Notes under the pieces: model-generated | What the model was told of the DNA's origin: nothing | The model's database searches: none | Seen by the model: the letters and a program-made list of their open reading frames with translations, nothing else | Source of the DNA: Patescibacteria group bacterium | GTDB lineage: Bacteria > Patescibacteriota > Patescibacteriia > UBA9934 > GWF2-40-263 | Direction: 5' to 3' | Length of the DNA stretch: 64,000 nucleotides | NCBI GenBank assembly: GCA_041661745.1 | Contig: JBAZTR010000001.1 | Span: 186,471 to 250,470, forward strand | Shown: positions 1 through 64,000 of the stretch, in pieces | How the letters are laid out: each line of letters begins with the position of its first letter | Numbering within the stretch: the stretch's first letter is position 1 | Program-made: the position numbers and the translations under genes

Positions 1-65
1 CGCGGAGACGGCCGAATCAACGCCCCCGGAAAGTCCAACTAAAACCTTGGCTTTCTTTTTCATAA
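1..65 (-). CDS. N-terminal fragment of a PP-loop ATPase (MnmA-like tRNA 2-thiouridylase?), gene runs off the left edge
   Basis: The reverse complement of 1-65 translates MKKKAKVLVGLSGGVDSAVSA, which carries the SGGxDS PP-loop motif at the N-terminus. Only about 21 codons are visible. Confidence 0.4.
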
Positions 66-94
66 GTACCAAAGTCTAACTTAAATGACCCGGT

Positions 95-123
95 TTGACA
101 AATTAACGGATGACGAATAAATT
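95..123 (+). promoter_or_regulatory. candidate sigma70-type promoter (TTGACA, 17 nt spacer, TAAATT) upstream of the REC gene
   Basis: A TTGACA hexamer lies at about 95-100 and a TAAATT-like -10 at about 118-123. A GGAGG RBS lies 6 nt upstream of the GTG start at 150. Confidence 0.3.
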
Positions 124-149
124 ACTTTGGCCGGCACTGGAGGAATAAC

Positions 150-557
150 GTGAATGAAAGAAGACACTTCCACGTCCTTGTGGTCGAAGACGAAATTGCC
201 GTGAGACTGGTCATCGGTCGGTTCGTCCAGGCCGCGCTCAAGGGGCAAGTCAAGGTCAGCCTGGCCGACGGTTTAGTCGAGGCTGGGCGGCTTGACCTGA
301 AAGACGTCGACCTGATCATCTGCGACATGACCCTCGGCTACAACGAGAACGGTTTCGATCTGCTGCGCCACATGCGGGCCGCTGGCATCGAAACACCGTT
401 CATGCTCATGACCGGCTACTCACCGGAACGAGTGGCCGAAAACATGCGGCCCGGGGAGAAGTTCTCCAACTTCAACCTCATCTACAAGCCGCTCAAGAGC
501 ATCGCCGACTTCCGCGAGAAACTCGAAGCAGCTCTCGCCCTCACCGCGCTTTCCTAG
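150..557 (+). CDS. stand-alone response-regulator receiver (REC/CheY-like) protein, high-GC ORF
   Basis: The 135-aa product contains VLVVEDE...LIICDMTLGY...LMTGY and a K in YKPLK, matching the receiver fold. It has a GTG start after GGAGG. The ORF GC is well above flanking DNA. Confidence 0.65.
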   Translation: MNERRHFHVLVVEDEIAVRLVIGRFVQAALKGQVKVSLADGLVEAGRLDLKDVDLIICDMTLGYNENGFDLLRHMRAAGIETPFMLMTGYSPERVAENMRPGEKFSNFNLIYKPLKSIADFREKLEAALALTALS

Positions 558-582
558 TTCAGGGGCGCGCTTTTTTTATTTC

Positions 583-957
583 CTAAATACCAATAACATC
601 AATCTCGCCGGTAACCTTACTTATCTTTACACAAAAACTGTAATTATTTTTATTTTCTTTATCAGTATAAGTGGCCGCAAAATAAGCCGTATAGGTTTGA
701 GCGTTATCTTCTTCGTTTTCTAATTCTAAATCAGCCGACTGCTCCTTAAAAGTTTTAATTTTCTCCGTAAGAATCAGGGCTTTGACTATTTCCCGCGGCG
801 CTACGGCTAAAGGTAAAACCGCGAGGCCTAAATGTTTCATTTCTCCTTTACCGACAGTTATGGCATCAACTTGATTAATTTCTGAAAAATATCCTTCGGT
901 GTTGATAGTTGGTTTCTCCTCATGACTTTCAAGATGCATGGTTTCAAGAGCACTCAT
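583..957 (-). CDS. hypothetical protein
   Basis: The ORF is 583..1017. The start was moved to the Met of MSALETMHLE to avoid overlapping the uppP 3' end. No recognisable motif. Confidence 0.35.
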   Translation of the reverse strand: MSALETMHLESHEEKPTINTEGYFSEINQVDAITVGKGEMKHLGLAVLPLAVAPREIVKALILTEKIKTFKEQSADLELENEEDNAQTYTAYFAATYTDKENKNNYSFCVKISKVTGEIDVIGI

Positions 958-959
958 AA

Positions 960-1772
960 TTAAATAAATATTAAAATGATTATACCGGCCAAAATAATTC
1001 GATAAATGACAAACCATTTATAACTGGTGGCTTTCATTATTTTTAAAAGAAATTTGATGGCTAAAAAGCCGGAAAGAAACGCTGCAATGAAAGCAATAGC
1101 CAAAGACAACCAATCAAACGATTCCCCACCGGAAATAATTTTTAATAAAGAAAATCCGCCGGCCGCGGCGATTGAAGGAATTCCCACCAGAAAAGAAAAT
1201 CGGGCCGCTGCTTCGCGCGTCAATCCGCCGAACAGACCGGCAGTAATAGTGATACCTGAACGCGAAGAACCGGGAATAAAAGCAATGATTTGTGATAAGC
1301 CTATCGCCAGTGAACGTTTCCATCCGATCTTAACCAAATCGCCTCTTGCCACGCCGTAGCCCGGCGAAGGCGGGTCTGCATTCTTCCTGACCAAAGCATC
1401 GGCCACCCACAAAACCACGCCCCAAAAGGCCAGCGAGGCCGCTATGGCGAGCGGCGAACGGAAAGTGGCCTCCAACCAGTCGCTGGCGAAAAAACCAACT
1501 GCCAGGACCGGTACGGTCGCGGCGACAATGAACCAGCCGAGGCGACCATTTTCGTTTCGTTTAAAAACTCCGAGGGTGATTGCTTTGACATCTACCCATA
1601 AGGCAACAATCACCGCGGCTAGTGTTGCCAAGTGAATTGTGGCATCAAAAGCCAACCCCGGATCAGTCCAGCCAAATAATTTAGGAATTAAAACAAGATG
1701 TCCAGAGCTGGAAACCGGCAAGAACTCAGTTAGGCCCTGAACAAAACCGAGGATGATGGATTGAATTATCAT
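960..1772 (-). CDS. uppP: undecaprenyl-diphosphatase (BacA/UppP)
   Basis: The 270-aa multi-pass membrane protein has an N-terminus GFVQGLTEFLPVSSSGHL and a later PGSSRSGITI motif, both characteristic of UppP. Confidence 0.85.
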   Translation of the reverse strand: MIIQSIILGFVQGLTEFLPVSSSGHLVLIPKLFGWTDPGLAFDATIHLATLAAVIVALWVDVKAITLGVFKRNENGRLGWFIVAATVPVLAVGFFASDWLEATFRSPLAIAASLAFWGVVLWVADALVRKNADPPSPGYGVARGDLVKIGWKRSLAIGLSQIIAFIPGSSRSGITITAGLFGGLTREAAARFSFLVGIPSIAAAGGFSLLKIISGGESFDWLSLAIAFIAAFLSGFLAIKFLLKIMKATSYKWFVIYRIILAGIIILIFI

Positions 1773-1774
1773 AG

Positions 1775-1810
1775 GCTATAGTATGTAGTAGGTAGTATGT
1801 AGGCAAAAGT
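1775..1810. repeat. family-1 heptad repeat (TATGTAGTAGGTAGTATGTAGGCAAAAG), left TIR of the four-helix-bundle cassette
   Basis: GTAG-based 7-mers ending in GGCAAAAG, inverted relative to the copy at 2163-2200. Related copies lie at 3945-3975, 32958-33035 and 55258-55326. Confidence 0.7.
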
Positions 1811-1811
1811 T

Positions 1812-2162
1812 TTATTTTGTCATTGTGTTAAGAATCTTCATAATTTCATTTAAAATATTTTCCACGGCGTCATAATCAGCTGCTTCACCAAAACCCAATC
1901 TTTTGGAAATAAAGGTTTGTGTCTCTAACTCCGCTCCGGAGCCAAAAGCAATTCTAAGAAAATGTTGGAATTCAACCGAACGACCGCGTCTCCTACCCTC
2001 GGCTATATTAGATGGAATAGAAACCGAGCAACGTCTCATTTGACTTGTTAAACCATAAATTTCCGAGCGAGGAAACTTTTCGGTTAATTTATAAACGAGA
2101 ATAACCAGTTCAACTGACTTTTGCCAGACAATCAAATTTTTATAAGGAAAATTCTCCAACAT
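1812..2162 (-). CDS. four-helix-bundle protein (TIGR02436; formerly 23S rRNA intervening-sequence protein)
   Basis: The 116-aa product contains WQKS..L...Y..T..FP..E.YGLTSQ.RR...SI..NIAEG and a C-terminal part that matches the family. Confidence 0.8.
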   Translation of the reverse strand: MLENFPYKNLIVWQKSVELVILVYKLTEKFPRSEIYGLTSQMRRCSVSIPSNIAEGRRRGRSVEFQHFLRIAFGSGAELETQTFISKRLGFGEAADYDAVENILNEIMKILNTMTK

Positions 2163-2200
2163 AGTTTTTGCCTACCTACTACATACTACCTACTCAAACC
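2163..2200. repeat. family-1 heptad repeat, right TIR of the four-helix-bundle cassette
   Basis: TTTTTGCCTACCTACTACATACTACCTACTC is the inverted complement of the 1775-1810 copy. Confidence 0.7.
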
Positions 2201-3940
2201 TCAAGAAACTTCTTCAAAATATTTGTTAAAACAATCAATACAATAAACAGTTTTTTCCGGAAAAGTTTTGTTAATCGAAACGATCATCTCTTTACCGCAC
2301 TTGTCGCATTTTCGGTCGACAAAAACCGCGCTGTTCGTCTCTTGAATCATTTCAGCCATACGACGAATAAAATGTTTATTAGGTGGGGCAACACGAAGTT
2401 TCTTGTATAAAGCAATTTCCGGTTTTAAAAATGTAAAATAACGACCAGTTACTTCGTCCTTTATTGGTACACCGCACCAACTGTCATCAATCTCATCAAT
2501 GGAATCAGGAATATCATTAGACGATCTGGCTTTGTTAATATCAACGCGGGTTTCACCAATAGCGTCAGCCGAAGATGGATCATAAATGGCCGCGCCGAGT
2601 TGTTTGGCTTCCTTTTCCGTCGACAACCAGTACATGGCCGAAGCTGATTGTAAAAAGTAAATCGGCGAAAAAGACAATGGAAAAAACTTTCCGTATTCCC
2701 CACGTTCAAGCATGGTCACCTTTAATTCATCAACTCTCTTCCAATACTCTTCCTCGGAATACGGTTTATTGAAAATGTGAAATTTTTTGTGTTGCAAGCC
2801 AACACAACCAAAACAATTTTCGCAATTTTCACACTCAAAACTATATTCCATGTTTTGACACTTGTGCATGGAATAACAAAAACGACAATTATTTGTTTGC
2901 GACAAAAAGACGGAGCTGTAACAATTGGCAATCCCGCTGGCACTGGTAACAAAAGCGCTGTCCAAGGCCTCGTTAGCCGTAAAAGAAGTGTGAAAAAGGT
3001 TAATTGGTCGCTCCACACAAGCGTAACAATAATGACAGTCACGGGCCTTAACTAAATATTCACCAATGGAATTTTCGTCAGAAAAATTCATGTTTACCGG
3101 CCAAACGATTTCTTTCCTCAAAAAATTATAATATTTATTTTTCCACTCTTCGGCCGCCGAACGTTTCCCAAGATCGATCTTTAAAATTTTTTCTTTATAT
3201 TCATTTTCGGTTAACGGCTGATTAAAGAAAAGATTTTTCTTGTGTTTGCGAATGGCCACACCAAAACAATCAACACAGTCGGGAGCAATAAAAGCAAAAA
3301 CCGAATTCATGGTGCCACGAGTATCGGAAACATATTGCGAACGAAAAACATTAAAGGCATCGTTGACATGGTAACTTTCCACGGCCTGCAAAACATTATG
3401 AATTTCCACCGAGCGTTCGGTGTTGGCGGCAAAAAGACAAAACATTGATTCCCGTGTCTTTCCATCAATCACAAAATAACTGTCGATATCGCCGAACGAA
3501 CCCAAGGCCATTGATTTTTCCGGCTCAATCAAATTATTAGCCGCCTTTAAAGGAACTTGAACCTGCATTTCGCGGAACTGCTCAAAGAAAGATTTTTTGG
3601 CGTCGTATTCCCGGCCCTCACTGGAAAAATCTTTGGTCAACCACTCTTGATCGGGCAAAACCTTCAAGCCACTAGATGGGTGAACATACGACAAAACCGC
3701 AGCCCCGGTGGCCGGATGTTTTTGCCACCACCACTGGAAACCATTCATGAAACCGCCGATAATTCTTTTTCGAGATAACGGTGAAATGTCGGAAGGCGGC
3801 ACATTGAATTTTTTATACCAGCCGATCTCTTCGTCGGTCATCAGCCATTTCTCGCCAGTGAGCGCACAGGTATGCTCGCCCGGCACGAGGCCGTCGAGAA
3901 TAACTTTTATTTTAGCATCGTAATTTGGAGTTTTCGACAT
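2201..3940 (-). CDS. large Cys-rich protein (about 24 Cys; CxxCFG repeats) with a C-terminal CxxC..YCxxC zinc ribbon; paralog of 3982..5718
   Basis: The 579-aa product shares its N-terminus MSKTPNYDAKIKVILDGL with the next gene. It has repeated C.NC.NCFG...F.IFNK..EEY modules and a C-terminus KCDKCGKEMIV...VYCIDCF. No signal peptide and no family recognised. Confidence 0.6.
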   Translation of the reverse strand: MSKTPNYDAKIKVILDGLVPGEHTCALTGEKWLMTDEEIGWYKKFNVPPSDISPLSRKRIIGGFMNGFQWWWQKHPATGAAVLSYVHPSSGLKVLPDQEWLTKDFSSEGREYDAKKSFFEQFREMQVQVPLKAANNLIEPEKSMALGSFGDIDSYFVIDGKTRESMFCLFAANTERSVEIHNVLQAVESYHVNDAFNVFRSQYVSDTRGTMNSVFAFIAPDCVDCFGVAIRKHKKNLFFNQPLTENEYKEKILKIDLGKRSAAEEWKNKYYNFLRKEIVWPVNMNFSDENSIGEYLVKARDCHYCYACVERPINLFHTSFTANEALDSAFVTSASGIANCYSSVFLSQTNNCRFCYSMHKCQNMEYSFECENCENCFGCVGLQHKKFHIFNKPYSEEEYWKRVDELKVTMLERGEYGKFFPLSFSPIYFLQSASAMYWLSTEKEAKQLGAAIYDPSSADAIGETRVDINKARSSNDIPDSIDEIDDSWCGVPIKDEVTGRYFTFLKPEIALYKKLRVAPPNKHFIRRMAEMIQETNSAVFVDRKCDKCGKEMIVSINKTFPEKTVYCIDCFNKYFEEVS

Positions 3941-3944
3941 ATGT

Positions 3945-3975
3945 TTTTTGCCTACATACTACCTACTACTGGCCT
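3945..3975. repeat. family-1 heptad repeat, single copy upstream of the Cys-rich gene
   Basis: TTGCCTACATACTACCTACTACT. On the minus strand it reads ...GTAGTATGTAGGCAAAAAACATATG into the start codon. The 1812..2162 gene has the same start context. Confidence 0.65.
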
Positions 3976-3981
3976 ACCGGC

Positions 3982-5718
3982 CTAATTATTCTCTTCGAGA
4001 TACTTTAAATAACAGGATTGACAATAAATCTTACGGTTCGGATACTGAGGACATTTTGAGACCAAAACTTCTTTCTGACATTCGTAACACTGTTGTTTTT
4101 CTAGTGAACATATTTGTCCGCTGGCAGCCAAAGTATTAAGACGATGAATAAAATGTTCGGCTGGCGGAGCGATGCGTTTGGCCCGATAATAATCTAGTTC
4201 GGGTTTCAAAAAACTAAAAGTACGCTTAGCTTGTTCGTCATAAATCGGAACTCCTATCCAATCATCACCCAAGTCATCAATGGAATCAGGAATGTCTTTT
4301 AAACTTCTTGGTTCGTTTTTTAGACGTTCAGTGCCGGTTGCGCCTTCGGCATTAGGATCAAAAAACAAACCCCCGATCTTTTTTAGTTCTTCGTCAGTGG
4401 CTCCACAATAAATCGTGGCCCCGCCCTCGGGCACATAAGTCGAAGAAAGTTCCGGCGGTAAATAGTGTCCATACTCGCCACGTTCGAGCATAGCACACTT
4501 AAGTTCATCAAGGGTTTTCCAATATTCCTCTTCTTCGTACTGTTTATTTAAAATACAGAAACGCTTATTTTTCAAACCAATACAGCCAAAACAATCTCGA
4601 CAATCAGAAGACATGAGACAGTATTCGCAATTATCTAACCTGAAAGAACGATAACAAAATTTACTCTTGTTAGAATTTGGCGAGGAGACACACATGTAAA
4701 CCTCGGAATTATCGACCAGTCCCCAACCATAAGCGTTACCTTGATTATTACCGTATATCCAGGCGCTTCGCCAATTATCAACTGGATTATCACCGGAGGA
4801 AAAACATTCAGTACAACGAACAGCATTACTCAAATAATCGCCGGACGATTGCTCGGTTGAGACATTAAAATTTTCCGGCCAAATACCTTCGTTAAGCAAA
4901 AGCTCGTTAAATTTCTTTTGCCATTTTTCAACGACGCTTCTTTTGCCCAAATCAATTTCAGCTAAACGAGCCTCATATCCTTCTTTGGTCAGTTGTTTGT
5001 TAAAAAATAAGTATTCGGCGTTACGACGGTTAGTCGCACCAAAACAATTATTACAATTTCGACATTCAAACAAAAAGTTGGAATTTAAACAATCCAGCGA
5101 TTCGTGAACATAACGACAATTGTGGAGACGTTGGCTGTGAGTAATATGGTGTGAATCGGTGATGTTAAAAGCCAACCAGATCAACGAGGAATCGGCGATA
5201 CCAAAAGCCCCACCTGAAAAAAAAGATCTCTCCGACCTGCAGGCAAAAGTGAAATAACTGTCTTGGTCACCCATAGACATAAGCGCAATCGAATTTTTCG
5301 GCTCAACCCGATTAAAAGTCGCCAGAAGAGGCACGCGAAGTTCAAGTTTTCTTAATTGTTTAAAAAAGGGATCTGGAATTTCGAGGGTTTCAAAAATATT
5401 GGAAAAATCCTTGGTGTGCCACTCGACATCCGGCAAAACACGAATACCCGAAGCCGGATGATGAAAACTCAAGACCGGCTGACCGGTTTCAAAATGTTTG
5501 TTCCACCAAAACTGATAAGCACAATCATAATAAGCCATTTGTTTCCAAACAGTGTTAGGCGAAACATTGTGTGGTGGAACCATGAACTTTTTGTAAAGTT
5601 CGATTTCTTGAATCGGCATTTTCCATTTCTCGCCAGTCAAAACACAAGTCTGCTCGCCGGGGGTGAGTCCGTCGAGAATAACTTTTATTTTAGCGTCAAA
5701 ATTAGGAGTTTTACTCAT
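3982..5718 (-). CDS. large Cys-rich protein, tandem paralog of 2201..3940, with a C-terminal zinc ribbon
   Basis: The 578-aa product begins MSKTPNFDAKIKVILDGLTPGE, has C.NC.NCFG-type repeats and ends CYECQKEVLV...IYCQSCY. Confidence 0.6.
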   Translation of the reverse strand: MSKTPNFDAKIKVILDGLTPGEQTCVLTGEKWKMPIQEIELYKKFMVPPHNVSPNTVWKQMAYYDCAYQFWWNKHFETGQPVLSFHHPASGIRVLPDVEWHTKDFSNIFETLEIPDPFFKQLRKLELRVPLLATFNRVEPKNSIALMSMGDQDSYFTFACRSERSFFSGGAFGIADSSLIWLAFNITDSHHITHSQRLHNCRYVHESLDCLNSNFLFECRNCNNCFGATNRRNAEYLFFNKQLTKEGYEARLAEIDLGKRSVVEKWQKKFNELLLNEGIWPENFNVSTEQSSGDYLSNAVRCTECFSSGDNPVDNWRSAWIYGNNQGNAYGWGLVDNSEVYMCVSSPNSNKSKFCYRSFRLDNCEYCLMSSDCRDCFGCIGLKNKRFCILNKQYEEEEYWKTLDELKCAMLERGEYGHYLPPELSSTYVPEGGATIYCGATDEELKKIGGLFFDPNAEGATGTERLKNEPRSLKDIPDSIDDLGDDWIGVPIYDEQAKRTFSFLKPELDYYRAKRIAPPAEHFIHRLNTLAASGQICSLEKQQCYECQKEVLVSKCPQYPNRKIYCQSCYLKYLEENN

Positions 5719-5723
5719 ATCAA

Positions 5724-5748
5724 AAGGAGGCGCTTTTGGCGCCTCTTT
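5724..5748 (-). terminator. hairpin (AGGCGC TTTTG GCGCCT) between the ATPase gene and the Cys-rich gene
   Basis: An 8-bp GC stem lies directly downstream of the 5752 stop on the minus strand. The U-run is short (4), so this is a weak or partial terminator. Confidence 0.35.
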
Positions 5749-5751
5749 ACT

Positions 5752-7176
5752 TTATACGACTATTTCGCTTTCTTCCACCCTGGCCGCCGGGGCGTTGATT
5801 TCTTTATCGCCCTGCTCCAGCTCGGCCGTAACCTCGGCCCTGGTTTTGGCATAATTTTGCCGCGATTCCTCAACAATGTCTTGAGAAAAACTTTCGTGAT
5901 GCGACGGCGTGACCTCAAGAACATCAGCCGAGAACGGATCGAAACGTTTGCCATCAATGGTCATTTTAACATAAATCTCGCGCGCCCCGAGGTTAATGAT
6001 ATCGTGCATGTCAAAAATCGGGGCCAACTCATCTTTCAAAATCTTGGCATCATCGGCGCCAATTTGAAAAGTAATAACCGAAGCAACGTTACCAAAAAGC
6101 GAAGCTTTAAGACTATCGGAAAGCTGACTAAGATTTTGGTTGGCCACGGTCACGGCAATACCAAACTTACGCGATTCGGAAAGAAGATTTTCAAAAGTTT
6201 TAGTGGCAATATTTTGAAACTCATCAACATATAAATAAAACGGCTGACGCAGATGCTCTGGTAAACTAATACGTTTCATGGCCGACTGTTTTATTTTAGT
6301 AATAAGGGTGGCTCCGAAAAAAGCCGAAACATCATCACCAAGCAAACCCTTGGACAAATTAACCAAAACGATTTTGCGTTCCTGCATGAAATGATAAAAA
6401 TCGACTTTATTTTCTTTTTGGCCAAAAATGTTGCGCATCAACGGATCGGCCAGCAACTGCCCGAGTTTATTTAAAAGCGGCGAAACCGCTTCGGCATCAT
6501 ATCGTTGTGACCATTCAGGAAACTCGATCGCCCAAAAGCGACGAACCACACTGTCTTTTATAAACTCAATGACTTTACTGCGAAAGCGACCACTCGAAAG
6601 AAGCGAAACCATGCCGTTAATGGTACCGGCCGGATAATCAATCATGGCCAAGGTGGTCATGCGGAGCAGGTGCTCAACGCGTGGGGTCCAATCCGAACCG
6701 AATTGTTTTTTAAAAATTTCGATGAGCTCGTTGGTAACCGGAAAACGATCGGCTTCGACAACATTGGCAATTGGGTTAAAAGAAATGGGAAATTCGCGAT
6801 CACTGGGATTAATTAGCACCACATCATCAAGACGTTCTTCGGGAATAAAATCCATGATGCTTTGAACCAAATCACCGTGCGGATCAATAATACACACGCC
6901 GTGACCAAAAAAAACATCGGAACGAATCAACAGTTCCAACAATTTCGTTTTCCCCACCCCGCTTTTGCCAATAACGTACATGTGGCGGGTGCGATCTTTA
7001 CGTTTAATACCAAAAATCAAACGCTTGGCGGAAATTCCTTGACTAAAGTTGGATCGACCAAATAAAGAAATTTCTTCGGCCGGAGTATTATCTTTAGTTG
7101 GTAAAGCCGCCGGCGGTTCGTGCCGACGAGCAACAATTTGGTCTTCACCTTTCGGGTATTCCATATTAATTACCAC
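5752..7176 (-). CDS. P-loop NTPase of the TraG/TraD/VirD4 (type IV coupling-protein, DUF87-like) superfamily, copy 2, no TM segments
   Basis: The 474-aa product has Walker A GKSGVGKTKLLE, then IDPHGD, Walker B-like YLYVDEFQN and VTVANQNLSQL. It is paralogous to 7170..9077. Confidence 0.5.
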   Translation of the reverse strand: MVINMEYPKGEDQIVARRHEPPAALPTKDNTPAEEISLFGRSNFSQGISAKRLIFGIKRKDRTRHMYVIGKSGVGKTKLLELLIRSDVFFGHGVCIIDPHGDLVQSIMDFIPEERLDDVVLINPSDREFPISFNPIANVVEADRFPVTNELIEIFKKQFGSDWTPRVEHLLRMTTLAMIDYPAGTINGMVSLLSSGRFRSKVIEFIKDSVVRRFWAIEFPEWSQRYDAEAVSPLLNKLGQLLADPLMRNIFGQKENKVDFYHFMQERKIVLVNLSKGLLGDDVSAFFGATLITKIKQSAMKRISLPEHLRQPFYLYVDEFQNIATKTFENLLSESRKFGIAVTVANQNLSQLSDSLKASLFGNVASVITFQIGADDAKILKDELAPIFDMHDIINLGAREIYVKMTIDGKRFDPFSADVLEVTPSHHESFSQDIVEESRQNYAKTRAEVTAELEQGDKEINAPAARVEESEIVV

Positions 7177-9077
7177 GGGAAAATATCATCTTTTGATTTT
7201 GTTTGTGGGACAGGACGGCTTGGTTGATTTTGTTGCGGTTGACCGCCGCCGCCACTTGGCTTACGACGACGGCGACGTCTTTTTTGTCCTTCGCTGCTCG
7301 GCACGGCCAAGACAGGAGCAGCGGCTGGTTGAGTTTTCTTTAATTCTTGCGATAAAAAATCTCCCGGCATTTTAGGTAAGGCGGCCATTGGTTCAACCGA
7401 TGAACTTTCGTCATTTGTTTTTTCCTCTTTATTTTTTAACGAGGAAAGACTAACGGCTCCGGTTGTTTCTTTGGTAACTGGCGCGCCATCCTTAACCGCC
7501 GGCGGCAAGGCCGGTTTCCGATCATTAGCCCGTTCCTGACTGCGACCATTTCCCTTTTTTCGTTCTTCCCTAACCAACTCAATACAATCCTCACAATAAA
7601 TGGGACGTGATTTATCAAGTTCAACCGGCAAAATCATGTGTTTACCACACCGGGTACAATCGTATTCAAATAAAGGTTTCCCGCCAAATTTTTTGGCGGC
7701 CTTACGCACGGTTTCGGCATGCTCAAACTTTTCGACCACAGCTCCGGCCGCCACTGACGAGGTAACTTCCACCCCGCCACCTTCGGCCTCACTCCAACGC
7801 ATAATTTCGTCGGCCACAATGTCACGCGGCCGGGCGTAAAGAGCTCGAGAATTATCTATGACGATTTGTTCGGAATTGGTTTTTTGAACAATTGGCGGCA
7901 AAGTAACGGCGGAAAACGGTTCCGAAGCCACGCCGTCAATCATTAAACGAAGATAAATTTCAAATTTAGCCAAATTCACCAAATCTTCCGGAGTAAAACG
8001 GGGCATGAATTCAGTTTCCAGAAAAGCGGCATCCGGCGAACCGACTCGAAACATCATTATGGTTCCAACGTTGCCAAAAACCGCCGCTCGAACTTCTTCT
8101 GTTAACTGTTCAATGTACTGATGAGCCATGATTAAGGCCAAACGATATTTTCGAGCCTCAGACAAAATTGAAGCAAAACTTTCCGTGGCAAAGTTTTGGA
8201 ATTCGTCGATATACAGGTAAAAGTCACGACGCTCGATTTCCGGGGTGTCGACGCGTTCCATGGCGCAAAGCTGTAATTTGGTAATCAACATGCCGCCCAA
8301 AAGTTTCATGGCGTCTTCACCAATTCGCCCCTTGGAAAGGTTAACAATAAAAATCTTGCTGCTATCCATGATTTCTCGGGGCTTTATGGTCGAATCTACC
8401 TGAGCCACGATATTACGAATAACCGCGGTTGAAAGAAATTGTCCAACTTTGTTTTGAATAGGGGCAATCGCCTCAGTGCGGAACTTGGGCTCCCACTGTT
8501 CGAACTCGGTAATCCAATAAGATTTAACGACCGGGTCCTTAAGATTGGAAACCAGGCGCACCCGAAAGTCGCGATCAACCAACAAGCGATTGATGCCCAT
8601 TAAAGTATTGCCGGGATTTTCGAGCAAGGTCAAAATGCAGTTATTCAAAATATGCTCCATGCGCGGACTCCAAACATCAGGCCAGATTTTTTTAAAAACG
8701 CCCATGAGCCCCGAAGCAATAACGTGTCGGGTGTTAATATCGTGCGATTCCAAAATATTAAAACCCACAGGAAACTCAACATCGGACGGACAGAAATAAA
8801 CCACATCTTTCTGCCGCCATTCGGGGATATAATTGATAAGTTTTTCCGCGGTATCGCCGTGCGGATCAATATAAGCGCAACCATGCCCCAAATAAATGTC
8901 GGCCAAAATCATGTTTTCGAGCAAGGTTGTTTTACCCATGCCGGTTTTACCAATAACATAAGTATGCCGACGGCGATCGTCGGTTTTTATACCAAATTTC
9001 CGCATTTGATTGCGATAGTTGGTACGCGCGAAGTAAATTACATCGTGCTCGTGATCGTGATCTTCGTAAGCGGGCAT
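7170..9077 (-). CDS. P-loop NTPase of the TraG/TraD/VirD4-like superfamily, copy 1, with a C-terminal zinc ribbon and an Arg/Pro/Gln-rich tail
   Basis: The 635-aa product has GKTGMGKTTLLE, IDPHGD, YLYIDEFQN and MAHQYIEQL. Its C-terminus is CTRCGKHMILPVELDKSRPIYCEDC followed by ...KRRRRRRKPSGGGGQPQQ. It overlaps the next gene by 7 nt, which indicates an operon. Confidence 0.5.
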   Translation of the reverse strand: MPAYEDHDHEHDVIYFARTNYRNQMRKFGIKTDDRRRHTYVIGKTGMGKTTLLENMILADIYLGHGCAYIDPHGDTAEKLINYIPEWRQKDVVYFCPSDVEFPVGFNILESHDINTRHVIASGLMGVFKKIWPDVWSPRMEHILNNCILTLLENPGNTLMGINRLLVDRDFRVRLVSNLKDPVVKSYWITEFEQWEPKFRTEAIAPIQNKVGQFLSTAVIRNIVAQVDSTIKPREIMDSSKIFIVNLSKGRIGEDAMKLLGGMLITKLQLCAMERVDTPEIERRDFYLYIDEFQNFATESFASILSEARKYRLALIMAHQYIEQLTEEVRAAVFGNVGTIMMFRVGSPDAAFLETEFMPRFTPEDLVNLAKFEIYLRLMIDGVASEPFSAVTLPPIVQKTNSEQIVIDNSRALYARPRDIVADEIMRWSEAEGGGVEVTSSVAAGAVVEKFEHAETVRKAAKKFGGKPLFEYDCTRCGKHMILPVELDKSRPIYCEDCIELVREERKKGNGRSQERANDRKPALPPAVKDGAPVTKETTGAVSLSSLKNKEEKTNDESSSVEPMAALPKMPGDFLSQELKKTQPAAAPVLAVPSSEGQKRRRRRRKPSGGGGQPQQNQPSRPVPQTKSKDDIFPW

Positions 9078-9086
9078 AAGGTGAGG

Positions 9087-10733
9087 TTATAACGGAAGAT
9101 TCGGCGGAATAATTTTATCTTCCTCTTCCATTCCTTCCGTTGCTTCGTTGGGGGCTGGCGGAAGTTTTACATCTTCAAGCTCAACGCCCGGTTCAAACAA
9201 AACTCGCATAACATCGGGAACATTTTTTTGAACATTAGACGCAACGGCCGTGGGCTGAGATTTAGTCTTTTGAATTCTGTTTGGTTCAATCGGCGCGGCA
9301 AAAGAAATTTCCGGCTCTAAAGTCGGCGACGTGGCCAAACCAATCGGCGGCGCTTCTTTTTTAGTTGGAGTAACCGGTGGCGTGCGATAAAGCGGAACAT
9401 CCTCCCCGGCAATCGGCAAAGAAACCGGTGGTTCAGCGCGACGCGATTCGGTTTTCTTAATTAACGGCGCTTTTATGGTGATGGTTGGGAAATGCCAAAT
9501 AGTTGCCAGTTCTTCAGTACACAAAATTTTAGGGGCGGCTCCCAAACTAAAACTGCGCTTTTTAAATGCTTGGGCAACCCGGGACTGACGATGGGTGTAA
9601 GTCCACCTTTGCCAAAAATAATCGTTTTTTGGAATTTGCGGGCTATACATGCCGAATTCCTGAGAACCATGATTATTAAACGGCGAAAGAAAACCCTTAA
9701 TCATGGGAACGCGTTGCCCCTTGCTATAAACGCCTTTTTTAGCAAAATAAGCAATTCTGATTTTAGTTTCAAAACCGAGGTGGGAAATCTTGTTCAAAAC
9801 CCCCTCAACTTGGGCTTTTTCTTCCAAAGTAATTTTAAAAGCCCGCCAAGGATCTTCCGGCTTATCAGAAGCTCCGCCTTCTAGGCCAAACATGGCGTTA
9901 ACATCAACCCCGGTGACTTCGTTGACAAAACCGCCCGGCCAAGACATCAGCTGATCCAAAAAACCATTTCCCTTGGCATCATCTTTAAGGCCGTAAGTTT
10001 TTTTAATAAACTTTCGCCCCTGCTCTTTCCATTTTTTTTGTTCAGATAAACCAAGAAGTATTTGAAAAAAGAAACATTCCCCCGGCCGCATACGACTCAT
10101 TTGTTCCAAAAGAGCGGACAACGGATCTTTTAACTCTTGTGATAGACCATGTTCAAACATTGGCCAAGTGCGTACAGGAAGATACTGATCTTTTTTTAAA
10201 ACAAACTCCGTTCCCCACATATCCCATTCAGGATCAGGGTACCTGCCCGGCACAATTTGGGCATAATCTTCAACTTCGGCGATTTGCGCGTCGGGATACT
10301 GGGCATAAATAGCGGCTTCGACCAAATCACGAAAACGCTCTTCACAACGAACGTAATACTGAATATAGCCATCAATGGAGGCAATCTCAAAACTAAACCG
10401 TGGCTGCATTTTGCCCATGAACCAAATTTCTTTCCAAAGCAGAGTGGAAAAAGTACCCTGAAGCGTGACAAAAATATTCTCCACGGCTTTTGGACTTTGC
10501 TCGGTCATTTTAGGCACGTCAATCGCTAAAACAATATACTGCAGGCGACCTTGAAAAATACCTTGCCGATAATCCTTCCAAATTTCCATTAATCCTTCGA
10601 GTAAAATGGCGGCAATGGGAATCCAACCGACTAATAAAATAACTTCCAAAAGAGCAACATCGATTGGTTGATTAAGAAAGGCGTGTAGATACGCTTCGGG
10701 CTTCGAGGTAATGGCAATGGCGAAGAGGAACAT
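9087..10733 (-). CDS. membrane protein (two N-terminal TM helices, large soluble domain, Pro-rich C-terminus), first gene of the ATPase cluster
   Basis: The 548-aa product has hydrophobic segments in the first 50 aa (AIAITS..., LLVGWIPIAAILL). It lies 10 nt upstream of the ATPase gene. No family recognised. Confidence 0.5.
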   Translation of the reverse strand: MFLFAIAITSKPEAYLHAFLNQPIDVALLEVILLVGWIPIAAILLEGLMEIWKDYRQGIFQGRLQYIVLAIDVPKMTEQSPKAVENIFVTLQGTFSTLLWKEIWFMGKMQPRFSFEIASIDGYIQYYVRCEERFRDLVEAAIYAQYPDAQIAEVEDYAQIVPGRYPDPEWDMWGTEFVLKKDQYLPVRTWPMFEHGLSQELKDPLSALLEQMSRMRPGECFFFQILLGLSEQKKWKEQGRKFIKKTYGLKDDAKGNGFLDQLMSWPGGFVNEVTGVDVNAMFGLEGGASDKPEDPWRAFKITLEEKAQVEGVLNKISHLGFETKIRIAYFAKKGVYSKGQRVPMIKGFLSPFNNHGSQEFGMYSPQIPKNDYFWQRWTYTHRQSRVAQAFKKRSFSLGAAPKILCTEELATIWHFPTITIKAPLIKKTESRRAEPPVSLPIAGEDVPLYRTPPVTPTKKEAPPIGLATSPTLEPEISFAAPIEPNRIQKTKSQPTAVASNVQKNVPDVMRVLFEPGVELEDVKLPPAPNEATEGMEEEDKIIPPNLPL

Positions 10734-10850
10734 ATCGTTGTCTATTATAGCACAAAAGGGCTTTAAAGGGTCGAGAAGAGCCTTGAAGGGTTGGGAAGAG
10801 TTGTGGAAAACAAAAACTCGAGCCAGTAGACTCGAGTTTTTAAAAACATT

Positions 10851-11750
10851 TTAAGCGCGGCGACGATGATTCCATTCTTCCCAAGCCACAAGTAAGGGGC
10901 TGGCAATAAAGATCGAGGAATAAGTTCCAATACCAATACCAACAAACAAAGCCAAAGCAAATGGTCGAGTTGTTTCCCCGCCCCAAACAAAGATAGCCAC
11001 AAGTGCCAACATGGTGGTAAGACTTGAATAGACTGAGCGGAATAAAGTTTGCTGAATACTTTTATCAACAGTGTCGCCAAAGTGTTCGTCACCAAAACGA
11101 CCCAAGTTTTCACGAGTACGATCAAAAACGACAATTGTATCGTTAATAGAATAACCAAGAATGGTCAAAGCCGCGGCCACGAAAGCTGTATCAATTTGCC
11201 AGCCAAAGAAATGACCGAGAATGGCAAACAAACCAAGCGGAACTATGACATCGTGAAAACCAGCAAAAACAGTGATTAAGGCGTATTTCCAAGATTTAAC
11301 TGGATCAGACACCTTGCGGAAAGACCAAGCAATAAACAATCCGATTAAAAGCAGGGTGACAATAACACCGGTGGTGGTTTTTTTACGCAACTCTGAACCG
11401 ACTGAAGGACCGAATGAATTAAACTGTAATTCGGTAACGCCTGGATCTTTGACCTCAAAAGCGCTAAGAACGGCCTGGTGGGCGGTTTCATCAAGAGCTT
11501 CAAGGCGAATAATCATTTCTGTTTCACCGCTCGGTTGAATCACCGAATGGTCATATCCTGCGGCTGATAAAATCGTTTGGGTCTCTTCGACACTCGGACG
11601 ATTTTGGAAATTAAGCTCGATAATGCTGCCGCCGGTAAAATCAATTCCGAAATTGAAACCAAAGATCGCAATCGCCGCAATACTGCCGACGATTAAAATC
11701 CCCGACAAAACGAACCAAATTTTTCGATGTTTAACAAATGAGAAGGTCAT
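10851..11750 (-). CDS. secF: protein translocase subunit SecF
   Basis: The 299-aa product contains the SecF-type segments GIDFTGG, AAALTILGYSINDTIVVFDR and a C-terminal TM. Confidence 0.85.
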   Translation of the reverse strand: MTFSFVKHRKIWFVLSGILIVGSIAAIAIFGFNFGIDFTGGSIIELNFQNRPSVEETQTILSAAGYDHSVIQPSGETEMIIRLEALDETAHQAVLSAFEVKDPGVTELQFNSFGPSVGSELRKKTTTGVIVTLLLIGLFIAWSFRKVSDPVKSWKYALITVFAGFHDVIVPLGLFAILGHFFGWQIDTAFVAAALTILGYSINDTIVVFDRTRENLGRFGDEHFGDTVDKSIQQTLFRSVYSSLTTMLALVAIFVWGGETTRPFALALFVGIGIGTYSSIFIASPLLVAWEEWNHRRRA

Positions 11751-11753
11751 AGA

Positions 11754-13796
11754 TTATTTTTGTTCAGGAATATGTCGGGCGTAATGTTTAATTTTATTCA
11801 TCCATTTAACTTTCTGTGAAGCCAACAAGTAGGTATGGGTCACGGTCACGGCCGTAAACATGCTGAATAAAACACCAATCGACAAGGTTAAAGCAAAACC
11901 TTTAATAAAGCTGGAACTAAAAGTATACAAGACCACGGCAGCAATAAGCGTGGTCAAGTGACCATCGCGAATAGCCGGCCAGGCGCGGTGGTGTCCTTCA
12001 TCAATAGCCGAACGTAAGTCACGCCCAGCTCGCAATTCTTCTTTTACACGTTCAAAAATAAGCACGTTGGCGTCCACCGCCATACCAATAGACAGAACTA
12101 AACCAGCAATACCAGAAAGTGAAATAGTTACGCCGAAAATACGGTAAGTCAGTAAGTTAAGGGCAACATAAAACAACAAGGCCACAACTGCAACAAAACC
12201 CGGCACTTGATACATGACAAGCATGAATAAACCAACCAGACCGAAACCGGCCAAAGCCGCCGTAATACTGCGATCAAGTGAGGTTTGGCCAAGCATTGGG
12301 CCGACAGTTTGTTGTGAAAGTAAACTAACCGGCACTGGTAAAGCCCCGGCGTTTAAGCGTTGAGCCAAGGTTTTAGCTTCGTCCAAAGTAAAGCTGCCAG
12401 TAATAACTGCCTGTCCTCCAGCAATTTGATCTTGGACGGTCGGAACGGAAATCGGTGAACCATCTAAGAAAATAGCTACTTGTTGGCCGATGTTGCGTCC
12501 AGTAATTTCGGCAAACATATCAGCGCCTTCGGCGTTAAACTGCAGGGCTACGTGAGGTGAACCGGTAGTTTGATCGAATTCAACTGTGGCTGTTTTTAAC
12601 TGTTGACCGGTTAACCCAGTGGATTTCCATTGTTCATCAACCTGAGCAATGTCGTTCAAGGTAGTTAGTTTAAGAGCAATGTCTTCCAAATGATAAACCG
12701 TAATCGGCTCTTGAGCTTTTTTGTAAATAATGTGGTAACCAAATTCAGTTTCCACTACTTCAGAAATTCCACCAACCGGCGTATTCAACGCCGCCAGTTC
12801 AAAAGCCGCGACGGTTTGGCCTGGTTCGATCCAACCCAAATATCCGCCATCAGAAGCGCTACCCAGGTCAGTTGAAAACTCTTTAGCCTTTTCAGAAAAA
12901 TTTTCCGCTGTCAAACCATCTTTCAAGGCAATTAATTTTTGGTTGGCTTCGATAGCCGGAATCGGATTAGCACAACTGGTTTTACCTTCAAAACAAATTA
13001 AAATGTGGGAAAGCTGCATTTTTTGCGAATCCTTTTTTTCATCGTAACGAACAATATTCAACATTCCGTTGGTTTCGATAACACGAGAAACAACCGAACC
13101 TGGCTTGGTCCGGAAATTAAGCGCCTCCTGAACCAAATAACCGAAGTCTGTATTGTCGGCGCTGATCCAACCAAGATCATTGCCGTTTAATTCAGTTGAA
13201 AGAGCCACCCAATCTTCGCTTTTAGCCCGAGCCAAAACTTCACTGGCTTTTTGGCGTTCGGTTATATTAGCCGCATCGATTTGTGCCTGTTCTTCGGCTG
13301 TCGCGGCTCGACCAACTTCGGTGTTGGCTTCTTTAAATTCCAAAATAGGCGTTTCGCCAATTTGTTTAATAGCTTCGGTAACATCAAGTACACCAGCCAA
13401 ATCAACAATAATGCGGTTACCTTGAGCTGTGGTGACTAACGGTTCAGATACGCCGAAGGCATTAACACGACGTTCAATAACATCACGTACGCCTTCCAAA
13501 GCTGCTCCTTGTTCGGTTCCCTCAACCTTTGACATGTCGGCTTGGTACACCAGGTGTGTGCCGCCTTGCAGGTCAAGACCGAAGCGATAAGCTGATTCGT
13601 CCAGCTTTATGGCGTCGGTGCTGAAACCGGTTAAACCGCCAACCCACGTAACCCCTTTATTCCAATAGCCTGGAAAGTCGTAAGCCGCGGCCGCCAAGGT
13701 GGCAATTAAAAAGAAGGCGGTTAGGCCCGGAATTAGCCATTTTTTTCGCATTCCGGAAGCGCCCCCTTTTGGATAGTTTCTTTTCCAATTTTGCAT
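11754..13796 (-). CDS. secD: protein translocase subunit SecD with an inserted PpiC/parvulin-type PPIase domain
   Basis: The 680-aa product has a SecD N-terminus and the C-terminal TM core LSIGMAVDANVLIFERV. An internal segment LSHILICF...GGYLGWIEPGQTV...TEFGYHIIYK matches the rotamase signature. Confidence 0.8.
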   Translation of the reverse strand: MQNWKRNYPKGGASGMRKKWLIPGLTAFFLIATLAAAAYDFPGYWNKGVTWVGGLTGFSTDAIKLDESAYRFGLDLQGGTHLVYQADMSKVEGTEQGAALEGVRDVIERRVNAFGVSEPLVTTAQGNRIIVDLAGVLDVTEAIKQIGETPILEFKEANTEVGRAATAEEQAQIDAANITERQKASEVLARAKSEDWVALSTELNGNDLGWISADNTDFGYLVQEALNFRTKPGSVVSRVIETNGMLNIVRYDEKKDSQKMQLSHILICFEGKTSCANPIPAIEANQKLIALKDGLTAENFSEKAKEFSTDLGSASDGGYLGWIEPGQTVAAFELAALNTPVGGISEVVETEFGYHIIYKKAQEPITVYHLEDIALKLTTLNDIAQVDEQWKSTGLTGQQLKTATVEFDQTTGSPHVALQFNAEGADMFAEITGRNIGQQVAIFLDGSPISVPTVQDQIAGGQAVITGSFTLDEAKTLAQRLNAGALPVPVSLLSQQTVGPMLGQTSLDRSITAALAGFGLVGLFMLVMYQVPGFVAVVALLFYVALNLLTYRIFGVTISLSGIAGLVLSIGMAVDANVLIFERVKEELRAGRDLRSAIDEGHHRAWPAIRDGHLTTLIAAVVLYTFSSSFIKGFALTLSIGVLFSMFTAVTVTHTYLLASQKVKWMNKIKHYARHIPEQK

Positions 13797-13882
13797 AATA
13801 AAATCAAATAAAAGCGGCGTAATTGTATGACAAACGCCGTTTTTTTACAAGTTTTAAGGTGGAAAACCCAATTATCAAACTT

Positions 13883-15019
13883 TTAAATCCAAGCTAATAA
13901 TCCAGCCAAAACAATCACCACGATTGTGTGTGCAATGATTGTATGATGCTGAATTTCAAATTTAATCAAGATACTGGCGAGGAGAATGGCCGACAAAACA
14001 GCCATAGTTAATAAGAATAACTGTCGAACTGTATCTTCGATTCCGTTAATGTGTAAAAAACCGAGCAGGGTTAATTGTCGATTACCACCTTCGGCATAAA
14101 AAACATCGCGACTATCTGAGCTGCCAGCTACCCAACCGGCCTTTTGTATTTCACTTTCGCCGTCTTTCTTGGCTTGCACAAAAACATCGGCACCATCAGT
14201 ATCCGGAACTTCAGAAATAGTTGAAACCGTGCCCGTCCAAATATCCGTTCTTTCGTCTTTAACTAACTCAACACTGTTTTCGTTTAACGAAACTTCAACT
14301 TCATCAGCGGTTGGCGCGGTCACGGCAACCTCAACCCCCGTTGTTGTTAAAACAACATTGGTTATCGTAGCCAGCTTGGTTTCAGGTTCAGTTTCTTGCG
14401 CTAAAATTTCACTTGGTTTATTCCTTGGTTTACCAAACATTTGAACAACAACGATAGAATTCTCAAAATTATTAAAATTTCCACGAGCCACCCCAACACC
14501 AATATCGGCAAAACGTTCGTCCATTATGTTGGCGCGGTGAGTGGGGCTAGCCAACCAACCAGCCAGCGTGTCCTCGGCTTGAGTGTAATAAACCGCCAAA
14601 TTCTCCCCAGCCAATTCATAAGCGTAACCGTTGGAAAGAATCCACTGCCACGGCGTGACATTGGCGGGACTAGTGTGAGCGAAATACTGATTTAAAATCA
14701 TGTCTTCGGCCTTGGCTTGAGCCGCGGCATCAAGTTTGGTGTTATCGACCAGCTCCGTTAGCCCGGCCGAACGACGGCTGGCGTTGGTCAAATCAATAAT
14801 ATTTTCACGCGTCACCGCACTGGAATAAAGGCTGGCCGATGGTAAAAAAAGCTGGGCGCTAATTAGGGCCAATTTTATTATTATCAAAAAAAAGCTGTAC
14901 GCAAACAAGGCTTGATGACGAATTGCCTTAGGTTTGTGGTCATTCCCCTCGTGCGGAACAAAATAATCTTTAGAAATTCTTTTTGAGGCGTGAAAGAAAC
15001 GCGACAAGTGCTGTTTCAT
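13883..15019 (-). CDS. membrane-anchored CAP/SCP (cysteine-rich secretory protein-like) domain protein
   Basis: The segment NQYFAHTSP...LAGENLAVYY...WLASPTHRANIMDERFADIGVGVA matches CAP. It has an N-terminal TM. The start was moved to MKQHLSR to avoid overlapping the sortase gene. Confidence 0.6.
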   Translation of the reverse strand: MKQHLSRFFHASKRISKDYFVPHEGNDHKPKAIRHQALFAYSFFLIIIKLALISAQLFLPSASLYSSAVTRENIIDLTNASRRSAGLTELVDNTKLDAAAQAKAEDMILNQYFAHTSPANVTPWQWILSNGYAYELAGENLAVYYTQAEDTLAGWLASPTHRANIMDERFADIGVGVARGNFNNFENSIVVVQMFGKPRNKPSEILAQETEPETKLATITNVVLTTTGVEVAVTAPTADEVEVSLNENSVELVKDERTDIWTGTVSTISEVPDTDGADVFVQAKKDGESEIQKAGWVAGSSDSRDVFYAEGGNRQLTLLGFLHINGIEDTVRQLFLLTMAVLSAILLASILIKFEIQHHTIIAHTIVVIVLAGLLAWI

Positions 15020-15044
15020 AGATAAGTATATGATAGCAAGAACT

Positions 15045-15683
15045 TTACAGCTCGACCAATTCGGCCACCACAATAAAACGTGCCAGGGCTGTGCCAAATG
15101 GATAAGAAGTCTGAAGAGTCAAAACAATTTTACCATCAGTTTCTTGATTCAAGACTCTAAGATCAGAAGGAGAAATAACGAAGGTTTCTTTGACCTGAAA
15201 ATGAAAGAGGTGGCCAGCCTGATTGGTCGCGTAAATATCATCACCTAATTTAATATTCGGTAAAAGGGCAAAAATGTATCGATAAGAATTATCAACCCAA
15301 GTAAAATCACTAGAGTGACCAAAAATATAAGCATTGCCGACTGCTCCGACTTCGGCTGTGTCAGGATAATGAACGACCCCCTGTCTTAACAGTTCTTGGA
15401 AAACATCTTCGTCCACAGTTTCGGTAAAAAGAATAGGCGTACGAATATTAAGGGCAGGTATAGCCAATTCGTTAGCCGCCAATTCAGGCGGCCCGGTTGG
15501 TTCTGATGGTGCTTCGGAGGTAATTATTTGAGTTATTTGTGCTGTTTTGTATTTAGTTAAAATGGCAATGTAACCAAAATTCAAAATAAAATAAAAACCA
15601 AAGGCTACAAGCAAAATAAGCCCGGCTTTTTTCCAGTCAAAAAAATATTTAGTTTTGTGTATCGGCTTTTTTTTCTCCCCCAT
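15045..15683 (-). CDS. sortase-family transpeptidase homolog with Ser in place of the catalytic Cys (TLQTS instead of TLxTC)
   Basis: The 212-aa product has an N-terminal TM. It contains GNAYIFGHSS...GDDIY...ISPSDLRVL...DGKIVLTLQTSYP...ALARFIVVAELV, which aligns with the sortase core (His, TLxTC, Arg). It has no Cys at all. Confidence 0.7.
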   Translation of the reverse strand: MGEKKKPIHKTKYFFDWKKAGLILLVAFGFYFILNFGYIAILTKYKTAQITQIITSEAPSEPTGPPELAANELAIPALNIRTPILFTETVDEDVFQELLRQGVVHYPDTAEVGAVGNAYIFGHSSDFTWVDNSYRYIFALLPNIKLGDDIYATNQAGHLFHFQVKETFVISPSDLRVLNQETDGKIVLTLQTSYPFGTALARFIVVAELVEL

Positions 15684-15736
15684 AGAACACTCCTACTCAA
15701 AAACGCCAGCTCTGTTTAAGGCTGGCGTTTCATTCA

Positions 15737-18244
15737 TTAAGCTTTTTTCCTTCGACGAAACGCGAGTATAAATAAACTTGCAAAAGGCAACAGGAAAGAA
15801 ACCGGCAAGCCAGTACGCGGCAATTCATCAGTCGCCCCAAGAACCATTGGCTCCGGAGTAACAACGGCCGGATCAGCCACGACCTCGGCTTCGTCGGTTA
15901 CACCAAGAACCATTGGTTCTGGCGCAGTGACGGCCGGATCAGCTATATCTTCTTCGTCAGCTTCGTCGGTTACACCAAGGACTGTTGGTGTAGGGGTTGA
16001 GGAACCACTGGACGATGTTCCCCCATGACCGCCACCAGTGCCGATTTGGTGATCTTCGATCAGAATTGTAACTTCATAATTTTGATTGGCTGCCATAGTC
16101 ACCACACCAACATTATTACAATCACCACTTATGACAACACTATATCCATCTTCAGCCGAAGCCATAACCAAAGAATCGTCAATCACTGGTTCTTCTGAAC
16201 CTTCGTGACCGTCAAAAATTTCATAAATTTTATATTCGCCAGGAGAAAAATCAGTTTTTACATCTTGTGAAACCACGGTTTCCCCAGCGTATAAAGTGAA
16301 ATCGTAAGGTGTAAAATTATGTCCGTCGTTATTACTAATCTCAAGATGAACGGTTAAATGTCCGTTTCCATCAGAATCGTCACCCATAACATCTTCTAAA
16401 CCACCTGAATCAATTTCACCACCTGACTCGTCGCCACCCTCTCCACCCTCTCCACCCTCTCCACCCTCTCCACCCTCTCCACCCTCTCCAAAATCACCAT
16501 CAATACCACCGATTTCACCTTCAGAATCATCACCTGTTTCTTCTTCCTCTTCGGTTTCTTCGTCGCCACTCCCGTCATCTTCTATAATTTCATCATCACC
16601 CAATTCCTCATCTCCGGTTTCGTCGTCGCCTGTCTCGTCAACAATTTCATCACCGGATTCGTCGCCACCCTCTCCGCCCTCTCCAAAATCACCATCAATA
16701 CCACCGATTTCACCTCCAGAATCATCACCTGTTTCTTCTTCCTCTTCAGATTCATCATCGCCGGTTTCATCATCGACCTCTTCACCTGATTCGTCTTCGC
16801 CTTCACCGCCTTCGCCACCCTCTCCGCCCTCTCCAAAATCACCATCAATACCACCGATTTCACCTTCAGAATCATCACCTGTATCGCCGGTTTCTTCTTC
16901 TTGAGCAATATCATCGTTTATAATCGTACATTTTTTTTCATCACCAGGGCCAAGAGTAATCGAACCGTCGGCAGCACAATCACCATTAATTGTGGTTGTA
17001 TAAAGGCTTGATCCACCTTCAGAAACGGTATAAGTACCAAGAGCAAACTCGGTGGCCACATCATTGCTGACCGACACACCATCAACGAAAAGTGGAAAAT
17101 TTTCAGCAGTCATCGTTCCGCCATTGTCGTTGATAACTGTTTCAGTAACAGTTAATGTTGGCAAAATAGCACTATTTGTAAAACTACAAGTAGCATTAAC
17201 AGGTTCTGTCCCGGCTTCAACCGTGGTTTGGGCCGTCTCTCCATCGAATTCACAATTATCACCGCCCCAGGCAGTTAAAGAATAACCAGAAGGACCAGAT
17301 TCAACGATAGTATAAGTTCCGGCTGGGACATCTGTAATTATTACCGAGGACGAACCGTCTTCAATATCAAAAGTTGTTTGATCGTTAATGGCCGGCGAAA
17401 CAACAAATGACCATTCATCAGCCGAATCCGGCCCACTGGCCACAGTCTTCATTAAAGTTAAGGTTGGCAAAACTGTAGTTTCGTCTTCTTCAGCATCTAC
17501 TGGATTAATGGAAATTGTTTCTTTGGCAGTATCCAATTTGACACTCAAAGACGAACCAGGAAATTCGCTTGCTTCTGATCCAAGACGAGCACAAAGATAG
17601 ACATAAGCGGTTTGATTTCCTGGAATATCTTCAAGAGCAATATTGTAATATCTTTGTGCATCGGTTGATGTGGTTGAATCACCATCATCACTGGAAAATG
17701 GTCCGGTAACAACGGCCGAAACCGAACTCCCATCGCTAACCGGAAAAGTCATGGAAGAAAACGAGGTAGCCGGATATAAAAAATCACTCAAATCATCGGC
17801 ATCGTGTGGCGCGGTAAGCGAGGTGGAAATTCCTTCGAAATCTGTAATACCTAAATAGCCGCTTTTATAATAATCAAAAGAGAGACCAAATGTTACGTCA
17901 TCTGTTGAAGCGATTTTGTTCTCAACATCCACAAGAATAGGGACACAGGAGCCTTCGGGATAATTGGAAACATTTCCGTTATTAAAAGAACCGGATCCAC
18001 TTTGTCCAGAGCTAGAAATCGACACGGAGTCAGCATCAAAAACATACATGGATTCAGTTTTAACTGCCGCTCCGGCCAATGGAACAAGAAATGTTTGAGC
18101 GACAAGAAAGCACGAAAGGATGCAAAAGCTTAAAGAAGATTTTACAGAGGACGACCGAACTTTCGATATCCAAGATCGTCCTTTCTTAACCTTTTTCATA
18201 TCAAAAATATTAACTTTTTGATTAAAAATAATAATTTTCTCCAC
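15737..18244 (-). CDS. LPxTG-type cell-surface protein (LPRTG sorting signal) with acidic Gly/Glu low-complexity repeats
   Basis: The 835-aa product has an N-terminal signal/TM and a C-terminus ...ATDELPRTGLPVSFLLPFASLFILAFRRRKKA. The middle is GEGGEGGEG/DESGEE repeats. Confidence 0.75.
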   Translation of the reverse strand: MEKIIIFNQKVNIFDMKKVKKGRSWISKVRSSSVKSSLSFCILSCFLVAQTFLVPLAGAAVKTESMYVFDADSVSISSSGQSGSGSFNNGNVSNYPEGSCVPILVDVENKIASTDDVTFGLSFDYYKSGYLGITDFEGISTSLTAPHDADDLSDFLYPATSFSSMTFPVSDGSSVSAVVTGPFSSDDGDSTTSTDAQRYYNIALEDIPGNQTAYVYLCARLGSEASEFPGSSLSVKLDTAKETISINPVDAEEDETTVLPTLTLMKTVASGPDSADEWSFVVSPAINDQTTFDIEDGSSSVIITDVPAGTYTIVESGPSGYSLTAWGGDNCEFDGETAQTTVEAGTEPVNATCSFTNSAILPTLTVTETVINDNGGTMTAENFPLFVDGVSVSNDVATEFALGTYTVSEGGSSLYTTTINGDCAADGSITLGPGDEKKCTIINDDIAQEEETGDTGDDSEGEIGGIDGDFGEGGEGGEGGEGEDESGEEVDDETGDDESEEEEETGDDSGGEIGGIDGDFGEGGEGGDESGDEIVDETGDDETGDEELGDDEIIEDDGSGDEETEEEEETGDDSEGEIGGIDGDFGEGGEGGEGGEGGEGGEGGDESGGEIDSGGLEDVMGDDSDGNGHLTVHLEISNNDGHNFTPYDFTLYAGETVVSQDVKTDFSPGEYKIYEIFDGHEGSEEPVIDDSLVMASAEDGYSVVISGDCNNVGVVTMAANQNYEVTILIEDHQIGTGGGHGGTSSSGSSTPTPTVLGVTDEADEEDIADPAVTAPEPMVLGVTDEAEVVADPAVVTPEPMVLGATDELPRTGLPVSFLLPFASLFILAFRRRKKA
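16395..16905. repeat. tandem coding repeats (9-bp CCACCCTCT units and about 150-bp units x3) inside the LPRTG protein gene
   Basis: Visible direct repeats ccaccctctccaccctctcc... and three copies of ...tctccaaaatcaccatcaataccaccgatttcacc... Confidence 0.7.
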
Positions 18245-18265
18245 TTTAACCTATTTCTTTCAGTT

Positions 18266-18679
18266 TTACAAGTCCTTTTCGGTTAAAACATTAATATTGT
18301 TCTCTTTAAAAAGCTTAGTGGTCACGCCATCACTATCAATTAAATTTCCAGAAAAAGTGCCGTCAAAAACCTTACCACAACCGCAAGACGGCGATTTTGA
18401 TTTTAAAATCGCCTCCTTGCAATTAAACAGCTGGGCAATTTCCAAAGCCGCTTGCGCCCCTTTTTTAAATTGTTCAGTTACTTCTTGACCGTCTTTGGTA
18501 AAAACCCTGTCGCCTTTTTGTTCGGACGGCAGACGAGGAGTAGGTAAACCTCCTAATTGCTCGGGGCAAACCGGTATGGCTTTCCCTTCCCTAACCATTT
18601 CAACAATCTTGGGGCACGATTTATCATCACCATCACAACGACAATTTAGTCCAGCCAAACAAGCGCTGACGATTTTCAT
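18266..18679 (-). CDS. DUF523 domain protein
   Basis: The 137-aa product has the N-terminus MKIVSACLAGLNCRCDG and a later CPE..GGLPTPR motif characteristic of DUF523. Confidence 0.6.
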   Translation of the reverse strand: MKIVSACLAGLNCRCDGDDKSCPKIVEMVREGKAIPVCPEQLGGLPTPRLPSEQKGDRVFTKDGQEVTEQFKKGAQAALEIAQLFNCKEAILKSKSPSCGCGKVFDGTFSGNLIDSDGVTTKLFKENNINVLTEKDL

Positions 18680-18680
18680 A

Positions 18681-19139
18681 TTAAAGAATACCCGCTTCTC
18701 TGACTGCTTTAAAATGATTTAGGAATTGCGAATGGACTGGTTCTGGCATTTGATCAAAAGCGAACCAACCAAGCTCGTCGATTTTGTTTGGCTCGCCGTT
18801 TATAACTTGTGTCGGATCAACTTGCGCCACAAAAAGAAAAGCAATCCAATGGGTTGGCGTGCCATTATTATCGCGCAAAACATTTTTAACAGTGGCAAAT
18901 TTTAAATCGATCGTTTCAACACCGTATTCCTCACGAATTTCTCGTCGCACGGCGTCTTCGGGGGTTTCGCCGAATTCCATTGATCCACCACCGCAATCCC
19001 AATGACCTTGCTCGTCACGACAATTGCAACTTCGCTTGTGAAGAAGAAGGTTGCCCTTACCATCGTGACAATAGAAAACACAAGTTACGCCAATATAATC
19101 AACGCCGCGTTTTAAATCTTTTTGAATGTAGTCAGACAT
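18681..19139 (-). CDS. NUDIX hydrolase
   Basis: The Nudix box GGGSMEFGETPEDAVRREIREEYGVE is present. Confidence 0.8.
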   Translation of the reverse strand: MSDYIQKDLKRGVDYIGVTCVFYCHDGKGNLLLHKRSCNCRDEQGHWDCGGGSMEFGETPEDAVRREIREEYGVETIDLKFATVKNVLRDNNGTPTHWIAFLFVAQVDPTQVINGEPNKIDELGWFAFDQMPEPVHSQFLNHFKAVREAGIL

Positions 19140-19142
19140 AAA

Positions 19143-19667
19143 TTAAAGAAGTTTTAAATAATCCAAACCAAGGTAACCAGCTTCGACATCAGTCATTTCG
19201 CCTTGGCGAAGAATATTTCTAAATTCGTCTAGCGAAACTTCCATCACTTCACCATTTTCGTTTTCATTGTGTTGCGGCTCACAAACCTTTTTACAATCTC
19301 GCGCCACAAAACAGTAACGGTGCATGTCGGTATAGGCACAATCCCAACAGCGAGTAACAAATTCTATCTCACCTTTGTATCCTGTTTCTTCCAATAACTC
19401 CCTGGCGATTGCTTGTTCCGGAGTTTCATTCTTTTCCATCATACCACCAGGCATTTCCGCCAGAAGGCAGCCGGGGCCGGGACGAAATTGTTTAAACAAG
19501 ATGACTTTATTTTCCGAGGTTAGGGCAAGAACAACCACCGGGTGGCCGTCGCGACGCAAATAAAAATCAACCTGCCGACCGTCGGGCATTTCCAACATCA
19601 CCTTATCAATAGCCCGTCCGTATTTTTTAAAGACTTCCTCGCGAGAAATTTCTTTTGGCAAGTTCAT
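19143..19667 (-). CDS. NUDIX hydrolase (second copy)
   Basis: The Nudix box MPGGMMEKNETPEQAIARELLEETGY is present. Confidence 0.75.
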   Translation of the reverse strand: MNLPKEISREEVFKKYGRAIDKVMLEMPDGRQVDFYLRRDGHPVVVLALTSENKVILFKQFRPGPGCLLAEMPGGMMEKNETPEQAIARELLEETGYKGEIEFVTRCWDCAYTDMHRYCFVARDCKKVCEPQHNENENGEVMEVSLDEFRNILRQGEMTDVEAGYLGLDYLKLL

Positions 19668-19672
19668 AATCT

Positions 19673-20167
19673 TTAATCAACCTGTGCGAACAGAACAACG
19701 TAATTCTTTCCATACGCTTTGGCGCACTTCGGACAAGTGGTATAGGAAAAATACATTTTCTTAATTTCTTTTCCCTGCCCCTTCACGTAAGTTTCCATTT
19801 CCTTGGCCCACTTGCCAGCATCTTGATACGGTCCTTCAAAAACTTTTGTTAAAAATGTGCCGAAAATTTTGGCCATTTCCGCACCCGGAACATCTTTCGT
19901 CACATCAATGTAAATATCAGAACCCCAAAGTGATTTCTCATCGGTTAGCATGAGTTGATAAGGTGCCTTGGCCCCGGCTTTTTCAATCAAAGCCATGTTC
20001 TTGATGACTTTCTTTCCAAAATTAAGAGGAATATGAAGAAAGCTGGCGACATGATCTTTGACAAAAGTTTTGTCAGTCCAGACGATTTCTTTTTCTTGCC
20101 ACGGAGCTGGATCAAAAATATCGCAACAACCGGTTGGGGTTATTTGTTCGGACATAAAATTATTCAA
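19673..20167 (-). CDS. hypothetical protein
   Basis: 164-aa ORF, compact with its neighbours, no motif recognised. Confidence 0.4.
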   Translation of the reverse strand: MNNFMSEQITPTGCCDIFDPAPWQEKEIVWTDKTFVKDHVASFLHIPLNFGKKVIKNMALIEKAGAKAPYQLMLTDEKSLWGSDIYIDVTKDVPGAEMAKIFGTFLTKVFEGPYQDAGKWAKEMETYVKGQGKEIKKMYFSYTTCPKCAKAYGKNYVVLFAQVD

Positions 20168-20684
20168 ATTTTAAAGTTCCGAAAATATGCATGATTTCGG
20201 CTTCCTGGAAACCATCTTCGTCAGTAAAATAGGTCTTAAAGCCAACAAATCTTGTTCCGTTTTGTTTTACGTATTCAGTAACATCAAAATGTTCCTTCAT
20301 TCTCATCTTCCAGATTATTTCTTCGTCAATATGAATTCGTTCTATTTCAAAACCTTCTTGATCATCAGGCCACTCGGAAACTTTTGTATCAAACTCTTCT
20401 TCCAAAAATTCTTGAGCCGTGCCATTAAAAGTCGCGTTAACAAAAGCAATGTCAGGCAAAGTGGCAGTATCAGAACCGACCGGTGGGTTTAAAGACATTT
20501 CATATCGGTCGCTTTCCCACAAACCTTTTTCGCTAGCTGTGTATTCAGCCGGATATTCAAAAGAAAAATCAGAGCCACGATAGATTTTTACGGTATCACT
20601 ACCCGAAAAAGATCGGGCGACCCAGACAAGAATAATGAAAACTGCGACGATTGCTAGAATAGCAATGGGATATTTTAATTTCAT
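20160..20684 (-). CDS. hypothetical membrane-anchored protein
   Basis: 174-aa product with an N-terminal TM (IAILAIVAVFIILVWV). Confidence 0.4.
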   Translation of the reverse strand: MKLKYPIAILAIVAVFIILVWVARSFSGSDTVKIYRGSDFSFEYPAEYTASEKGLWESDRYEMSLNPPVGSDTATLPDIAFVNATFNGTAQEFLEEEFDTKVSEWPDDQEGFEIERIHIDEEIIWKMRMKEHFDVTEYVKQNGTRFVGFKTYFTDEDGFQEAEIMHIFGTLKFE

Positions 20685-20702
20685 AAAAAATTGGATTATT
20701 TT

Positions 20703-21191
20703 TTAAATTATGTGTTTATATTCGTATGATAAAAGGTTAAATTCGGCTGCCAGGTATTCGGCTATTCCCTCCTCGTGCCACAAAACGAATTTTTCAATCC
20801 CGACATCCAAAACCATGCGACTGCACACCGTGCACAACGGCTGACCGGATTTTTCCACTCCACCATTTTCATCAACTCGAGAAAAATAAATCGTTGCCCC
20901 TTTAACATCTTTTGAATTCCTTCTTAAGGCATCAAAAACCGCCCGCCATTCCGCATGTACACAACAGGTACGATCGTATTTTGGTTTGCCTGGCGGAAAA
21001 TCTTTTCCACAGACGCGATTTTCTTCTTTATCCAAAGGTGGGGCGGTATACCCTTCACCGATAATCTTACCTTCTTTAACAATAACCGCGCCACATTTTG
21101 CTTTTAAACAAAGAGCCTTCTTAGCGACTTCGGTAGCTTTCAACAGCCACCCCTTCGCTTCTTCTTCCCGCTGGCCTTTTAAAAATTCCAT
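20703..21191 (-). CDS. CMP/dCMP deaminase family zinc-binding protein
   Basis: The product has the C(V)HAE...PCxxC zinc signature (CCVHAEWRAV ... PLCTVCSRMV). The start was moved to MEFLKG. Confidence 0.7.
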   Translation of the reverse strand: MEFLKGQREEEAKGWLLKATEVAKKALCLKAKCGAVIVKEGKIIGEGYTAPPLDKEENRVCGKDFPPGKPKYDRTCCVHAEWRAVFDALRRNSKDVKGATIYFSRVDENGGVEKSGQPLCTVCSRMVLDVGIEKFVLWHEEGIAEYLAAEFNLLSYEYKHII

Positions 21192-21202
21192 AAATTCTGA
21201 AA

Positions 21203-21544
21203 TTACTCCACTTCTTTGTACTGCTCCGGATTCCAGGCTGGGGCACACGGCACAAACAAAGTTAAATTACCGTCCCAAAAATATTTTTCTCCCGGTTGAA
21301 TTAATATCAAATCACCTTCTTTGAGATTAGTCTCTTTGTCGTCAACCGCAACTTTCCCGGAGCCTTTAATCACATAAGCTAATTCTTTACACTTCAAATT
21401 TACCACTCTTCCTTTTTCCGGATACCTGCCGGTCAATTCAATAATAGCACCATTTAAATCTTTGTCCTCCATGGAATATTCAAGTGCCGCACAAAATTTA
21501 CCGTTATTAAATTTCTCTGCTTGGTCTTTGTAAACGACTTTCAT
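21203..21544 (-). CDS. cupin-domain protein
   Basis: The beta-barrel cupin segment G..E.H.H....E..YVIKG.G.V.V is recognisable. The ORF is 21203..21688. The start was moved to MKVVYKD to remove the 136-nt overlap. Confidence 0.5.
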   Translation of the reverse strand: MKVVYKDQAEKFNNGKFCAALEYSMEDKDLNGAIIELTGRYPEKGRVVNLKCKELAYVIKGSGKVAVDDKETNLKEGDLILIQPGEKYFWDGNLTLFVPCAPAWNPEQYKEVE

Positions 21545-21551
21545 ACTTTTT

Positions 21552-21980
21552 TTATACTTCTCGAAAAAGTTCGACTTCGCTATTAAGAACGATCGGCTTA
21601 AAAGAAGCCACCTCATGTGCCCATCTGTGGACATTAGGATCAGGATGAGGATACATGAGATAAATCTTTTTACCGAGATAATAGGCAAGCCCCATTTCCA
21701 TTAACGAAGAGGTTCCGATATATCCTTCAATTCCGTTTTTTGGCAGGTTGAGAAAAACTACAGCATCGCTTCCAGCAAGAAGATCAAAACATTTTTTTAT
21801 AATATTATTTTCAATCAGATGCTGACGATCGTTATCTAAATCGTCAATGAGGTCGGGTTTTCCTACATGCAATTCGGCATCACACGGCACAGCTACGTCG
21901 TGTCCAAAACCTCTCAGTTGGTTTTGAAGTTCAACCATTTCTTTTGCGAAACTCATACTGCCACAAATCATGATTTTCAT
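21552..21980 (-). CDS. nucleoside 2-deoxyribosyltransferase-like (Rcl/DNPH1-like) protein
   Basis: 142-aa product MKIMICGSMSF...VVFLNLP...GTSSLMEMGLAYYLGKKIY. The resemblance to the family is by eye only. Confidence 0.4.
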   Translation of the reverse strand: MKIMICGSMSFAKEMVELQNQLRGFGHDVAVPCDAELHVGKPDLIDDLDNDRQHLIENNIIKKCFDLLAGSDAVVFLNLPKNGIEGYIGTSSLMEMGLAYYLGKKIYLMYPHPDPNVHRWAHEVASFKPIVLNSEVELFREV

Positions 21981-22426
21981 ACTTGCAAAAATTTTTCTAT
22001 AATTTCAATGTCCTTCAGGTCTTTTTCTCGCCCCTTCATTCTCTTCCATTCAAGCACGGTTTCCAATCTTACGAAAGGAAGACCATCGATTGTTTCCGCC
22101 TCTTCGATTAATTGTTTAAGATCCCATTGTCCCGGTTTCCAATTTTTCCACAATTCAATTTCACCATTACAAAGATAAGGACTGCCATCAGGCATTGTCT
22201 TTATCTCCCAATTTTTGTCTTTGTATTCGTTCCACAAATCTTCCGTTACAATTATATCCACATCGTGACAATCCCTCAGTTTTCTTATTCCCAAAGGAGC
22301 GCTTCCAAATAAAGCGTATTTACCTACTGGTAATTTCAGTTCTCTTACTTTTTGGAACAAATCTTCGTTGCTCATATTATTTTCGTAACACTTTTTACAC
22401 TTCTTTTTTTCCAATGATTCGTATTT
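21977..22426 (-). CDS. putative minimal nucleotidyltransferase-fold protein
   Basis: The segment FGSAPLGIRKLRDCHDVDIIV fits the GS...D.D NTase motif. Assignment is weak. Confidence 0.35.
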   Translation of the reverse strand, partial: KYESLEKKKCKKCYENNMSNEDLFQKVRELKLPVGKYALFGSAPLGIRKLRDCHDVDIIVTEDLWNEYKDKNWEIKTMPDGSPYLCNGEIELWKNWKPGQWDLKQLIEEAETIDGLPFVRLETVLEWKRMKGREKDLKDIEIIEKFLQV

Positions 22427-22973
22427 CATCCCCTTCAACAAGAATTGCCTGATTGTCTGTTAACTTAACAACCTCGTCTTTATTCGAACCGCTTTCACAA
22501 TGGACATCGATAATCAGATCAACCAGTCCCATCCCCGAATAATCCGTCATATTTATCTCGTTCAAATCGGCCCCTTCAGCGAATTTGATACTGCGGCCCG
22601 CGACAAGTGTTCCGGCGCTAACCCCAATATATCTTCCGCCATTGTTCAAGAATTCCCGAAGCGCCTTTTCGAAGCCACTTTTTCTAATCGCATCAATAAG
22701 ATAAAAAGTGTTACCACCCTGAACATATACGACGTCAATATTTTTCAAAAGGTTTCGTAAATCTTCTTCGTTTTTACCATCGAGATCGATATCGGTAACT
22801 TGCCACTCCAGTTCTTTCATCACTTTTATATCATCGCGCACAAAGTCGATAACCTTCTCACGCTTGGCGGCCGTTAACACATGCAAAACACGCACAGGAG
22901 GTTTAACTTCCGAAACAAATTCTTCGATCTCTTTTCTTAAATGCATTCCGGCGGAGGTTAGGAGAAGTTTCAT
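22395..22973 (-). CDS. peptidase S51 (peptidase E/cyanophycinase-like, class-I glutamine amidotransferase-like fold)
   Basis: MKLLLTSAG...VYVQGGNTFYL...GVSAGTLVAG matches the S51 Ser-His-Glu family. Confidence 0.6.
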   Translation of the reverse strand: MKLLLTSAGMHLRKEIEEFVSEVKPPVRVLHVLTAAKREKVIDFVRDDIKVMKELEWQVTDIDLDGKNEEDLRNLLKNIDVVYVQGGNTFYLIDAIRKSGFEKALREFLNNGGRYIGVSAGTLVAGRSIKFAEGADLNEINMTDYSGMGLVDLIIDVHCESGSNKDEVVKLTDNQAILVEGDEIRIIGKKEV

Positions 22974-22975
22974 AT

Positions 22976-23329
22976 TTAAGCCCCGTGGCACTTTTTAAAC
23001 TTTTTACCACTGCCGCAAAAACAATTCGAAAGTTCGCGTTCTAACAAATAGATCTCGCCCGGCACGCCGGACATGGTTGACGCCTCTCGCAACTGTGCCA
23101 AGCGATGATACTTTCCTTCTTCTGTGCCAGATTTCGTTATCTCCCTACTTTCATCTAAGATTTTCTTCCAATCTTCTTGCGACAACAACGGGTCGTCCAA
23201 TCTTCTCTCCCATTCAGCACGACGCTCAATAATCTCTTTTGGAATTTCAACAGGGTGAGTTTTAAGCCATTCTTCCATGGCGTCAAAAGATTTCTCTAAA
23301 GATTCCGCTGAAGATGATTGTTCGGGCAT
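22976..23329 (-). CDS. small SEC-C motif (CxCGSGKK..KCHG) protein
   Basis: The C-terminus is CFCGSGKKFKKCHGA. It lies immediately downstream of secA, whose own C-terminus is CPCGSGKKYKKCHGK. Confidence 0.55.
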   Translation of the reverse strand: MPEQSSSAESLEKSFDAMEEWLKTHPVEIPKEIIERRAEWERRLDDPLLSQEDWKKILDESREITKSGTEEGKYHRLAQLREASTMSGVPGEIYLLERELSNCFCGSGKKFKKCHGA

Positions 23330-23337
23330 ATTAAAAA

Positions 23338-26079
23338 TTATTTTCCATGACACTTTTTGTATTTTTTTCCACTTCCACAAGGACATGGCTCGTTGCGACC
23401 AACTTGTTTTTGAGCAACCCCGGGGGCGCCCCCGGAAGTTGCGATCGCGGCCGCGGCGCCGGGTTTGCTGGAAGCAAGAACCGCACCGGCACGTTCGAAC
23501 AAAGTTCGGCCGCCTAAAGTAGCCTGGCGAACTTGAACGGCATGCACAGCAACTTTGAAGAAAGAGTTGGCAATTTCAATATTAACCCCACCAAGCAAAC
23601 GATTGAACATGCCGAAAGCTTCTTTTTTGTATTCAACCAACGGATCCATTTGTCCGTAACCGCGGAGGCCGATGCCGGTGCGCAGTTGCGTCATGGCCGA
23701 AAGGTGGTCTATCCACAAGCGATCGATCGAACGTAAAATAACATTACGCTCAAGCTCCTTAAGTTTATTTCGGTCGCCCATTTTTTCCTCAACCGTCTTG
23801 TAAGCTTCGCGAGCCGCTTCGACAATAGTTTCGATAATTTTGGTTCGGCCAGTGGCCAAAACTAATTTCTCTTTACCTTCGCCAAGTGTGCAAGCCTCAA
23901 GTTTTTTCCGCGCTTCAGCGGAAAGCGGAATCATGGTTTGCACCACTTCGATAATTTCTTTGGGATTAAAATCACCGGGTTTCTTTTCCACTGTCTCGCC
24001 AGTGTGAAACATAACCACCTGCTCAATTTCGTCTTCAACAATTTCTAAAATTTTATTTTTAAGAGCTTCGGGGTCATCTTTTTCAAAAGCTTCGACGATT
24101 TCACGGCGACGGGAGTACATGAGCTCGCGGTGTTTATTTAAAACGTCATCGTAATCAATTAAATGTTTACGAATGTCAAAGTGATGGCCCTCAACGCGAT
24201 GTTGGGCTTTTTCAATAGACGAAGTGACCATACCGTTTTCGATTGGCTGATCGTCGGGAATGCCAAGTTTATCCATCATGCCTTTAACTCTATCGGAACC
24301 GAAAATGCGCATGAGATCATCTTCCATGGAAACATAGAACTGTGTCGCCCCCGGATCGCCCTGACGACCGGCGCGACCACGAAGCTGATTATCAATGCGG
24401 CGCGATTCATGGCGCTCGGTACCAATAACAATAAGACCACCAAGAGCTTTAACCTTCTCGGCTTCTTCTTTATCTGGCGGATTACCACCAAGCACAATGT
24501 CAACGCCGCGACCGGCCATGTTAGTGGCCAAAGTTACTCCACCGGTTCGACCGGCTTGGGCGATAATTTCGGCTTCACGCTCGTGGTTTTTAGCGTTCAA
24601 AATGTTGTGCGGCACGCCTTCACGAGTAAGAAGCTGACTTAACATTTCATTTTTTTCAATCGAAATGGTGCCAAGCAAAACCGGCTGGCCTTTTTCGTGA
24701 AGTTTTTTAACTTCACGGGCCACGGCTGTAAACTTACCGACTTCGTTTTTGTAAACACGATCGGTTAAATCATCTCTTTGCGAAATTTTATTGGGTGGAA
24801 TAGTGGTAACTTCCAAACTGTAAATCTTACCGAATTCTTCGGCTTCGGTGGCGGCCGTACCAGTCATACCAGCCAGCTTGTCGTACATGCGGAAATAATT
24901 TTGGAAAGTAATGGTGGCCAAGGTTTCACTTTCGTTTTGAACCTTAACACCTTCTTTCGCCTCAATGGCTTGGTGCAGACCTTCGGAATAGCGACGGCCT
25001 TCCATTAAACGACCAGTGAATTCGTCGACAATAATCACTTCGTTGTTTTTAACCACGTAATCTTTGTCGAGTTTATATAAAGCGTGAGCTCGCAAAGCTT
25101 CTTCGGCATGATGAGCTTCGGCCCCGGTGCCGGCGTAAATATTTTCGATGCTTAACGCTTTTTCGAGTTTAGCAATGCCCTCAGCGGTTAAAGCCGCGGA
25201 ACGCATCTTTTCGTCGATGTTGTAATCTTCGCCTTCTTTCAAAAACTTAACAGCTGCAGCGAAACGCGTGTACATGTCAGTCGATTCCTCGGCTGGCGCG
25301 GAAATGATAAGCGGCGTGCGAGCTTCGTCGATTAAAATCGAGTCAACTTCGTCGACAATGGCGTAATGAAGCGGCCGCTGAGCCATTTGTTTGGTGGTGT
25401 AAACCATGTTGTCACGCAAAAAGTCGAAACCGTATTCATTATTTGTGCCGTAAGTAATATCGGCTTCGTAGGCTTCACGACGCGAGCATGGACGCAAATA
25501 ATCCGTATGGACGCGGAACGAGCCGGTTGAGTCGCGCTCTTTATCGTGTTCGCCCTCGGTCTCTTCGGTATGTTTAAAAGTTGGATCGTAAATAAAAGCC
25601 TGGTCGTGTTGAATACAACCAACCGTAAGACCAAGAGCGTGATAAACCTGACCCATCCACACCGAATCGCGCTTGGCCAGATAATCGTTGACCGTAACCA
25701 AGTGACAACCCTTCCCTTCCAAAGCGTTTAAATAAAGTGGTGCGGTTGCGGTAAGAGTTTTACCTTCACCGGTTCTCATTTCAGCAATGTTGCCTTCGTG
25801 CAAAACAATGCCACCCATAAGCTGGACATCGTAATAGCGCTGACCCAAAACACGCTTGGAGGTTTCGCGAGCCACAGCAAAAGCTTCGGGCAATAAATCA
25901 TCAAGAGTGGTACCGTTTTTTAAACGTTCACGAAACTCAACAGTTTTGTTTTTGAGTTGCTCGTCGGAAAGCGAAATAAGGCTTGGTTCAAACGAGTTGA
26001 TTTGATCAACTTGTTTATGGAGCTTAGCCAAAACCTTTTTATTAGGATCGCCGAAAATAAGATTAACAAAGTTAGACAT
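23338..26079 (-). CDS. secA: preprotein translocase ATPase SecA
   Basis: The 913-aa product has a DEAD-like motor (MRTGEGKTLTATAP, VDEVDSILIDEARTPLIIS) and a C-terminal SEC-C zinc motif. Confidence 0.95.
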   Translation of the reverse strand: MSNFVNLIFGDPNKKVLAKLHKQVDQINSFEPSLISLSDEQLKNKTVEFRERLKNGTTLDDLLPEAFAVARETSKRVLGQRYYDVQLMGGIVLHEGNIAEMRTGEGKTLTATAPLYLNALEGKGCHLVTVNDYLAKRDSVWMGQVYHALGLTVGCIQHDQAFIYDPTFKHTEETEGEHDKERDSTGSFRVHTDYLRPCSRREAYEADITYGTNNEYGFDFLRDNMVYTTKQMAQRPLHYAIVDEVDSILIDEARTPLIISAPAEESTDMYTRFAAAVKFLKEGEDYNIDEKMRSAALTAEGIAKLEKALSIENIYAGTGAEAHHAEEALRAHALYKLDKDYVVKNNEVIIVDEFTGRLMEGRRYSEGLHQAIEAKEGVKVQNESETLATITFQNYFRMYDKLAGMTGTAATEAEEFGKIYSLEVTTIPPNKISQRDDLTDRVYKNEVGKFTAVAREVKKLHEKGQPVLLGTISIEKNEMLSQLLTREGVPHNILNAKNHEREAEIIAQAGRTGGVTLATNMAGRGVDIVLGGNPPDKEEAEKVKALGGLIVIGTERHESRRIDNQLRGRAGRQGDPGATQFYVSMEDDLMRIFGSDRVKGMMDKLGIPDDQPIENGMVTSSIEKAQHRVEGHHFDIRKHLIDYDDVLNKHRELMYSRRREIVEAFEKDDPEALKNKILEIVEDEIEQVVMFHTGETVEKKPGDFNPKEIIEVVQTMIPLSAEARKKLEACTLGEGKEKLVLATGRTKIIETIVEAAREAYKTVEEKMGDRNKLKELERNVILRSIDRLWIDHLSAMTQLRTGIGLRGYGQMDPLVEYKKEAFGMFNRLLGGVNIEIANSFFKVAVHAVQVRQATLGGRTLFERAGAVLASSKPGAAAAIATSGGAPGVAQKQVGRNEPCPCGSGKKYKKCHGK

Positions 26080-26617
26080 AACGCACCTATTATGGAGTTT
26101 TGTGAAGAAAAAAGCAAGAATCGTTTCTTTCCTCTTCCCCTCTATCCCCCTCTCCAGAGGAGAGGGGGAAGTTTCGCCCCGTGTCTCCGCTCCTCGGACA
26201 GCTAACCGCCTTCAGCGGCCTGGCTCGCTAACTCGCTGGCCAACTGCGCCGAGTAAGTGGCACTCACCCCTCGGCTTGTTGGCTGCACTCGAACAGAGGC
26301 TCGCCTTCCGACCTACGGAACCGGCCGCTTCAGCCGGGCTGTCCTCCGGGGCTCGACGCGGGGCGGTCTTTTTTGAAACACCTAACCCACCCTTTAGTTC
26401 GCGCATGAGACCGTTGTTAGTAAACACGAAAAGGTAGCCGATTGCTTTATCTTCTTGAAGTATCGTGCAAAGGCGATGTTTAAGAGAACCACCAAGAGGA
26501 GAAAAGAAAAGCTTGGGCGACGAACAAAGGGTGGTTTAAAAAAGCCCTTTCTTTTCCCACTTTTCTTTGGGCTAGCAAAGAAAAGTGGAAGAGGAAGAAG
26601 ATTAAAGAGAATCTAAA

Positions 26618-26652
26618 AAACAGTTGAGTTTTAATTCAACTGTTTTCCTTCT
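26618..26652 (-). terminator. rho-independent terminator after hpf (bidirectional hairpin AAAACAGTTGA..TCAACTGTTTT)
   Basis: An 11-bp inverted repeat with flanking A/T runs lies 10 nt downstream of the hpf stop. Confidence 0.6.
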
Positions 26653-26660
26653 CAGACAAA

Positions 26661-27005
26661 TTATACCTTATCTGGTCGTGGTTCGTGTTTTCCATCAACT
26701 AATCTATCTTTGAAATCCACCACCTGCCGACGCAAATCATCTTTCATCAAATCAACAGCTTCATATAAATCTTCGGCTTCAGTACGGGCGCGAAGAACCA
26801 CACCTGGCACGGTCAAATTGGCTTCAGCAAAAAAGAATGGACCTTTAGCATGATGCTCGGAAGTTTTACCAATTTCAAGCGACACTTCCGGTTCCGGTCG
26901 AAAATCAACGGTTAGTTTTTCCAAAGACAGCAACTTTTCTTCAACGTAGCTCTTAATAGCCTCGGTCATTTCCATATTGGTCGCCTTGTTCGAAACGATT
27001 CTCAT
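26661..27005 (-). CDS. hpf: ribosome hibernation-promoting factor (HPF/RaiA, short form)
   Basis: The 114-aa product has the N-terminus MEMTEAIKSYVEEKL typical of HPF/YfiA. Its position upstream of secA matches the conserved hpf-secA pairing. Confidence 0.75.
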   Translation of the reverse strand: MRIVSNKATNMEMTEAIKSYVEEKLLSLEKLTVDFRPEPEVSLEIGKTSEHHAKGPFFFAEANLTVPGVVLRARTEAEDLYEAVDLMKDDLRRQVVDFKDRLVDGKHEPRPDKV

Positions 27006-27129
27006 ATAGTAAAAATTAGTTCTTCTAATAATAGTTTATTAAAAAATTCGGTTCTTGACAAATGGGCTAAAAAGAGGTAATTAATTCACACCCCCTTCTA
27101 CCCAAATGACTTTCGTTCGAGGAGACGTA

Positions 27130-27381
27130 ATGGAAGTCGGGAACGTTCAGCGACAGGTTGCCAGAATTCTATGTCTTGTTACAGGAGTAGAGGAAAACAG
27201 GATCCTTGGTGACCTCGGACAACACCTGATCGACGATTTCAATGCCGACAGTTTTGATTTCGTCAATCTAGTTATCAAGTTAGAAAGCCGGTTCGATTTA
27301 GAGATTCCCGACGAGATCGTGGAGGAGAGGTTCACGACCGTGGGGAGCATTGTTGAATACATTACGGCCCGTCTCGCTTAA
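27130..27381 (+). CDS. acpP: acyl carrier protein
   Basis: DSFDFVNLVIKLESRF...IPDE matches the ACP phosphopantetheine-attachment motif DSL(D/F). GGAG lies 8 nt upstream of the ATG at 27130. The ORF track starts at 27106. Confidence 0.6.
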   Translation: MEVGNVQRQVARILCLVTGVEENRILGDLGQHLIDDFNADSFDFVNLVIKLESRFDLEIPDEIVEERFTTVGSIVEYITARLA

Positions 27382-27418
27382 AAAGAGGAGAGCACTCACC
27401 GTCGATAACACGACGGTT

Positions 27419-28381
27419 TTAAAAACCCAAATATTCAACTTCTTCTTCCAATTGAATCCCGAAACGATCGCGGGCGTTCATTTTGACAATGGAAATAAGT
27501 TGCATTACGTCATCAGCCCTGGCATCACCAGTGTTAACAATAAAATTTCCGTGTTCTTCACTAATTTTTGCTCCATCAATTTGTTTGCCTTTCAAATCCA
27601 TTTGTTCAATTAGCCAACCGGCAGAAATTTGCCCCTTAGCCAACATCTCCGGCGGAATATCAGCGTCTTGTTTAATACGATCGATTTCGCCATCCCTTAT
27701 TTTATAATTTTTAAAGACACAACCAGCCGAACCACCGTAAAAGGGTTGTGAGGCTTTGCGCTTGGCAATAAGTTCTTCTATTTTGGTTTTAAGAACAATT
27801 GGATCACCGGGCTTTAGTTCAAGTGTTACTGAAATGACAATGTCTCTGGAATGTTTAATGGCTGAATCGCGATAGCCAAAATTCATTTCATGATTATTTA
27901 AAGTAACCGGTTTACCATCGCGCAATACCGCCACCTCTTTTATAGTATCTTTCATTTCTCCCCCGAAACACCCAGCGTTACCACGAACTGCACCACCAAT
28001 GGTACCCGGCAAAGTCACCGCCCATTCAAAACCAGCCAAGCCGGCTTCGGCCGTGGCCCGAGCCAAAGCACCAGTCGGCACCCCGGCTTCGGCCATAACC
28101 GTTGTTCCCTCAATTTTATAATTACGCATGGCCAATTGAACCACCAAACCATCGAAGCCGGTGTCGCTGGCTAAAGTATTCGAACCGCCGCCCATGACAA
28201 ACCATTTGATACCGCTTTGTCCAGCCAATTGAATAGCTTTAAAAACCTCGTCGCTATTTTTTGCTTCGATAAACCAACGCGCCGGCCCGCCAATACGAAA
28301 ATTAGTGTGTTTGGATAAAAGCTCGTTTTCTTTTAAACGCTCTTGAAAAAGATTTTTTAATTCATCTGAAAAGTTGTTCAT
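27419..28381 (-). CDS. murB: UDP-N-acetylenolpyruvoylglucosamine reductase MurB
   Basis: The 320-aa product has the FAD-binding and MurB C-terminal pattern (GGGSNTL, RNYKIEG, SAGCVFKN). Confidence 0.85.
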   Translation of the reverse strand: MNNFSDELKNLFQERLKENELLSKHTNFRIGGPARWFIEAKNSDEVFKAIQLAGQSGIKWFVMGGGSNTLASDTGFDGLVVQLAMRNYKIEGTTVMAEAGVPTGALARATAEAGLAGFEWAVTLPGTIGGAVRGNAGCFGGEMKDTIKEVAVLRDGKPVTLNNHEMNFGYRDSAIKHSRDIVISVTLELKPGDPIVLKTKIEELIAKRKASQPFYGGSAGCVFKNYKIRDGEIDRIKQDADIPPEMLAKGQISAGWLIEQMDLKGKQIDGAKISEEHGNFIVNTGDARADDVMQLISIVKMNARDRFGIQLEEEVEYLGF

Positions 28382-29757
28382 AAAACAATTCTTCTGGCTA
28401 AGTTATCAATATCACCGGCCCCTTGAATAATTAGGACATCATTTTCTTGAATAATTGTTTTTAACAAAAGTTCGGTGGCTGATAAATCAGAAGTAAACAT
28501 AACTTCTTTGGCAGGATATTTTTCTTTAATCGCGGCCACCAAGTCGCGTGAGGAAATGTTCATATCCTCGGTCCGGCCGGCCACTTCGAAAATTTCCGGT
28601 AAAATCAGGACGTCAGCACCGTCAAACGAATCGACAAACTCATTAAACAAACTTTTTGTTCGTTCGTGTTGATGTGGTTGGAAGCACAAGACAATGCGAC
28701 GACCGGGAAAAAATTCACGGGCGGCCTCAAGGGTTCCTTTGATGGCCGTGGGGTGGTGACCATAATCAGAGAAAACGTCAGCCCCTTGAAAATTTCCAAC
28801 TCGTTCAAAACGTCGCCAAACACCAAAAAACTTTTCTAAACCTGCTTGCACCGCGCCAAATGGGACACCGACGGCTAAAGCGGCTGTAGCCGCGGCCATG
28901 GCGTTCATGACATTAAAATTACCAGGCACTTGCAAGACAATATTGCCAAGATTGTTGTTATCAAGCCAAAATTCAAAAGTTTGTTGGCCTAAACCGGAAA
29001 TACGATTGGCCGCTCGATACTCGCCATTGTTTTCGCCAAACGAGACACTGTTTTTATAAGTTAGTGAATGACAAGTGATATCATCGGCATTAAAAACAAC
29101 TTGGCCAATTTCCGGCACCTTATCAACAAACTTCTGAAAGGCTTCGCGAATATGATCAAGATCACGATAATAATCCAAATGGTCCTCTTCAATATTCGTA
29201 ATCACGGCAAACTCGGGATTAAGATTTAAAAAGTGTTCACGGTACTCGCAAGCTTCAACAACTAACCAAGAGCCACTTTTACCAACACGTAAATTACCGT
29301 GCTTAAAAGTTGGAACTTTGGTGCCGACAATAACCGTTGGGTCAAAACCGGCTTCTTCCAAAATAAGTCCAAGCATGGCCGTGGTAGTACTTTTACCGTT
29401 AGTGCCAGCCACGGCAATGGTGCGAAACTCTTTAGTCAATTCGCCCAAAGCTTCGGGGTACGACATTTCGGGAATGCCCAGCTCACGAGCAGCCGCCCGT
29501 TCAGGATTGGTTGGCAAAACCGCCGGAGAATAAATAATAAGATCACAGTCTTCGGGCAAGTTAGCAGAATCGTGTCCGATAAAAACGCGGCGGCCATCAA
29601 ACTCAAGATCTTTGGTAACACTTGATTCCAACAAATCCGAGCCGCTGACTACGGCCCCACGGCGCGCCAAAAGTTTGGCCAAGGCTGAAACGCCAATGCC
29701 GCCGATGCCAATAATATGAATTTTTTTAGCAGTTTGAAGCATATTGGTATTCATCAT
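28378..29757 (-). CDS. murC: UDP-N-acetylmuramate--L-alanine ligase MurC
   Basis: The 459-aa product has the Mur ligase motifs GIGGIGVSALA and VAGTNGKSTTTAM. It overlaps murB by 4 nt. Confidence 0.85.
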   Translation of the reverse strand: MMNTNMLQTAKKIHIIGIGGIGVSALAKLLARRGAVVSGSDLLESSVTKDLEFDGRRVFIGHDSANLPEDCDLIIYSPAVLPTNPERAAARELGIPEMSYPEALGELTKEFRTIAVAGTNGKSTTTAMLGLILEEAGFDPTVIVGTKVPTFKHGNLRVGKSGSWLVVEACEYREHFLNLNPEFAVITNIEEDHLDYYRDLDHIREAFQKFVDKVPEIGQVVFNADDITCHSLTYKNSVSFGENNGEYRAANRISGLGQQTFEFWLDNNNLGNIVLQVPGNFNVMNAMAAATAALAVGVPFGAVQAGLEKFFGVWRRFERVGNFQGADVFSDYGHHPTAIKGTLEAAREFFPGRRIVLCFQPHQHERTKSLFNEFVDSFDGADVLILPEIFEVAGRTEDMNISSRDLVAAIKEKYPAKEVMFTSDLSATELLLKTIIQENDVLIIQGAGDIDNLARRIVL

Positions 29758-29829
29758 TTAAGCTATCATGTTTTTTGGTTTTAAGCCACATTTGTCAATC
29801 TTCGCCAACTCCAATACAATATCAATATT

Positions 29830-31074
29830 ATGTCTATCTTAAACAACTACGATCCGGACATTGCTGCGGCCTTACAAAAGGAACTGATTCGCCAGCGCGA
29901 AGGACTGGAAATGATTCCGTCGGAAAACTTTGTTTCCCCAGCCGTGCTTGAGGCCCTGGGCAGTGTGGCCACCAATAAGTATTCCGAGGGCTACCCGGGC
30001 AAGCGCTATTATGGCGGTTGTGAAAACATCGATACTATCGAAACACTTTGCATTGAACGCGCCAAACAACTTTTCGGGGCAGAACACGTTAACGTCCAAC
30101 CGCTTTCCGGAGCCCCGGCTAACATGGCGGTTTATTCAGCCTTGCTTAAACCTGGCGACACGGTGCTTGGTATGGACTTGTCGCATGGCGGACATTTAAC
30201 CCATGGTCACCCGGTAACTTTCATGGCCAAAATTTATAATTTCGTTCGCTACAAAACCGATGCCGCCGGAAAAATTGATCTTGATAATTTGCGAGCCATG
30301 GCCCAGGAGCATAAACCAAAAATGATTTTGGTTGGCTACAGTGCCTATTCCCGAGAAATCGAATACGAAAAAATTAAAGCGATTGCCGATGAGGTCGGTG
30401 CCATCACCATGGCCGACGTTGCTCATATTGCCGGCCTGATCGCCGGCGGGGTCATGAACAACCCTGTCCCATACTTTGACGTGGTCACCACCACCACTCA
30501 CAAAACCTTGCGCGGACCTCGCGGTGGCATGATCATGTGCAAGGAAAAATTTGCCAAGGATATTGATAAAGCAGTTTTCCCGGGCATGCAGGGCGGCCCA
30601 CACGAAAACAATATTGCCGCCAAAGCCGTGGCTTTTAAAGAAGCTCTTGAACCAGCTTTCAAAGAGTACGTCACGCAAATTCTTAAAAACGCCAAAATCC
30701 TGGAAACCGAGCTCACGGCTCGCGGTTACAAGCTCTGTTTTGGTGGAACCGATAACCATCTTTTGCTCATCGACCTAACCAACAAAAACATTTCCGGCAA
30801 AGAAGCACAGATTGCCCTCGATAAAGCCGGTATCACTGTTAACAAAAACATGATTCCCGATGATCCACGTTCACCAATGGATCCTTCGGGTATTCGCCTC
30901 GGCACACCAGCCCTAACCACCCGCGGCATGAAAGATGAGGAAATGAAAACTATTGCCGGTTGGATTGACGAAGCAATTATGTCAAAAGACGACGAGGCTA
31001 AACTGGCCGATATTCGCCGAAGGGTAAAAGAATTAACCGATCGCTTTCCGCTTTACCAAGACCTGTCCTATTAA
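29830..31074 (+). CDS. glyA: serine hydroxymethyltransferase
   Basis: The 414-aa product contains the PLP site ...[14 protein letters not shown] and the [12 protein letters not shown] motifs. Confidence 0.95.
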
Positions 31075-31083
31075 ACAACAAAA

Positions 31084-31115
31084 AATCACGGAAATTATTC
31101 CGTGATTTTTATTTT
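31084..31115. terminator. bidirectional hairpin terminator between glyA and the TatD gene (ATCACGGAA..TTCCGTGAT plus T-run)
   Basis: A 9-bp perfect inverted repeat is followed by TTTTTATTTT. Confidence 0.55.
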
Positions 31116-31964
31116 GAAAAAATTTTCGGCGTTCCTTGTGGTCATCTCTATTACCTCTTCCAAGCTTTTTCCGTGAAGCTCGGCCAACTTTCGTGCCACT
31201 TCGATGACATATCTCGGCTCATTGCGCTTGCCACGGTAAGGTGGCGGCGCCAAATACGGCGCATCGGTTTCAATTAAAACCTTTTCCAGTGGCACAGCTT
31301 TGGCCACCCGCTGTACATTCGAGAGTTCGCCTTCACTTTTTTTTGGTGGAAAGGTAACAATACCGGTAAAAGAAATCAAAAAACCAAGATTAAAATAATC
31401 ATTGGCTTGGTCCAAAGTGCCGGAAAAACAATGAACCACACCACGTCGGGACAGCTTCCCTGCCTCGACATATTCGCGTAAAAGAGCGACTTGCTCTTCG
31501 TGAGCATTGCGTGAATGAATAACCAACGGCAAATTTAATTCATCAGCCAAATCGAACTGGGCCCGCAACGCAGTCTTCTGTTTTTCTTTTACCTCGTCGA
31601 TGGAGATATCTTCCGGTAAATGATAAAAATCCAAACCGCATTCACCAATGGCTATAACTTTTTTACTTTTAGCGAGCTCACGATAAAAAGCCGGATCAAA
31701 TTCTTCGCTTCTGGTTTTAATTGTAGCTGTCGGGATTTCATCATCGTCCTCAAACGACTGCTTGGAAGTGTGCGAAGGATGTAAACCGATGGTAGCCCAA
31801 ACCCCATCGTATTTTTCGGCCACCTCCACCCCGCGGCGTGAGGTATCTTGTTGTGTTCCAACAGTAATCATAAAGACGTTCTCGGAAAGAGAACGTTTTA
31901 TAACTTCATCCATGTCTTCTTTGTAAGCGTTGAAATGGATGTGACAGTGGGTGTCGATCAACAT
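31095..31964 (-). CDS. TatD-family metal-dependent hydrolase
   Basis: MLIDTHCHIH at the N-terminus and later HCFSG/ETDAPYL motifs match TatD. The start was moved to MLIDTH. The upstream 14 codons of the ORF track lie inside the repeat element. Confidence 0.8.
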   Translation of the reverse strand: MLIDTHCHIHFNAYKEDMDEVIKRSLSENVFMITVGTQQDTSRRGVEVAEKYDGVWATIGLHPSHTSKQSFEDDDEIPTATIKTRSEEFDPAFYRELAKSKKVIAIGECGLDFYHLPEDISIDEVKEKQKTALRAQFDLADELNLPLVIHSRNAHEEQVALLREYVEAGKLSRRGVVHCFSGTLDQANDYFNLGFLISFTGIVTFPPKKSEGELSNVQRVAKAVPLEKVLIETDAPYLAPPPYRGKRNEPRYVIEVARKLAELHGKSLEEVIEMTTRNAENFFKIKITE

Positions 31965-31967
31965 AAA

Positions 31968-32462
31968 GCCCTCACCCCCTTTCCCCCTCCCCCGTATACA
32001 AAACAAAAGATTATACGAAGGAGGGGGAGTAAAACTATTTAATTAATTTTTTTATTTTTTCTAGAACTAAATTCAAATCTTCAAAAATTTCTTTATTAGT
32101 AAATCTAACCACCTTATACCCAAATCCTTCTAATCGTTCTGTTCTCTCGGCGTCGCCTTCTTTCGAAACGGTCTCGTTATGGATTTCGCCATCTATTTCT
32201 ATTATCAGTCTTTTAGTTCGACAGCAGAAATCGGCGATATAATTTTCGATTCCGTATTGCCTGGAAAATTTTATTCCGAGATTATTGTCTCGCAAGTGTT
32301 CCCATAAAATTTTTTCAGTCTCAGTTTGATTAACTCTAAGAAACTGTCGGGTATTTTTTTGTTTAACTTTATTAACCAAACATTTATTCCGCATAATTCT
32401 TTCCCCTCCTTCGTATGCTTATTGCCTTCCGGCATACGGGGGAGGGGTTAGGGGTGAGGGCC
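31968..32462. mobile_element. MITE-like cassette: DUF559 gene bounded by roughly 65-bp G-rich imperfect terminal inverted repeats
   Basis: The left end is GCCCTCACCCCCTTTCCCCCTCCCCCGTATAC...TATACGAAGGAGGGGGAG. The right end reverse-complements to GGCCCTCACCCCTAACCCCTCCCCCGTATGC...CATACGAAGGAGGGGA. The element exactly fills the tatD-cvpA spacer. Confidence 0.6.
32035..32394 (-). CDS. DUF559 (Vsr/restriction-endonuclease-like fold) protein
   Basis: The 119-aa product has ...ILW..LR.NNLGIKFSRQYGIENYIADFCCRTKRLIIEIDGEIH...R...L...GYKVVRF, typical of DUF559. It is paralogous to 35257..35640. Confidence 0.75.
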   Translation of the reverse strand: MRNKCLVNKVKQKNTRQFLRVNQTETEKILWEHLRDNNLGIKFSRQYGIENYIADFCCRTKRLIIEIDGEIHNETVSKEGDAERTERLEGFGYKVVRFTNKEIFEDLNLVLEKIKKLIK

Positions 32463-32948
32463 TTAAATCCAAGGAATCATCGTCTGGATCGCTGAAGTGA
32501 CAGAATTTATATAAGAAACAACTTGTGAACCGCTAAACCAACCACCGATCAAAGTTGGAAACATGAGTTGTGCAAAATAAACGGCCGCTCCCACCAAAAC
32601 CAAACCTTCAATCAAACCCAAAATTCCACCAAGTAATTTATTTACAAAACCAACAAACGGCAGCCAACGCAGAAAACCAAATAATCTGTCGACAATCCAA
32701 AAAACAAAACCAACCAAACGCTGAGTGACAATAAGAATAAGAATGAAAAGGACAATTCCGGCCACGGTTGTATTGTTGGCAAATAAGAAACCTAGATAAT
32801 CAATCGCTAGCCCGGTATATTGACTGGCAACGATTGCTCCAACAATAAGGCCGACCCCATTACCAAGGATTCGGATAAAACCGAACCACAAGCCGTAAAA
32901 GGCAAAGGCTCCGACAAGGACGAGAAGGATTATGTCGACAAGAGACAT
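32463..32948 (-). CDS. CvpA-family (colicin V production-like) membrane protein
   Basis: 161-aa product with four TM helices. The N-terminus DIILLVLVGAFAFYGLWFGFIR is typical of CvpA. Confidence 0.65.
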   Translation of the reverse strand: MSLVDIILLVLVGAFAFYGLWFGFIRILGNGVGLIVGAIVASQYTGLAIDYLGFLFANNTTVAGIVLFILILIVTQRLVGFVFWIVDRLFGFLRWLPFVGFVNKLLGGILGLIEGLVLVGAAVYFAQLMFPTLIGGWFSGSQVVSYINSVTSAIQTMIPWI

Positions 32949-32957
32949 ATTTTAGGC

Positions 32958-33035
32958 TCAAGTATGTAGTGGGTAGTATGTAGGCAAAAGTTCTAATTAG
33001 AACTCCTGCCTACCTACTACATACTACCTACTAAA
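32958..33035. repeat. family-1 heptad repeats as an inverted pair without cargo (about 75-nt hairpin) between cvpA and metG
   Basis: AGTATGTAGTGGGTAGTATGTAGGCAAAAG, then a palindromic spacer GTTCTAATTAGAAC, then CTCCTGCCTACCTACTACATACTACCTACT. Confidence 0.7.
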
Positions 33036-33037
33036 AG

Positions 33038-34546
33038 CTAATTATTTTTAGGAAAAAGCGGCTCGCCTTTGGCGATTTTGTGGCCCGGAGTCAGTTCACC
33101 CCACACCCAAGCTGATTCAAACGATTGATTAAATTCTTTCGGGGCTTCAAGACCGAGTTGAACAAAAAGTTTCTCGGCTGTCTCGGGCATAAATGGAACC
33201 AACATCCAAGCAATGTGGCGCAGGGTTTCGAGCAAAACGTAAAGGGTGTCGTTCAACATTTTCTTTTCCTCCATTTTGGCCAACTGCCACGGTTGTTGTT
33301 GCTCAACAAATTGATTGGCTTGACGAATCAAATTCCAAATAATATCCAAGGCATCACTCAAACGATTTTCTTCAAGAGCTAAATGGTAGGCTTGCCATGC
33401 CCCGGCAAGAAACCCGTCAGCTTTTTCCGGAACAACACCGTCGGTGTATTTCTCAGTCATGGCCAGAACGCGATTTACCAAGTTGCCAAATTCGTTGGCT
33501 AACTCGTTATCATAACGGGCCACCAAACGGCTTTCCGAAAAATCACCATCCCCACCAAACGGAATTTCACGAAAAAGAAAATAACGAAGGACGTCGTTGC
33601 CGTATTTTTGGGTCATTTCAATTGGGTCAACAACATTACCAATGGACTTAGACATTTTTTGTCCATCAATAGTGAAAAAACCATGAGCAAAAACCTGCTT
33701 GGGCAATGGTAAACCGGCTGACATTAACATGGCCGGCCACAAGGCACAGTGAAATTTAATAATATCTTTACCAACCAAATGCAAATCAACCGGCCACCAT
33801 TTTTCAAAAGCCGTCGGATCATCAGCATAACCCACGCCGGAAAGATAATTGATCAGGGCATCGAACCAAACGTAAATGCGATGTTTTTCATCGCCAGGCA
33901 CGGAAATGCCCCACTCCACGGTTTCGCGAGAAATGGAAATATCCGTCATGAAGTTACGAATATAACTCAAGACTTCGTTCCGTTTGGCCTCGGGCTGAAT
34001 AAAATCAGGATGTTCACCAATGTAAGCCAACAAATCATCACGATATTTTGTTAAACGGAAAAAATAATTATTTTCTTTCAGAGCTGTTGGAGCTTTTTGA
34101 TGATCGGGACACAAACCGTTAACCAAATCAGTTTCATTTTTAAAAGCCTCACAGCCTTGGCAATACAAACCTTCATAAGAACCAAGATAAATATCACCTT
34201 TGGCTTCGACGGCTTTCCAAAACTTTTCCACGGACTGGTGATGAACTTTTTCCGTGGTGCGGATAAAACGATTATGCGTTAAACCCAACGAATCAAAAGT
34301 TCGCTCCCACAACGCCGCCATTTCGTCCAAATAACCTTGAACATCGGCGGCGCGACCAACCTTGGCCGCGGCCTCAACGTTTTTTTGGCTGTTTTCATCA
34401 GTGCCGGTTTGAAACATTACTTCCTCGCCCAGCATGCGGTGATAACGGGCCAAAATATCCGCGGCAATTGCCGTGTAAGCGTGGCCAATCGACGGCTTAC
34501 CGTTGATGTAATAAATCGGGGTGGTTATGTAAAACTTTTTGGGCAT
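33038..34546 (-). CDS. metG: methionine--tRNA ligase
   Basis: The 502-aa product has the HIGH motif PSIGHAYT, KMSKS, and the zinc knuckle CPDH...CQGC. Confidence 0.95.
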   Translation of the reverse strand: MPKKFYITTPIYYINGKPSIGHAYTAIAADILARYHRMLGEEVMFQTGTDENSQKNVEAAAKVGRAADVQGYLDEMAALWERTFDSLGLTHNRFIRTTEKVHHQSVEKFWKAVEAKGDIYLGSYEGLYCQGCEAFKNETDLVNGLCPDHQKAPTALKENNYFFRLTKYRDDLLAYIGEHPDFIQPEAKRNEVLSYIRNFMTDISISRETVEWGISVPGDEKHRIYVWFDALINYLSGVGYADDPTAFEKWWPVDLHLVGKDIIKFHCALWPAMLMSAGLPLPKQVFAHGFFTIDGQKMSKSIGNVVDPIEMTQKYGNDVLRYFLFREIPFGGDGDFSESRLVARYDNELANEFGNLVNRVLAMTEKYTDGVVPEKADGFLAGAWQAYHLALEENRLSDALDIIWNLIRQANQFVEQQQPWQLAKMEEKKMLNDTLYVLLETLRHIAWMLVPFMPETAEKLFVQLGLEAPKEFNQSFESAWVWGELTPGHKIAKGEPLFPKNN

Positions 34547-35205
34547 ACGACAATTACAAATTCGCCTTTTATACTACCTTCTTTTAATCGTTTTGTCACC
34601 TCGGAGGATGTGCCGCGATAAATGGTTTCGTGAAGTTTAGTCAGCTCGCGACCGACAACCAGTTTTCGCTCGCCGATAAGGTCCCCAAGTTCTTCCAAAG
34701 TTTTTAAGATGCGGTGCGTTGATTCGTAAAAACAAACGGTTTCTTCGGTCGCGGCGATTTTGGCAAAATACGCTTTGCGACCATTTTTGTGTGGTGGAAA
34801 GCCAAGAAACAAAAATTTGTCGGCCGGCCAACCGGAAATCGACAAAGCAGCAATGGCCGCGCACGCTCCCGGAATCGGAATAATTTGCAGTTCATCGCCT
34901 AAAGCTTTAATAGCGGCTTCAACAAACTTACCACCCGGATCAGAAATCGCCGGTGTGCCGGCATCAGTCGTTAAAGCCAACGACTTCCCTTCCTTCAACA
35001 TTTTTAATGCCTCGGCAATTCTTGCTTCGCTGGCATGTTGATTAATGGCAATCATGGGCTTTTTAATTCCCAAATGTTGGAGAATTTTTCCAGTCACCCG
35101 AGTGTCTTCACAGACAATCGCATCAACGGTTCCAAGGGTCTCGGCCGCACGGGTCGTTAAATCGGATAAGTTTCCAATTGGCGTGGCGACGATAAATAGT
35201 TTCAT
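34525..35205 (-). CDS. rsmI: 16S rRNA (cytidine1402-2'-O)-methyltransferase RsmI
   Basis: The 226-aa product has the tetrapyrrole-methylase-fold N-terminus LFIVATPIGNLSDLT...VDAIVCEDTR typical of RsmI. Confidence 0.85.
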   Translation of the reverse strand: MKLFIVATPIGNLSDLTTRAAETLGTVDAIVCEDTRVTGKILQHLGIKKPMIAINQHASEARIAEALKMLKEGKSLALTTDAGTPAISDPGGKFVEAAIKALGDELQIIPIPGACAAIAALSISGWPADKFLFLGFPPHKNGRKAYFAKIAATEETVCFYESTHRILKTLEELGDLIGERKLVVGRELTKLHETIYRGTSSEVTKRLKEGSIKGEFVIVVCPKSFT

Positions 35206-35725
35206 AGATTCCCTCTCCCCTTACCCTCCCCCGTCGTGGCAACGAGGGAGGGAGAATTATTTAAGATAAGTTTTAATTTTAATTAAAATTTTCTGCGGAT
35301 CTTCCAATACTTCTTGGTTTTTAAACCTAATAATCTTGTAGCCAAGTCTTTCTAAATTTTCTGTTCTCTCTCGATCACTTACTTTTGCTTCATAGCAATT
35401 GTGGATGTCTCCGTCTATCTCAATGATTAACTTCTTACTCCGGCAACAGAAATCGGCTATATAATTTTCTATTCCGTGCTGCCTAACAAATCTTATTCCA
35501 AGTTCGTTTCTTCGCAAATGTTGCCATAATACTGTTTCGGCATCAGTTTGGTTTTTCCGTAAAAACTGTCTGGTTACTTTTTGTTTTAGTTTATTGACTA
35601 AATGTTTTTCGAACATAACAAATAGTTCTTCCTCCCTCACTGCCGCAGTGGGGGAGGATTACCCGCCTTCGCCAAGGCTACGGCGGGTCCTCCGTAGCTT
35701 TAGCGAAGGAGGAGAGGAGAGGGCC
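35206..35725. mobile_element. second MITE-like DUF559 cassette with G-rich terminal inverted repeats
   Basis: The left end CCCTCTCCCCTTACCCTCCCCCGTCGTGGCAACGAGGGAGGGAG and the right end ...GGGGGAGG...GAAGGAGGAGAGGAGAGGGCC match the ends of the 31968-32462 element. It exactly fills the rsmI-DUF3179 spacer. Confidence 0.55.
35257..35640 (-). CDS. DUF559 (Vsr-like endonuclease fold) protein, second copy
   Basis: The 127-aa product has ...VLWQHLRRNELGIRFVRQHGIENYIADFCCRSKKLIIEIDGDIH...LGYKIIRF. Confidence 0.75.
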   Translation of the reverse strand: MREEELFVMFEKHLVNKLKQKVTRQFLRKNQTDAETVLWQHLRRNELGIRFVRQHGIENYIADFCCRSKKLIIEIDGDIHNCYEAKVSDRERTENLERLGYKIIRFKNQEVLEDPQKILIKIKTYLK

Positions 35726-36610
35726 TCAATGATTAGCCGCCCAACAAAACCAATAAGCCGTGGTCAGGGCCACTTCGTTTTCGTTCTTGTCATATCCTTT
35801 CACAGTTTCCAATTCCTCATCCCAAACAAAATCAACTTCCGTGCCACTAATAGTTTTGGCACTTTTAATATTATCTAGCGGAAAAACCTCCGAACCGTAA
35901 CTGTAGACAATGGTTTTGGCCGGATAACTCGAATCGTATTTATTCAACGGATACCAAACCGCCGGCGTGGCTGCGTAATTGCCGTATGGATTATGCGAAT
36001 AATCGCGAGCTGAACCGGTTTCGCGCGACAACACATAACCATTGGGAAAATTTTCTTTGAACGATTGCCAGGTCATGACATAAGAAGGAATGGCCGAAAG
36101 GTTATCGCCGGTCTCGGGAAGAGTTTGACCGTCAAACGAACGCCAAAGTAAATCTGTTTCTTCGGCCGTAAACAACATGGAGTTGTTATAAATTTTTCCG
36201 GAATTTTTAAAAAGCCTTTCGCTTTCGAAAACGGCCGCACTGCCACACAACGGATCATAAGAAACTAAAATCGACGAACCGTTCCAAACATCATTAACCA
36301 AATTGTGCCAAACCAAAATCTGAAAAGGATAAAACCTCGCCTGTCCCCTGCCCCCTATCCCCTCCAAAACAAGACCAAGCCCTTCATTTAACAAATAAGT
36401 GTCGGCCAACGGAACTGATTCGAAATCAGAATCATTAAGAGCAGGACGCGAGTCGTTGTCTGAACCTGTATCTATTATCGAATCTTCCAATCCTGGCTGA
36501 ACCAGATTTCGTGGCGGCAAGTGATTAAAATACTCAAAAACAAAAAAGCCGACAAAAATCGCTAAAATAACAAAAATGATCAATTTTCTCTTGTTTAAGA
36601 ATTCCTTCAC
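35726..36610 (-). CDS. hypothetical protein (DUF3179-like?), N-terminal TM
   Basis: 294-aa product. The family assignment is by vague recollection only. An internal G-tract encodes GIGGRGQARF. Confidence 0.4.
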   Translation of the reverse strand: MKEFLNKRKLIIFVILAIFVGFFVFEYFNHLPPRNLVQPGLEDSIIDTGSDNDSRPALNDSDFESVPLADTYLLNEGLGLVLEGIGGRGQARFYPFQILVWHNLVNDVWNGSSILVSYDPLCGSAAVFESERLFKNSGKIYNNSMLFTAEETDLLWRSFDGQTLPETGDNLSAIPSYVMTWQSFKENFPNGYVLSRETGSARDYSHNPYGNYAATPAVWYPLNKYDSSYPAKTIVYSYGSEVFPLDNIKSAKTISGTEVDFVWDEELETVKGYDKNENEVALTTAYWFCWAANH

Positions 36611-36617
36611 ACAAAAA

Positions 36618-36671
36618 TAGAATATCAGAAAAAAATAATACCGGCCACCTGGGGTTGAACCAGATGGCCGG
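36618..36671 (-). terminator. rho-independent terminator of the high-GC IPT/TIG gene
   Basis: On the minus strand CCGGCCATCTGGTTCAACCCCAGGTGGCCGG forms a hairpin, followed by TATTATTTTTTTTCT. Confidence 0.65.
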
Positions 36672-36680
36672 AGAGGTGCC

Positions 36681-37757
36681 CTAGCGGTGGCCGGGGGCGG
36701 CGACGATCCCGTTGATCGGAGCGGGCGGAGCGAGTCCCTCCTCGATCGAGTTGGCCACCATAGTAAGTCTGCCGGCGATCAAGGCAGCAGCCAGGAGGAT
36801 CGCCAGGACCACGCTCCCGATGACCGCCGGAACCACCCACGGCTTCATGGGGGCCGGCGGGACGGCCGGGGCAGGAGGCTCGGGCGGCGGGGGCGGCTTG
36901 GCCATGTGCGGCGTCAGCTGGTCGACCACCTCCTTAACGGCCTTGCCGACCATCTCGCCATTCCGGATCATCAGGTCGCCGACGATCTTCGGATCAACGC
37001 CGGGCGGGATCGCGATGACCGGAGCGGCGACTCGCGAGGCCGAGCCCGCGGGCGGGGTCGAGCTGCGCGGAGGAGGCGACGGCGGCGGGGCGGCGACCTT
37101 GGTCTTGAACGTGAAGGCGTCCGCCAGGAAGACGGACTCGCCACCGTTGTTCTTGACCTCGACGCTCGCCACTCCGACCGGGAAGGCGGGAGTCTTGGCC
37201 AGGATCTTGGTGTCGGACACGAACCGGATGTCCGTGCCGACGACCTTGGTCGCGGGCGTGAAGAAGAACACCTGGCAGTCGGCCGTGAAGCCGCTGCCGG
37301 TCACCTCGACCTCGAGGCCACCAGTCTCCTCGCCCTCGGTGGGCGTGATGGAGGTGACGGCGAGAACGGGAGGCGGTGGGGGCGGAGGCGGCGGTGGGCT
37401 GCTGATCGCGACGACCCAGCCGACCGCTCGGGCGTGGGCGAGCGCCCGATCCTTGAAGTCGGGCCGCCAGTCCCGGATGGCCTCGAGCTCGGTCATGATC
37501 TCGGCCTCGGAGCGGTTGGCCGAAGCCACGACCAGCTCCTCGACCTTGCAGATGATGTCGATGACCGTGGTGTCATCGTTGCCCAGCGCGGCCGCTTTCG
37601 TGAACTTGTCCGCGACATCGACCGAGACGTTGTCCCACTCGGTGAACTTCCAGGCCATGAGCGAGCTGAAGTCGCCGGCCGGGCTGGGGGCAGACCAGAT
37701 GGCCACGGCCGCATGGAACGCGGCCTGCTGTTCTGGGGTGAGGGTAGTGATGTCCAT
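36681..37757 (-). CDS. high-GC surface-type protein with an IPT/TIG-like Ig domain, poly-Pro linkers and a C-terminal TM anchor
   Basis: The 358-aa product has PPPPPPPPPP; an Ig-like segment VTSITPTEGEETGGLEVEVTGSGF...VFFF...IRFVSDTKILAKTP...VEVKNNGG..SV..D.FTF; and a C-terminal hydrophobic stretch AVIGSVVLAILLAAALIAG. GGAGA lies before the ATG. The long + strand ORFs here are Arg-rich antisense artefacts. Confidence 0.6.
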   Translation of the reverse strand: MDITTLTPEQQAAFHAAVAIWSAPSPAGDFSSLMAWKFTEWDNVSVDVADKFTKAAALGNDDTTVIDIICKVEELVVASANRSEAEIMTELEAIRDWRPDFKDRALAHARAVGWVVAISSPPPPPPPPPPVLAVTSITPTEGEETGGLEVEVTGSGFTADCQVFFFTPATKVVGTDIRFVSDTKILAKTPAFPVGVASVEVKNNGGESVFLADAFTFKTKVAAPPPSPPPRSSTPPAGSASRVAAPVIAIPPGVDPKIVGDLMIRNGEMVGKAVKEVVDQLTPHMAKPPPPPEPPAPAVPPAPMKPWVVPAVIGSVVLAILLAAALIAGRLTMVANSIEEGLAPPAPINGIVAAPGHR

Positions 37758-37908
37758 GGTATCTCCGGGGTCAGGGAGGGTGGGAGAAGGTGCATCAAAC
37801 AGCCGAAAAACCGGCCGAATGAACAGAGAAAAATATCACATTTTCCAAAAAAAGTCAAGAATCTTATCAAAAACAAAAATTTATCAAAAAAAGAATTTCC
37901 TTCTAATC

Positions 37909-37938
37909 TTGACAAAAACCAAAAAATGGGCTATTTTA
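37909..37938 (+). promoter_or_regulatory. sigma70-like promoter (TTGACA, 17 nt spacer, TATTTT) in the AT-rich divergent spacer, driving the 38065 gene
   Basis: cTTGACAaaaaccaaaaaatgggcTATTTTact. A strong SD GGGAGGA lies 6 nt before the ATG at 38065. Confidence 0.45.
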
Positions 37939-38064
37939 CTTAGCTCGAATTGAGCACAAGGTAGTTAGCTCCCTAAACAATTCACCCAATTCGTTCGTAA
38001 GTTTTTTTGTCGTAATTCTTCGCCAGAACGCTGAACACACCCGAACCCCGAAAGGGAGGACAAA

Positions 38065-39222
38065 ATGAGCGAGATCAACATCCTGGATCTCTGGGCAGCA
38101 ACCGGCATCATGGAGGCGCTCCTGCCCCTGATCCGAGAGGTCGACAAAAGGTTCGTCCCCGAGGACCACAACCTGACCTACAACCAGGTCGAGTGGAGCC
38201 GTCACGGCGACGGATGCATCGGAAGCATCATGCTCGTCGACGAGGACGGCAAGGATCAGGAGATCGCCTGCTACCCGATCTCGACCAGGTGGAACGTGGA
38301 CATCACCACCCCCCACATGGTACTGGCCTTCCAGGTCACCAGAAGCAACAACGAACCCGAAACCGAGGACGACCTGAGCGACGGTCGCTGGTACGCCATT
38401 CCGGTCGGTCTGGCACCAACCTCGATCCGGACCAAAGTCGAGAGGGCCTTCCAGGAAGTCGGCCTCCTCAACGGTCGTCTCCCCGGCCTCAAGCCGCACG
38501 AGTGGGACGACTCTCCGGAACGCCGGTTCAACCTGGTCTTCCAGCGCCGGCGCGGCGACATGATCGCCTGGTACCAGGGGAAGGTCTGCGTCCTGGTCGA
38601 AGGTTCGCCAATCCCCAAGCCCGGCAAGGAGGTCATCTGCGAAGTGGTGACCGAGCGCCTGAGCAAGGTCGTCGTCCGCTGGACGGGCATGACCGTCGAG
38701 CAGGCCAGGAAGAGGATCGACGAACAGCGACGCCTGGCCGGTCTCCGAAGCAGCATCCGCCGGGCCGCGCGCGTGGAGCGACCCGAGCTCAAGGATCCCG
38801 TGGCCGCCATGGGGCTCGAGCCGGACAAGCTGAGCGGCGGACGCCTCAACAGCGCCTACCGCCGGCTGCGCCAGCAGGTCCCGACGACCGAGGAGGAGGC
38901 CGGCGCCAACCCGCTGGCCAAGGCCATGGTCGAAGTCGGCCTGCCCTTCCAGGCCGACAACCTAGACTGGCCGGTGTTCTACGCCGAGTACCTCGACCGG
39001 GCCGACCGGGCCGCGGTCCAGGTCCTCAAGGACAAGCGCACGAAGGAGCGCGAGGAGGCCGAACGCACGGCCACCCCGCCGCCCGTCGAGCCCGCCACCG
39101 AAGGCGAGGGCCACGAGGAAGCGGTCGCCGACCTCGACACCGCCGACGAAGACCTCCTGGTCGAGGAGTCGACCGACGACGGCTCCGCCCAGCCCCGCGA
39201 GGAGGGCGCGAACGCGAAGTAG
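38065..39222 (+). CDS. high-GC hypothetical protein (385 aa, acidic C-terminal tail)
   Basis: A long ORF with a strong RBS and its own promoter and terminator. No motif recognised. The C-terminus is Glu/Asp-rich. Confidence 0.55.
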   Translation: MSEINILDLWAATGIMEALLPLIREVDKRFVPEDHNLTYNQVEWSRHGDGCIGSIMLVDEDGKDQEIACYPISTRWNVDITTPHMVLAFQVTRSNNEPETEDDLSDGRWYAIPVGLAPTSIRTKVERAFQEVGLLNGRLPGLKPHEWDDSPERRFNLVFQRRRGDMIAWYQGKVCVLVEGSPIPKPGKEVICEVVTERLSKVVVRWTGMTVEQARKRIDEQRRLAGLRSSIRRAARVERPELKDPVAAMGLEPDKLSGGRLNSAYRRLRQQVPTTEEEAGANPLAKAMVEVGLPFQADNLDWPVFYAEYLDRADRAAVQVLKDKRTKEREEAERTATPPPVEPATEGEGHEEAVADLDTADEDLLVEESTDDGSAQPREEGANAK

Positions 39223-39254
39223 ACGGACTTCCCCGTCAACTTCACGTCCCACAC

Positions 39255-39293
39255 GGCCGCTGTGCACCTAGTGCATGGCGGCCTTTTTCTTTT
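39255..39293 (+). terminator. rho-independent terminator (GGCCGC..GCGGCC hairpin plus TTTTTCTTTT)
   Basis: A GC hairpin lies 33 nt after the 39222 stop, followed by a T-run. Confidence 0.6.
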
Positions 39294-39363
39294 ACAAAAA
39301 TTTATGACTATCGACCGTGACTGTGGTATAATATTTAAAACAAAAGAAAATAAAAAAACTTTT

Positions 39364-40143
39364 ATGTCTATTTATCCAAATTGGAAAGGCGAAAGAGTGT
39401 ACGCTATCGCCGTTTTCGTACTCATTGTGAGCGCGATTATTTATCTCGGCGTAAAAATTGACAACATTGTCCGACAATCAAAAGAAGTCGGTCAACCCAC
39501 GCCCTATGAACATACAATCATGATTGAAGGCGAAGGCACGGTTACTGGTAAGCCAGATATTGCCACTTTTGTCATGGGCACGGAAAGCCATGGGGTCGAT
39601 GCGGCCGCGGCACAAACCGCCAATAGCACCATCATGAATAAAATTATTGAAGATACTAAGGGCTTAGGAATTTCTGAAGACGATATTCAAACTTCCGGCT
39701 ACAATATTTACGAAGATCTTCAATGGAATTCGGACACTGGTGATTATGATTCAAAAGGATGGATCGTTTCCAACTATGTCACGGTTAAAGTCCGCGATGT
39801 TTCCAAACTTTCAACCGTCTTAGCTATGGCCGGTCAAAATGGCATTACTGATATTTCCGGTCCAACTTTCACAATTGATGACACCACTAATTTAAAGGCC
39901 GAGGCCAGAACCGAAGCTATTCAACAAGCGCAAACCAAAGCGCAAGCTATTGCCACAGCCCTTGGTATGAGAATTGAAAAAGTTGTTGGTTACAGCGAAT
40001 GGTCCCCTTCGATTTATGACTACTCATATGCTTATGGTATGGGTGGGTCAGACGAAAAATTAAGTTCAGCCATGCCATCTATCGAGGCCGGTTCAACCGA
40101 AGTTTCACTAACCGTTTCCATCACTTACAAATTGGCCGAATAA
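39364..40143 (+). CDS. SIMPL/DUF541 domain protein (26 kDa periplasmic immunogenic protein-like)
   Basis: The product has an N-terminal TM, then IEGEGTVTGKPDIATF...GWIVSNYVTVKV...GPTF.IDD....AR.EAI..A..KA in the SIMPL pattern. The start was moved to MSIYPNW. The ORF track's earlier start lies in the high-GC terminator. Confidence 0.65.
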   Translation: MSIYPNWKGERVYAIAVFVLIVSAIIYLGVKIDNIVRQSKEVGQPTPYEHTIMIEGEGTVTGKPDIATFVMGTESHGVDAAAAQTANSTIMNKIIEDTKGLGISEDDIQTSGYNIYEDLQWNSDTGDYDSKGWIVSNYVTVKVRDVSKLSTVLAMAGQNGITDISGPTFTIDDTTNLKAEARTEAIQQAQTKAQAIATALGMRIEKVVGYSEWSPSIYDYSYAYGMGGSDEKLSSAMPSIEAGSTEVSLTVSITYKLAE

Positions 40144-40184
40144 TTACAAAAATAAAAATCGCCCTGTTCAACAGAGCGATTTTT

Positions 40185-41402
40185 TTATTTTTTCTTTAAT
40201 ACATCGACAATCAGTTTTGCCACCCCCAGGGCGGTACCATCAAAAACTATTTGCGAACGAATCGGAACACCAGAAATCTTTTGCTGCTCTTCAATAATTA
40301 TTCCATCACGAGTCACCCCACCATCGACAATAATCAGTTTTGGTTTATTTGGTAATTTTTTGATAAGAATATCAACTTTCTTGGCAATACCAGTCAGAAC
40401 CTGTCGCAACTTTTTTGGATCTTTCAAAACCGGTTCAACCGCCGCGGCACAGTTTTCCACTTTAGCTTCAAAACAGAAGATCGGTTTTCCACCAACAGTC
40501 GGAAGAAGCGTGGTAAAAAAATCCGCATGAAGTTTAAATTTATTACCAAGCGATTGATCAACAAAAGCCCCAGTTCCGTAGGTCACTTTGGTTGCGCCGA
40601 CTTTTGTTCCGGCCGCATAGGCACTGGCTTGCTGATCACCGGCCACAGCCAAAACTGGAAGTTTGGCTCCGATAATCTCTTTCTTTAAAAAACCAAACTT
40701 AGCTCCGGAAGAAAAAACATCAGGCAGTATTTCCCGCGGCACTCCGAAAAGCTCCAATAGCTCTTCGTCCCAATCTTTTTTCTTTAAATTAAACAATAAT
40801 GTCCTAGACGCATTTGTTTCATCAGTCAGAAAAGGTTCGTCTTCACACAAATTCCAAAGAAACCAAGTATCAACCGTGCCAACCAAAAGTCTTTCAGCCG
40901 CCAAAAGTTGGCGGGCTTTTGGAACATTCTCCAAAATCCATTGAATCTTAGTCGCGGAAAAATACGGATCAAGTCGAAGGCCGGTTTTTTCTGATATCAA
41001 GCCCTCACAAAAACCCTTAGTGCCCTTTAATGCCTTAACGCCCTTTAGCGTCCTTTTATCTTCCCAAACAATCGCCGGATAAATAGGCTGACCGGTTATA
41101 CGATCCCAAGCGATAACTGTTTCGCGTTGATTGGTTAAACCAAAACCGGAAAAATGATTAAGTTTAACTCGACTGGCTCGAACCGCCTCTTTTAAAACTT
41201 GCTTGGCGGCTGACAAAATTTCCAAAGGATCTTGTTCAACCCAATCTTTTTTAAGGCGGCGTTTTTTAACCGGTCGATTGACTCGCGCCTCAATTTTAAA
41301 TTCCGCATTAAAAACAAAAGCTTTAATGCCAGTGGTTCCAACATCCAAAACCAGTGTGTGATCAACCTTGTTGTAGGTATTTTTCGAAAAGTTTTTTAGC
41401 AT
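40185..41402 (-). CDS. FGGY-family carbohydrate kinase (glycerol-kinase-like)
   Basis: The segment HTLVLDVGTTGIKAFVF...TNQRETVIAWD...IVWEDKRT resembles GlpK (AIDQGTTSSRAV...TNQRETTIVW...AIVWQDRRT). Confidence 0.7.
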   Translation of the reverse strand: MLKNFSKNTYNKVDHTLVLDVGTTGIKAFVFNAEFKIEARVNRPVKKRRLKKDWVEQDPLEILSAAKQVLKEAVRASRVKLNHFSGFGLTNQRETVIAWDRITGQPIYPAIVWEDKRTLKGVKALKGTKGFCEGLISEKTGLRLDPYFSATKIQWILENVPKARQLLAAERLLVGTVDTWFLWNLCEDEPFLTDETNASRTLLFNLKKKDWDEELLELFGVPREILPDVFSSGAKFGFLKKEIIGAKLPVLAVAGDQQASAYAAGTKVGATKVTYGTGAFVDQSLGNKFKLHADFFTTLLPTVGGKPIFCFEAKVENCAAAVEPVLKDPKKLRQVLTGIAKKVDILIKKLPNKPKLIIVDGGVTRDGIIIEEQQKISGVPIRSQIVFDGTALGVAKLIVDVLKKK

Positions 41403-42258
41403 TCTTTTTACTGATTAAAATATTTTGTAAAATTACCAGAAGCGGATAATTTTTTGTTGAGGGACCGAGACGTTTCCAAACCGCCGGAAAAGAAATCACA
41501 CCTTCACCGACAACAGAAAATTTACCCGTTTTGGCAATGGCCACGCCAGTAGCCCGATTTTTAGAATAAGAACTAAAACCAGTGGCAATAAAATCACTCA
41601 AACCGGCGGTGTAACAAACGGTTTCCGTTTTTCCACCAAGCTTAACGGTAATTTTTTCCATTTCCGACAAACTCTGGCTAACCAACCACGCCTCGGCGTT
41701 TGCTCCCCAACCAAGCTCATCAACCAGTCCCAGGGCAACAGCATAAATATTCTTTAAAACACCGGCCGCGGCTACGCCAATTAAATCATTAGTCGTTTCA
41801 AAACGAATGGCGCTACCGGAACACAAACTGACAAGTTTTTTAAAAGCCGCTGAATTTTTTGTGGCCAAAACTGAAACTCCCGGTTTGCCCTGCATTATTT
41901 CTTCGGCCAGCATTGGCCCGCCGCAAAGAGCAAAAGGCTGTCCGACCGGCAAAATTTCCGACAAAACCTCGGACATGAATTTATTCGTTTTTAATTCAAC
42001 ACCTTTTGACAAACAAACGAGACCGGTTTTCTTTTTCAAAAAAGGAAGAATAGCATTAACAGCCGGCCGCACGGCTTGTGATGGAACACAAAGAAATAAA
42101 TAATCGGCTTTCGGCACAGTTAACTCTAGTGACTTTTGTTTGGGCACACGCGACAAATCTCTGTCCCACAATTCAATGTGTGCGCCTTGTTTTTTTAAAA
42201 CAAAAGCCAGAGCCTGGCCGATTTCTCCAGCACCGATGATAACGATATTAAGAGGCAT
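41362..42258 (-). CDS. gpsA: NAD(P)H-dependent glycerol-3-phosphate dehydrogenase
   Basis: The 298-aa product has the Rossmann N-terminus IVIIGAGEIGQALA and the GpsA C-terminal domain. Confidence 0.8.
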   Translation of the reverse strand: MPLNIVIIGAGEIGQALAFVLKKQGAHIELWDRDLSRVPKQKSLELTVPKADYLFLCVPSQAVRPAVNAILPFLKKKTGLVCLSKGVELKTNKFMSEVLSEILPVGQPFALCGGPMLAEEIMQGKPGVSVLATKNSAAFKKLVSLCSGSAIRFETTNDLIGVAAAGVLKNIYAVALGLVDELGWGANAEAWLVSQSLSEMEKITVKLGGKTETVCYTAGLSDFIATGFSSYSKNRATGVAIAKTGKFSVVGEGVISFPAVWKRLGPSTKNYPLLVILQNILISKKNAKKLFEKYLQQG

Positions 42259-42838
42259 AAGGGGTCGAAGGGGTTAAAAGGGTTAAAGGGGACAAAGGGT
42301 TTTTTCGCTCAATTGTTTGAAAGTAGCTTCTCCCAAAATTTCTGAACCATCGACAAACTGCCAGGTGGGATAACCCTTAATGCCGGCTGTAGCACAAACC
42401 TCGGCTTGGCCGGATTCGTTATCAGCGGCGCATTCAATGTAATTAATATACTGAACGCTTTCACCAAAAGCTTTCTTTTGCTTTTGGCAGTGCGGACACC
42501 AAGAAGCACCGTATAAAGCCGCTCCCTTTTCGGTTAGACATTTGGCAAAAGCATCCATGTCCGTTGGAGCAGTTGGTTCGGAAGGAACCGAAACGTCGGA
42601 AGCGGAATTTGTGGTAGCCGATTCATTAGCATCGGTTTTTGCTTCGCTTTTATTATTGATAAAGACAAAACCACAGACAATAATTAAGACAAAAATTCCA
42701 AATATCACCAAAAGAATTGGGTGAGTTTTATGCAGATTAAATTTCATAGCTGTTTTATTGTAGCAAAAAAAGACTAAAAGGCCAAAACCCTTTAGTCCCC
42801 TTAACGCCCCATAATGCCCTTTAAGGCCCGAACGCCGC
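42259..42838. repeat. family-4 G-tract inverted repeats (TTAAAGGGGACAAAGGGTTTT) bracketing the thioredoxin-like gene
   Basis: 42259-42300 reads AAGGGGTCGAAGGGGTTAAAAGGGTTAAAGGGGACAAAGGGTTTTTT. The reverse complement of 42788-42838 reads ...GGGCGTTAAGGGGACTAAAGGGTTTTGG. The element fills the gpsA-typA spacer exactly. Confidence 0.5.
42283..42747 (-). CDS. membrane-anchored thioredoxin-fold protein (WCPHC active site)
   Basis: The product has an N-terminal TM and ...LYGASWCPHCQKQK.... The start was moved to MKFNLHK. Confidence 0.6.
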   Translation of the reverse strand: MKFNLHKTHPILLVIFGIFVLIIVCGFVFINNKSEAKTDANESATTNSASDVSVPSEPTAPTDMDAFAKCLTEKGAALYGASWCPHCQKQKKAFGESVQYINYIECAADNESGQAEVCATAGIKGYPTWQFVDGSEILGEATFKQLSEKTLCPL

Positions 42839-44665
42839 TTACAAACCCAAACGTTTGGCCTGATCCCGATGACGCGCATTCAAATCAAGGATTGTCTTTC
42901 TAATACGTAAATTTTTTGGAGTGACTTCCAACAGCTCATCATCGCCCAAATATTCGAGGCAAGCTTCCAAAGTCATAATTCGTGGAGCTTCCAAGGCCGC
43001 GCTAACACCGTCACCTTTACTGCGCATGTTGGAAAGACGTTTTTCTTTACAAGGATTAACTTCCACATCCTCAGTGCGAGAATACTGACCAACGACCATA
43101 CCGGCGTAAACCTCGACCCCGGTATCGACGAACAACGTGCCACGCAGCTGTAAGTTGCGTAAAGCGTAACCAACGGTCTCGCCGTTTTCCATGGAAACGA
43201 GCGAACCGTGAGCCCCGGCGGACATTTCACCGGCAAAGGGCCGATAACCCAAAAGTAAGCTGTTGATAATACCCTGCCCTTTAGTATCAGTTAAAAACTC
43301 GCTGCGATAACCAATAAGACCGCGGGTTGGAATCTCAAATTCAAGAAATGAAGTTCCGTTTTCAACTTTCATGTCCTTCATTTCACCGCGACGCTGACCC
43401 ATTTTTTCAATAACAATACCACCGAAACTTTCCGGACATTCTAAAAAGACGGATTCGTAAGGCTCGGTTCTGACCCCGTTTTCCTCGTGGAAAATAACCT
43501 GCGGGCGCGAGACTTCCATTTCATAACCCTCACGACGCATTTTTTCAATCAAAATAGCCAAGTGCAATTCACCACGACCGGAAACCACAAAACCGCTGTC
43601 ATTTTCGCCTTGTTCAACTCGCAAAGCCACGTCGTTCAAAAGTTCACGATCCAAACGTTCTTTCAAATTACGGGAGGTGGAATAAATTCCCTCATTACCG
43701 GCAAAAGGCGAGGTGTTAACGGCAAAAGTCATTTTAACTGTCGGCTCTTCGATTTTTGTTACCGGCAACGCAATAGGATTAGCTGTATCAGCAATAGTTT
43801 CACCAATCTGAACATCTTCCACACCGGAAACAGCGACAATTTCACCGGCGGGAATTTCATCAGCTTCAACACGGCTCAAGCCATCAAAAATTTGAACGCT
43901 GGTTAATCTAACTTGTTTGGAAACACCATCACGATTGATATGAGTAACCATTTGGCCATTACGAACCACGCCACCAATAACTCGGCCAATAGCAATGCGA
44001 CCCTTGTAGTTGTCGTACTGAAGGTTAACCACGGAAATCTGTAACGGTTTTGTAGCATCACCAGTTGGCGCAGGAATTTTTTCCACAATCACATCAAGCA
44101 AAGCGGAAACATCTTTCATGGAAGACAAATCCGGTTCAACGCCAGCCACGCCATTAACCGCCGAAGCGTAGATAACTGGGAAATCAGTCTGCTCATCGGT
44201 CGCCCCGAGCTCCACAAACAAATCAAAAGTCTTATTCAACACCCAATCTGGCCGTGCATCCTTTTTGTCGATCTTATTGATGACAACAATAATCTTGTGT
44301 CCGGCCTCCAAGGCCTTGCGAAGAACGAAACGAGTCTGTGGCATGGGACCTTCCTTGGCATCAACAAGCAAAAGACAGCCATCGACAAGATTCATGATGC
44401 GCTCCACCTCACCGCCAAAGTCCGCGTGTCCCGGAGTATCGACAATATTGATTTTAATACCCTTCCATTTAATGGAAGCGTTTTTGGAAAAAATAGTAAT
44501 ACCACGTTCACGTTCAAGCTCGTTTGAGTCCATGATGGTGGTGCCCATGGCCGCGGCATCACGGAAGGTATTTGACTGTTTCAAAAGCGCGTCGACCAAA
44601 GTGGTTTTACCATGGTCAACGTGGGCAATAATGGCAACGTTTCGGATTTGGTCAGGGGAAATCAT
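42839..44665 (-). CDS. typA: translational GTPase TypA/BipA
   Basis: The product has [32 protein letters not shown] and the EF-G-like domains. The ORF track start is 44704. The likely start is MISPDQ. Confidence 0.9.
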
Positions 44666-44822
44666 AAGCGCGGTGATGATAACTGGTTTTTGGCTAATTG
44701 TCAATAATTTATTTTACGAGAAGAGCCTTTAAACGTCTTTTACGGTTGACATTTGTTCTTTTTCATAGTATCGTTATGGGCCGTCAAAATGACGAAGTTC
44801 CTTCAATCCCCTTTCTTATCGA

Positions 44823-46027
44823 TGGAGAAACCCATGCCCACGGAACGTATCGAACAAGCCCTGGCCTATTGGGAAGACATCTGCGTGCTGGAACGTCATC
44901 TGGCCATGCTAGAGGCCTTGCGTAAAAAGAAAAAATTCGAGCCCAAAGGGCCACTCAAGTACCTCGGATTCAGACAGGTCCTTGAAGAAGGCCTGGGGTG
45001 GAGCTTCGAATTCCTCTACGAGGGTGACCGAAAATCGTTGCAGGCAATGAAGCTGCTTCCGTTGATGATCTACGCCTGGATGTACTCATCCAAACGTGTC
45101 TTCCGAATGTCGTCTAAAACGATCGACGAACTGCTTCGCGAAGACCATCGACCGCCACCGTGCACCTGGGGAGAATTCCCCTGGCCGTTCGAGGCCTTCG
45201 TCGTGTCGTTCGAAACACCGCTACACCTACGACCAGAAGCCGATGGGTCTTACGACACCCTGATTGTCGTGAGTATCGTGCGCGATGGACACATGACTCT
45301 GTTGCTGCAGTGGTTGCCGGTTTTTCTCACCGAGTATCAACCGCTGACAGGCAAGGAGACGAGCGAAATGCTCATCGATCTTGGCGAAGAGGTTCGCCGA
45401 GGTCGCGAAGAGGTTCGCCAGGCCGGCGATGCAATCTTGGCCAAACTGCCCCGCAAAGTGCGTCGCCTACTAAAACGACAAAACCTGACGGCCGCCGCCG
45501 AGAAAACGGTCGGGTATACGGACGAAGAAATCGATCAATTGATAAACAACGACAAAGAGTACCTCCATTTGATCAGCTTTCCGGCCTTCCTGATTGATCG
45601 GGGCCTCTTCAGCGTAATCGGAGATCTGAACGAAAAGATAAGCGAAGGACCGCTTATGCGGCTCATCTATTCCTTCTGCAATCTCATCGCCAACGGAACA
45701 CGCGTAACTGAGGTTGTCGGAAGATCGAAACATCCAAAGACCGGCTCGTCGCGTAGCAACGACTTCACCGACGGGGCAAATATCTTCGAAGTCGGCTCGC
45801 AAACTGAATTCGCAAGTGGTGTGCGAACCAGGCATGCCTCCGACGAGCCGTCGGGTCGTACGGTGCGTCCGCACCCGCGACGCGGCTTTTACCGTCGCCC
45901 GCACGGCAGTGACCTCGAAGCGCCCAAGTCTGAGTGGGTAAACTCCACGTGGATCCACAGAGACGAAGCCACAAACAGGGGTCTACTCCCTGTATGCGAA
46001 ATCGTCGTGGATACGTCCAAGACTTGA
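44823..46027 (+). CDS. high-GC hypothetical protein (about 400 aa)
   Basis: A long ORF in a 60%+ GC segment that begins abruptly about 70 nt after typA. The precise start is uncertain. No motif recognised. Confidence 0.5.
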
Positions 46028-46037
46028 CCCTACCCTA

Positions 46038-46100
46038 CCCAGTCCGCCAAGACTGGGATTTTTTTATAAACAAAAAACAACCCTCCACGAAGGAAAGTTA
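46038..46100 (+). repeat. direct repeat A: terminator module CCCAGTC-CGCCAA-GACTGGG plus T7, then AAACAAAAAACAACCCTCCACGAAGGA(A/G)AGTT
   Basis: The 62 nt are identical to 47139-47201 except 1 nt. The first hairpin with its U-run looks like an intrinsic terminator. Confidence 0.75.
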
Positions 46101-46188
46101 TCTTTGATGACTCAATTGACGGTTTGTTTTAAAACATTTATACTCGATCAGCCGTAGAATTAAACGGCAAACAAAGAGAGGCTCCTTC

Positions 46189-46443
46189 ATGAAGATCAAA
46201 CGGTTCTTGTTGGGAGGGCTCGTCTTCCTCTGCATCCCCTTCCTCGCGGGCATCGACTGCAAGAAGCGGCTCGACTGCGCCGAAGAACACGTGGCCTGCG
46301 ACCAGCGCTGTGCCGAGGCGGCCAGCACCACCGGTCAGAACATCGTCACCACCTACTTCTACTGCAACGAGTTCACCGGCGATGTCGTCTGCGAGTGCGG
46401 GCTCGGCCTGGACTACGGCAGCTTCGAAACCTGTGAAGGCTAG
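46189..46443 (+). CDS. small secreted cysteine-rich peptide (signal peptide plus 8 Cys), high GC
   Basis: MKIKRFLLGGLVFLCIPFLAGIDC... has a lipobox-like LAGIDC. The mature part has 8 Cys in about 60 aa. AGAGAGG lies before the ATG. Confidence 0.55.
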   Translation: MKIKRFLLGGLVFLCIPFLAGIDCKKRLDCAEEHVACDQRCAEAASTTGQNIVTTYFYCNEFTGDVVCECGLGLDYGSFETCEG

Positions 46444-46457
46444 GAGGAAGAACCACC

Positions 46458-47087
46458 ATGCTCATGCTTCTCGCCATCACCATCAGTGCCCTCGCGGGTA
46501 CCTACCACGTGAACTTCCCGATCGTCAGCGGAGCTCCGACCAATCCGCTCGATGACGTCTTCGTCCTCACGGTCTCGGCGTGGGACCTCGACCAGAACCA
46601 GCAGAACGGGATCTACGACTCGAGCTGGCGCTTCATCAAGTGCGAGGCCAAGGACGGCGACCTCTACGTCCACTTCACCGGGAAGAAGACGGACTGGCCG
46701 ACCAGCTGGCCCCAGCAGGTCACCTGCTCGGGCTATGGCAACACCCTGGTCGTACACCCGGTGTCTCCGAGTGTGTACGAGCCGAGCATGATCGAGATCA
46801 CCGGCGACGACGAGATCTACTTCACGATGGCCACGGGGATCACCAAGCTCCGGACCATCAAGATCCCGGACGGCGACTACGACGTCGAGAGCTGCTTCGC
46901 GGCCCACGACGACAACGACGATCTGTGGAGCGGCGTCACCTGTGACCCGATCGCGAGCGACGACGACAACTTCGTGCGCGTCTACATCACCGGCGATGCG
47001 GCCGCGGGAACCGGAACCTGCGTCATCCCGGGGTTCAACAACACCCCGGACCTGACCATCACCATCAACCTCGACGGGCGTCCCTAG
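46458..47087 (+). CDS. secreted hypothetical protein, high GC, immediately after the Cys-rich peptide
   Basis: The 209-aa product has an N-terminal hydrophobic signal MLMLLAITISALAG. It starts 14 nt after the previous gene behind GGAGGA. No motif recognised. Confidence 0.5.
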   Translation: MLMLLAITISALAGTYHVNFPIVSGAPTNPLDDVFVLTVSAWDLDQNQQNGIYDSSWRFIKCEAKDGDLYVHFTGKKTDWPTSWPQQVTCSGYGNTLVVHPVSPSVYEPSMIEITGDDEIYFTMATGITKLRTIKIPDGDYDVESCFAAHDDNDDLWSGVTCDPIASDDDNFVRVYITGDAAAGTGTCVIPGFNNTPDLTITINLDGRP

Positions 47088-47138
47088 GTAGCCCCTCACC
47101 TCCTCACGCTACACATCGCAAGACGGTGTAGCGCTGAG

Positions 47139-47201
47139 CCCCCAGTCCGCCAAGACTGGGATTTTTTTATAAACAAAAAACAACCCTCCACGAAGGAGAG
47201 T
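47139..47201 (+). repeat. direct repeat B (copy of the terminator module at 46038-46100)
   Basis: See repeat A. Further hairpins follow (GCCAGTTTAACTGGC, AGAAAAAGCTTAGCTTTTTCT) and a 12-bp inverted repeat CACCAAGCTGAG/CTCAGCTTGGTG ends at the tRNA. Confidence 0.75.
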
Positions 47202-47320
47202 TGTTTTTAGTGAGCCAGTTTAACTGGCTTCACCAAGCTGAGTCTGAATTTTATTCTAGGTGCACCAGAGAAAAAGCTTAGCTTTTTCTCTTACAACAGA
47301 ATAAGAAACCAAGCTCAGCT

Positions 47321-47395
47321 TGGTGACCCCACCGGGAATCGAACCCGGATTTGCGCCGTGAGAGGGCGCCGTCCTAACCGTTAGACGATAGGGCC
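47321..47395 (-). tRNA. tRNA-Glu (anticodon CUC), CCA encoded
   Basis: The minus strand reads GGCCCTA-TC-GTCT-AACGGTTA-GGAC-G-GCGCC-CTCTCAC-GGCGC-AAAT-CCGGG-TTCGATT-CCCGG-TGGGGTC-A-CCA. The cloverleaf is complete, with U33, A37 and a canonical T-loop. Confidence 0.85.
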
Positions 47396-47638
47396 ATTAT
47401 AATTGCCATCTTTTAATTGTTTACGAATGAACCCTGAATTTTTTATTTGTTTTTCCCTTTGCAAAGCCTCTGTTTTACTCTGAAATTCCTCAGTATAAAT
47501 TAACTTATAAGGTCGATATGGTTTTGTTGATTTTGTTTTTCCACTATTGTGTTGTTTCAATCTTTTGTCAAGGTCAGCAGATGAACCTATATATAATCGT
47601 TCATCTTTTTCACTTTGTAAAACATAGACAAAATACAT
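47381..47638 (-). CDS. GIY-YIG nuclease (small UPF0213-type, homing-endonuclease-like), 3' end overlaps the tRNA 5' end
   Basis: The product MYFVYVLQSEKDERLYIGSSADLDKRLKQHNSG...PYKLIYTEEF.SKTEALQREKQIK is the classic GIY-YIG module. Its last 5 codons (GPIV plus stop) are encoded by tRNA positions 1-15. Confidence 0.8.
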   Translation of the reverse strand: MYFVYVLQSEKDERLYIGSSADLDKRLKQHNSGKTKSTKPYRPYKLIYTEEFQSKTEALQREKQIKNSGFIRKQLKDGNYNGPIV

Positions 47639-47648
47639 AGTTTTCAAA

Positions 47649-47709
47649 GGCGCCGTCCTAACCGCCCGGCGGAGCCGGGTCCGGCTTCGCCGGATTAGAC
47701 GATAGGGCC
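47649..47709 (-). pseudogene. duplicated tRNA-Glu 5' half (acceptor/D-arm/anticodon-stem 5' strand) with a 30-nt GC-rich hairpin insertion in the D-loop
   Basis: The minus strand reads GGCCCTATCGTCTAA[TCCGGCGAAGCCGGACCCGGCTCCGCCGGG]CGGTTAGGACGGCGCC. This equals positions 1-31 of the downstream tRNA and stops at the anticodon stem, directly abutting the GIY-YIG start. Confidence 0.6.
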
Positions 47710-47824
47710 GTTTTGACGCTGACTAAGATAACACAAAAAAAGTTTTTTGTCGAGGATTGACACAAAGCCAATTTTGTTATATTTTCATTTGTCGACACTT
47801 TTCCTCTCCAACCTGGAGGTATCG

Positions 47825-48100
47825 ATGAATCGCCACAAGTTTCTGGTCACAAGTGCACTCTTGGGGTCTCTGGCCGGCATCTCGTGGTTCGCGATGCTGG
47901 TCACAGCACCCGTGTCCATAGTTCTGCTCGTCTCCTCCACTCAGCTCATCGAGAAGTACCTGGGCGAGTGGTGGTCCTGCACCATCCTGCCCTTCGCCCT
48001 CGTGTACCTCGCGTACAACATCGTGATCGGGGGAACGGCCGCCTTCTGCTACCGGCGCTACATGCGACACACCCGCAGTGCCAATGCGGTCGCCTCCTAG
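47825..48100 (+). CDS. small high-GC membrane protein (two or three TM helices)
   Basis: MNRHKFLVTSALLGSLAGISWFAMLVTAPVSIVLLV... follows GGAGGT 6 nt upstream. The ORF track starts at 47747. Confidence 0.5.
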   Translation: MNRHKFLVTSALLGSLAGISWFAMLVTAPVSIVLLVSSTQLIEKYLGEWWSCTILPFALVYLAYNIVIGGTAAFCYRRYMRHTRSANAVAS

Positions 48101-48254
48101 CCTCCCGCACACCCGCTCGGTTGAGCCAACCATTGGCTCCCGACGGGTGCGCTTTTGTTTTAATTTGGTTTATTGACTTTTTTACTTTCTTACTCTATAA
48201 TTTTTTGTCCGATGTTCCTTCACATCATAGCCTCACAGATTAACCGAGGTCCAC

Positions 48255-49676
48255 TTGTCACAAAAGCACATCCTCACGCCATGGAATGTGCTGGTGGCAA
48301 TCATCGGTTCATTCCTTGGGTCAATCGCGTTGGTAAGCATTAACTCCGACATCGGATCTGATGCGGAAAAAATTGGCAGCTCGGCCTGGTTCATCATGCA
48401 AGGCATGCTGCCATACAAGGAGATCATCGAAGTTAACCAGCCCGGAACACTTTTATACCTGATGGGGCTCAAGTCGATTAGCCAATCAGACATGTGTTTC
48501 CGTCTGGCAGATCTGCTGATGCTTGCGATAATTGTAGGTCTACTGTGGCGTCTCGGCAAAACAACTGGGACCTTCGCCGCCGCGCCGGCCGTGTTCTATT
48601 CCGGGTTTCATCTAATCATGCTCGGACACAACGGCACTGTGCAGCGCGATGCAGTTATTACCGCGTTTGTGCTTGGTGCTGCAGTACTGGTCGTACAATG
48701 GGAAAAAGAACACCAGGACTGGCAACTCGCCGTGGCTGGGTTACTTATTGGCTGTGCCTCGACCATCAAGGTTGACGCTGTCCTGTTTGCTATACCCCTC
48801 GGCACCCTCGTACTGAAAAACGAGTGGCGTAAGCTGTCCCTTCCAATCGACGGCGCAATTCTACCGTTGATGGCCGTTGTTTTCTGGGTGGACTACTACG
48901 ATGCTCTCCCGGATCTGTGGTGGGTCATGACAACATTGATCCCCATAGCTAACGGCCCGGAGACGTACGGCCTCATGCCACAAATCCCCATCTGGATGCG
49001 CTTCGTGGTGACGATCGTCGCGGTGGTAATTTCCAGTGCCGCCGTCTATCGAAACCCGGGTCGTAATCTCATGTGGGCAATGACCATTATGGGTGCCCTG
49101 CACTTGATTGTGCAAAATAAGGGTTTCTGGTACCACTTCCTGCCAATCTTGGCTTTCGGCAGTGTGGCCATCATGCAGATGAAAAAACCAACGCGTTACC
49201 CTGTTGCCGTCGCGCTGGTTTGCACGTGGCCACTCATGTGGTTCATTCCGGACGATCAACAGAGCACGACGCATTCGGACGTTATTCCTGTCGAAACCGC
49301 GCTTCGGAACCTACCAACCGAGGCAAGAATACAACCTCTCACCTACGTGGACTCGGTGTCAGGCGCCATGGTCAAGGCTGGGCGACTGCCGGCAACTGGC
49401 ATGGTGTACGACCTGTTCCTTTTCATGGGGAAAGATACCCCGGCAAGGAACGAAATACGTCACCGTTTCCTCACGGATGTACAAAACGATCCGCCAGACT
49501 ACTTTGTCACAAGTCGCGACAGCGACCCAAGGGGCTTTGACAAACTGTTGGCCTGGCCGGAATTCAAGACTTGGCTTGAACAAAACTACATCATCGAAAT
49601 CGACAACGGCGTCTATCGGATCTACTGTTACAAATTCGCCAACAACCTAGTTTCTTCACGTACTTCCACCCCCTGA
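48255..49676 (+). CDS. high-GC polytopic membrane protein, possibly a GT-C-fold glycosyltransferase (DUF2029/PMT-like)
   Basis: The 473-aa product has 10 or more hydrophobic helices. The family call is a guess from overall architecture only. Confidence 0.4.
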   Translation: MSQKHILTPWNVLVAIIGSFLGSIALVSINSDIGSDAEKIGSSAWFIMQGMLPYKEIIEVNQPGTLLYLMGLKSISQSDMCFRLADLLMLAIIVGLLWRLGKTTGTFAAAPAVFYSGFHLIMLGHNGTVQRDAVITAFVLGAAVLVVQWEKEHQDWQLAVAGLLIGCASTIKVDAVLFAIPLGTLVLKNEWRKLSLPIDGAILPLMAVVFWVDYYDALPDLWWVMTTLIPIANGPETYGLMPQIPIWMRFVVTIVAVVISSAAVYRNPGRNLMWAMTIMGALHLIVQNKGFWYHFLPILAFGSVAIMQMKKPTRYPVAVALVCTWPLMWFIPDDQQSTTHSDVIPVETALRNLPTEARIQPLTYVDSVSGAMVKAGRLPATGMVYDLFLFMGKDTPARNEIRHRFLTDVQNDPPDYFVTSRDSDPRGFDKLLAWPEFKTWLEQNYIIEIDNGVYRIYCYKFANNLVSSRTSTP

Positions 49677-49753
49677 CTGGTAACACCAGACAGTGTGGTG
49701 GATTTTTTTATTAAAAAAATCGCGGCTGAACGCGATTACGAGAGTGAGCAAAA

Positions 49754-50140
49754 CTATTTCGTAAAGTAACCGGCATTTACTCGTTTGCCGGCTTCGGTGA
49801 GGGAAAACGTGAAGAAAAAGGAACTATCTTTTTTATAAGGCGGATGGCCGATGATCCCGACGTTCTCGATCAGCCCATCATCGATCATCTTCCCAATCCA
49901 AAACTTGAACGGAATGACCCAGTGGAAACGGTCGGCGTCAGCGGCCATCATCTGCTGAATGGTCATGGGCTTATCGGCAGCTTCCAGAATACCGAGGATG
50001 ATCGACCTAGCCCAGCGGTAACGCCACAGTGTCCAGTAGTAGGCACAGTGGAAAAGGACGAAGACCGTAACGACCACGGACACGCAACCGCACAAAAAAA
50101 CCACAAACGTGCTGGATAAATCCATGAGTACCTCCGACAA
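49754..50140 (-). CDS. hypothetical small membrane protein
   Basis: 128-aa product with an N-terminal TM FVVFLCGCVSVVVTVFVLF. Confidence 0.35.
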   Translation of the reverse strand: MSEVLMDLSSTFVVFLCGCVSVVVTVFVLFHCAYYWTLWRYRWARSIILGILEAADKPMTIQQMMAADADRFHWVIPFKFWIGKMIDDGLIENVGIIGHPPYKKDSSFFFTFSLTEAGKRVNAGYFTK

Positions 50141-50225
50141 AAAATTTAACCGAAAAACCCAAAAAAGTCAAGATAAAACCATCGAATAAATCGATGGTTT
50201 TCTTGAACAAAAACTTTAATAAATC

Positions 50226-52606
<2,381 letters not shown>

Positions 52607-52716
52607 TTAAACCAAAACCCTCGGGATTTCCAGAGGGTTTGGGTATTTCGTTTTATTTTGGTCTTTTCATAACGTTCGCTCAAGGCGAGCCCAGAACAAA
52701 CGTTTGTTCGGTTAAG

Positions 52717-53070
52717 TTAGCGATTCATGGAAACTGTGGACGGTGAGCCGGAAATGTACTGCGGGGTCGTCGCTTGAACCATGCCAAGCATTGGCACTTT
52801 GGCGGCGATATTTTCCATGGAACGAGTTTCGGCGATTTTTACCTGCATGGCTTGATTATCAAGCTCGAGTTGGTTGATAGCAGTTTCTAATTCGCGAATT
52901 TGATAGCCTTTGGTGGCTGAACCATTAACTTGAACAACGAAGGTCAAGGCAGTGGCAGCGGTTATAACAAAGACGATCAGATTCACGGCCGAAAGGTGAC
53001 GCGACAGAAAGGCCATGAAGCTGCGAGTTTTTCTGACGGATGTAAAGATAGTTTGGCTGAAGCGGGACAT
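52717..53070 (-). CDS. ftsL: cell-division protein FtsL-like (septum-formation initiator family)
   Basis: 117-aa single-TM protein with a coiled-coil segment. It lies directly downstream of rsmH in the mra cluster. Confidence 0.55.
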   Translation of the reverse strand: MSRFSQTIFTSVRKTRSFMAFLSRHLSAVNLIVFVITAATALTFVVQVNGSATKGYQIRELETAINQLELDNQAMQVKIAETRSMENIAAKVPMLGMVQATTPQYISGSPSTVSMNR

Positions 53071-53072
53071 AA

Positions 53073-53954
53073 TCAGATTTTTTCGGCCACCCGGAGTTTG
53101 GCGCTCCTTGAGCGCGGATTGCTTTCCATTTCCTCCTCCGATGGAACGATCACGTGTTTATTTATTATGTTTAAGGTTTTTTTATCGTTTCTTTTAAAGA
53201 AAGTTTTGACGATGCGGTCTTCCAAAGAATGGAAGGAGATAATCGCCAAGCGGCCGCCCGGTTTCATGATCTCGATAATTTTCGGCAGAGCTCGTTCCAA
53301 TTCACCCAACTCGTCATTTACAGTAATGCGCAGGGCTTGGAAAACTTTGGTGGCCGGATGGACCTTGCCGTGACGCGGCACAACCGTGGCAATCAGTTCG
53401 GCTAATTCAGTGGTTGTTGTAAACTTTTTTTCTCGACGGGCTTCGCGAATTGCTCGAGCAATCTTTTTGGCATTCCTATCTTCCCCGTAAACCAGAAAGA
53501 TGCGAGCTAATTCTTCTTCCGACCAAGTGTTGACTATTGTGTCTGCGGTCAATTCACCGGCCGGATCGTATCTCATATCAAGTGGTCCTTCAGTCTGGAA
53601 AGAAAATCCGCGTTCGGGATTATCAACGTGTACTGAACTGTAACCCAGGTCCAGAAGCACGGCAGCAGGAGAAACAAATCCTTGAGCATAGGCGTGTTGT
53701 GCCAGGTTGGCGTAGGAATCGTTAATGAATGTGATGTGGGCGACGTCTTTAGCCAAGTTGGCGCGAGACGCTTCGATTTGGCGCGGGTCGCGATCGAGAG
53801 CTAAAAGCAGACCAGATGGAGAAATCTTCTCCAGGATAGCTTTAGCGTGTCCGCCCAGACCAACCGTGCCATCAATGGCTTGGTCGCCCGGCCGGAGATT
53901 GAGGAGCTCGATCGTCTCCTTCAGCAAAACCGGAATGTGCTGAGTCGGTGCCAT
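53073..53954 (-). CDS. rsmH: 16S rRNA (cytosine1402-N4)-methyltransferase RsmH (MraW)
   Basis: The product has HIPVLL.E....L......DGT.G.GGH and D.GYSS. The start was moved to MAPTQHIPVLL. Confidence 0.85.
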   Translation of the reverse strand: MAPTQHIPVLLKETIELLNLRPGDQAIDGTVGLGGHAKAILEKISPSGLLLALDRDPRQIEASRANLAKDVAHITFINDSYANLAQHAYAQGFVSPAAVLLDLGYSSVHVDNPERGFSFQTEGPLDMRYDPAGELTADTIVNTWSEEELARIFLVYGEDRNAKKIARAIREARREKKFTTTTELAELIATVVPRHGKVHPATKVFQALRITVNDELGELERALPKIIEIMKPGGRLAIISFHSLEDRIVKTFFKRNDKKTLNIINKHVIVPSEEEMESNPRSRSAKLRVAEKI

Positions 53955-53955
53955 A

Positions 53956-54387
53956 CTAGACTCCGAGCTCCCCCAGCTGTTCGGCGATGCGCGAAGCATC
54001 GGCTTCGGTGGATTTTTTATATTCTTCCCACTTACCCGCGTCCCAAATTTCCATTCTGGTGTACAAACCGGCAACCACTACACTTTTCCCAAGTGCCGCG
54101 TACTGCCGGAGGTATTCCGGCAAAATCACCCTTCCCTGTTTGTCCAACTCCACGTCCATGGCACCAGCAAGCATGAGTCTGGCGAAGGCCCGAGAATTAG
54201 ACTGCCCCAGGGGCAAACCGGCCAACTTTGTGGCCAGCTTATCCCACTCCTCCTTGGGGAACAGGAAAAGAGAAGAATCAAGTCCGCGTGTAACCACTGC
54301 GCCTTGGGCTAATTCAGAACGAAATTTAACTGGCACGGCCAGTCGTCCTTTTTCATCGATAGTGTGATGATACTCGCCTATGAACAT
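53956..54387 (-). CDS. mraZ: transcriptional regulator MraZ
   Basis: MFIGEYHHTIDEKGRLAVP..FR and a second DKQGRVILP repeat match MraZ. The start was moved to MFIGEY. Confidence 0.85.
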   Translation of the reverse strand: MFIGEYHHTIDEKGRLAVPVKFRSELAQGAVVTRGLDSSLFLFPKEEWDKLATKLAGLPLGQSNSRAFARLMLAGAMDVELDKQGRVILPEYLRQYAALGKSVVVAGLYTRMEIWDAGKWEEYKKSTEADASRIAEQLGELGV

Positions 54388-54741
54388 AATAGTTAACACT
54401 TGGGAAGTCTCCCGAAGAGAAGGGGGCAAGTGCCCCCTGAACGAAGTCGAGCTGAGCTCGACGAAGTTCTTGTTAGTGGTGCCCTTTTTTGCTAAATAAA
54501 ATGTGAGCATCGGACATTTCAATCCAATCCCCACTTTTTTCCACCTGCACCCATTTTATTCCACTTTGATATTAGCGTCAAGAAAAACTTATCAACAAAA
54601 AAACCCTTTTTTCATTAAGGATTTTTTCACTTTTTAAATTTTCTGTGGATAACCCCGATTCCCCACTTTCACAAAAACCAAAACCCCACTAATTAATTTA
54701 ATCAGCAGGGTTGGTTGGTCTCGGTTAGAACCCTTAGGCTG

Positions 54742-54817
54742 TGGTGGACCCGACGGGAATCAAACCCGTATCTCTGGGTACCAAGCTCAGCGAGGTTATC
54801 GTTACCTCCACGGGCCC
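54742..54817 (-). tRNA. tRNA-like gene, probably tRNA-Pro (UGG), with atypical D- and T-loops; CCA encoded
   Basis: The minus strand reads GGGCCCG-TG-GAGG-TAACGATAA-CCTC-G-CTGAG-CTTGGTA-CCCAG-AGAT-ACGGG-TTTGATT-CCCGT-CGGGTCC-A-CCA. The acceptor and T stems are good. The D-loop lacks GG. The T-loop is TTTGATT. There is one A-C mismatch in the anticodon stem and U at 37. Confidence 0.45.
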
Positions 54818-55003
54818 AAATTAACCGAGGTCTTATAAAACAAAACAACTCCCAAAAACCGCTTGCGCGATTTATTAGGGGAGCTGTTATGTTGGCACCC
54901 AGAGACAAGATCCTTTTCAGAACCTCGCTGAGATATTTTTATTCCACCATAAAATCGACATTTTGTCAATCCTGGTATTGTGGAAAACAATCATTTTTTA
55001 AAA

Positions 55004-55246
55004 TTAAAAAACAAAACTCAAAATCGCAAAGATGGCGATAGCTGCCCAAACGACATTCAGAACAGTAAATGGATAATCTTTACGCCAAGCGGACTCGATA
55101 ATCAAACAAAGCGCACCGAAACCGTTCATTAACTGATAAGAAAGATCATGTACGGCCAAACGATCGAAAGAAACCAGCCCATAACCGCCAAGAACCAGAG
55201 CCACGCCGACCCAACCGAAAATGTTGATGATTAATTTTTTGTTCAT
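55004..55246 (-). CDS. small membrane protein
   Basis: 80-aa product with two hydrophobic helices. Confidence 0.35.
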   Translation of the reverse strand: MNKKLIINIFGWVGVALVLGGYGLVSFDRLAVHDLSYQLMNGFGALCLIIESAWRKDYPFTVLNVVWAAIAIFAILSFVF

Positions 55247-55257
55247 ATTTATTTTAG

Positions 55258-55326
55258 GTTAGTAGTATGTAGTATGTAGTGGGTAGGCAATAGATTTAAT
55301 CGGGAACTTTTGCCTACATACTACCT
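55258..55326. repeat. family-1 heptad repeats as an inverted pair without cargo
   Basis: AGTAGTATGTAGTATGTAGTGGGTAGGCAA, then a spacer, then TTGCCTACATACTACCTACTAC. Confidence 0.7.
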
Positions 55327-55327
55327 A

Positions 55328-56668
55328 CTACAAACTCGAACCAATCAATCCTCGGCCACGAACCACACGATGATATTTTACCGCAAAACGATGGGCTTCG
55401 TCACGGGCTCGTTGAAAAACCTCTTTACCCATGGCTGCCAGGCGTGCCAGTTCGCGATCATTAACATTATAAACCAACCGATCTTGTTTGCGATCAAAAC
55501 CCTTGGCAATACCGATCAGTGGTGTTTTCACCCCGGCCTCGCGCAAAACGCGAGCCACGCGATTTATCTGTCCTTCCCCACCGTCGATAATAAAGACTTC
55601 CGGCAAGGGCCATTCAGTATGTTTAAGACGACGACGCAGCACTTCCTCCAACATTGCCACGTCATTGGCACCTTTAACGCTTTTAATTTTAAATTTGCGA
55701 TAAAGATTCTTGGCCGGCTCGCCTGATTCAAAAACCACCATCGAGCCAACGGACGAAGTGCCGGAAATATTGCTGATATCGTAGGCCTCAAGGCGACCCA
55801 TCAAATCCAACCCTTCCTTTTCTGTTTTGGTTAGCGGCAAGGCAAAATCTTCGCGGGAAATCACGGCTACATCCTGAATGTGTTCCAGAGCGAAAATTTT
55901 GTTGCGTAATTTGGCAGCCGCCTCAAATTTCATTTCCTTGGACAACTGCTTCATGTCTTTTTTCATTTGGCTGACCAGACGCGATTTTTTCCCTTCAAAA
56001 AACAAAATCAACTGTTTAACGATGTTGTGATAATCTTTTTTAGAAATAGCCCCGGAACAAACGCCCGGACAACGGCCGATATGAACGTTAAAGCATGGTT
56101 TACTTCGACCAGTAACGGCTGGCGGCTGGCAATCGCTCCACTGAATAATTTTGCGAATCAAATCAAGGGCCTTGCGTAATGAAGCGCCGCTGGTGTACGG
56201 ACCAAAAACCGCCAAAAATTGTTTTTTGGCTTTTGGTGAAAGGGTGCGGCTAAACGGATTGATACCAAAACGTTCCAGTTCCAAACCACGATACAAAATC
56301 GGCCTGGGAAAATCTTCGTTGGTAATAGTAAGGTAAAGAAAACTTTTGTCATCGCGCTCCAAAATATTGTATTTGGGCCGGCGGGCTTTAATTTGGTTGG
56401 CTTCCAAAACCAGAGCTTCGATTACTGTTGGTGTCTCCGAATAATCAATTCTGGCGATTTGCGCCACCATTTCGGCAATCCGACGATCATGGGCTTTTGT
56501 AAAATACGAGCCAACGCGCTTTTTAAGCGAGGTGGCCTTGCCAACGTACATCAAAACTCCGGCCGTGTTGTAAAAGAAGTACACGCCCGGCGAATCAGGC
56601 AGCGCCTTGTTTTTAATTTTAATTTTTTTCGGGATCATATCTTTATTTGATTCTTCCACGCTTGACAA
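55328..56668 (-). CDS. uvrC: excinuclease ABC subunit C (short form)
   Basis: The product has the N-terminal GIY-YIG PGVYFFYN...LMYVGKATSLKKRV, a UvrBC-interaction region, and a C-terminal RNase-H-like/HhH domain. Confidence 0.85.
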   Translation of the reverse strand: MSSVEESNKDMIPKKIKIKNKALPDSPGVYFFYNTAGVLMYVGKATSLKKRVGSYFTKAHDRRIAEMVAQIARIDYSETPTVIEALVLEANQIKARRPKYNILERDDKSFLYLTITNEDFPRPILYRGLELERFGINPFSRTLSPKAKKQFLAVFGPYTSGASLRKALDLIRKIIQWSDCQPPAVTGRSKPCFNVHIGRCPGVCSGAISKKDYHNIVKQLILFFEGKKSRLVSQMKKDMKQLSKEMKFEAAAKLRNKIFALEHIQDVAVISREDFALPLTKTEKEGLDLMGRLEAYDISNISGTSSVGSMVVFESGEPAKNLYRKFKIKSVKGANDVAMLEEVLRRRLKHTEWPLPEVFIIDGGEGQINRVARVLREAGVKTPLIGIAKGFDRKQDRLVYNVNDRELARLAAMGKEVFQRARDEAHRFAVKYHRVVRGRGLIGSSL

Positions 56669-56726
56669 AAACCTTAAAAAATTTTAGTTTAATAGACCAC
56701 ACGTTCCTTCCAAGGGAGAACGAGAC

Positions 56727-57440
56727 ATGGCCAATGGCCTTGAAAAGGAAAAAGCTCTCATTGCTGCACTACGTCGGTACCTGGACATCCTCACTAATGA
56801 TGTTTGGGACCAAAGGCACTGCATCGATGGTGTGGTGCAATGGCCGCGTGAAGACTTGATCGGCACGCCGTTTTTTCGAAGACCAATCGCCCTCCAGATC
56901 ACATGGAACCGCGACAACTGGGATAAACGCACTGGAGCTATTGAAAAAGTCTCCCAGATTGCGAACAACTTGACTCTCTTGGAGATTAACTCCGAGGAAG
57001 TCACGCCACTGATTGTTTTCGGAGTTTTCACGGCTCTCTCGAGTCTCTGGCTCAACTCGGACTCTCCGGATTTTGTCCTGATCGAAGTCACGGCTGATGG
57101 AAACTATCGCATCAGTGATTTGTTGGAACGTTGGGAATCTTTCACAAGGAGAATCAAGACCAGTCTCCTTGGTCGAGAATTCCGCGGCCGCCTGGTCTGC
57201 TGGAACGGCACACATGGTTTCATTGACGCTGACATCCCAACGGAAAGCGGCAGTGGATCGGAACTCTTTACTTTCTTCTGTAGTGATCGTCATGTCGAAT
57301 CGGTAATCGTCGAACGTTTTGCTGGAGCCGGCCACATCGACGAGGCAAGGCAACCAACAGTCGCCTTTATCAACAATGGCCTCGGTTTCAACAAATTTCG
57401 AGGCCAGGCCACCAGAGTCCGACTCCTGTCAAACCCTTAG
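56727..57440 (+). CDS. hypothetical protein, moderately GC-enriched, on the opposite strand between uvrC and uvrA
   Basis: 237-aa ORF followed by CCCGGGC plus a T9 terminator-like run. No motif recognised. Confidence 0.45.
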   Translation: MANGLEKEKALIAALRRYLDILTNDVWDQRHCIDGVVQWPREDLIGTPFFRRPIALQITWNRDNWDKRTGAIEKVSQIANNLTLLEINSEEVTPLIVFGVFTALSSLWLNSDSPDFVLIEVTADGNYRISDLLERWESFTRRIKTSLLGREFRGRLVCWNGTHGFIDADIPTESGSGSELFTFFCSDRHVESVIVERFAGAGHIDEARQPTVAFINNGLGFNKFRGQATRVRLLSNP

Positions 57441-57463
57441 CCCCTACCCGGGCTTCTTTTTTT

Positions 57464-59983
57464 TTATTTTAACACTTTCCTCAAATACTCCCCGGTATAA
57501 CTTCCTTTATGTCGAGCCACCTCTTCCGGCGTGCCGACGCAAACAATTTCCCCACCTTTATCTCCGCCTTCCGGACCAAGATCAATAATCCAATCAGCTG
57601 TTTTAATCACATCAAGATTATGTTCAATCACCACCACAGTATTACCTTTATCAACAAGAGCATGAAGAACTTTCAAAAGTTGTTCAACATCGGCAAAATG
57701 AAGACCAGTCGTTGGTTCGTCAAAAAGATAAAGAGTCTTGCCAGTGGCCCGCTTGGCCAGCTCGGCCGAGAGTTTGACGCGTTGGGCTTCACCACCGGAA
57801 AGAGTCGGGGCCGGTTGACCAACTTTTAAATAGCCTAAACCGACTTGGCACAACGTTTCCAATTTGTCCGAAACAAACGGAACGTCTTTAAAGAACACGG
57901 CTGCTTCTTCCACGGTCATTTCCAAAATATCAAAAACATTTTTGTCTTTAAAAGTAATCTCCAATGTTTCGCGATCAAAGCGGCGGCCTTTGCAAACATC
58001 ACAAGTCACATAAACCGTTGGTAGGAAATGCATTTCAATGGCCAAAGTACCGTGCCCTTCACAATGTTCACAACGACCACCCGGAACATTAAAACTAAAG
58101 CGACCGGGTTTGTAACCACGAAAGCGCGCTTCAGCCGTGGCCGCGAAAAGATCGCGAATCGGACCCCAAGCACCGGTGTAAGTAGCCGGATTAGAGCGCG
58201 GGGTGCGACCAATGGGTGACTGGTCAATCAAAATAGCCTTATCAATGTATTCGGTGCCAAGAAGGGCCTTGTGGGCCCCAGGTGTGGCCGAGGAATGGTA
58301 AAGTCGGCGCGACAATTCTTTATACATGGTGTCATAGGCCAAAGTTGATTTACCAGAGCCGGAAACCCCGGTAACACAAACAAAACGACGCAGGGGAATT
58401 TCAACATCAATATTTTTTAAATTGTTTTCGTGTGCTCCCTTAATTTTTATTTTATCAAGACCGACCGTGCGACGACTGGCCGGAACGGGGATCTTTTTGT
58501 CACCGCGAAGATAAGCCGCGGTTAAAGAATTTTTATCATTAAAAACTTCCGGCACCGGGCCTTGGGCTACAACGTAACCTCCATGTACTCCGGCCCCCGG
58601 ACCAACCTCGACCATGTAGTCGGAAGCACGAATGGTTTCCTCGTCATGTTCGACCACCAAAACCGTGTTGCCAAGATCACGCAAGTCACAAAGGGTTTTG
58701 ATAAGACGTTCGTTATCACGCTGATGAAGGCCGATGGTCGGTTCGTCGAGAACGTACAAAGCGCCGACCAAACGCGAACCAACTTGGCTGGCCAAACGAA
58801 TACGTTGGGCTTCCCCGCCCGAGAGTGTGCCGGCGATACGATTCAGTGTTAAATAATGAAGACCGACATCGAGCATGAATTGCAAACGATTCAAAATTTC
58901 CCGCATGGCCGTGCCGGCAATTTCATTTTCTTTTTCCGTCCAAGCCAGATTCAAAAAATAATCGCGAGCTTCTTCGATCGACATTTTGGTAACATCAACG
59001 ATCGACTTTTTGCCGGGCAAGTAAACATACAACGCTTCATCGCGCAAACGATTACCATGACAAGTGGCGCAAATTTCTTCGCTAAACAAATCAGCCGTGC
59101 CCAAACCATGACAAGCCTGGCAGGCGCCGTAAGGTGAGTTAAAAGAAAATAAACGCGGCTCAATTTCCGGAAAGGAAAAACCATCGTCAGGACAACTGAA
59201 CTTGGCTGAAAGAGTTTGTTCGGTTTTATCAGGATAAATAATTGTCGCCGTGTCATTACCTTTTTGCACGGCGATTTCCAAAGCATCGGCCAAACGCGCT
59301 CGCGCTCCTTTTTCGTCGGACAACAACGAAACCGCCGGCACCGCGTCGATAACCACTTCAATCGTGTGTTGCTGATAACGGCTAAGTTTAATTTGCTGGC
59401 TTAAATCGTATTCTTTTCCATCAATCCGCACCCGAGCAAAACCGGAATTGTACAAATCATAAAGCAACTGGTAGTACTCGCCTTTTCGACCGAGAACAAC
59501 CGGGGCCAAAATTTTGACCGATCCGTGTACGGGCACAAAATTTTGTGCCCCTACGGTTCGGACAACCACATCCACCATCTCCTCATTCGTTAACTTCTGA
59601 ATCTCTTTCCCACACTTGGGACAATGCGGCCGGCCGACACGGGCAAAAATAACTCGAAGATAATCATAAATTTCCGTAATTGTGGCCACAGTGGAGCGCG
59701 GATTAGAAGAATGGGCTTTTTGATCAATGGAAATAGCTGGTGATAACCCTTCGATTTCATCCACATCCGGTTTTTCCATTTGCCCCAAAAATTGTCGAGC
59801 GTAAGCTGACAATGATTCAATATAACGGCGCTGCCCTTCGGCAAAAATTGTGTCGAATGCCAAAGACGACTTGCCCGAGCCGGAAACCCCGGTTAAGCAA
59901 ACCAATTTATTGCGCGGCAACTCGAGGTTGATATTTTTCAAGTTGTGCTCGCGCGCGCCTTTTATTTTGATGTAGTCGGGCAT
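57464..59983 (-). CDS. uvrA: excinuclease ABC subunit A
   Basis: The product has two ABC modules ([22 protein letters not shown] twice), and zinc fingers C..C/C..C. Confidence 0.95.
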
Positions 59984-59992
59984 ATGGGTTTA

Positions 59993-60077
59993 TAGGACAC
60001 TAGGAGGGTAGGAGACTAGGAAGCTAGGCAGATGTAAGTTCAAGACTAGTTTCCTAGCCTCCTAGTTTCCTAGCCTC
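59993..60077. repeat. family-2 heptad repeats (CTAGGAGG/CTAGGAAACTAG) as an inverted pair; the right arm encodes the last 7 codons of uvrB
   Basis: CTAGGAGGGTAGGAGACTAGGAAGCTAGGCAG ... ACTAGTTTCCTAGCCTCCTAGTTTCCTAGCCTCC. The UvrB C-terminus KEARKLGG is read from the repeat. Confidence 0.65.
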
Positions 60078-62045
60078 CTTTAACTGTTTCTTTAACAACA
60101 CAATTTCATCACGAACAATCGCCGCGGTTTCAAAATCTAAATCAAAAGCTGCCTGGCGCATTTCTTTTTCTTTTTCGCGAATCACTTCTTCGATTTCGTG
60201 TGGCTCGGCCGTTAATTCCAATTTCAGAATATCTTTTACTTCCTGTTCTTGTTCGCCGAACATGGCGCGGATGTCACCAATCTTTTTATGAATGGTTTGC
60301 GGAGTAATGCCGTGCTTTTCGTTGTAAGCCAATTGAATGGCCCGACGGCGATTAGTTTCTTTCATGGCACGCTCGAGTGAACCGGTCACTTCATCAGCGT
60401 ACAAAATAACTTTTCCTTCGACATTGCGAGCCGCCCGACCAATAGTTTGAATAAGCGAAGTTTCGGAACGCAAGAAACCTTCCTTATCAGCATCAAGGAT
60501 GGCAACCAAGGTCACTTCAGGCAGATCAAGACCTTCGCGGAGCAAGTTCACGCCAACCAAAACATCATAATTACCTTTACGAAAATCAGTCAGGGTGGTG
60601 ATGCGATCAAGCGTTTCCACATCGGAGTGAAGATATTGCGTCTTAATTCCCTTTTCTGTTAAAAATTCTGAAAGATCTTCGGCCATCTTTTTGGTTAAGG
60701 TCGTTACCAAAACCCGCTCATGTTTTTCAGCGCGGACAACTATTTCTTTCATCAAGTCGTCAATCTGACCGGTGATGGCGCGAATTTCTACCTCTGGATC
60801 AATCAAACCAGTCGGACGGATGATTTGCTCAACCACCTGCGTACTGTGAGCGTTTTCAAACTTACCGGGGGTGGCACTAGTGAAAACAACTTGACCAATC
60901 TTTTTTTCAAATTCATCAAACTTCAACGGGCGATTGTCCTTGGCCGAAGGCAAACGGAAACCATGCTCAACCAAAATATTCTTGCGGGCACGGTCGCCTT
61001 CAAACATCCCGCCAATTTGCGGCACGGCCACATGTGATTCGTCGATAATCAACAAAAAATCTTTTGGAAAATAATCAAGCAAAGTATATGGTGGTTCGCC
61101 AGGCGAGCGACCGTCAAAATGACGCGAATAGTTTTCAATGCCGTTGCAATAACCAACTTCCTCAATCATTTCCAAATCATAGCGCGTGCGACGCGACAAA
61201 CGTTCAACTTCCAAAGGTTTTCCTTCTTTTTCCAATTCGGCCAAACGATCAGCCAATTCTTTTTTAATTTGTTTCAAAGCTGTTTCCTTTCCTTCGGGCG
61301 AAACCACATAGTGCTTGGCCGGAAAAAGCCAAACTTCTTTTGATTCTTCCAAAAGTCGGCGGGTAACATGATCCAAAATTTCGATTCCGGTCAAAGTTTC
61401 GTCATCACCAAAATGAAGACGATAAATTTTTTCCTCATTAATCGGCATGATCTCCACCACATTGCCACGGGCCCGAAAGGAACCGCGAGTTAAATCGGAA
61501 TTGGTCCGCTCAAACTGCATATCGATCAGATGGCGCAACAATTCATCACGACCGGTATTTTTTCCAACCACCACGTGCAAAACCGTCTTTTTATATTCCA
61601 CCGGCGAACCCAAACCATAAATACAAGAAACCGAGGAGACAACAATCACATCTTGTCGCGAAAGCAACGACTGCGTGGCCGCATGGCGCAAACGATCAAT
61701 CTCTTGGTTAATCATGGCTTCTTTTTCAATATAAGTATCAGTACGCGGCAAATACGCTTCCGGCTGATAGTAATCGTAGTAGCTGACAAAATATTCCACG
61801 GCATTTTCCGGAAAAAATTCGCGGAACTCGTTGCACAGCTGGGCAGCCAGGGTTTTGTTTGGCGCAATAATCAAAGTCGGCTTCTGAACCTTTTGAATAA
61901 CATTGGCCATGGTAAAAGTTTTACCCGAACCAGTGACGCCAAGGAGGGTTTGAAACTTTTCGCCATTTTCAAGACCGGCGATTAATTTCTTAATCGCCTC
62001 GGGCTGGTCGCCGGCGGGTTGGTATGGCGCTTTGAGTTTAAACAT
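60054..62045 (-). CDS. uvrB: excinuclease ABC subunit B
   Basis: The product has [18 protein letters not shown], the helicase motifs [10 protein letters not shown] and DESH, and a C-terminal UVR domain. The start was moved to the ATG at 62045. The ORF track's TTG at 62081 lies in a hairpin repeat. Confidence 0.95.
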
Positions 62046-62050
62046 ATTTT

Positions 62051-62160
62051 TAGTATCTCCCCCTATCCCCCTCTTTAGCAAAGAGGGGGCAAAACTATTT
62101 CTCCCTCCCTTTACTAAAGGGAGGGGTGGGGAGAGATTTTAAATTAACACACAAATCCCC
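62051..62160. repeat. pair of G/C-rich hairpins (CCCCCTC-TTTAGCAAAG-AGGGGG; CTCCCTCCC-TTTACTAAAG-GGAGGGG) of the family-3 type
   Basis: They have the same CCCCTC/GAGGGG flavour as the DUF559-element TIRs and the hairpin at 26137-26175. Confidence 0.55.
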
Positions 62161-62308
62161 CACAAGAGCGGTCACTCTAGGGGGTAATAAGATAAGTTGT
62201 GATTAGAATTTAACAGAAAACACGGCAATTGGCAAGATTATTGACTTTTGGGAAATGCTGGGCTAAATTAATCGGTCCGCGAATACCTCGCGGCTTCTGG
62301 AGGCTCCC

Positions 62309-62602
62309 GTGTCCGAGACTCGTCCGTATCACGAAACCCTTCCGGGGTTGATCCGTTCCGTTGAAACGAGCGACTCCGCCATCTCGCTCGCGGCGTTCAT
62401 CGTCGAGACCACCCTCCCCGGCAACTTCGACAAGGTGGCCGAAGCCTGGCGCAATCTCATGACCAGCCTGGACTTCAAGGACGTCAACGAGTTCGGCGTC
62501 CTCGACTTCGTCGAGGAGCAGCGGAAGGTGGCCGAGGAGAAGGCCAAGAACCCCGAGCGCCTGCGCGAGATCTTCGACGTCGGCTCTGGACACGGGTGCT
62601 AA
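62309..62602 (+). CDS. high-GC small protein, paralog A (97 aa), GTG start
   Basis: MSETRPYHETLPGLI... It has a GGAGG RBS, a conserved upstream hairpin CCGCGAATACCTCGCGG and a weak terminator. It is homologous to the N-terminal 95 aa of the next gene. Confidence 0.55.
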   Translation: MSETRPYHETLPGLIRSVETSDSAISLAAFIVETTLPGNFDKVAEAWRNLMTSLDFKDVNEFGVLDFVEEQRKVAEEKAKNPERLREIFDVGSGHGC

Positions 62603-62749
62603 CTACCCTTCTCGCTTCGACTTTCACCACAAGGTGGAGGTCTTTTTTTATTTAGGAATTAAAACATTTTTAAAACCATTGACGCCTAATTTCAAAAGTG
62701 TTAACTTGTTCTGTCCGCAAATACCTTGCGGCTTCCAGAGGAGGCTTCC

Positions 62750-63238
62750 ATGCTCGAGACCCGCCCGTACCACAAATCCCTTCCCTGGCTGATCCAGTAT
62801 TCCGAAGGGACGATCGACTCCACCGTCTCGCTCGGAACGTTCATCCGCCACACCACCCTGCCCGACAACTTCGACGAGGTGGCCGAGGCCTGGAGCAACC
62901 GCCTGCGCGACCAAGGTCTCGACGACACCGAGTTCGGAGTCCTCGCCTTCATCGAGGAGCAGCGGAAGGTGGCCGAGGACAAGAAGAGGCAGCAGCTCCT
63001 GGACACCAAGCTCGAGGACCTCCACAAGTCGCCGGTCCTCAGCACGAGCCACCGGGTCGACCTCGGAATCAAGACCTTGGGTGGCATCGTGGCGAGGACC
63101 GAAGCCGAACTCCTCGAGATCTACGGCCGGGAGTCCTTCGACATGATCATGGACGAGCTCCGCTCGCTCGGCCTCGAGCCGCGCAAGCCCGAGCGCCGGC
63201 GCGAGCTCTTCGACACCGAGTTCGCCCACGACTCCTAG
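62750..63238 (+). CDS. high-GC small protein, paralog B (163 aa) with a C-terminal RNAP alpha-CTD-like helix-hairpin-helix
   Basis: MLETRPYHKSLPWLI... It has a GAGGAGG RBS. The C-terminus LSTSHRVDLGIKTLGGIVARTEAELLEIYGRESFDMIMDELRSLGL resembles the RpoA alpha-CTD. The terminator has a UUCG tetraloop hairpin plus T-run (63266-63295). Confidence 0.55.
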   Translation: MLETRPYHKSLPWLIQYSEGTIDSTVSLGTFIRHTTLPDNFDEVAEAWSNRLRDQGLDDTEFGVLAFIEEQRKVAEDKKRQQLLDTKLEDLHKSPVLSTSHRVDLGIKTLGGIVARTEAELLEIYGRESFDMIMDELRSLGLEPRKPERRRELFDTEFAHDS

Positions 63239-63339
63239 CCGCCCCTCGCGGCAACGTCACGACCCCCACTTCGGTGGAGGTCTTTTTAAATCAAAACCCC
63301 GCCTGCCATGCATATAAAATGCACTGAGCGGCGGGGTAT

Positions 63340-63385
63340 TATATTTTCTGCCTACCCTCCTAGCCTCCTAGTTTCCTAGTCTCCT
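63340..63385. repeat. family-2 heptad repeat, single arm
   Basis: CTGCCTACCCTCCTAGCCTCCTAGTTTCCTAGTCTCC lies just downstream of the ABC ATPase gene. Confidence 0.6.
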
Positions 63386-64000
63386 TCACTCCCCAATAAA
63401 CCCACCAGCCTGAATATGCCAAAGCTTTTGATAAATTCCCTCTTCTTCCAACAAATCATTGTGCGTACCAGAAGCCACAACACGACCCTTGTCCATTACC
63501 ACAATTCTATCCATCATCATAATAGTTGAAAGACGATGAGCAATGACGATAACTGTCTTATCAAGCATAAGCTCGCGCAAAGCGGCTTGAATAAACTGCT
63601 CGGACTCGGAATCCAAACTGGAAGTGGCCTCATCAAGAACAAGAATCGGCGCGTTTTTTAGAATAGCTCGAGCAATGGCCACACGCTGGCGCTCGCCGCC
63701 GGAAAGTTTAATGCCACGTTCACCAACATAAGTATTGTAACCATTTGGCAAGTTTTCGATAAACTCATGACAATAGGCTTTCTTGGCGGCCTCGATAACC
63801 TCTTCATCGGTAGCACCACGTCGACCGTAACGAATGTTATCCATGATGGTGCGGTGAAACAAAACCGATTCCTGCGGCACCAGGGAAATAGCCTCACGTA
63901 AACTTTCTTGCGTTGCTTTGGAAATGTCATGACCATCGATCAAGATACGACCGCCTTTAATGTCAAACAAACGAAGCAAAAGTTTTGTAACCGTCGTCTT
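63386..64000 (-). CDS. ABC transporter ATP-binding domain (exporter-type), partial, runs off the right edge
   Basis: [16 protein letters not shown], Walker [13 protein letters not shown] and the H-loop IVIAHRLST are present. The N-terminal part lies beyond the window. Confidence 0.8.

Follow-up and report, generated by a model that had tools for sequence, protein, structure and literature searches.

A duplicated, predicted bidirectional terminator flanks a foreign two-gene unit near a tRNA-Glu gene in a Patescibacteria chromosome

Genes and setting of the locus

We analyzed a 64-kb stretch of a 366-kb contig (hereafter, the window) from a chromosome of Patescibacteria (CPR) near Candidatus Uhrbacteria, which has ~44% GC and host genes with GC3 values of 0.37 to 0.45 (~0.4). 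On the 3' side of a tRNA-Glu (CTC) gene (47321-47395, − strand), two foreign units meet, namely, a 397-aa gene and a two-gene cassette, the insert being flanked by DNA of 36 to 39% GC. In the closest relative found (L032), MurF, tRNA-Glu(CTC), and TypA are neighbors within a distance of 549 nt, and this adjacency identifies the locus as an insertion hotspot, of which tRNA-Glu(CTC) is the ancestral landmark. The island proteins are absent from 80 of 80 related loci, and the cassette was not found in any close relative. The MurF-TypA stretch, with tRNA-Glu at its center, has taken up several foreign transcription units. A previous sequence-only reading of the window had described an array ending at the tRNA; a tRNA-adjacent locus with several insertions is borne out by the synteny in L032 and by foreign units of differing composition. 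Several small self-contained units, some with codon usage of the 62 to 72% GC type, accumulate on both sides of this one tRNA gene.

The upstream unit is the 397-aa gene, annotated as AcrVA2-like (44834 to 46027, + strand; GC 0.55, GC3 0.64). It had been taken for a 424-aa gene, which is the longest mechanical open reading frame from a TTG; the annotated product has 397 aa and starts at the ATG at 44834. In the preceding intergenic region (44666-44833; 38% GC), a consensus scan returned a sigma-70-like promoter match for this gene (TTGACA-17-TATCGT, 44746 to 44774, + strand) and, divergent from it, a TypA promoter match (44704-44676). Homologs of the 397-aa protein include P0014 (49% identity) and P0015 (40%), the former encoded in a different context (GlmS / GDSL lipase) on a Patescibacteria contig of 53 to 55% GC, where its composition is native. 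The 397-aa gene is a separate acquisition from the cassette, and was probably acquired earlier, from a Patescibacterium of ~55% GC.

As for its annotation, the precomputed PF26125 match is flagged 'faint' for the 397-aa protein and is unmarked (E <= 1e-5) for P0014, hmmscan gave no PF26125 match in the 397-aa protein, P0014, or P0015, and the AcrVA2-like label of the 397-aa protein was left unconfirmed by PDB profile search, tblastn, and an AF2 model. Alignment of the three sequences revealed a P-H-x-R-R-G-x-Y-R-R block with invariant H347 and R349, corresponding to HSRRGH in P0014. The AcrVA2/FinQ family has a conserved C-terminal HxR motif that is needed for activity (bioRxiv 10.1101/2022.11.29.518452). 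The 397-aa gene resembles this family in its faint precomputed PF26125 match, its conserved C-terminal H-x-R block, which fits that motif, the HxRxxH of its 49%-identical homolog, and its occurrence as a single gene in different genomic contexts, but differs in that no Cas12a or other target is known at this locus.

The cassette consists of a gene for an 84-aa Cys-rich protein (46189 to 46443, + strand; GC3 0.88) and a gene for a 209-aa exported protein (46458 to 47087, + strand; GC3 0.92). The two form an operon, as indicated by an AGGAGG in the 14-nt gap between the stop codon of the first and the start of the second, and their GC3 of 0.88 to 0.92 versus ~0.4 for the host marks them as foreign. 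Both proteins are predicted to be exported via N-terminal signal sequences. More specifically, the 84-aa protein by eye presents a basic MKIKR, a 16-residue hydrophobic core, and LAG/IDC, with no canonical lipobox, and the N-terminus of the 209-aa protein is short and hydrophobic and ends ALAG/TY, a pattern common to its family. The foreign GC3 and the signal sequences uphold the previous description of a discrete two-gene, high-GC unit for secreted proteins; the count of 8 Cys in the 84-aa peptide needs refining, as 8 Cys lie in the mature part and one more in the signal peptide (9 in total).

Searches of Pfam, NCBIfam, PHROG, and PADLOC gave no match for either cassette protein, and BLASTP detected no similarity between the 84-aa protein and the small partners described below. 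The 209-aa protein is nonetheless not an orphan, but belongs to a previously unannotated ~210-aa signal-peptide family, with 58 remote homologs that are all ~200 to 215 aa long and share a short signal peptide and four conserved Cys (C62, C90, C162, and C188 in the 209-aa protein). Its predicted structure comprises two Ig-like beta-sandwich domains (pLDDT 87), and the best structural neighbors of the model are S-layer, adhesin, pilin, and titin domains. Family members show native composition on contigs of 61 to 72% GC, and two of the family contexts contain phage-type PHROG matches. Upstream of the 209-aa homolog, 4 of the 7 loci examined encode a small (82 to 88 aa) Cys-rich lipoprotein or secreted protein. 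The small partners in L118, L119, and L126 occupy the same position, have 82 to 88 aa, and carry canonical or near-canonical lipoboxes; position, size, and Cys spacing, rather than detectable sequence similarity, tie the small partners together. The gene pair occurs in the phage-like contigs L119-121 and L126, in the former on the strand opposite to its neighbors. An unannotated module has thereby been revealed, in which a small Cys-rich lipoprotein or secreted protein is paired with a two-Ig-domain, four-Cys protein; this module is found repeatedly in phage-like contigs of high-GC bacteria and has made its way into Patescibacteria.

The cassette would make two exported, disulfide-bonded proteins, one small and Cys-rich, the other with two Ig domains. 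Going by fold and context, the most likely site of action of these proteins is the cell surface, in attachment, exclusion, or surface masking, and a toxin function is unlikely. In an episymbiont, surface proteins gained by acquisition could plausibly govern how the cell attaches to its host or excludes phages. The cassette had also been likened to a bacteriocin or toxin module, i.e., a Cys-rich secreted peptide with an accessory or immunity partner. Bacteriocins are commonly of foreign origin and found in a mobile-element context, both of which fit the cassette, as does a first gene with a small, exported, 8-Cys product and a cotranscribed gene next to it. However, (i) the partner is a predicted secreted protein of two Ig-like domains and not a membrane immunity protein or transporter; (ii) no double-glycine leader, ABC transporter, modification enzyme, or immunity gene is present nearby; (iii) the small partner is lipoprotein-like (membrane-anchored) in three other loci; (iv) the 210-aa gene also occurs without the small partner, in PrsW and peptidase C15 contexts; and (v) the four database searches above gave no match. 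We regard a bacteriocin or toxin module as very unlikely.

A terminator-like element in two copies

The 397-aa gene and the cassette are each followed by a copy of the same element, termed R (R1, 46038 to 46117; R2, 47141 to 47220). The copies lie in the same orientation, 1,103 nt apart from start to start, so that the cassette is indeed bounded by direct repeats. The first 57 nt are exactly identical (46038-46094 and 47141-47197), with 61/62 and 72/80 identities over the longer stretches. Beyond the exact block, 15 of 23 positions agree in register (P ~1.6e-4), which indicates that the repeated unit measures ~80 nt and that its identity drops stepwise beyond nt 57; the left edge of R is sharp (leftward extension, 0 nt). 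The sequence-only reading had given two identical 62-nt direct repeats, of which the orientation stands and full identity does not, and had placed the second copy at 47139, two nucleotides before its true start. Both halves of the R module occur in the window at the R1 and R2 sites only (chance expectation, 0 matches), and no further copy was found in the window, in IMG/VR, among the metagenome contigs of JGI, or in fetched loci totaling 1.66 Mb.

The + strand half of R contains a 7-bp GC-rich hairpin (CCCAGTC-CGCCAA-GACTGGG) followed by T7, and the − strand half contains a 14-bp hairpin followed by a T-run; each is a predicted intrinsic terminator. Consistently, a terminator scan returned, for R1, a site on each strand (+, 46038; −, 46105), and likewise for R2 (+, 47141; −, 47208), and the fold z-scores of the R hairpins range from −2.2 to −5.6. 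Consensus scan and folds together predict R to be an ~80-nt bidirectional intrinsic terminator. A module made of a terminator hairpin plus T7, as first described, is accurate for the + strand, but the second half is the − strand hairpin with its own T-run. As to their identity, the repeats are in large part simply duplicated terminators, the outcome that the sequence-only reading had set against its own proposal.

In R2, both hairpins are intact (z = −5.6 on each strand; the 14-bp − strand stem has 5 G-C pairs), and the − strand hairpin of R1 differs from that of R2 by three transitions in the distal arm that retain G-U pairing. R2 has the cassette (+) on one side and tRNA-Glu (−) on the other, and their convergent transcription calls for a terminator acting in both directions; R2 would separate the two transcription units, and R1 would terminate the 397-aa gene. 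The − strand half of R1, lying between codirectional neighbors, has no obvious use. Like the bidirectional rho-independent terminators of convergent genes, R2 has a GC-rich stem and a T-run for each strand; in contrast to them, R is present twice, 1,103 nt apart, with R1 between codirectional genes.

Although the cassette had appeared promoterless, a consensus scan located a sigma-70-like match for it (TTGACG-17-TATACT, 46116 to 46144, + strand; 10/12 positions), 45 nt ahead of the ATG of the 84-aa gene and within a leader (46095-46188) of host-like 36% GC. Its own predicted terminator is the hairpin plus T7 at 47141-47168, preceded in a 3' untranslated region of 62% GC by a fifth fold, a GC-rich hairpin, CGCTACAC...GTGTAGCG, that lacks a T-run (47103 to 47138, + strand; z = −5.3) and was probably imported together with the foreign genes.

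Between R2 and the tRNA gene lies a palindromic spacer (47202 to 47326, − strand; −57.3 kcal/mol, z = −6.75) made of a 17-nt hairpin and a ~97-nt hairpin, the outer arm of the latter, TCACCAAGCTGAG, including the 3' CCA end of the tRNA. The repeats had been said to abut the tRNA; in fact, ~120 nt of strongly folding sequence intervenes, and the tRNA, whose 3' end faces R2, is encoded on the opposite strand. R (47141-47220) and the tRNA (47321-47395) neither overlap nor have any sequence in common. A tRNA-targeted att core was considered and rejected, as R is not a copy of any part of this tRNA gene. Two separate observations concern other genes. On the other side of tRNA-Glu, the first 31 nt of the tRNA are duplicated around a GIY-YIG gene. 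A dispersed hairpin element has a 23S-rRNA-IVP gene in its loop.

Origin of the insert

A repeat-bounded insert of deviant composition is a classic signature of a chimeric join, and the cassette has both properties; the Logan unitig described next also breaks exactly at the repeat. A GC-rich fragment of another organism might have been joined in through the 57-nt repeat. Against this, this single unbranched Logan unitig (k=31) from a different run (SRR6484324) extends from 30 nt inside R1 to 30 nt inside R2 and holds the AT-rich leader, both GC-rich genes, and the edges of both repeats. Moreover, independent assemblies, namely, ENA/megahit (k=141), NCBI, and JGI, agree on the proteins and their arrangement on contigs of 203 to 366 kb, and the AT-rich sequence of R would be out of place in a donor of 62 to 72% GC. 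An assembly artefact is already largely refuted and can be set aside as extremely improbable.

On balance, we think it probable that a moron-like transcription unit, the cassette, recombined into the chromosome at a terminator and that this terminator was duplicated in the process. The unit would be a self-contained piece of 1.1 kb, with a host-type AT-rich promoter and leader, two translationally linked genes, and a GC-rich 3' hairpin, and probably entered by recombination within or at the terminator. One route would be a single Campbell-type crossover with a DNA, circular or looped out, in which a related terminator copy was already present; such an event would leave one terminator copy at either end of the insert, and the identity step (57 nt exact, then 65%) would then be the trace of the crossover or of a conversion tract. 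One crossover of diverged copies would not alone produce 57 identical nt, and conversion is required as a further step. Neither an empty site nor a circular form nor a donor locus was detected, and the absence of R elsewhere in the searched data makes the postulated donor copy of R hypothetical. The coding sequences appear to trace to high-GC bacteria or their phages, and the AT-rich regulatory DNA of the insert points to another low-GC Patescibacterium, or a mobile element of one, as the probable immediate donor. Horizontal gene transfer in Patescibacteria reportedly takes place mostly between Patescibacteria (PMC12455944).

Morons are independent transcription units that spread by horizontal gene transfer, as defined in PMC3594210. 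Like morons and genomic islets, the cassette has its own predicted promoter and terminator, sits between two existing units, and differs sharply in composition from its neighbors, and the homologous gene pair is placed in moron fashion in two phage-like contigs. The differences are that the cassette belongs to a cellular chromosome, in a window where phage genes were not found, and that the duplicated ~80-nt terminator flanking it is foreign to the moron concept.

A local tandem duplication of the terminator, or of a whole promoter-gene-terminator unit, by slippage or unequal crossing-over, with the foreign genes landing between the copies later or replacing a paralog, could also have produced two copies of R. 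This genome does contain tandem copies of a transcription unit, at 62.2-63.3 kb, where two paralogous GC-rich genes have AT-rich, homologous leaders (local alignment score, 41 versus 14.7 +/- 2.3 for shuffles) and each carry a terminator ending in GGTGGAGGTCTTTTT. At the present locus, in contrast, homology is absent between the leaders of the 397-aa gene and the cassette (score, 14, the level of shuffles), and the proteins of the two units are unrelated and differ in codon composition. Two independent events would be needed, versus one for insertion with duplication, and we hold a local duplication to be unlikely.

Site-specific integration, which had been suggested at the tRNA, would make R the attL/attR core of a small nonautonomous cassette (CIME-, MITE-, or integron-cassette-like), with a tyrosine or serine recombinase acting in trans from elsewhere or from a helper element. 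The attL and attR sites formed from attP and attB often have an identical core, a sharp edge, and an imperfect one-sided extension, as do R1 and R2; the tRNA-adjacent hotspot and a compact cassette devoid of replication or mobility genes of its own are likewise in keeping with such integration. Yet neither our scans of large open reading frames (0.6-13.8 kb and 52.7-64 kb) nor the precomputed Pfam matches (~13-56 kb) revealed an integrase, transposase, or HUH enzyme domain in the 64 kb of the window; the sequence-only reading had already remarked that it contains no integrase. In addition, R stands apart from the tRNA, its two copies remain the only ones in the data searched, and other loci with the same gene pair have no flanking repeats. 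These points render site-specific integration unlikely. In common with tRNA-associated genomic islands (attL/attR), the locus shows direct repeats in the same orientation, foreign DNA, a tRNA gene, and a reused hotspot; it departs from them in that the window contains no integrase at an island end, the insert measures only 1.1 kb, and R is a terminator ~120 nt from the tRNA and not a copy of a tRNA 3' end.

The related idea of an integron-like cassette array is not supported. Integron cassettes carry an attC imperfect palindrome with RYYYAAC and GTTRRRY, have IntI beside the array, and lack a promoter of their own. The present units are similarly short, and a shared hairpin-forming module, identically oriented, follows each of them. 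On the other hand, a regular-expression scan of 45991-47260 found no GTTRRRY, and the sole RYYYAAC sites, at 47033 (inside the 209-aa gene) and 47218, both fall outside the exact repeat; R consequently lacks the R'/R'' core sites of attC. Further differences are that no IntI lies in the window, that the cassette has a promoter-like site, and that R, with only two copies, consists of two separate terminator hairpins and not of one attC palindrome.

Hairpin terminators of this CPR genome might also be the places at which an integrase-independent or trans-acting process captures ready-made promoter-ORF-terminator units and duplicates the target hairpin; such capture would be integron-like, with terminators taking the role of attC. 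It is hinted at by the R-cassette-R arrangement, by the GIY-YIG gene with its duplicated tRNA 5' half, and by the 23S-rRNA-IVP gene in its hairpin loop, and we give it very little credence. If true, streamlined CPR genomes would have a general route, directed by hairpins, for gaining surface-protein and anti-defense genes from unrelated phyla.

What the locus records

On our reading, the locus is an ordinary gene-acquisition scar, and neither a new mobile-cassette system nor a bacteriocin locus. It provides a nucleotide-resolution record of gene gain by a streamlined CPR genome, in which a duplicated two-way terminator can be the sole scar of gene acquisition. It also carries a warning for annotation, as gene callers chose wrong-strand shadow ORFs in GC-rich inserts: a 219-aa ORF that overlaps the 209-aa gene on the − strand (46440-47099), entered as a gene in the ENA record, was rejected here as a shadow ORF with a GC1 of 0.90.

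Two copies of a predicted bidirectional terminator around the cassette

Two copies of the repeated terminator module R lie in the same orientation at 46038-46117 (R1) and 47141-47220 (R2), 1103 nt apart. The sequence-only reading had recognized both direct copies, and these are real, but it described them as identical over 62 nt and placed the second at 47139; the second copy starts at 47141, and identity over those positions is 61/62. More specifically, the initial 57 nt match exactly, no similarity extends leftward, and identity drops abruptly past nucleotide 57. The following 23 nt still match in register at 15 positions (P ~1.6e-4 for local composition), and therefore the homologous unit is ~80 nt (72/80 matches). 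Within the window, each half of R matches at these two sites alone, and shuffled sequences gave zero matches.

A consensus scan revealed terminator-like sites at both copies and on both strands. The + strand site of R is CCCAGTC-CGCCAA-GACTGGG followed by ATTTTTTT, and the - strand site of R2 is a 14-pair stem, AAAAACAACTCTCC-TTCGT-GGAGGGTTGTTTTT, followed by TGTTTAT. Folding z was -5.6 on both the + and the - strand of R2, and -2.2 (+) and -3.8 (-) for R1, whose distal arm carries three differences, all transitions, with G-U pairing retained in the - strand RNA. A two-way terminator makes sense at R2, which lies between the + strand cassette and a - strand tRNA; R1 lies between two + strand units. 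Searches for the module elsewhere were negative: integron cassette recombination sites (attC) are absent from R at the level of core sites, Rfam matched the tRNA alone at this locus in gathering and permissive modes, the second hairpin of R had no match in IMG/VR, and a fuzzy search of all 1.66 Mb of fetched loci returned the known copies only. Querying JGI metagenome contigs with the R hairpin and a free loop yielded 24 loci, none related; we rejected these as copies of R, as they are unrelated terminators sharing only a 7-bp stem.

The cassette between R1 and R2 consists of an 84-aa Cys-rich gene and a 209-aa gene (46458-47087, +), separated by a 14-nt gap containing AGGAGG. It had been thought promoterless-looking, but a sigma-70-like match (TTGACG-17-TATACT, 46116-46144, +) lies in the 36% GC leader, so that by sequence the cassette does not lack a promoter. 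GC at the three codon positions is 0.53/0.42/0.88 for the 84-aa ORF and 0.54/0.43/0.92 for the 209-aa ORF, and GC3 of the neighbouring host genes is 0.37-0.45. Both ORFs thus show the pattern of genuine coding sequence that comes from a high-GC organism. An overlapping 219-aa ORF on the - strand, listed as a gene in the ENA record, was rejected as a shadow ORF (GC1 0.90). The 53-nt 3' UTR is 62% GC, with a hairpin but no T-run, and the 94-nt leader resembles the host, as does R; thus, high-GC DNA begins near the start codon and continues as far as the edge of R2.

An assembly artefact as the source of the R-cassette-R arrangement is very unlikely, close to negligible. The same proteins are recorded in NCBI (Patescibacteria MAG, MFA6131671-73), JGI, ENA and Logan, with contigs reaching 366 kb, and a 1106-nt Logan unitig from SRR6484324, spanning from 30 nt inside R1 to 30 nt inside R2, joins the AT-rich leader and the GC-rich genes without a branch. 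That the unitig ends inside R is expected from a k=31 graph meeting a 57-nt repeat.

The cassette proteins and their relatives

Neither cassette protein matched Pfam, NCBIfam, PHROG or PADLOC, and both are single-member clusters among 15 billion sequences. The 209-aa family is recoverable by exhaustive phmmer and not by word-indexed search: the latter returned only the query, and the former, run against 1.84 billion representatives, returned 58 homologs (22-36% identity), all of ~200-215 aa. A profile search with the family alignment gave at least 4 proteins among the matches listed. In the alignments, the N-terminus is short and hydrophobic and ends in an AxA-like site, and four cysteines (C62, C90, C162 and C188) are conserved and, in the 21 closest sequences, invariant. 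From 48 family members, AlphaFold2 gave an all-beta model (mean pLDDT 87); Foldseek matched it to Pfs48/45 6-Cys proteins and tandem Ig domains in the PDB, and a viral fold library gave generic Ig-like matches only. Taken together, alignments, model and fold matches therefore predict a secreted protein of two Ig-like domains with disulfide bonds and no recognisable toxin. The suggestion that the two-gene module is bacteriocin- or toxin-like thus finds no support, and we regard a bacteriocin module as highly improbable. The 84-aa peptide had been credited with 8 Cys; it contains 9 in total, 8 of them past the predicted signal sequence.

Family members reside on contigs of 61-72% GC, to which their composition is native, and a small ORF lies immediately upstream of the family gene in 4/7 distinct loci examined: 84 aa in the window, 82 aa in loci L117/L118 (LHGC), 88 aa in loci L119-121 (lipobox VASC) and 88 aa in loci L126-127 (lipobox IVAC). 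These partners have in common their size, position, signal or lipobox, and C-x17/18-C-x6-8-C spacing; BLASTP among them detected no similarity. Phage-type genes (RdgC-like exonuclease, ParB-like protein, polymerase exonuclease) accompany the pair in L119-121, where it is on the opposite strand relative to both neighbours, and L126 carries phrog_2693 and a MazG-type pyrophosphatase. Family members without a small partner also exist, some adjoining PrsW protease, peptidase C15 or PstS genes and one adjoining M78 peptidase, RES and LRR genes. Flanking direct repeats are absent from all these other family loci. By tblastn, the 209-aa protein and the protein labelled P0017 were unmatched in GenBank phages and PLSDB plasmids, and an IMG/VR search with P0017 and a further protein, P0019, found nothing.

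Near the cassette, beside TypA, a - strand gene (42283-42879) encodes a thioredoxin-like protein that is membrane-anchored and carries a WCPHC motif. As a candidate disulfide oxidoreductase of the extracytoplasmic space, it could serve the Cys-rich exported proteins gained in its vicinity.

The tRNA-Glu locus and a proposed route of insertion

The tRNA-Glu(CTC) gene is located at 47321-47395 (-). Contrary to the earlier proposal, R2 does not abut it: ~120 nt of hairpin-rich sequence intervene. This spacer (47202-47326) holds a 17-nt hairpin and a near-perfect ~97-nt hairpin (-57 kcal/mol, z = -6.75) whose outer arm takes in the tRNA 3' CCA end, and an inverted 12-nt copy of the tRNA 3' end (CACCAAGCTGAG) lies at 47232-47243.

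TypA-based retrieval places the organism near Candidatus Uhrbacteria, with best TypA identities of 78% (locus L032) and 72-74% for several Uhrbacteria and Patescibacteria MAGs; a TypA scan of the genome collection without the MAG itself, serving as strain comparison, found no relative above 78% protein identity. In L032, from the closest relative found, MurF, tRNA-Glu(CTC) and TypA all lie within 549 nt; in the window, inserted genes separate the three. Those 5' of the tRNA comprise, besides a 128-aa ORF and a tRNA fragment, genes for a glycosyltransferase, a 117-aa membrane protein and a GIY-YIG endonuclease, and those 3' of it are the cassette and the 397-aa gene. Island proteins are encoded in 0/80 related loci.

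A further two genes of deviant composition, beyond the tRNA, encode the 117-aa membrane protein (47747-48100; GC3 0.78; a TTGACA-17-TATTTT match of its own and a terminator rich in GC) and a 473-aa GT87/PMT_2-type glycosyltransferase (48255-49676; GC3 0.63). Within 47381-47710 (-), the initial 31 nt of tRNA-Glu are duplicated, and the copy (47648-47710) carries a 30-nt GC-rich double hairpin at the D-loop position. This fragment and the intact tRNA flank an 88-aa GIY-YIG endonuclease gene, whose final four codons and stop (GPIV*) are the initial 15 nt of the real tRNA. It is a second insert at the locus with a duplicated target flanking it.

Upstream of R1, the + strand gene previously read as 424 aa is indeed present, with an annotated length of 397 aa from an ATG at 44834. 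Its GC3 (0.64) is unlike both host and cassette. Its protein has two homologs (49% and 40% identity); the former, P0014, is encoded between GlmS and a GDSL lipase, a context differing from the window, on a Patescibacteria contig of 53-55% GC from the same samples, where the gene's composition is native. The AcrVA2-like label is provisional. Precomputed PF26125 was marked "faint" for the 397-aa protein and unmarked for the 49% homolog, and hmmscan and a PDB profile search did not reproduce it. A P-H-x-R-R-G-x-Y-R-R block is invariant across the three sequences (HSRRGH in the 49% homolog), and it corresponds to the C-terminal HxR motif that is reportedly essential for AcrVA2 and is also conserved in FinQ (bioRxiv 10.1101/2022.11.29.518452). 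The protein was unmatched in GenBank phages and PLSDB plasmids (tblastn), PADLOC and PHROGs, an AcrVA2-like alignment found nothing in IMG/VR, and a three-sequence AF2 model was unusable (pLDDT 39).

Two units of separate origin carry the same two-way terminator at their 3' ends, and the repeated interval contains AT-rich regulatory DNA. We infer that the 1103-nt interval entered ready-made and low-GC-regulated, with leader, genes, 3' hairpin and one terminator copy, and that recombination at a resident terminator would have duplicated that terminator; the geometry fits a circular DNA integrated by one Campbell-type crossover, with the 57-nt tract undergoing conversion. An alternative route, site-specific integration through a recombinase that is encoded elsewhere, is unlikely. 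None of its defining features was found; in the window, precomputed Pfam (~13-56 kb) and our own scans of large ORFs (0.6-13.8 and 52.7-64 kb; BacA, TrwB/VirD4-like ATPases, SecDF, UvrABC, RsmH and others) yielded no integrase, transposase or HUH enzyme domains. That R was duplicated independently of the insertion is likewise doubtful: tandem paralogous units do occur at 62.2-63.3 kb, but the leaders in island C, which holds the cassette, are unrelated. For the same lack of leader homology, we rejected the idea that one "expression slot" was duplicated and its ORFs swapped to give the two units. Donation of whole units with AT-rich flanks by high-GC Uhrbacteria relatives was rejected because AT-rich intergenic windows are scarce or absent in the loci of these relatives.

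Under entry at the resident terminator, the immediate donor was probably another Patescibacterium or its mobile element, because the leader is host-like and horizontal transfer in Patescibacteria is reported to occur mostly within the phylum (PMC12455944); the ultimate source of the coding sequences would be high-GC bacteria or the phages of such bacteria. The cassette fits the definition of a moron, an independently transcribed unit disseminated by horizontal transfer (PMC3594210), except that it lies outside any prophage. It is a self-contained unit of two foreign genes for predicted exported proteins, with a predicted bidirectional terminator duplicated around it, at a tRNA-centred CPR hotspot. 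The event is understood in outline and exemplifies an already known kind; its by-products, an unannotated two-gene family and acquisitions stacked around one tRNA, are of modest value.

Other islands and repeats in the window

At 62170-63300, two paralogous GC-rich genes without a Pfam match (62309-62602 and 62752-63238, +) each have a homologous AT-rich promoter region and 5' UTR hairpin (CCGCGAATACCTCGCGG / CCGCAAATACCTTGCGG), and the terminator of each ends in GGTGGAGGTCTTTTT. The two are diverged tandem copies of an entire transcription unit, located between UvrB and an ABC ATPase gene. A hairpin of CTAGG-rich arms (60003-60080) lies 3' of the UvrB-like gene, and one of its arms (29 nt) has another copy, at 97% identity, at 63358-63386 (region 63350-63394), directly past the next - strand gene; therefore, a second repeat pair brackets a host gene and this island. 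A further high-GC island (36681-39222, 62-64% GC) comprises a 358-aa gene (-, named IPT/TIG domain-containing protein by NCBI) and a 385-aa gene (+), both with GC3 0.89, which are divergent about a strongly AT-rich promoter region and both have a GC-stem terminator; the ENA call there (418 aa, +) was rejected as a shadow ORF (GC1 0.81).

A dispersed long-hairpin element, with arms of about AGTATGTAGTRGGTAGTATGTAGGCA / TGCCTACCTACTACATACT, occurs at 1771-2198, 32952-33041 and 55253-55345, and the loop of the first copy holds a 116-aa gene (1812-2162, -; Pfam 23S_rRNA_IVP, E 2e-36). Region 2201-9077 (-) encodes a paralogous pair of 578-579-aa proteins without a Pfam match (163-nt repeat, 72% identity), followed by two TrwB/VirD4/TraG-like coupling-protein ATPases; the cluster resembles those for type IV secretion or DNA uptake. 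Beside a sortase gene, an 835-aa ORF (15737-18244, -) with strong GC skew contains repeats of 9-nt period at 16384-16924 (CCACCCTCT on the + strand; the coding strand is Gly/Glu-rich), and its product is probably a repetitive sortase-anchored surface protein. Lastly, two 119-aa DUF559 / MTES_1575 (Vsr-like endonuclease fold) genes (32035-32394 and 35257-35640, -) lie 3 kb apart in housekeeping surroundings and, like the GIY-YIG gene, may be small selfish endonuclease genes.

Follow-up and report, generated by a model that had tools for sequence, protein, structure and literature searches.

The window, a stretch of 64,000 nucleotides from a Patescibacteria group bacterium, carries a compact locus in which a small GIY-YIG gene lies between a 5′ fragment of tRNA-Glu and an intact tRNA-Glu(CUC) gene. 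On the minus strand, the locus begins with a promoter-like site detected by consensus scan (TCGACA-17 nt-(TG)TATCTT; positions 47725 to 47753), followed by nucleotides (nt) 1 to 15 of tRNA-Glu (47709 to 47695; direct repeat D1), a 30-nt GC-rich insert to which no strand is assigned (TCCGGCGAAGCCGGACCCGGCTCCGCCGGG; 47694 to 47665), tRNA nt 16 to 31 (47664 to 47649; direct repeat D2), a 10-nt junction read directly from the sequence (TTTGAAAACT; 47648 to 47639), and an open reading frame (ORF) of 85 amino acids that runs from the ATG at 47638 through its stop codon, ending at 47381. The intact tRNA-Glu(CUC) (47395 to 47321; ARAGORN; Rfam tRNA, 59.9 bits) and a terminator-like 7-bp hairpin with a T-rich tail (47324 to 47308; consensus scan), which overlaps the tRNA 3′ end, complete the locus. 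All elements of the layout proposed in the original prediction were recovered by ARAGORN, Rfam, and a repeat search; the upstream fragment is present but starts at 47709 rather than at 47712.

On realignment, both pieces of the fragment proved 100% identical to the intact tRNA rather than an unrelated sequence. The fragment stops at nt 31, exactly where the 5′ strand of the anticodon stem ends, in agreement with the end point first reported. The ORF 3′ end reads AAT GGC CCT ATC GTC TAA, and its overlap with the tRNA is such that tRNA nt 1 to 15 supply the last five codons (four sense codons and the stop), also as anticipated. The 30-nt insert lies exactly between tRNA nt 15 and 16, within the D-loop. 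It had been described as a single GC hairpin; its length and composition hold, but it consists of a pair of 6-bp hairpins in tandem, which jointly make up an imperfect palindrome. This 30-mer is single copy in the 64-kb window and had matches in 0 of 100 shuffles; neither a second 30-mer nor a second GIY-YIG gene was found in the window. Consensus scans detected promoter-like matches within the ORF as well, no further well-placed promoter-like site for the tRNA, and no terminator-like site from the upstream promoter to the tRNA. A 12-bp inverted repeat said to abut the tRNA 3′ end is perfect but lies some 30 nt away (47267 to 47291), the terminator-like hairpin occupying the abutting position instead.

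Comparison with a syntenic locus

Empty sites were retrieved with a gapped DNA pattern built on the tRNA 5′ half, and the GIY-YIG gene was missing in 18 of the 19 metagenome loci sharing this half. Three empty-site loci (L097, L098, and L099) carry a tRNA 100% identical to that of the window. L097, a metagenome contig, is syntenic with the window (80 to 85% nucleotide identity in BipA and 74 to 79% in the Mur ligase); here, TCGACA-N17-TATCTTA, the same motif at the same distance, directly precedes the identical intact tRNA-Glu(CUC), and the GIY-YIG gene is absent. Compared with this empty allele, in which the promoter is followed by the tRNA, the window has gained the 30-nt palindrome at nt 15/16 and a 269-nt block at nt 31/32, which is made up of the 10-nt junction, the ORF, and a further copy of nt 1 to 31 of the tRNA. 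The old 5′ part is thereby orphaned behind its native promoter, with an intact tRNA rebuilt downstream. L097 is an empty site relative to the window, and the promoter-like site at 47725 to 47753 is the ancestral tRNA-Glu promoter, now fronting the orphaned fragment. Comparison with related tRNA loci, the test named in the original prediction, therefore identified both states, the GIY-YIG insert being present in some loci and absent at syntenic L097. No synteny with the window was found for two further loci (L001 and L002), and the adjacent PMT_2 glycosyltransferase has only relatives of 45 to 47% identity with other neighbors.

The GIY-YIG protein

The ORF product matches the GIY-YIG domain family (Pfam PF01541, E = 2.4e-20, 73 bits against a cutoff of 22.6) and is identical to an NCBI protein of a Patescibacteria metagenome-assembled genome. 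Across an alignment of 64 relatives, Y5, Y16, G18, R26, H30, and E62 show no variation or almost none. These conserved columns take in the residues expected to be catalytic in a GIY-YIG domain; no conserved Asn was found after E62 in this alignment. The catalytic domain occupies the whole 85-residue length, with no DNA-binding domain. In a profile search of solved structures, 1ZG2 and 1YWL matched best (E ~1e-15), followed by Slx1 (~1e-6) and I-TevI (2e-3). With an AlphaFold2 model (pLDDT 88) as the query, Foldseek likewise ranked 1ZG2 first and Slx1 next (TM score 0.66 to 0.70, rmsd 2.2 to 3.0 Å), with I-TevI at a TM score of 0.5. Sequence profiles and the predicted fold thus place the protein in the Slx1/UPF0213 (YhbQ-like) clade, as a minimal GIY-YIG domain. 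The classic homing endonuclease that had been envisaged is not what was found, I-TevI being the more distant relative.

The ORFs of the family are under purifying selection (dN/dS 0.10 to 0.17). In Flavobacterium and Pedobacter-type lineages, the gene has been kept at the same tRNA under strong purifying selection over a synonymous divergence of 0.4 to 0.7. The Slx1/UPF0213 family has been described as repair type and mostly vertically inherited (PMC1564403).

Recurrence of the arrangement across bacteria

We collected 81 loci on protein similarity alone, with a 14-sequence alignment as the query; these span Bacteroidota, Patescibacteria, Ignavibacteria, and others. An intact tRNA lies on the same strand within 400 nt downstream in 71 of the 81. 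Its isotype is Arg, Ser, Glu, Met, or Lys and switches on the protein tree, which rests on ~70 residues and is poorly resolved. The ORF stop codon falls within the tRNA in 39 of the 71 loci and 0 to 24 nt ahead of it in another 18. A 5′ fragment of the matching tRNA is found upstream in 69 of the 71, which, together with the empty L097, bears out the proposal of a free-standing GIY-YIG insertion with the tRNA regenerated by partial 5′ duplication. The idea of a fixed insertion zone at the anticodon stem did not survive, since across the family the end points of the fragments vary between about nt 15 and nt 75.

The fragment hardly differs from the resident tRNA, with which it covaries, whereas the leader diverges. 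A general rule that the duplication always begins at tRNA nt 1 was rejected, being true for the window and about half of the loci. Identity runs further upstream in approximately 19 of 59 fragment-tRNA pairs; in the cases inspected, this is because the fragment follows sequence that matches the ORF 3′ end, as in tandem units. One locus (L083) contains five tandem units and a mirror-image copy, two more (L053 and L059) also have tandem units, and a fourth (L105) holds a decaying copy whose ORF is truncated. One genome can hold several cassette copies, and among the carriers are cultivable Flavobacterium, Pedobacter, Polaribacter, and Sphingobacterium. A search for phage carriage returned three weak matches only. 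No published description of the gene-tRNA linkage, the tRNA fragments, or the palindrome was found in the full texts open to searching.

The GC palindrome

The D-loop hairpin, treated earlier as incidental, turned out to be a conserved component of the family: a lineage-specific GC palindrome interrupts nearly every examined fragment, exactly at cloverleaf loop positions. We identified 82 precise inserts in tRNA copies, nearly all of them GC palindromes. They sit flush, with neither target duplication nor base loss, at nt 7/8, 9/10, 13/14, 15/16, 22/23, 26/27, 32/33, 35/36, and 38/39 and in the T-loop. Within 237 kb of related loci, 78 of 78 Bacteroidota-type palindromes lie in tRNA-like sequence (65 by an automated flank test and 13 by inspection). 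Palindromes outside tRNA copies beside GIY-YIG genes were not found in the 64-kb window or in these 237 kb. The window's own 30-mer recurs in L001, in two copies, and in L002, in reverse orientation at nt 22/23. Related hairpin units of other lineages preserve their pairing through compensatory changes. Longer palindrome variants, of 29 to 55 nt, share the same 10-nt arms around a variable core, and palindrome sequence follows both host and protein lineage. Some palindromes are found beyond the ORF or the tRNA, in downstream 3′ fragments, and solo palindrome-bearing tRNA copies occur with no neighboring ORF. Palindrome types include CCTGCCTGCCGGCAGGCAGG and two-hairpin types.

A selfish cassette as the probable explanation

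We consider it probable (roughly 0.6) that this locus represents one copy of a selfish, widespread cassette associated with tRNA genes, which combines a short GC palindrome with a minimal GIY-YIG nuclease gene of the Slx1/UPF0213 type. Tandem arrays, decaying copies, empty sites, five isotypes, and several copies per genome all suggest selfish behavior. For its mobility and the role of the palindrome, we infer the following scheme. The ORF would be transcribed from the tRNA's own promoter, and RNase P would free the tRNA from the 3′ end of the ORF transcript; because this cut would take away the ORF stop codon, nuclease output may be limited. Given that it carries no DNA-binding domain, the nuclease probably reads DNA structure rather than sequence, with junctions of cloverleaves or cruciforms, or forks that stall at highly transcribed tRNA genes, as candidate targets. 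It may break unoccupied tRNA genes, which could be repaired off an occupied copy, with the orphan fragment and the intact tRNA serving as left and right homology arms, respectively, so that the ORF is copied over. The palindrome, which cuts the fragment into stretches of at most 36 nt, would make it a poor partner for ORF-deleting recombination with the intact tRNA, and a palindrome-bearing fragment may no longer be a nuclease target.

Several points weigh against this selfish-cassette reading or go beyond it. An 85-residue catalytic domain has no obvious means of recognizing a specific site, and a rebuilt tRNA identical to the presumed target poses a problem of self-immunity. The persistence of the gene at the same tRNA under strong purifying selection in Flavobacterium and Pedobacter-type lineages resembles long vertical inheritance in place, which could point to a function useful to the host rather than to pure selfishness. 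The near identity of fragment and resident tRNA has to be kept up by gene conversion or selection, neither of which the selfish-cassette model calls for. A further-reaching proposal, which we hold only tentatively and regard as less likely than not, is that the cassette represents a new class of mobile element, in which a structure-selective Slx1-like nuclease and a palindromic microelement of 20 to 30 nt target tRNA-gene loop junctions, preserving the tRNA through a partial duplication of its gene and marking every spare copy with the palindrome. In a bolder variant, palindrome-bearing full-length tRNA copies might still be in use, their hairpin being either removed from the RNA or tolerated in it.

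The flush insertions at many loop and junction positions also fit a different and somewhat improbable explanation, namely, that the palindrome itself is the primary mobile unit, an "ends-only" microelement of 20 to 30 nt excised and inserted by the Slx1-like nuclease, in a transposition-like manner, at single-stranded tRNA-gene loops. The nuclease gene would then be its autonomous partner and the tRNA duplications collateral rearrangements. The occurrence of the 30-mer in both orientations, the MITE-like length variants with shared arms, the solo palindrome-bearing tRNA copies, the agreement of palindrome sequence with lineage, and the compensatory changes that keep the hairpin paired are all consistent with this. 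However, we know of no GIY-YIG enzyme that carries out strand transfer, no palindrome arms were found flanking the ORF itself, and the palindromes are confined to tRNA copies beside these GIY-YIG genes. Their ubiquity could moreover reflect survivorship, as palindrome-free fragments may be lost by deletion. We think it decidedly unlikely that the fragment and hairpin instead form a host device at the RNA level, a cis-acting leader (tRNA mimic, processing site, or antitoxin-like RNA) controlling the nuclease or the downstream tRNA, with the gene an ordinary member of a tRNA operon. Conservation of fragment and palindrome far beyond the surrounding leader, covariation of the fragment with the resident tRNA, strong purifying selection on the ORF with long residence at one tRNA, and a layout that, from the promoter and terminator scans, predicts cotranscription would suit such a device. 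Its patchy distribution and absence from orthologous sites of other genomes, the tandem amplification and decayed copies, and the wide spread of fragment end points do not. Palindromes also occur in either orientation, and in 3′ fragments past the ORF or tRNA, where they could not act as 5′ leaders; the leader of the window is predicted to fold no more stably than shuffled sequence (z = −1.1); and GIY-YIG enzymes are DNases (PMC1564403).

Two explanations drawn from well-known elements fare worse. The original prediction had found the adjacent spacer consistent with an integration site for the high-GC cassette upstream, and the tRNA duplication and hairpins could mark the attachment site of a larger island holding the high-GC genes at 44.7 to 47.1 kb. 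GC content is 55 to 58% at 45 to 47 kb against ~45% elsewhere, the window and L097 differ in the genes that lie between BipA and the Mur ligase, and tRNA genes are common integration sites (PMC9897764). This reading is nevertheless very unlikely: it is the 5′, promoter-side part of the tRNA that is duplicated, 300 nt away and not across an island; no repeat of the tRNA 3′ end was found in the window; the two adjacent ORFs searched contain no integrase or other Pfam domain; and the spacer hairpins, offered as marks of integration, resemble ordinary terminators in the consensus scan. The suggested link to group I introns, whether as a degenerate or collapsed intron with a GIY-YIG homing endonuclease or as an assembly artifact of one, is already largely refuted, and we give it next to no weight. 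In its favor, the end of the fragment borders the anticodon loop, Patescibacteria commonly have group I introns in their tRNA genes (PMC13011429), and the protein has weak N-terminal similarity to TIGR01453 (26.8 bits, below the cutoff of 56). Against this, cmscan at E ≤ 10 over 46800 to 48200 yielded the tRNA and chance-level matches only, with no intron match, and 15 related loci at the gathering threshold yielded tRNAs and two unrelated Flavo-1 matches only. The ORF makes up 258 of the 269 inserted bases, the complete tRNA downstream of it makes splicing unnecessary, and the protein is of the Slx1/UPF0213 type. The layout recurs in dozens of independent assemblies, the tRNA of the syntenic relative is uninterrupted, and a 2026 survey of Patescibacteria tRNA introns makes no mention of GIY-YIG or tRNA-Glu.

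Significance and relation to known systems

If the selfish-cassette explanation is correct, the bacterial Slx1/UPF0213 branch, regarded as repair type and vertical and with no function assigned to it, would include a large selfish lineage residing in tRNA genes. It would also mean that an essential gene can be entered harmlessly with neither ribozyme nor recombinase, through a rebuild by partial 5′ duplication. The palindrome would be an unusual short repeat with a very narrow target range, the loop positions of tRNA-gene copies. Automatic annotation is misled at such loci, which yield tRNA fragments, hairpin-bearing pseudo-tRNAs, and ORFs ending within tRNAs. The cultivable carriers make readings of the cassette testable.

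REP/BIME and MITE repeats are short GC-rich palindromes whose length variants share terminal arms and occur in either orientation; their hallmarks are many dispersed copies and either target-site duplication (MITEs) or an HUH transposase (REP). The palindromes described here resemble them in GC-rich composition, common terminal arms, and the use of both orientations, but occur solely in tRNA-gene copies next to a single gene family, show no target duplication, and are not dispersed, with one copy in the 64 kb of the window. In sequence and fold, the protein is closest to BH0048 (1ZG2), EF2693 (1YWL), Escherichia coli YhbQ, and eukaryotic Slx1, with which it shares the minimal domain; as in that family, the conserved columns lack the C-terminal Asn that typifies the UvrC/homing lineage (PMC1564403). 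Linkage to tRNA genes, tRNA fragments, and palindromes, in contrast, are unreported for described Slx1/UPF0213 proteins in searchable papers.

The free-standing GIY-YIG genes of T4-like phages, such as SegB in a tRNA gene cluster, are likewise small selfish genes beside tRNA genes, free of introns, patchy in presence, and presumed to spread via break-induced gene conversion (PMC2330249). Seg proteins, however, have ~200 residues or more, a DNA-binding domain, and an I-TevI/UvrC ancestry (PMC2330249), whereas the present family has a Slx1/UPF0213-type domain of 80 to 90 residues. Among the features of I-TevI/Seg-type homing endonucleases, patchy presence with intact empty alleles is found here and the C-terminal DNA-binding domain is absent. 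Unlike Seg genes, the cassette is chromosomal in bacteria, partly duplicates its tRNA, and carries a palindrome. As in integrase-driven islands and prophages, the inserted DNA lies between a complete and a partial tRNA copy; such elements measure 9 to 23 kb or more, carry a recombinase gene, and usually duplicate the tRNA 3′ end (PMC9897764), whereas the cassette insert is ~270 nt, recombinase free, mostly associated with duplication of the 5′ end, and marked by a palindrome in the partial copy. Group I introns of tRNA anticodon loops, some with homing endonuclease genes and including those of Patescibacteria (PMC13011429), are similar in that a mobile insertion leaves tRNA function intact. 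Where those introns use a ribozyme and splicing, the cassette keeps tRNA function through duplication of the 5′ part at the DNA level.

Layout of the tRNA-Glu cassette in the window

On the minus strand of the window, an orphan tRNA-Glu fragment and an intact tRNA-Glu(CUC) bracket a small open reading frame (ORF). The fragment, read from the sequence, is an exact copy of the gene in two pieces, nt 1 to 15 (47709..47695) and nt 16 to 31 (47664..47649), which flank a 30-nt GC insert (47694..47665) and were recovered as direct repeats of the intact tRNA with spacings that differ by exactly 30 nt. A 10-nt junction separates nt 31 from the ATG of an 85-codon ORF (ATG at 47638; stop TAA at 47383..47381), and the intact tRNA, called by both ARAGORN and Rfam, spans 47395..47321. 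The ORF encodes a GIY-YIG domain (Pfam E = 2.4e-20), and the encoded protein has an identical counterpart in the annotation of a 366-kb Patescibacteria MAG contig. Fragment, insert, ORF, and intact tRNA thus bear out the original prediction except in small coordinate details. The insert, described there as a hairpin, is present and is single-copy within the 64-kb window, but consists of two tandem 6-bp hairpins making an imperfect palindrome. An 11-nt direct repeat, ACCAAGCT(G/C)AG, occurs at 47232-47242 and 47308-47318; it is short and possibly due to chance, and one copy overlaps a terminator-like hairpin at the tRNA 3′ end.

The cassette is an insertion relative to an empty allele

Searching with a gapped pattern built on the 5′ half of the tRNA gave 19 metagenome loci, 18 of which lack the GIY-YIG gene. 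The 19th (L105) is a decaying copy that retains a fragment interrupted at nt 13/14 by a double hairpin and just the last ~35 codons of an ORF. One of the 18, L097, is syntenic with the window (nucleotide identity of 80 to 85% for BipA and 74 to 79% for Mur-ligase genes) and has no GIY-YIG gene at its tRNA-Glu(CUC). A promoter-like motif (TCGACA, 17 nt, TATCTTA) lies at the same distance in L097 as in the window, and in L097 it directly precedes an uninterrupted tRNA-Glu(CUC) 100% identical to that of the window, indicating that the window's orphan fragment occupies the place where the tRNA once started. Compared with this empty allele, the window has an additional 30-nt palindrome and an additional 269-nt block, composed of 10 nt, the ORF, and a repeat of nt 1 to 31. 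We conclude that the window cassette is an insertion. The promoter and tRNA-Glu module (window 47321-47753; L097 6085-6204) is also inverted relative to the flanking BipA and Mur ligase, between which the genes differ as well; this interval looks like a rearrangement hotspot.

Conserved layout and nuclease

Eighty genomic loci from Bacteroidota, Patescibacteria, Ignavibacteria, and a few other groups were chosen solely by protein similarity, with the window counted as the 81st. Across these loci the layout is fixed. An intact tRNA (Arg with five anticodons, Ser, Glu, Met, or Lys) lies on the same strand within 400 nt downstream of the ORF in 71 of 81, and 69 of these 71 carry a fragment of the same tRNA immediately upstream of the ORF. 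The fragment usually begins with nt 1 and its end falls most often at nt 29 to 54, with the start codon usually 2 to 20 nt beyond. The stop codon falls inside the tRNA in 39 of the 71 loci and 0 to 24 nt ahead of it in 18; in most of the other 14, the ORF adjoins a palindrome-bearing tRNA copy instead. Many homologues end in translated tRNA 5′ ends (e.g., GPIV, GGVA, VVQRIE, and WPRSSTE). In the window and about half of the pairs, tRNA nt 1 is the exact start of the duplication; in the others identity reaches upstream because, in the cases inspected, the fragment follows sequence matching the ORF end.

The nuclease is conserved across the family, with ORFs under purifying selection (dN/dS 0.10 to 0.17) and synonymous differences of 0.4 to 0.7 within same-tRNA lineages. 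Among solved structures, the family is closest to the UPF0213 proteins BH0048 and EF2693 (E about 1e-15), then to Slx1 (about 1e-6), with I-TevI marginal (2e-3). The AlphaFold model (pLDDT 88) finds the same relatives by fold (Slx1 TM 0.66 to 0.70), and the NCBIfam group I intron endonuclease model scores far under its cut-off. An I-TevI-type enzyme was rejected, since UPF0213 and Slx1 are closer by both sequence and fold. A 2006 phylogenomic survey assigned 1ZG2 and 1YWL to the Slx1 family, whose bacterial members are minimal domains lacking the Asn that the UvrC/homing lineage has at its C terminus (PMC1564403); that Asn is likewise absent from the conserved columns of this family.

Palindromes interrupt the tRNA fragments

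The palindrome is a family-wide component of the design, splitting the tRNA sequence by flush insertion in nearly all fragments examined, almost always at cloverleaf loop or junction positions. In Bacteroidota it is a perfect 20-nt palindrome, CCTGCCTGCCGGCAGGCAGG, or a 16- to 55-nt variant sharing its arms, usually between "TA" and "G" at nt 21-22/23 or 26/27, with further sites at 9/10, 13/14, 32/33, 38/39, and the T-loop. In 237 kb of loci, every one of the 78 palindromes of this type is embedded in tRNA-like sequence (65 by an automated flank test, 13 visibly). Patescibacteria and Ignavibacteria instead carry two, sometimes three, 5- to 6-bp GC hairpins. Reversed, the 30-mer of the window reappears at nt 22/23 in L002; a pseudo-tRNA-Glu in L001 contains two copies, one at 7/8 and one in the anticodon loop. 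Hairpin units retain pairing across lineages by compensatory changes (97.8% of cells paired, double changes in 4 of 6 pairs, observed score reached by 0 of 500 shuffles), in a sample chosen by eye and therefore biased toward preserved pairing. The palindrome is covered by no Rfam family.

Full-length tRNA-Arg copies with one or two 20-nt palindromes occur in L046 (1359-1473), L053 (1742-1836), L059 (1368-1461, 1747-1840, and 2098-2192), and L079 (1880-1991). Outside the inserts they match the functional copy at 96 to 100% identity (100% in most segments), and some still score as tRNA in Rfam (36 to 49 bits).

Signs of selfish dynamics

Tandem arrays, a mirror copy, and tRNA switches are signs of selfish dynamics. 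An intact tRNA-Ser(CGA) in L083 (9570-11355) is preceded by an array of five near-identical 339-nt units in tandem, in each of which a tRNA-Ser fragment with an anticodon-loop hairpin is followed by an 80-aa GIY-YIG ORF. A sixth copy, at tRNA-Ser(GGA) on the other strand, is a mirror arrangement of intact tRNA, ORF, and 3′ tRNA fragment with a T-loop hairpin. Tandem ORF-plus-tRNA units also occur in L053 and L059. Copies cluster on the protein tree in part according to tRNA type, and switches occur, such as a Lys-associated copy that lies among Arg(TCT) copies. In this clade the "AAAAAT|GG" junction where the ORF meets tRNA nt 1 is conserved in both Arg and Lys loci, with a variable left junction. 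In Flavobacterium loci, the leader sequence that precedes the fragment is too divergent to align. The fragment itself and the palindrome hardly vary, and acceptor-stem bases of the fragment change in step with the resident tRNA. This pattern implies gene conversion or selection and is one that any explanation has to accommodate. Flavo-1 RNA (RF01705) matches in two Flavobacterium loci (L053 3068-3153; L007 680-822), ~0.7 to 1.3 kb from the cassette, are probably unrelated neighbours.

Proposed mechanism and alternatives

We propose that the native promoter (47753-47725) drives a shared transcript of ORF and tRNA, from which RNase P would release the tRNA. A promoter/terminator scan found no terminator-like site ahead of the window tRNA and a terminator-like hairpin after it; promoter-like matches also occur inside the ORF. 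One of these, TAAACA-16-TATAAT in the ORF 3′ end (47396-47423, minus strand), ends one base before tRNA nt 1, too near to start the tRNA transcript, and is probably fortuitous in AT-rich coding sequence. The nuclease may make structure-directed breaks at tRNA genes, whose repair, with fragment and intact tRNA as two homology arms, would copy the ORF into an empty allele. By shortening uninterrupted homology, the palindrome would protect the ORF from deletion; the longest such run measures 16 nt in the window and no more than 36 nt in other loci.

Alternatively, the palindrome itself may be the true mobile unit. An RNA-level host device is disfavoured by the patchy distribution of the cassette and by palindromes that take either orientation and in some cases sit in 3′ fragments. 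The group I intron link originally suggested fell away: the Rfam scan gave no intron match at E ≤ 10, the insert is almost entirely coding sequence, and the tRNA is complete and needs no splicing. A group I intron was therefore rejected, and the intron explanation is not supported.

Nor is an integrated island supported, the site having been proposed to receive a high-GC cassette. Window segments 36000-39500 and 45000-47100 have 55 to 64% GC versus ~45% for the genome; Pfam gave no match for the two ORFs of the second (44753-46027 and 46458-47087), and no mobility gene was evident. Elsewhere in the window, an 835-aa protein (15737-18244, minus strand) has an LPRTG-type C-terminal sorting signal and an acidic Gly/Glu/Asp repeat (9-nt unit CCACCCTCT, 6.3 copies, plus longer repeats), which accounts for a strong GC-skew spike at 16 to 17 kb.

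The full-text literature searchable here yielded no description of the gene-tRNA-palindrome arrangement. The closest published parallels are SegB, which lies in the tRNA cluster of T4 (PMC2330249), the group I introns of Patescibacteria tRNAs (PMC13011429), and the partial tRNA genes that integrase-driven elements leave behind (PMC9897764).

Follow-up and report, generated by a model that had tools for sequence, protein, structure and literature searches.

Near the end of the 64,000-nucleotide stretch of Patescibacteria DNA analyzed here (the window), two small neighboring genes annotated only as hypothetical proteins, A and B, differ sharply in base composition from the genes around them. They raise the question of what kind of protein they encode, where they came from, and what a segment resembling the C-terminal domain (CTD) of the RNA polymerase (RNAP) alpha subunit would be doing at the end of B. 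An earlier sequence-only reading described them as tandem paralogs on the plus strand, 97 and 163 amino acids (aa) long and about 50% identical over their first 95 residues. Both open reading frames are indeed present and clearly homologous (BLASTP, 59% identity over 82 aa, E = 9e-30); the length given for A was right, while B proved to have 162 aa and the identity had been put too low. The features of the locus are as follows.

62241-62269, plus strand: gene A promoter, sigma-70-like (TTGACT, 17-nt spacer, TAAATT), found by consensus scan
62277-62293, plus strand: gene A 5' leader stem-loop (CCGCGA, loop AUACC, UCGCGG), predicted to span roughly nucleotides +1 to +18 of the transcript
62299-62303, plus strand: gene A Shine-Dalgarno sequence (SD) GGAGG, 5 nt before the GTG and outside the conserved hairpin
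62309-62602, plus strand: gene A, GTG start, 97 aa (NCBI: hypothetical protein WC702_01285)
62309-62548, plus strand: family N-domain of gene A
62552-62584, plus strand: tail motif of gene A, PERLREIFDVG
62619-62649, plus strand: gene A intrinsic terminator, 10-bp stem GACUUUCACC/GGUGGAGGUC, loop ACAA, U-run
62679-62707, plus strand: gene B promoter-like site (TTGACG, 17-nt spacer, TGnTAACTT, an extended -10)
62715-62731, plus strand: gene B 5' leader stem-loop (CCGCAA, loop AUACC, UUGCGG)
62740-62744, plus strand: gene B SD GGAGG
62750-63238, plus strand: gene B, ATG start, 162 aa (NCBI: hypothetical protein WC702_01290)
62750-62989, plus strand: N-domain of gene B, residues 1-80, a four-helix module
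62999-63178, plus strand: alpha-CTD-like module of gene B, approximately residues 84-143, without counterpart in A
63188-63223, plus strand: C-terminal tail motif of gene B, PERRRELFDTEF
63261-63287, plus strand: gene B intrinsic terminator (GACCCCCAC, UUCG tetraloop, GUGGAGGUC, U-run)

At the DNA level A and B share three blocks that are 79 to 90% identical, and the spacing shifts from 441-444 nt to 636 nt, such that B holds 195 nt (65 codons) absent from A. A second BLASTP match joins the C-terminal tails (PERLREIFD in A and PERRRELFD in B), and as far as these alignments can tell, A is B minus the 65-codon alpha-CTD-like segment, with the tail retained. The tail pattern R.R..FD.(G/E)F is common to A, B, and the relatives P0028, P0048, P0051, and P0013; a clamp-binding or other docking peptide was considered for it and dropped, given its poor fit to QL[SD]LF, which we take to be the relevant motif. 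The dN/dS ratio between A and B is approximately 0.77, a value pointing to weak constraint or to gene conversion. Two independent SRA assemblies carry the locus with 100% identity, which rules out an assembly chimera. Searches of the window with tblastn, and of all its open reading frames with the family HMM, recovered no family copies beyond A and B; a weak match at 26730-26813 was treated as chance. That match lies inside a 114-aa open reading frame (26661-27005), which by sequence resembles a ribosome hibernation factor.

The N-domain that A and B share, about 78 aa long, defines more than 100 small "hypothetical" proteins, nearly all of them from Patescibacteria (CPR) MAGs, and is recognizable by the signature RP(F/Y)HE(T/S)..I followed by T.(I/L)P.NHD.I..AW and then GV...L..QK..AE. 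The family surfaced only through exhaustive HMMER searching; a word-indexed search with B alone returned only B. The exhaustive search recovered 59 matches among 1.84 billion representatives, about 50 of which are proteins of 70 to 240 aa with the signature, and a word-indexed profile search yielded 78 proteins, all unnamed or "hypothetical," whose named sources are all CPR MAGs. Searching genome contigs with a profile of 10 closer sequences located 25 loci, which belong nearly all to CPR classes, the exceptions being two labeled Bdellovibrionales or Gammaproteobacteria and three labeled just "bacterium." The family HMM matches A (E = 2.9e-27) and B (E = 1.3e-24) over positions 2 to 78, scores that are partly circular because both sequences sat in the seed alignment; independently of that seed, the A+B profile recovers the family. 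Eight residues are near-invariant (P6, H8, E9, T35, P38, H41, D42, and W48 in B numbering), of which A has all but H41 while B lacks both H41 (NFD for NHD) and E9 (HKS for HET). Both thus carry Phe in place of the near-invariant His of NHD, and their function may depart from that of typical members.

The N-domain had no match in Pfam, NCBIfam, PHROG, PADLOC, or PDB sequences, and the refuting outcome anticipated by the sequence-only reading, a match to a known enzyme family, did not materialize in these public databases; a lone hit of the N-domain profile to EF-G among PDB sequences (E = 0.13) was dismissed as chance. The AlphaFold model of the B N-domain is confident (pLDDT 94 to 98 for residues 11-80 and 89 for residues 1-10), and its fold resembles only generic helical bundles, with no nucleic-acid-binding fold detected. 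Lys/Glu/Ala-rich tails come after the N-domain in family members. A Fis-type HTH_8 domain scores above the Pfam cutoff in one relative. Most members have no DNA- or RNAP-related module, and the other C-terminal modules are unrelated and have no known match. Gene neighborhoods are not conserved across the family, within which both tandem duplication and loss of the C-terminal module recur. Literature searches on PF03118, on alpha-CTDs in Patescibacteria, and on small or GC-deviant CPR genes turned up no account of the family. On the strength of these searches, A and B belong to a family of small, predicted helical proteins that has gone undescribed and is nearly confined to the Patescibacteria.

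The resemblance of the extra segment in B to the alpha-CTD, which the sequence-only reading had pointed out, is supported by profile comparison, with the correction that key DNA-binding residues are gone. By itself B scores 14.9 bits against Pfam PF03118 (E = 0.023; profile positions 31-65 of 67), below the gathering cutoff of 23.8 bits for that model, and a phmmer search of the PDB gave E = 1e-3, with RNAP alpha accounting for 20 of 22 matches. A profile of the C-terminal modules of seven family members is significant, so an alpha-CTD match does exist even though B alone falls short of the Pfam threshold; it aligns to RNAP alpha over the whole CTD (approximately residues 84-143 of B) with E = 1e-8, 42 of its 44 matches are alpha, and the top chain is 9zum_A (E = 9.9e-9; profile 8-74 against chain residues 8-75). 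Taken singly, B, P0012, and P0015 each match NCBIfam rpoA models weakly (E = 4.5e-4 to 4e-3); the alignments to B run from its residue 68 and take in the linker. Fusion to an alpha-CTD-like module occurs in at least seven members (B, P0003, P0008, P0012, P0015, P0028, and P0048). The alpha N-terminal (dimerization and assembly) domain of RpoA found no match in B, residues 1-80 of which are the CPR family N-domain. In the full-length AlphaFold model of B the C-terminal module is drawn as two long helices with no alpha-CTD fold; a CTD-only model, with a pLDDT of only 68, superposes on the alpha-CTD at 2.0 Å over 58 residues.

We take the DNA-binding 265 determinant to consist of E. coli R265, N268, C269, G296, K298, and S299. 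HMMER alignments to alpha place L97, S100, H101, G126, E128, and S129 of B at these positions, and in this presumed E. coli numbering four residues are replaced (R265 by Leu, N268 by Ser, C269 by His, and K298 by Glu), leaving just G296 and S299 conserved. At the R265 position, Arg is likewise missing from all the other family C-terminal modules, and the second helix-hairpin-helix loop of B is 2 residues shorter than that of alpha. B retains the RTE.ELL helix, the GL terminal motif, and the position after a long linker, and differs from RpoA in the additional conserved tail, R.R..FD..F, after the domain. Close relatives show repeated loss of the CTD (A and P0051, with P0010 a partial case). 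By homology, then, the C-terminal module of B is a degenerate RNAP alpha-CTD. The A+B profile also recovered TPR/repeat proteins with two to four PF03118 domains (P0037, P0047, and P0057; E = 4e-5 to 7e-4 for the whole library, Pfam-confirmed), which like B reuse the alpha-CTD outside the polymerase; their repeats are canonical and high scoring, with VRS.NCL, and they have no family N-domain, whereas B joins a single degenerate copy to a CPR-specific domain.

Each of the two genes appears to form its own expression cassette: a promoter resembling the sigma-70 type leads into a stem-loop at around +1, followed by a strong SD ahead of the gene and a terminator behind it. The gene B promoter was read from the sequence and from its alignment with A and relatives, the consensus scanner having missed it; in both genes the predicted -10 stops 7 nt upstream of the leader motif, and relatives repeat the TTGAC-N17-TAAnTT geometry. 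The leaders of A and B are 93% identical, compared to 78% for coding DNA, and the leader motif TCCGC[G/A]AATACCT[C/T]GCGGCTTC occurs exactly twice in the 64 kb, where 0 copies are expected; GGTGGAGGTCTTTTT likewise has exactly two zero-mismatch copies. In A and B the leader hairpin has a 6-bp stem and a 5-nt loop, with one compensatory G-C to A-U change between the two stems, and a consensus of six sequences contains 7 pairs, of which 2 are compensatory and 0 broken. The loop is 5 to 6 nt long across relatives, with at least four variants. These results uphold the earlier claims of near-identical leaders and of a conserved hairpin; the further claim that the hairpin occludes part of the SD is not confirmed, since the stem ends upstream of GGAGG, the SD region is unpaired in the consensus, and the predicted folds show no conserved sequestration of GGAGG. 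The terminator hairpins are far more stable than shuffled sequence (z = -3.4 for A and -4.6 for B), a near-copy of the gene A terminator sequence lies downstream of P0028 in locus L048, and the family 3' hairpin takes the form GCGCACGACCUNCGGGUACGGCGC. Together, the family's 5' and 3' RNA hairpins are better conserved than the protein. The leader motif matched JGI metagenome contigs 11 times, which is chance level for 19 fixed bases, and none of these matches had both an SD and an open reading frame of the family downstream.

Stem-loops that stabilize mRNA at its 5' end are found in E. coli ompA and in the aprE and ermC leaders of B. subtilis. The A and B leaders are alike in having a short GC-rich stem near the predicted 5' end and an unpaired strong SD; their stem is held by compensatory changes while the loop varies, and their 5' end is predicted from promoter geometry only. 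Stabilization of the mRNA 5' end, rather than blocking of the ribosome, is most likely what the leader stem-loop does.

Third-position GC content (GC3) is 0.87 in A and 0.93 in B, compared to approximately 0.44 in flanking genes, and across the family GC3 exceeds that of the host in 35 of 41 genes (median difference, +0.17). Several further GC3-rich genes lie within the window. In L046, a diverged relative, uvrB is followed by a family gene of 79 aa, then orf426, P0015 (which bears an alpha-CTD-like module), and finally an ABC transporter, so that the uvrB-ABC interval again holds one short and one long family gene; the pair is likewise present at this locus in L049. The UvrB and ABC proteins of L046 are 78 and 77% identical to those of the window with synonymous sites saturated, and both L046 family genes have a GC3 of 0.80 to 0.85. 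No flanking direct repeats or att-like sites, integrase, or adjacent tRNA was found at the locus. No close relatives of this MAG without the genes at an otherwise identical uvrB-ABC junction, and no near-identical DNA in a high-GC non-CPR genome, came to light. Judged by composition and synteny, high GC3 is a long-maintained family trait that bears no sign of recent import. The label "high-GC island" in the sequence-only reading fits the atypical composition, but the recent foreign insertion that such a label suggests is not supported, since a diverged relative has a syntenic pair and the GC3 excess is family-wide.

Several other explanations of the locus bear on its origin and regulation. Recent acquisition from a high-GC donor, such as an actinobacterial host or its phage, with composition not yet ameliorated, would account for the gap in GC3 between the pair and its neighbors, for the other GC3-rich genes sharing the window, and for the actinobacterial alpha chains (M. 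smegmatis, M. tuberculosis, and Streptomyces) among the best single-sequence PDB matches of B. We nevertheless consider it very improbable: the named family sources are Patescibacteria MAGs, with a few loci bearing another or no taxon label, the excess spans many lineages including the synonymously saturated L046, flanking marks of insertion are missing, and both promoters and terminators have an AT-rich, host-like makeup. A mobile origin, in which the genes are "moron"-type cassettes of phages or other elements encoding, for example, alpha-CTD-mimicking host-takeover or anti-defense proteins, draws on the presence of solitary genes with their own promoter and terminator, often oriented against the unrelated housekeeping genes around them, on their departure from host composition, on the pairing of fast-evolving proteins with conserved noncoding ends, and on the Fic and HTH_17 genes that adjoin P0003. 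This too is quite unlikely, given that IMG/VR viral contigs contained neither a family member nor the family 3' hairpin motif, that PHROG and PADLOC gave no match, that no integrase or other phage genes were seen at the inspected loci, and that the window keeps a stable gene order with L046 and L049. As for the leader, the conservation of its sequence relative to coding DNA, an inverted repeat spanning the predicted +1, and a CCUC or CCUU in the loop and 3' arm that could in principle pair with the GAGG of the SD would all suit a translational or transcriptional switch, whether by an SD-hiding hairpin or alternative pairing, or a palindromic DNA operator at the start site. This is an unlikely reading, however, because the six relatives share a 5' stem only, whole-leader folding is no better than for shuffled sequence (z = -0.2 and +0.5), the leader has no Rfam match, and a variable loop on a covarying stem is more in keeping with an RNA stem than with a spaced operator.

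The protein itself could be read in other ways. B might be a working alpha-CTD in trans that binds UP-element-like AT-rich DNA and recruits the polymerase or replaces its alpha-CTD, for which its homology and fold match speak, together with a long flexible or helical linker that recalls the one between the alpha domains and is included in the rpoA alignments from residue 68. The replaced determinant residues, the shortened second hairpin, the missing Arg across other family modules, and the repeated loss of the CTD nonetheless make such a role decidedly unlikely. Alternatively, the family may consist of abundant small proteins associated with the nucleoid, RNA, or the ribosome, with no specific tie to RNAP, whose alpha-CTD-like and HTH modules are generic nucleic-acid binders. 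The Lys/Glu/Ala-rich tails, an apparent design for high expression (5' hairpin, strong SD, strong terminator, and GC3-rich codons), and the unconserved neighborhoods are compatible with this, but an N-domain in which no nucleic-acid-binding fold was detected and a CTD without canonical DNA-contact residues leave it rather improbable.

We instead favor a reading in which the family acts as a transcription-associated adaptor, the function we consider most likely. The 78-aa N-domain would dock on a conserved cellular partner, of which the transcription machinery or promoter DNA complexes are the likeliest candidates, and variable C-terminal modules would confer added functions. Links of the family to transcription or DNA come from the alpha-CTD-like fusion in at least seven members and from the Fis-type HTH_8 relative. 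In B the N-domain would be joined via a long Lys/Glu-rich helix to the degenerate alpha-CTD and then to the short tail; having lost the equivalents of Arg265 and Lys298 while keeping the RTE.ELL helix, B would act by protein-protein contacts and not through UP-element DNA, and its module may compete with or supplement the real alpha-CTD at its partners. A putative role as modulator or decoy is plausible. Each gene would be separately expressed from a sigma-70-type promoter, with a 6- to 7-bp 5' stem-loop, an unpaired strong SD, a GC3-rich open reading frame, and a terminator. A counterpoint is that the N-domain, which would provide the link to RNAP, matches only generic helical bundles in fold. 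Also counting against the reading are the unconserved neighborhoods, the many members with no DNA- or RNAP-related module, the sub-threshold Pfam score of B alone, the long helices and low pLDDT of the C-module models, the Phe in place of His in A and B, and the dN/dS ratio. As an overall explanation, the combination of an adaptor N-domain, a degenerate alpha-CTD in B, self-contained cassettes, and an inherited GC3 trait has, in our estimate, about an even chance of being correct. A bolder and rather doubtful extension would make the family a transcription plug-in specific to Patescibacteria, in which a fast-evolving adaptor docks with the polymerase, or with a factor of the host cell in these episymbionts, and carries swappable effectors (an alpha-CTD mimic devoid of DNA-binding residues, a Fis-type HTH, and others) in unusually conserved cassettes with a 5' stabilizer hairpin and a 3' hairpin peculiar to the family, GC3 is actively kept high in AT-rich genomes by mRNA selection or by biased gene conversion among paralogs, and B is a soluble decoy that titrates alpha-CTD-binding regulators.

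Small, lineage-restricted helical accessories of RNAP exist elsewhere, including delta (RpoE) in Firmicutes, RbpA and CarD in Actinobacteria, and Spx, which binds the alpha-CTD; they dock on RNAP or the alpha-CTD, and some have charged tails. A and B are likewise small, lineage-restricted, and helical, with RNAP binding here hypothetical, and no sequence or fold similarity to delta, RbpA, CarD, or Spx was detected.

Patescibacteria have tiny genomes and few recognizable transcription regulators, and a widespread unannotated family, some of whose members carry an alpha-CTD-like or Fis-type module, is a candidate for lineage-specific transcription control. Its GC3, far above that of the host even across lineages in which the synonymous sites of neighboring genes are saturated, is an unusual trait. 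The GC3 excess, the conserved hairpins, and the recurrent duplication and module loss can be tested in existing metagenomes and metatranscriptomes. If the module does serve as a decoy or surrogate, it would represent a new use of the alpha-CTD outside RpoA.

The interval between uvrB and an ABC-transporter gene contains two neighboring small-protein genes, A and B, annotated by NCBI as hypothetical proteins in a "Patescibacteria group bacterium" MAG:

60054-62045, minus strand: uvrB, flanking the pair on one side
62309-62602, plus strand: gene A (WC702_01285), GTG start, 97 aa
62750-63238, plus strand: gene B (WC702_01290), ATG start, 162 aa
From 63386, minus strand: ABC-transporter gene, flanking the pair on the other side

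The two proteins have 59% identity across 82 aa (BLASTP; E=9e-30), and a separate second match links their C-terminal ends (PERLREIFD in A and PERRRELFD in B), confirming an earlier, sequence-only reading of the genes as tandem paralogs. Their DNA aligns in three blocks of 71 to 90% identity with a 195-nt register shift, so that 65 codons in B lack a counterpart in A and the tail is common to both. GC3 is 0.87 in A and 0.93 in B, compared to ∼0.44 in uvrB, secA, and the ABC gene. An assembly chimera was ruled out as the source of this island by the recovery of 1.5 to 2.1 kb spanning the locus at 100% identity in two independent Logan assemblies from different SRA runs, in which both ORFs were also called. 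Gene A also carries a 12-nt inverted repeat with 92% complementarity (62303-62314, in the SD-start region, and 62588-62599, in the last codons), which could reflect pairing of the mRNA ends or chance.

Database searches matched the N-terminal domain shared by A and B (N-domain; ∼78 aa) to no known enzyme family and demonstrate that it defines a new CPR-associated family of hypothetical proteins. The N-domain has no match in Pfam, NCBIfam, PHROGs, PADLOC, or PDB sequences, a word-indexed search with B alone returned only B, and no description of the family turned up in the literature available for searching. Exhaustive comparison of an A+B profile to 1.84 billion representatives recovered 59 matches at E<=1e-3, ∼50 of which are proteins of 70 to 240 aa with a clear common signature: RP(F/Y)HE(T/S)..I, ∼20 residues, T.(I/L)P.NHD.I..AW, ∼15 residues, and GV...L..QK..AE. 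The near-invariant histidine of NHD is phenylalanine in both A and B, and B has HKS where the family has HET. A second search with a trimmed-domain profile identified 78 proteins, all unnamed or "hypothetical" and none with a Pfam domain; their named sources are all CPR MAGs (Paceibacterota, Colwellbacteria, and Patescibacteria group). A genome scan placed family members at 25 loci, the majority in Paceibacterota, Saccharibacteria-labelled bins, and Andersen-, Azam-, Vogel-, Staskawicz-, and Berkelbacteria, with two labelled Bdellovibrionales or Gammaproteobacteria and three plain "bacterium"; no member was found in viral contigs. Tandem pairs recur at loci L009, L024, L030, L032, and L048, and the surrounding genes otherwise have nothing in common (leuS-ychF, rpsO-tatD, dnaG-rpoD, Fic, and an ECF sigma factor). 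The high-confidence AlphaFold model of the N-domain (pLDDT 94 to 98 for residues 11 to 80) is a four-helix module, the structural neighbors of which are generic helical bundles only.

The segment following the N-domain (C-module) had been likened in B to the C-terminal domain of the RNA polymerase alpha subunit (alpha-CTD), and this stands as homology, although B alone remains below threshold and most of its DNA-contact residues are replaced. By itself, B matched Pfam PF03118 at E=0.023 (14.9 bits; cut-off, 23.8), NCBIfam rpoA models at E=4.5e-4, and PDB sequences at E=1e-3 (phmmer; 20 of 22 matches were RNAP alpha, the best being mycobacterial), single-sequence evidence that is sub-threshold but one-sided. 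Homologous C-modules are present in at least six relatives (P0003, P0008, P0012, P0015, P0028, and P0048), and a seven-module profile matched alpha subunits at E=1e-8 across the full domain, with alpha accounting for 42 of 44 matches. P0012 and P0015 matched rpoA models independently, and the A+B profile also retrieved genuine multi-PF03118 proteins from the whole library. The alpha-CTD fold was not seen in the full-length model of B, and the structural test is therefore supportive but not decisive.

Six positions of the Escherichia coli alpha-CTD (R265, N268, C269, G296, K298, and S299) are its UP-element DNA contacts. In alignments to alpha, B has Leu for R265, Ser for N268, His for C269, and Glu for K298 and keeps G296 and S299; the second hairpin of its module is shorter by 2 residues, and the best-conserved part is the RTE.ELL helix. 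The Arg at the R265 position is missing from all other family C-modules too. The insert in B is an alpha-CTD homologue that has lost DNA-contact residues, and these differences favor a role in protein contacts over canonical DNA binding. Besides alpha-CTD-like modules, the N-domain is joined to several other C-terminal modules across the family, all unrelated to one another:

L028:2850-3290: Fis-type HTH_8 fusion (Pfam, 25.6 bits; cut-off, 22)
L018, L026, and L027: module with AYAVG..PPGL.DDG.FETPLGVRA
L017 and L024: module with GKERVLM.VIE...KLFETAK
L015 and L032: helical module with ...LTSQALGK

Each gene of the pair is an autonomous cassette with a covarying 5' stem-loop. The leader TCCGC[G/A]AATACCT[C/T]GCGGCTTC occurs in exactly two copies in the window (∼0 expected), preceded by the following sites:

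Gene A: predicted promoter TTGACT-17-TAAATT, ending 7 nt before the leader motif (consensus scan)
Gene B: promoter-like TTGACG-17-TGnTAACTT, at the same 7-nt distance (read directly off the sequence; absent from the scanner output)

This spacing places the hairpin at ∼+1 of each predicted mRNA. It has a 6-bp stem and a 5-nt loop, with the SD GGAGG 5 to 8 nt downstream, and in other genomes the same promoter-hairpin-SD layout precedes P0015, P0010, P0028, and a family gene of 79 aa. RNAalifold analysis of six leaders recovered 7 pairs, none broken and 2 with compensatory double changes (G-C to A-U and C-G to U-A), with a loop of variable length and sequence. The predicted conservation of the hairpin is thus borne out, and the 5' stem appears in the consensus, although whole-leader folding of A and B was no better than that of shuffled sequence. 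The SD is unpaired in the consensus, so that the proposed occlusion of part of it did not hold and an SD-occluding switch is not favored. The leader has no match in Rfam. Stabilizer stem-loops at the 5' terminus are known from ompA- and aprE-type leaders, and we infer by analogy that the leader hairpin is of this type. In another subclade (L012, L015, and L022), a second leader type lies ∼30 to 60 nt ahead of the start of the family gene, with a stem-loop CCAC(R)A...(Y)GTGG that shows compensatory changes and is followed by ..AGTAC.TTG.AGGAG; mRNAs of the family appear generally to carry 5' stem-loops.

The near-identical terminators noted earlier were also recovered: the arm GGTGGAGGTCTTTTT has exactly two copies in the window (∼0 expected), and A and B both end in good intrinsic terminators (z = -3.4 and -4.6). 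Across other subclades, a hairpin with almost no sequence variation, GCGCACGACCU(A/U)CGGGUACGGCGC, and a U-run lie 3' of family genes in at least 10 genomes (L010:3315, L013:3282, L015:3411, L017:3470, L019:3335, L020:3299, L022:3308, L032:3944, L033:3261, and L012:541). These genomes belong to different CPR classes, with proteins just 30 to 50% identical, and the motif is almost absent elsewhere in 333 kb of examined DNA. It has no match in Rfam and no copy in viral contigs.

Other putative structured elements occur in the window. A 209-nt stretch (26168-26376, plus strand; 67% GC) between secA and a 114-aa ORF resembling a ribosome hibernation factor (26661-27005) has no credible ORF and ends in a hairpin and T-run. 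With a folding energy of -103 kcal/mol (z=-5.3 versus shuffles) and no Rfam match, it is a candidate structured noncoding RNA. C/T-rich near-perfect hairpins (62062-62135 and 26140-26172; CCCCCTCTTTAGCAAAGAGGGGG, CTCCCTCCCTTTACTAAAGGGAGGG, and TCCCCCTCTCCAGAGGAGAGGGGGA) lie just upstream of the minus-strand uvrB and secA start codons and may represent a regulatory element or terminator common to both genes.

The description of the locus as a high-GC island had implied recent insertion, which is countered by the same interval in L046, a JGI metagenome locus with UvrB 78% and the ABC transporter 77% identical to those of the window. There, a 79-aa family gene beside uvrB and the 171-aa alpha-CTD-bearing P0015 beside the ABC gene are both on the plus strand; in L049, P0010 occupies the same position beside the ABC gene. 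Between the window and L046, the flanking genes have reached saturation at synonymous sites (NG86 dS, undefined in uvrB and 1.69 in the ABC gene), and GC3 of the L046 and L049 family genes is still 0.80 to 0.85 (genome, ∼0.46). The family has therefore long been resident at the uvrB-ABC locus. In these syntenic relatives a 426-aa gene with no Pfam match lies between two family genes; the window lacks this gene, and A adjoins B directly:

L046:3596-4876, minus strand: 426-aa gene
L049:2-1015, minus strand: 426-aa gene

A and B are 59% identical to each other (dN, 0.27; dS, 0.35) compared to 24 to 41% to the L046 pair, which is consistent with gene conversion or with a lineage-specific duplication after which the CTD was deleted from A.

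Of 41 family genes, 35 have a GC3 above the host ORF median (median, +0.17; Wilcoxon p=1e-6, for loci without phylogenetic independence), indicating that high GC3 is a maintained family property. It may stem from selection on mRNA or codons, from biased gene conversion, or from genes being exchanged frequently between CPR lineages. Other window genes have a GC3 of 0.78 to 0.92 (typical genome GC3, ∼0.45), each preceded by AT-rich DNA and ending in a terminator of its own, and the product of one is Pro-rich and apparently membrane anchored:

150-557, plus strand: GC3-rich gene
36681-37757, minus strand: GC3-rich gene
38065-39222, plus strand: GC3-rich gene
46458-47087, plus strand: GC3-rich gene

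GC3-rich orphan genes are apparently spread through the genome rather than peculiar to the A/B locus.

The alpha-CTD fold is already known, as are proteins in which it stands alone or is repeated; what is new is the architecture and the N-domain family, together with the composition bias and conserved RNA ends of that family. A functional reading is weakest at the link between the N-domain itself and RNA polymerase. The N-domain may be an adaptor, with the alpha-CTD-like and HTH fusions pointing to transcription, and the leader hairpin would stabilize the mRNA. B would work through the kinds of protein contact that alpha-CTD typically makes, serving as a decoy or an additional docking surface, and A, as a CTD-less variant, could compete for the N-domain partner.
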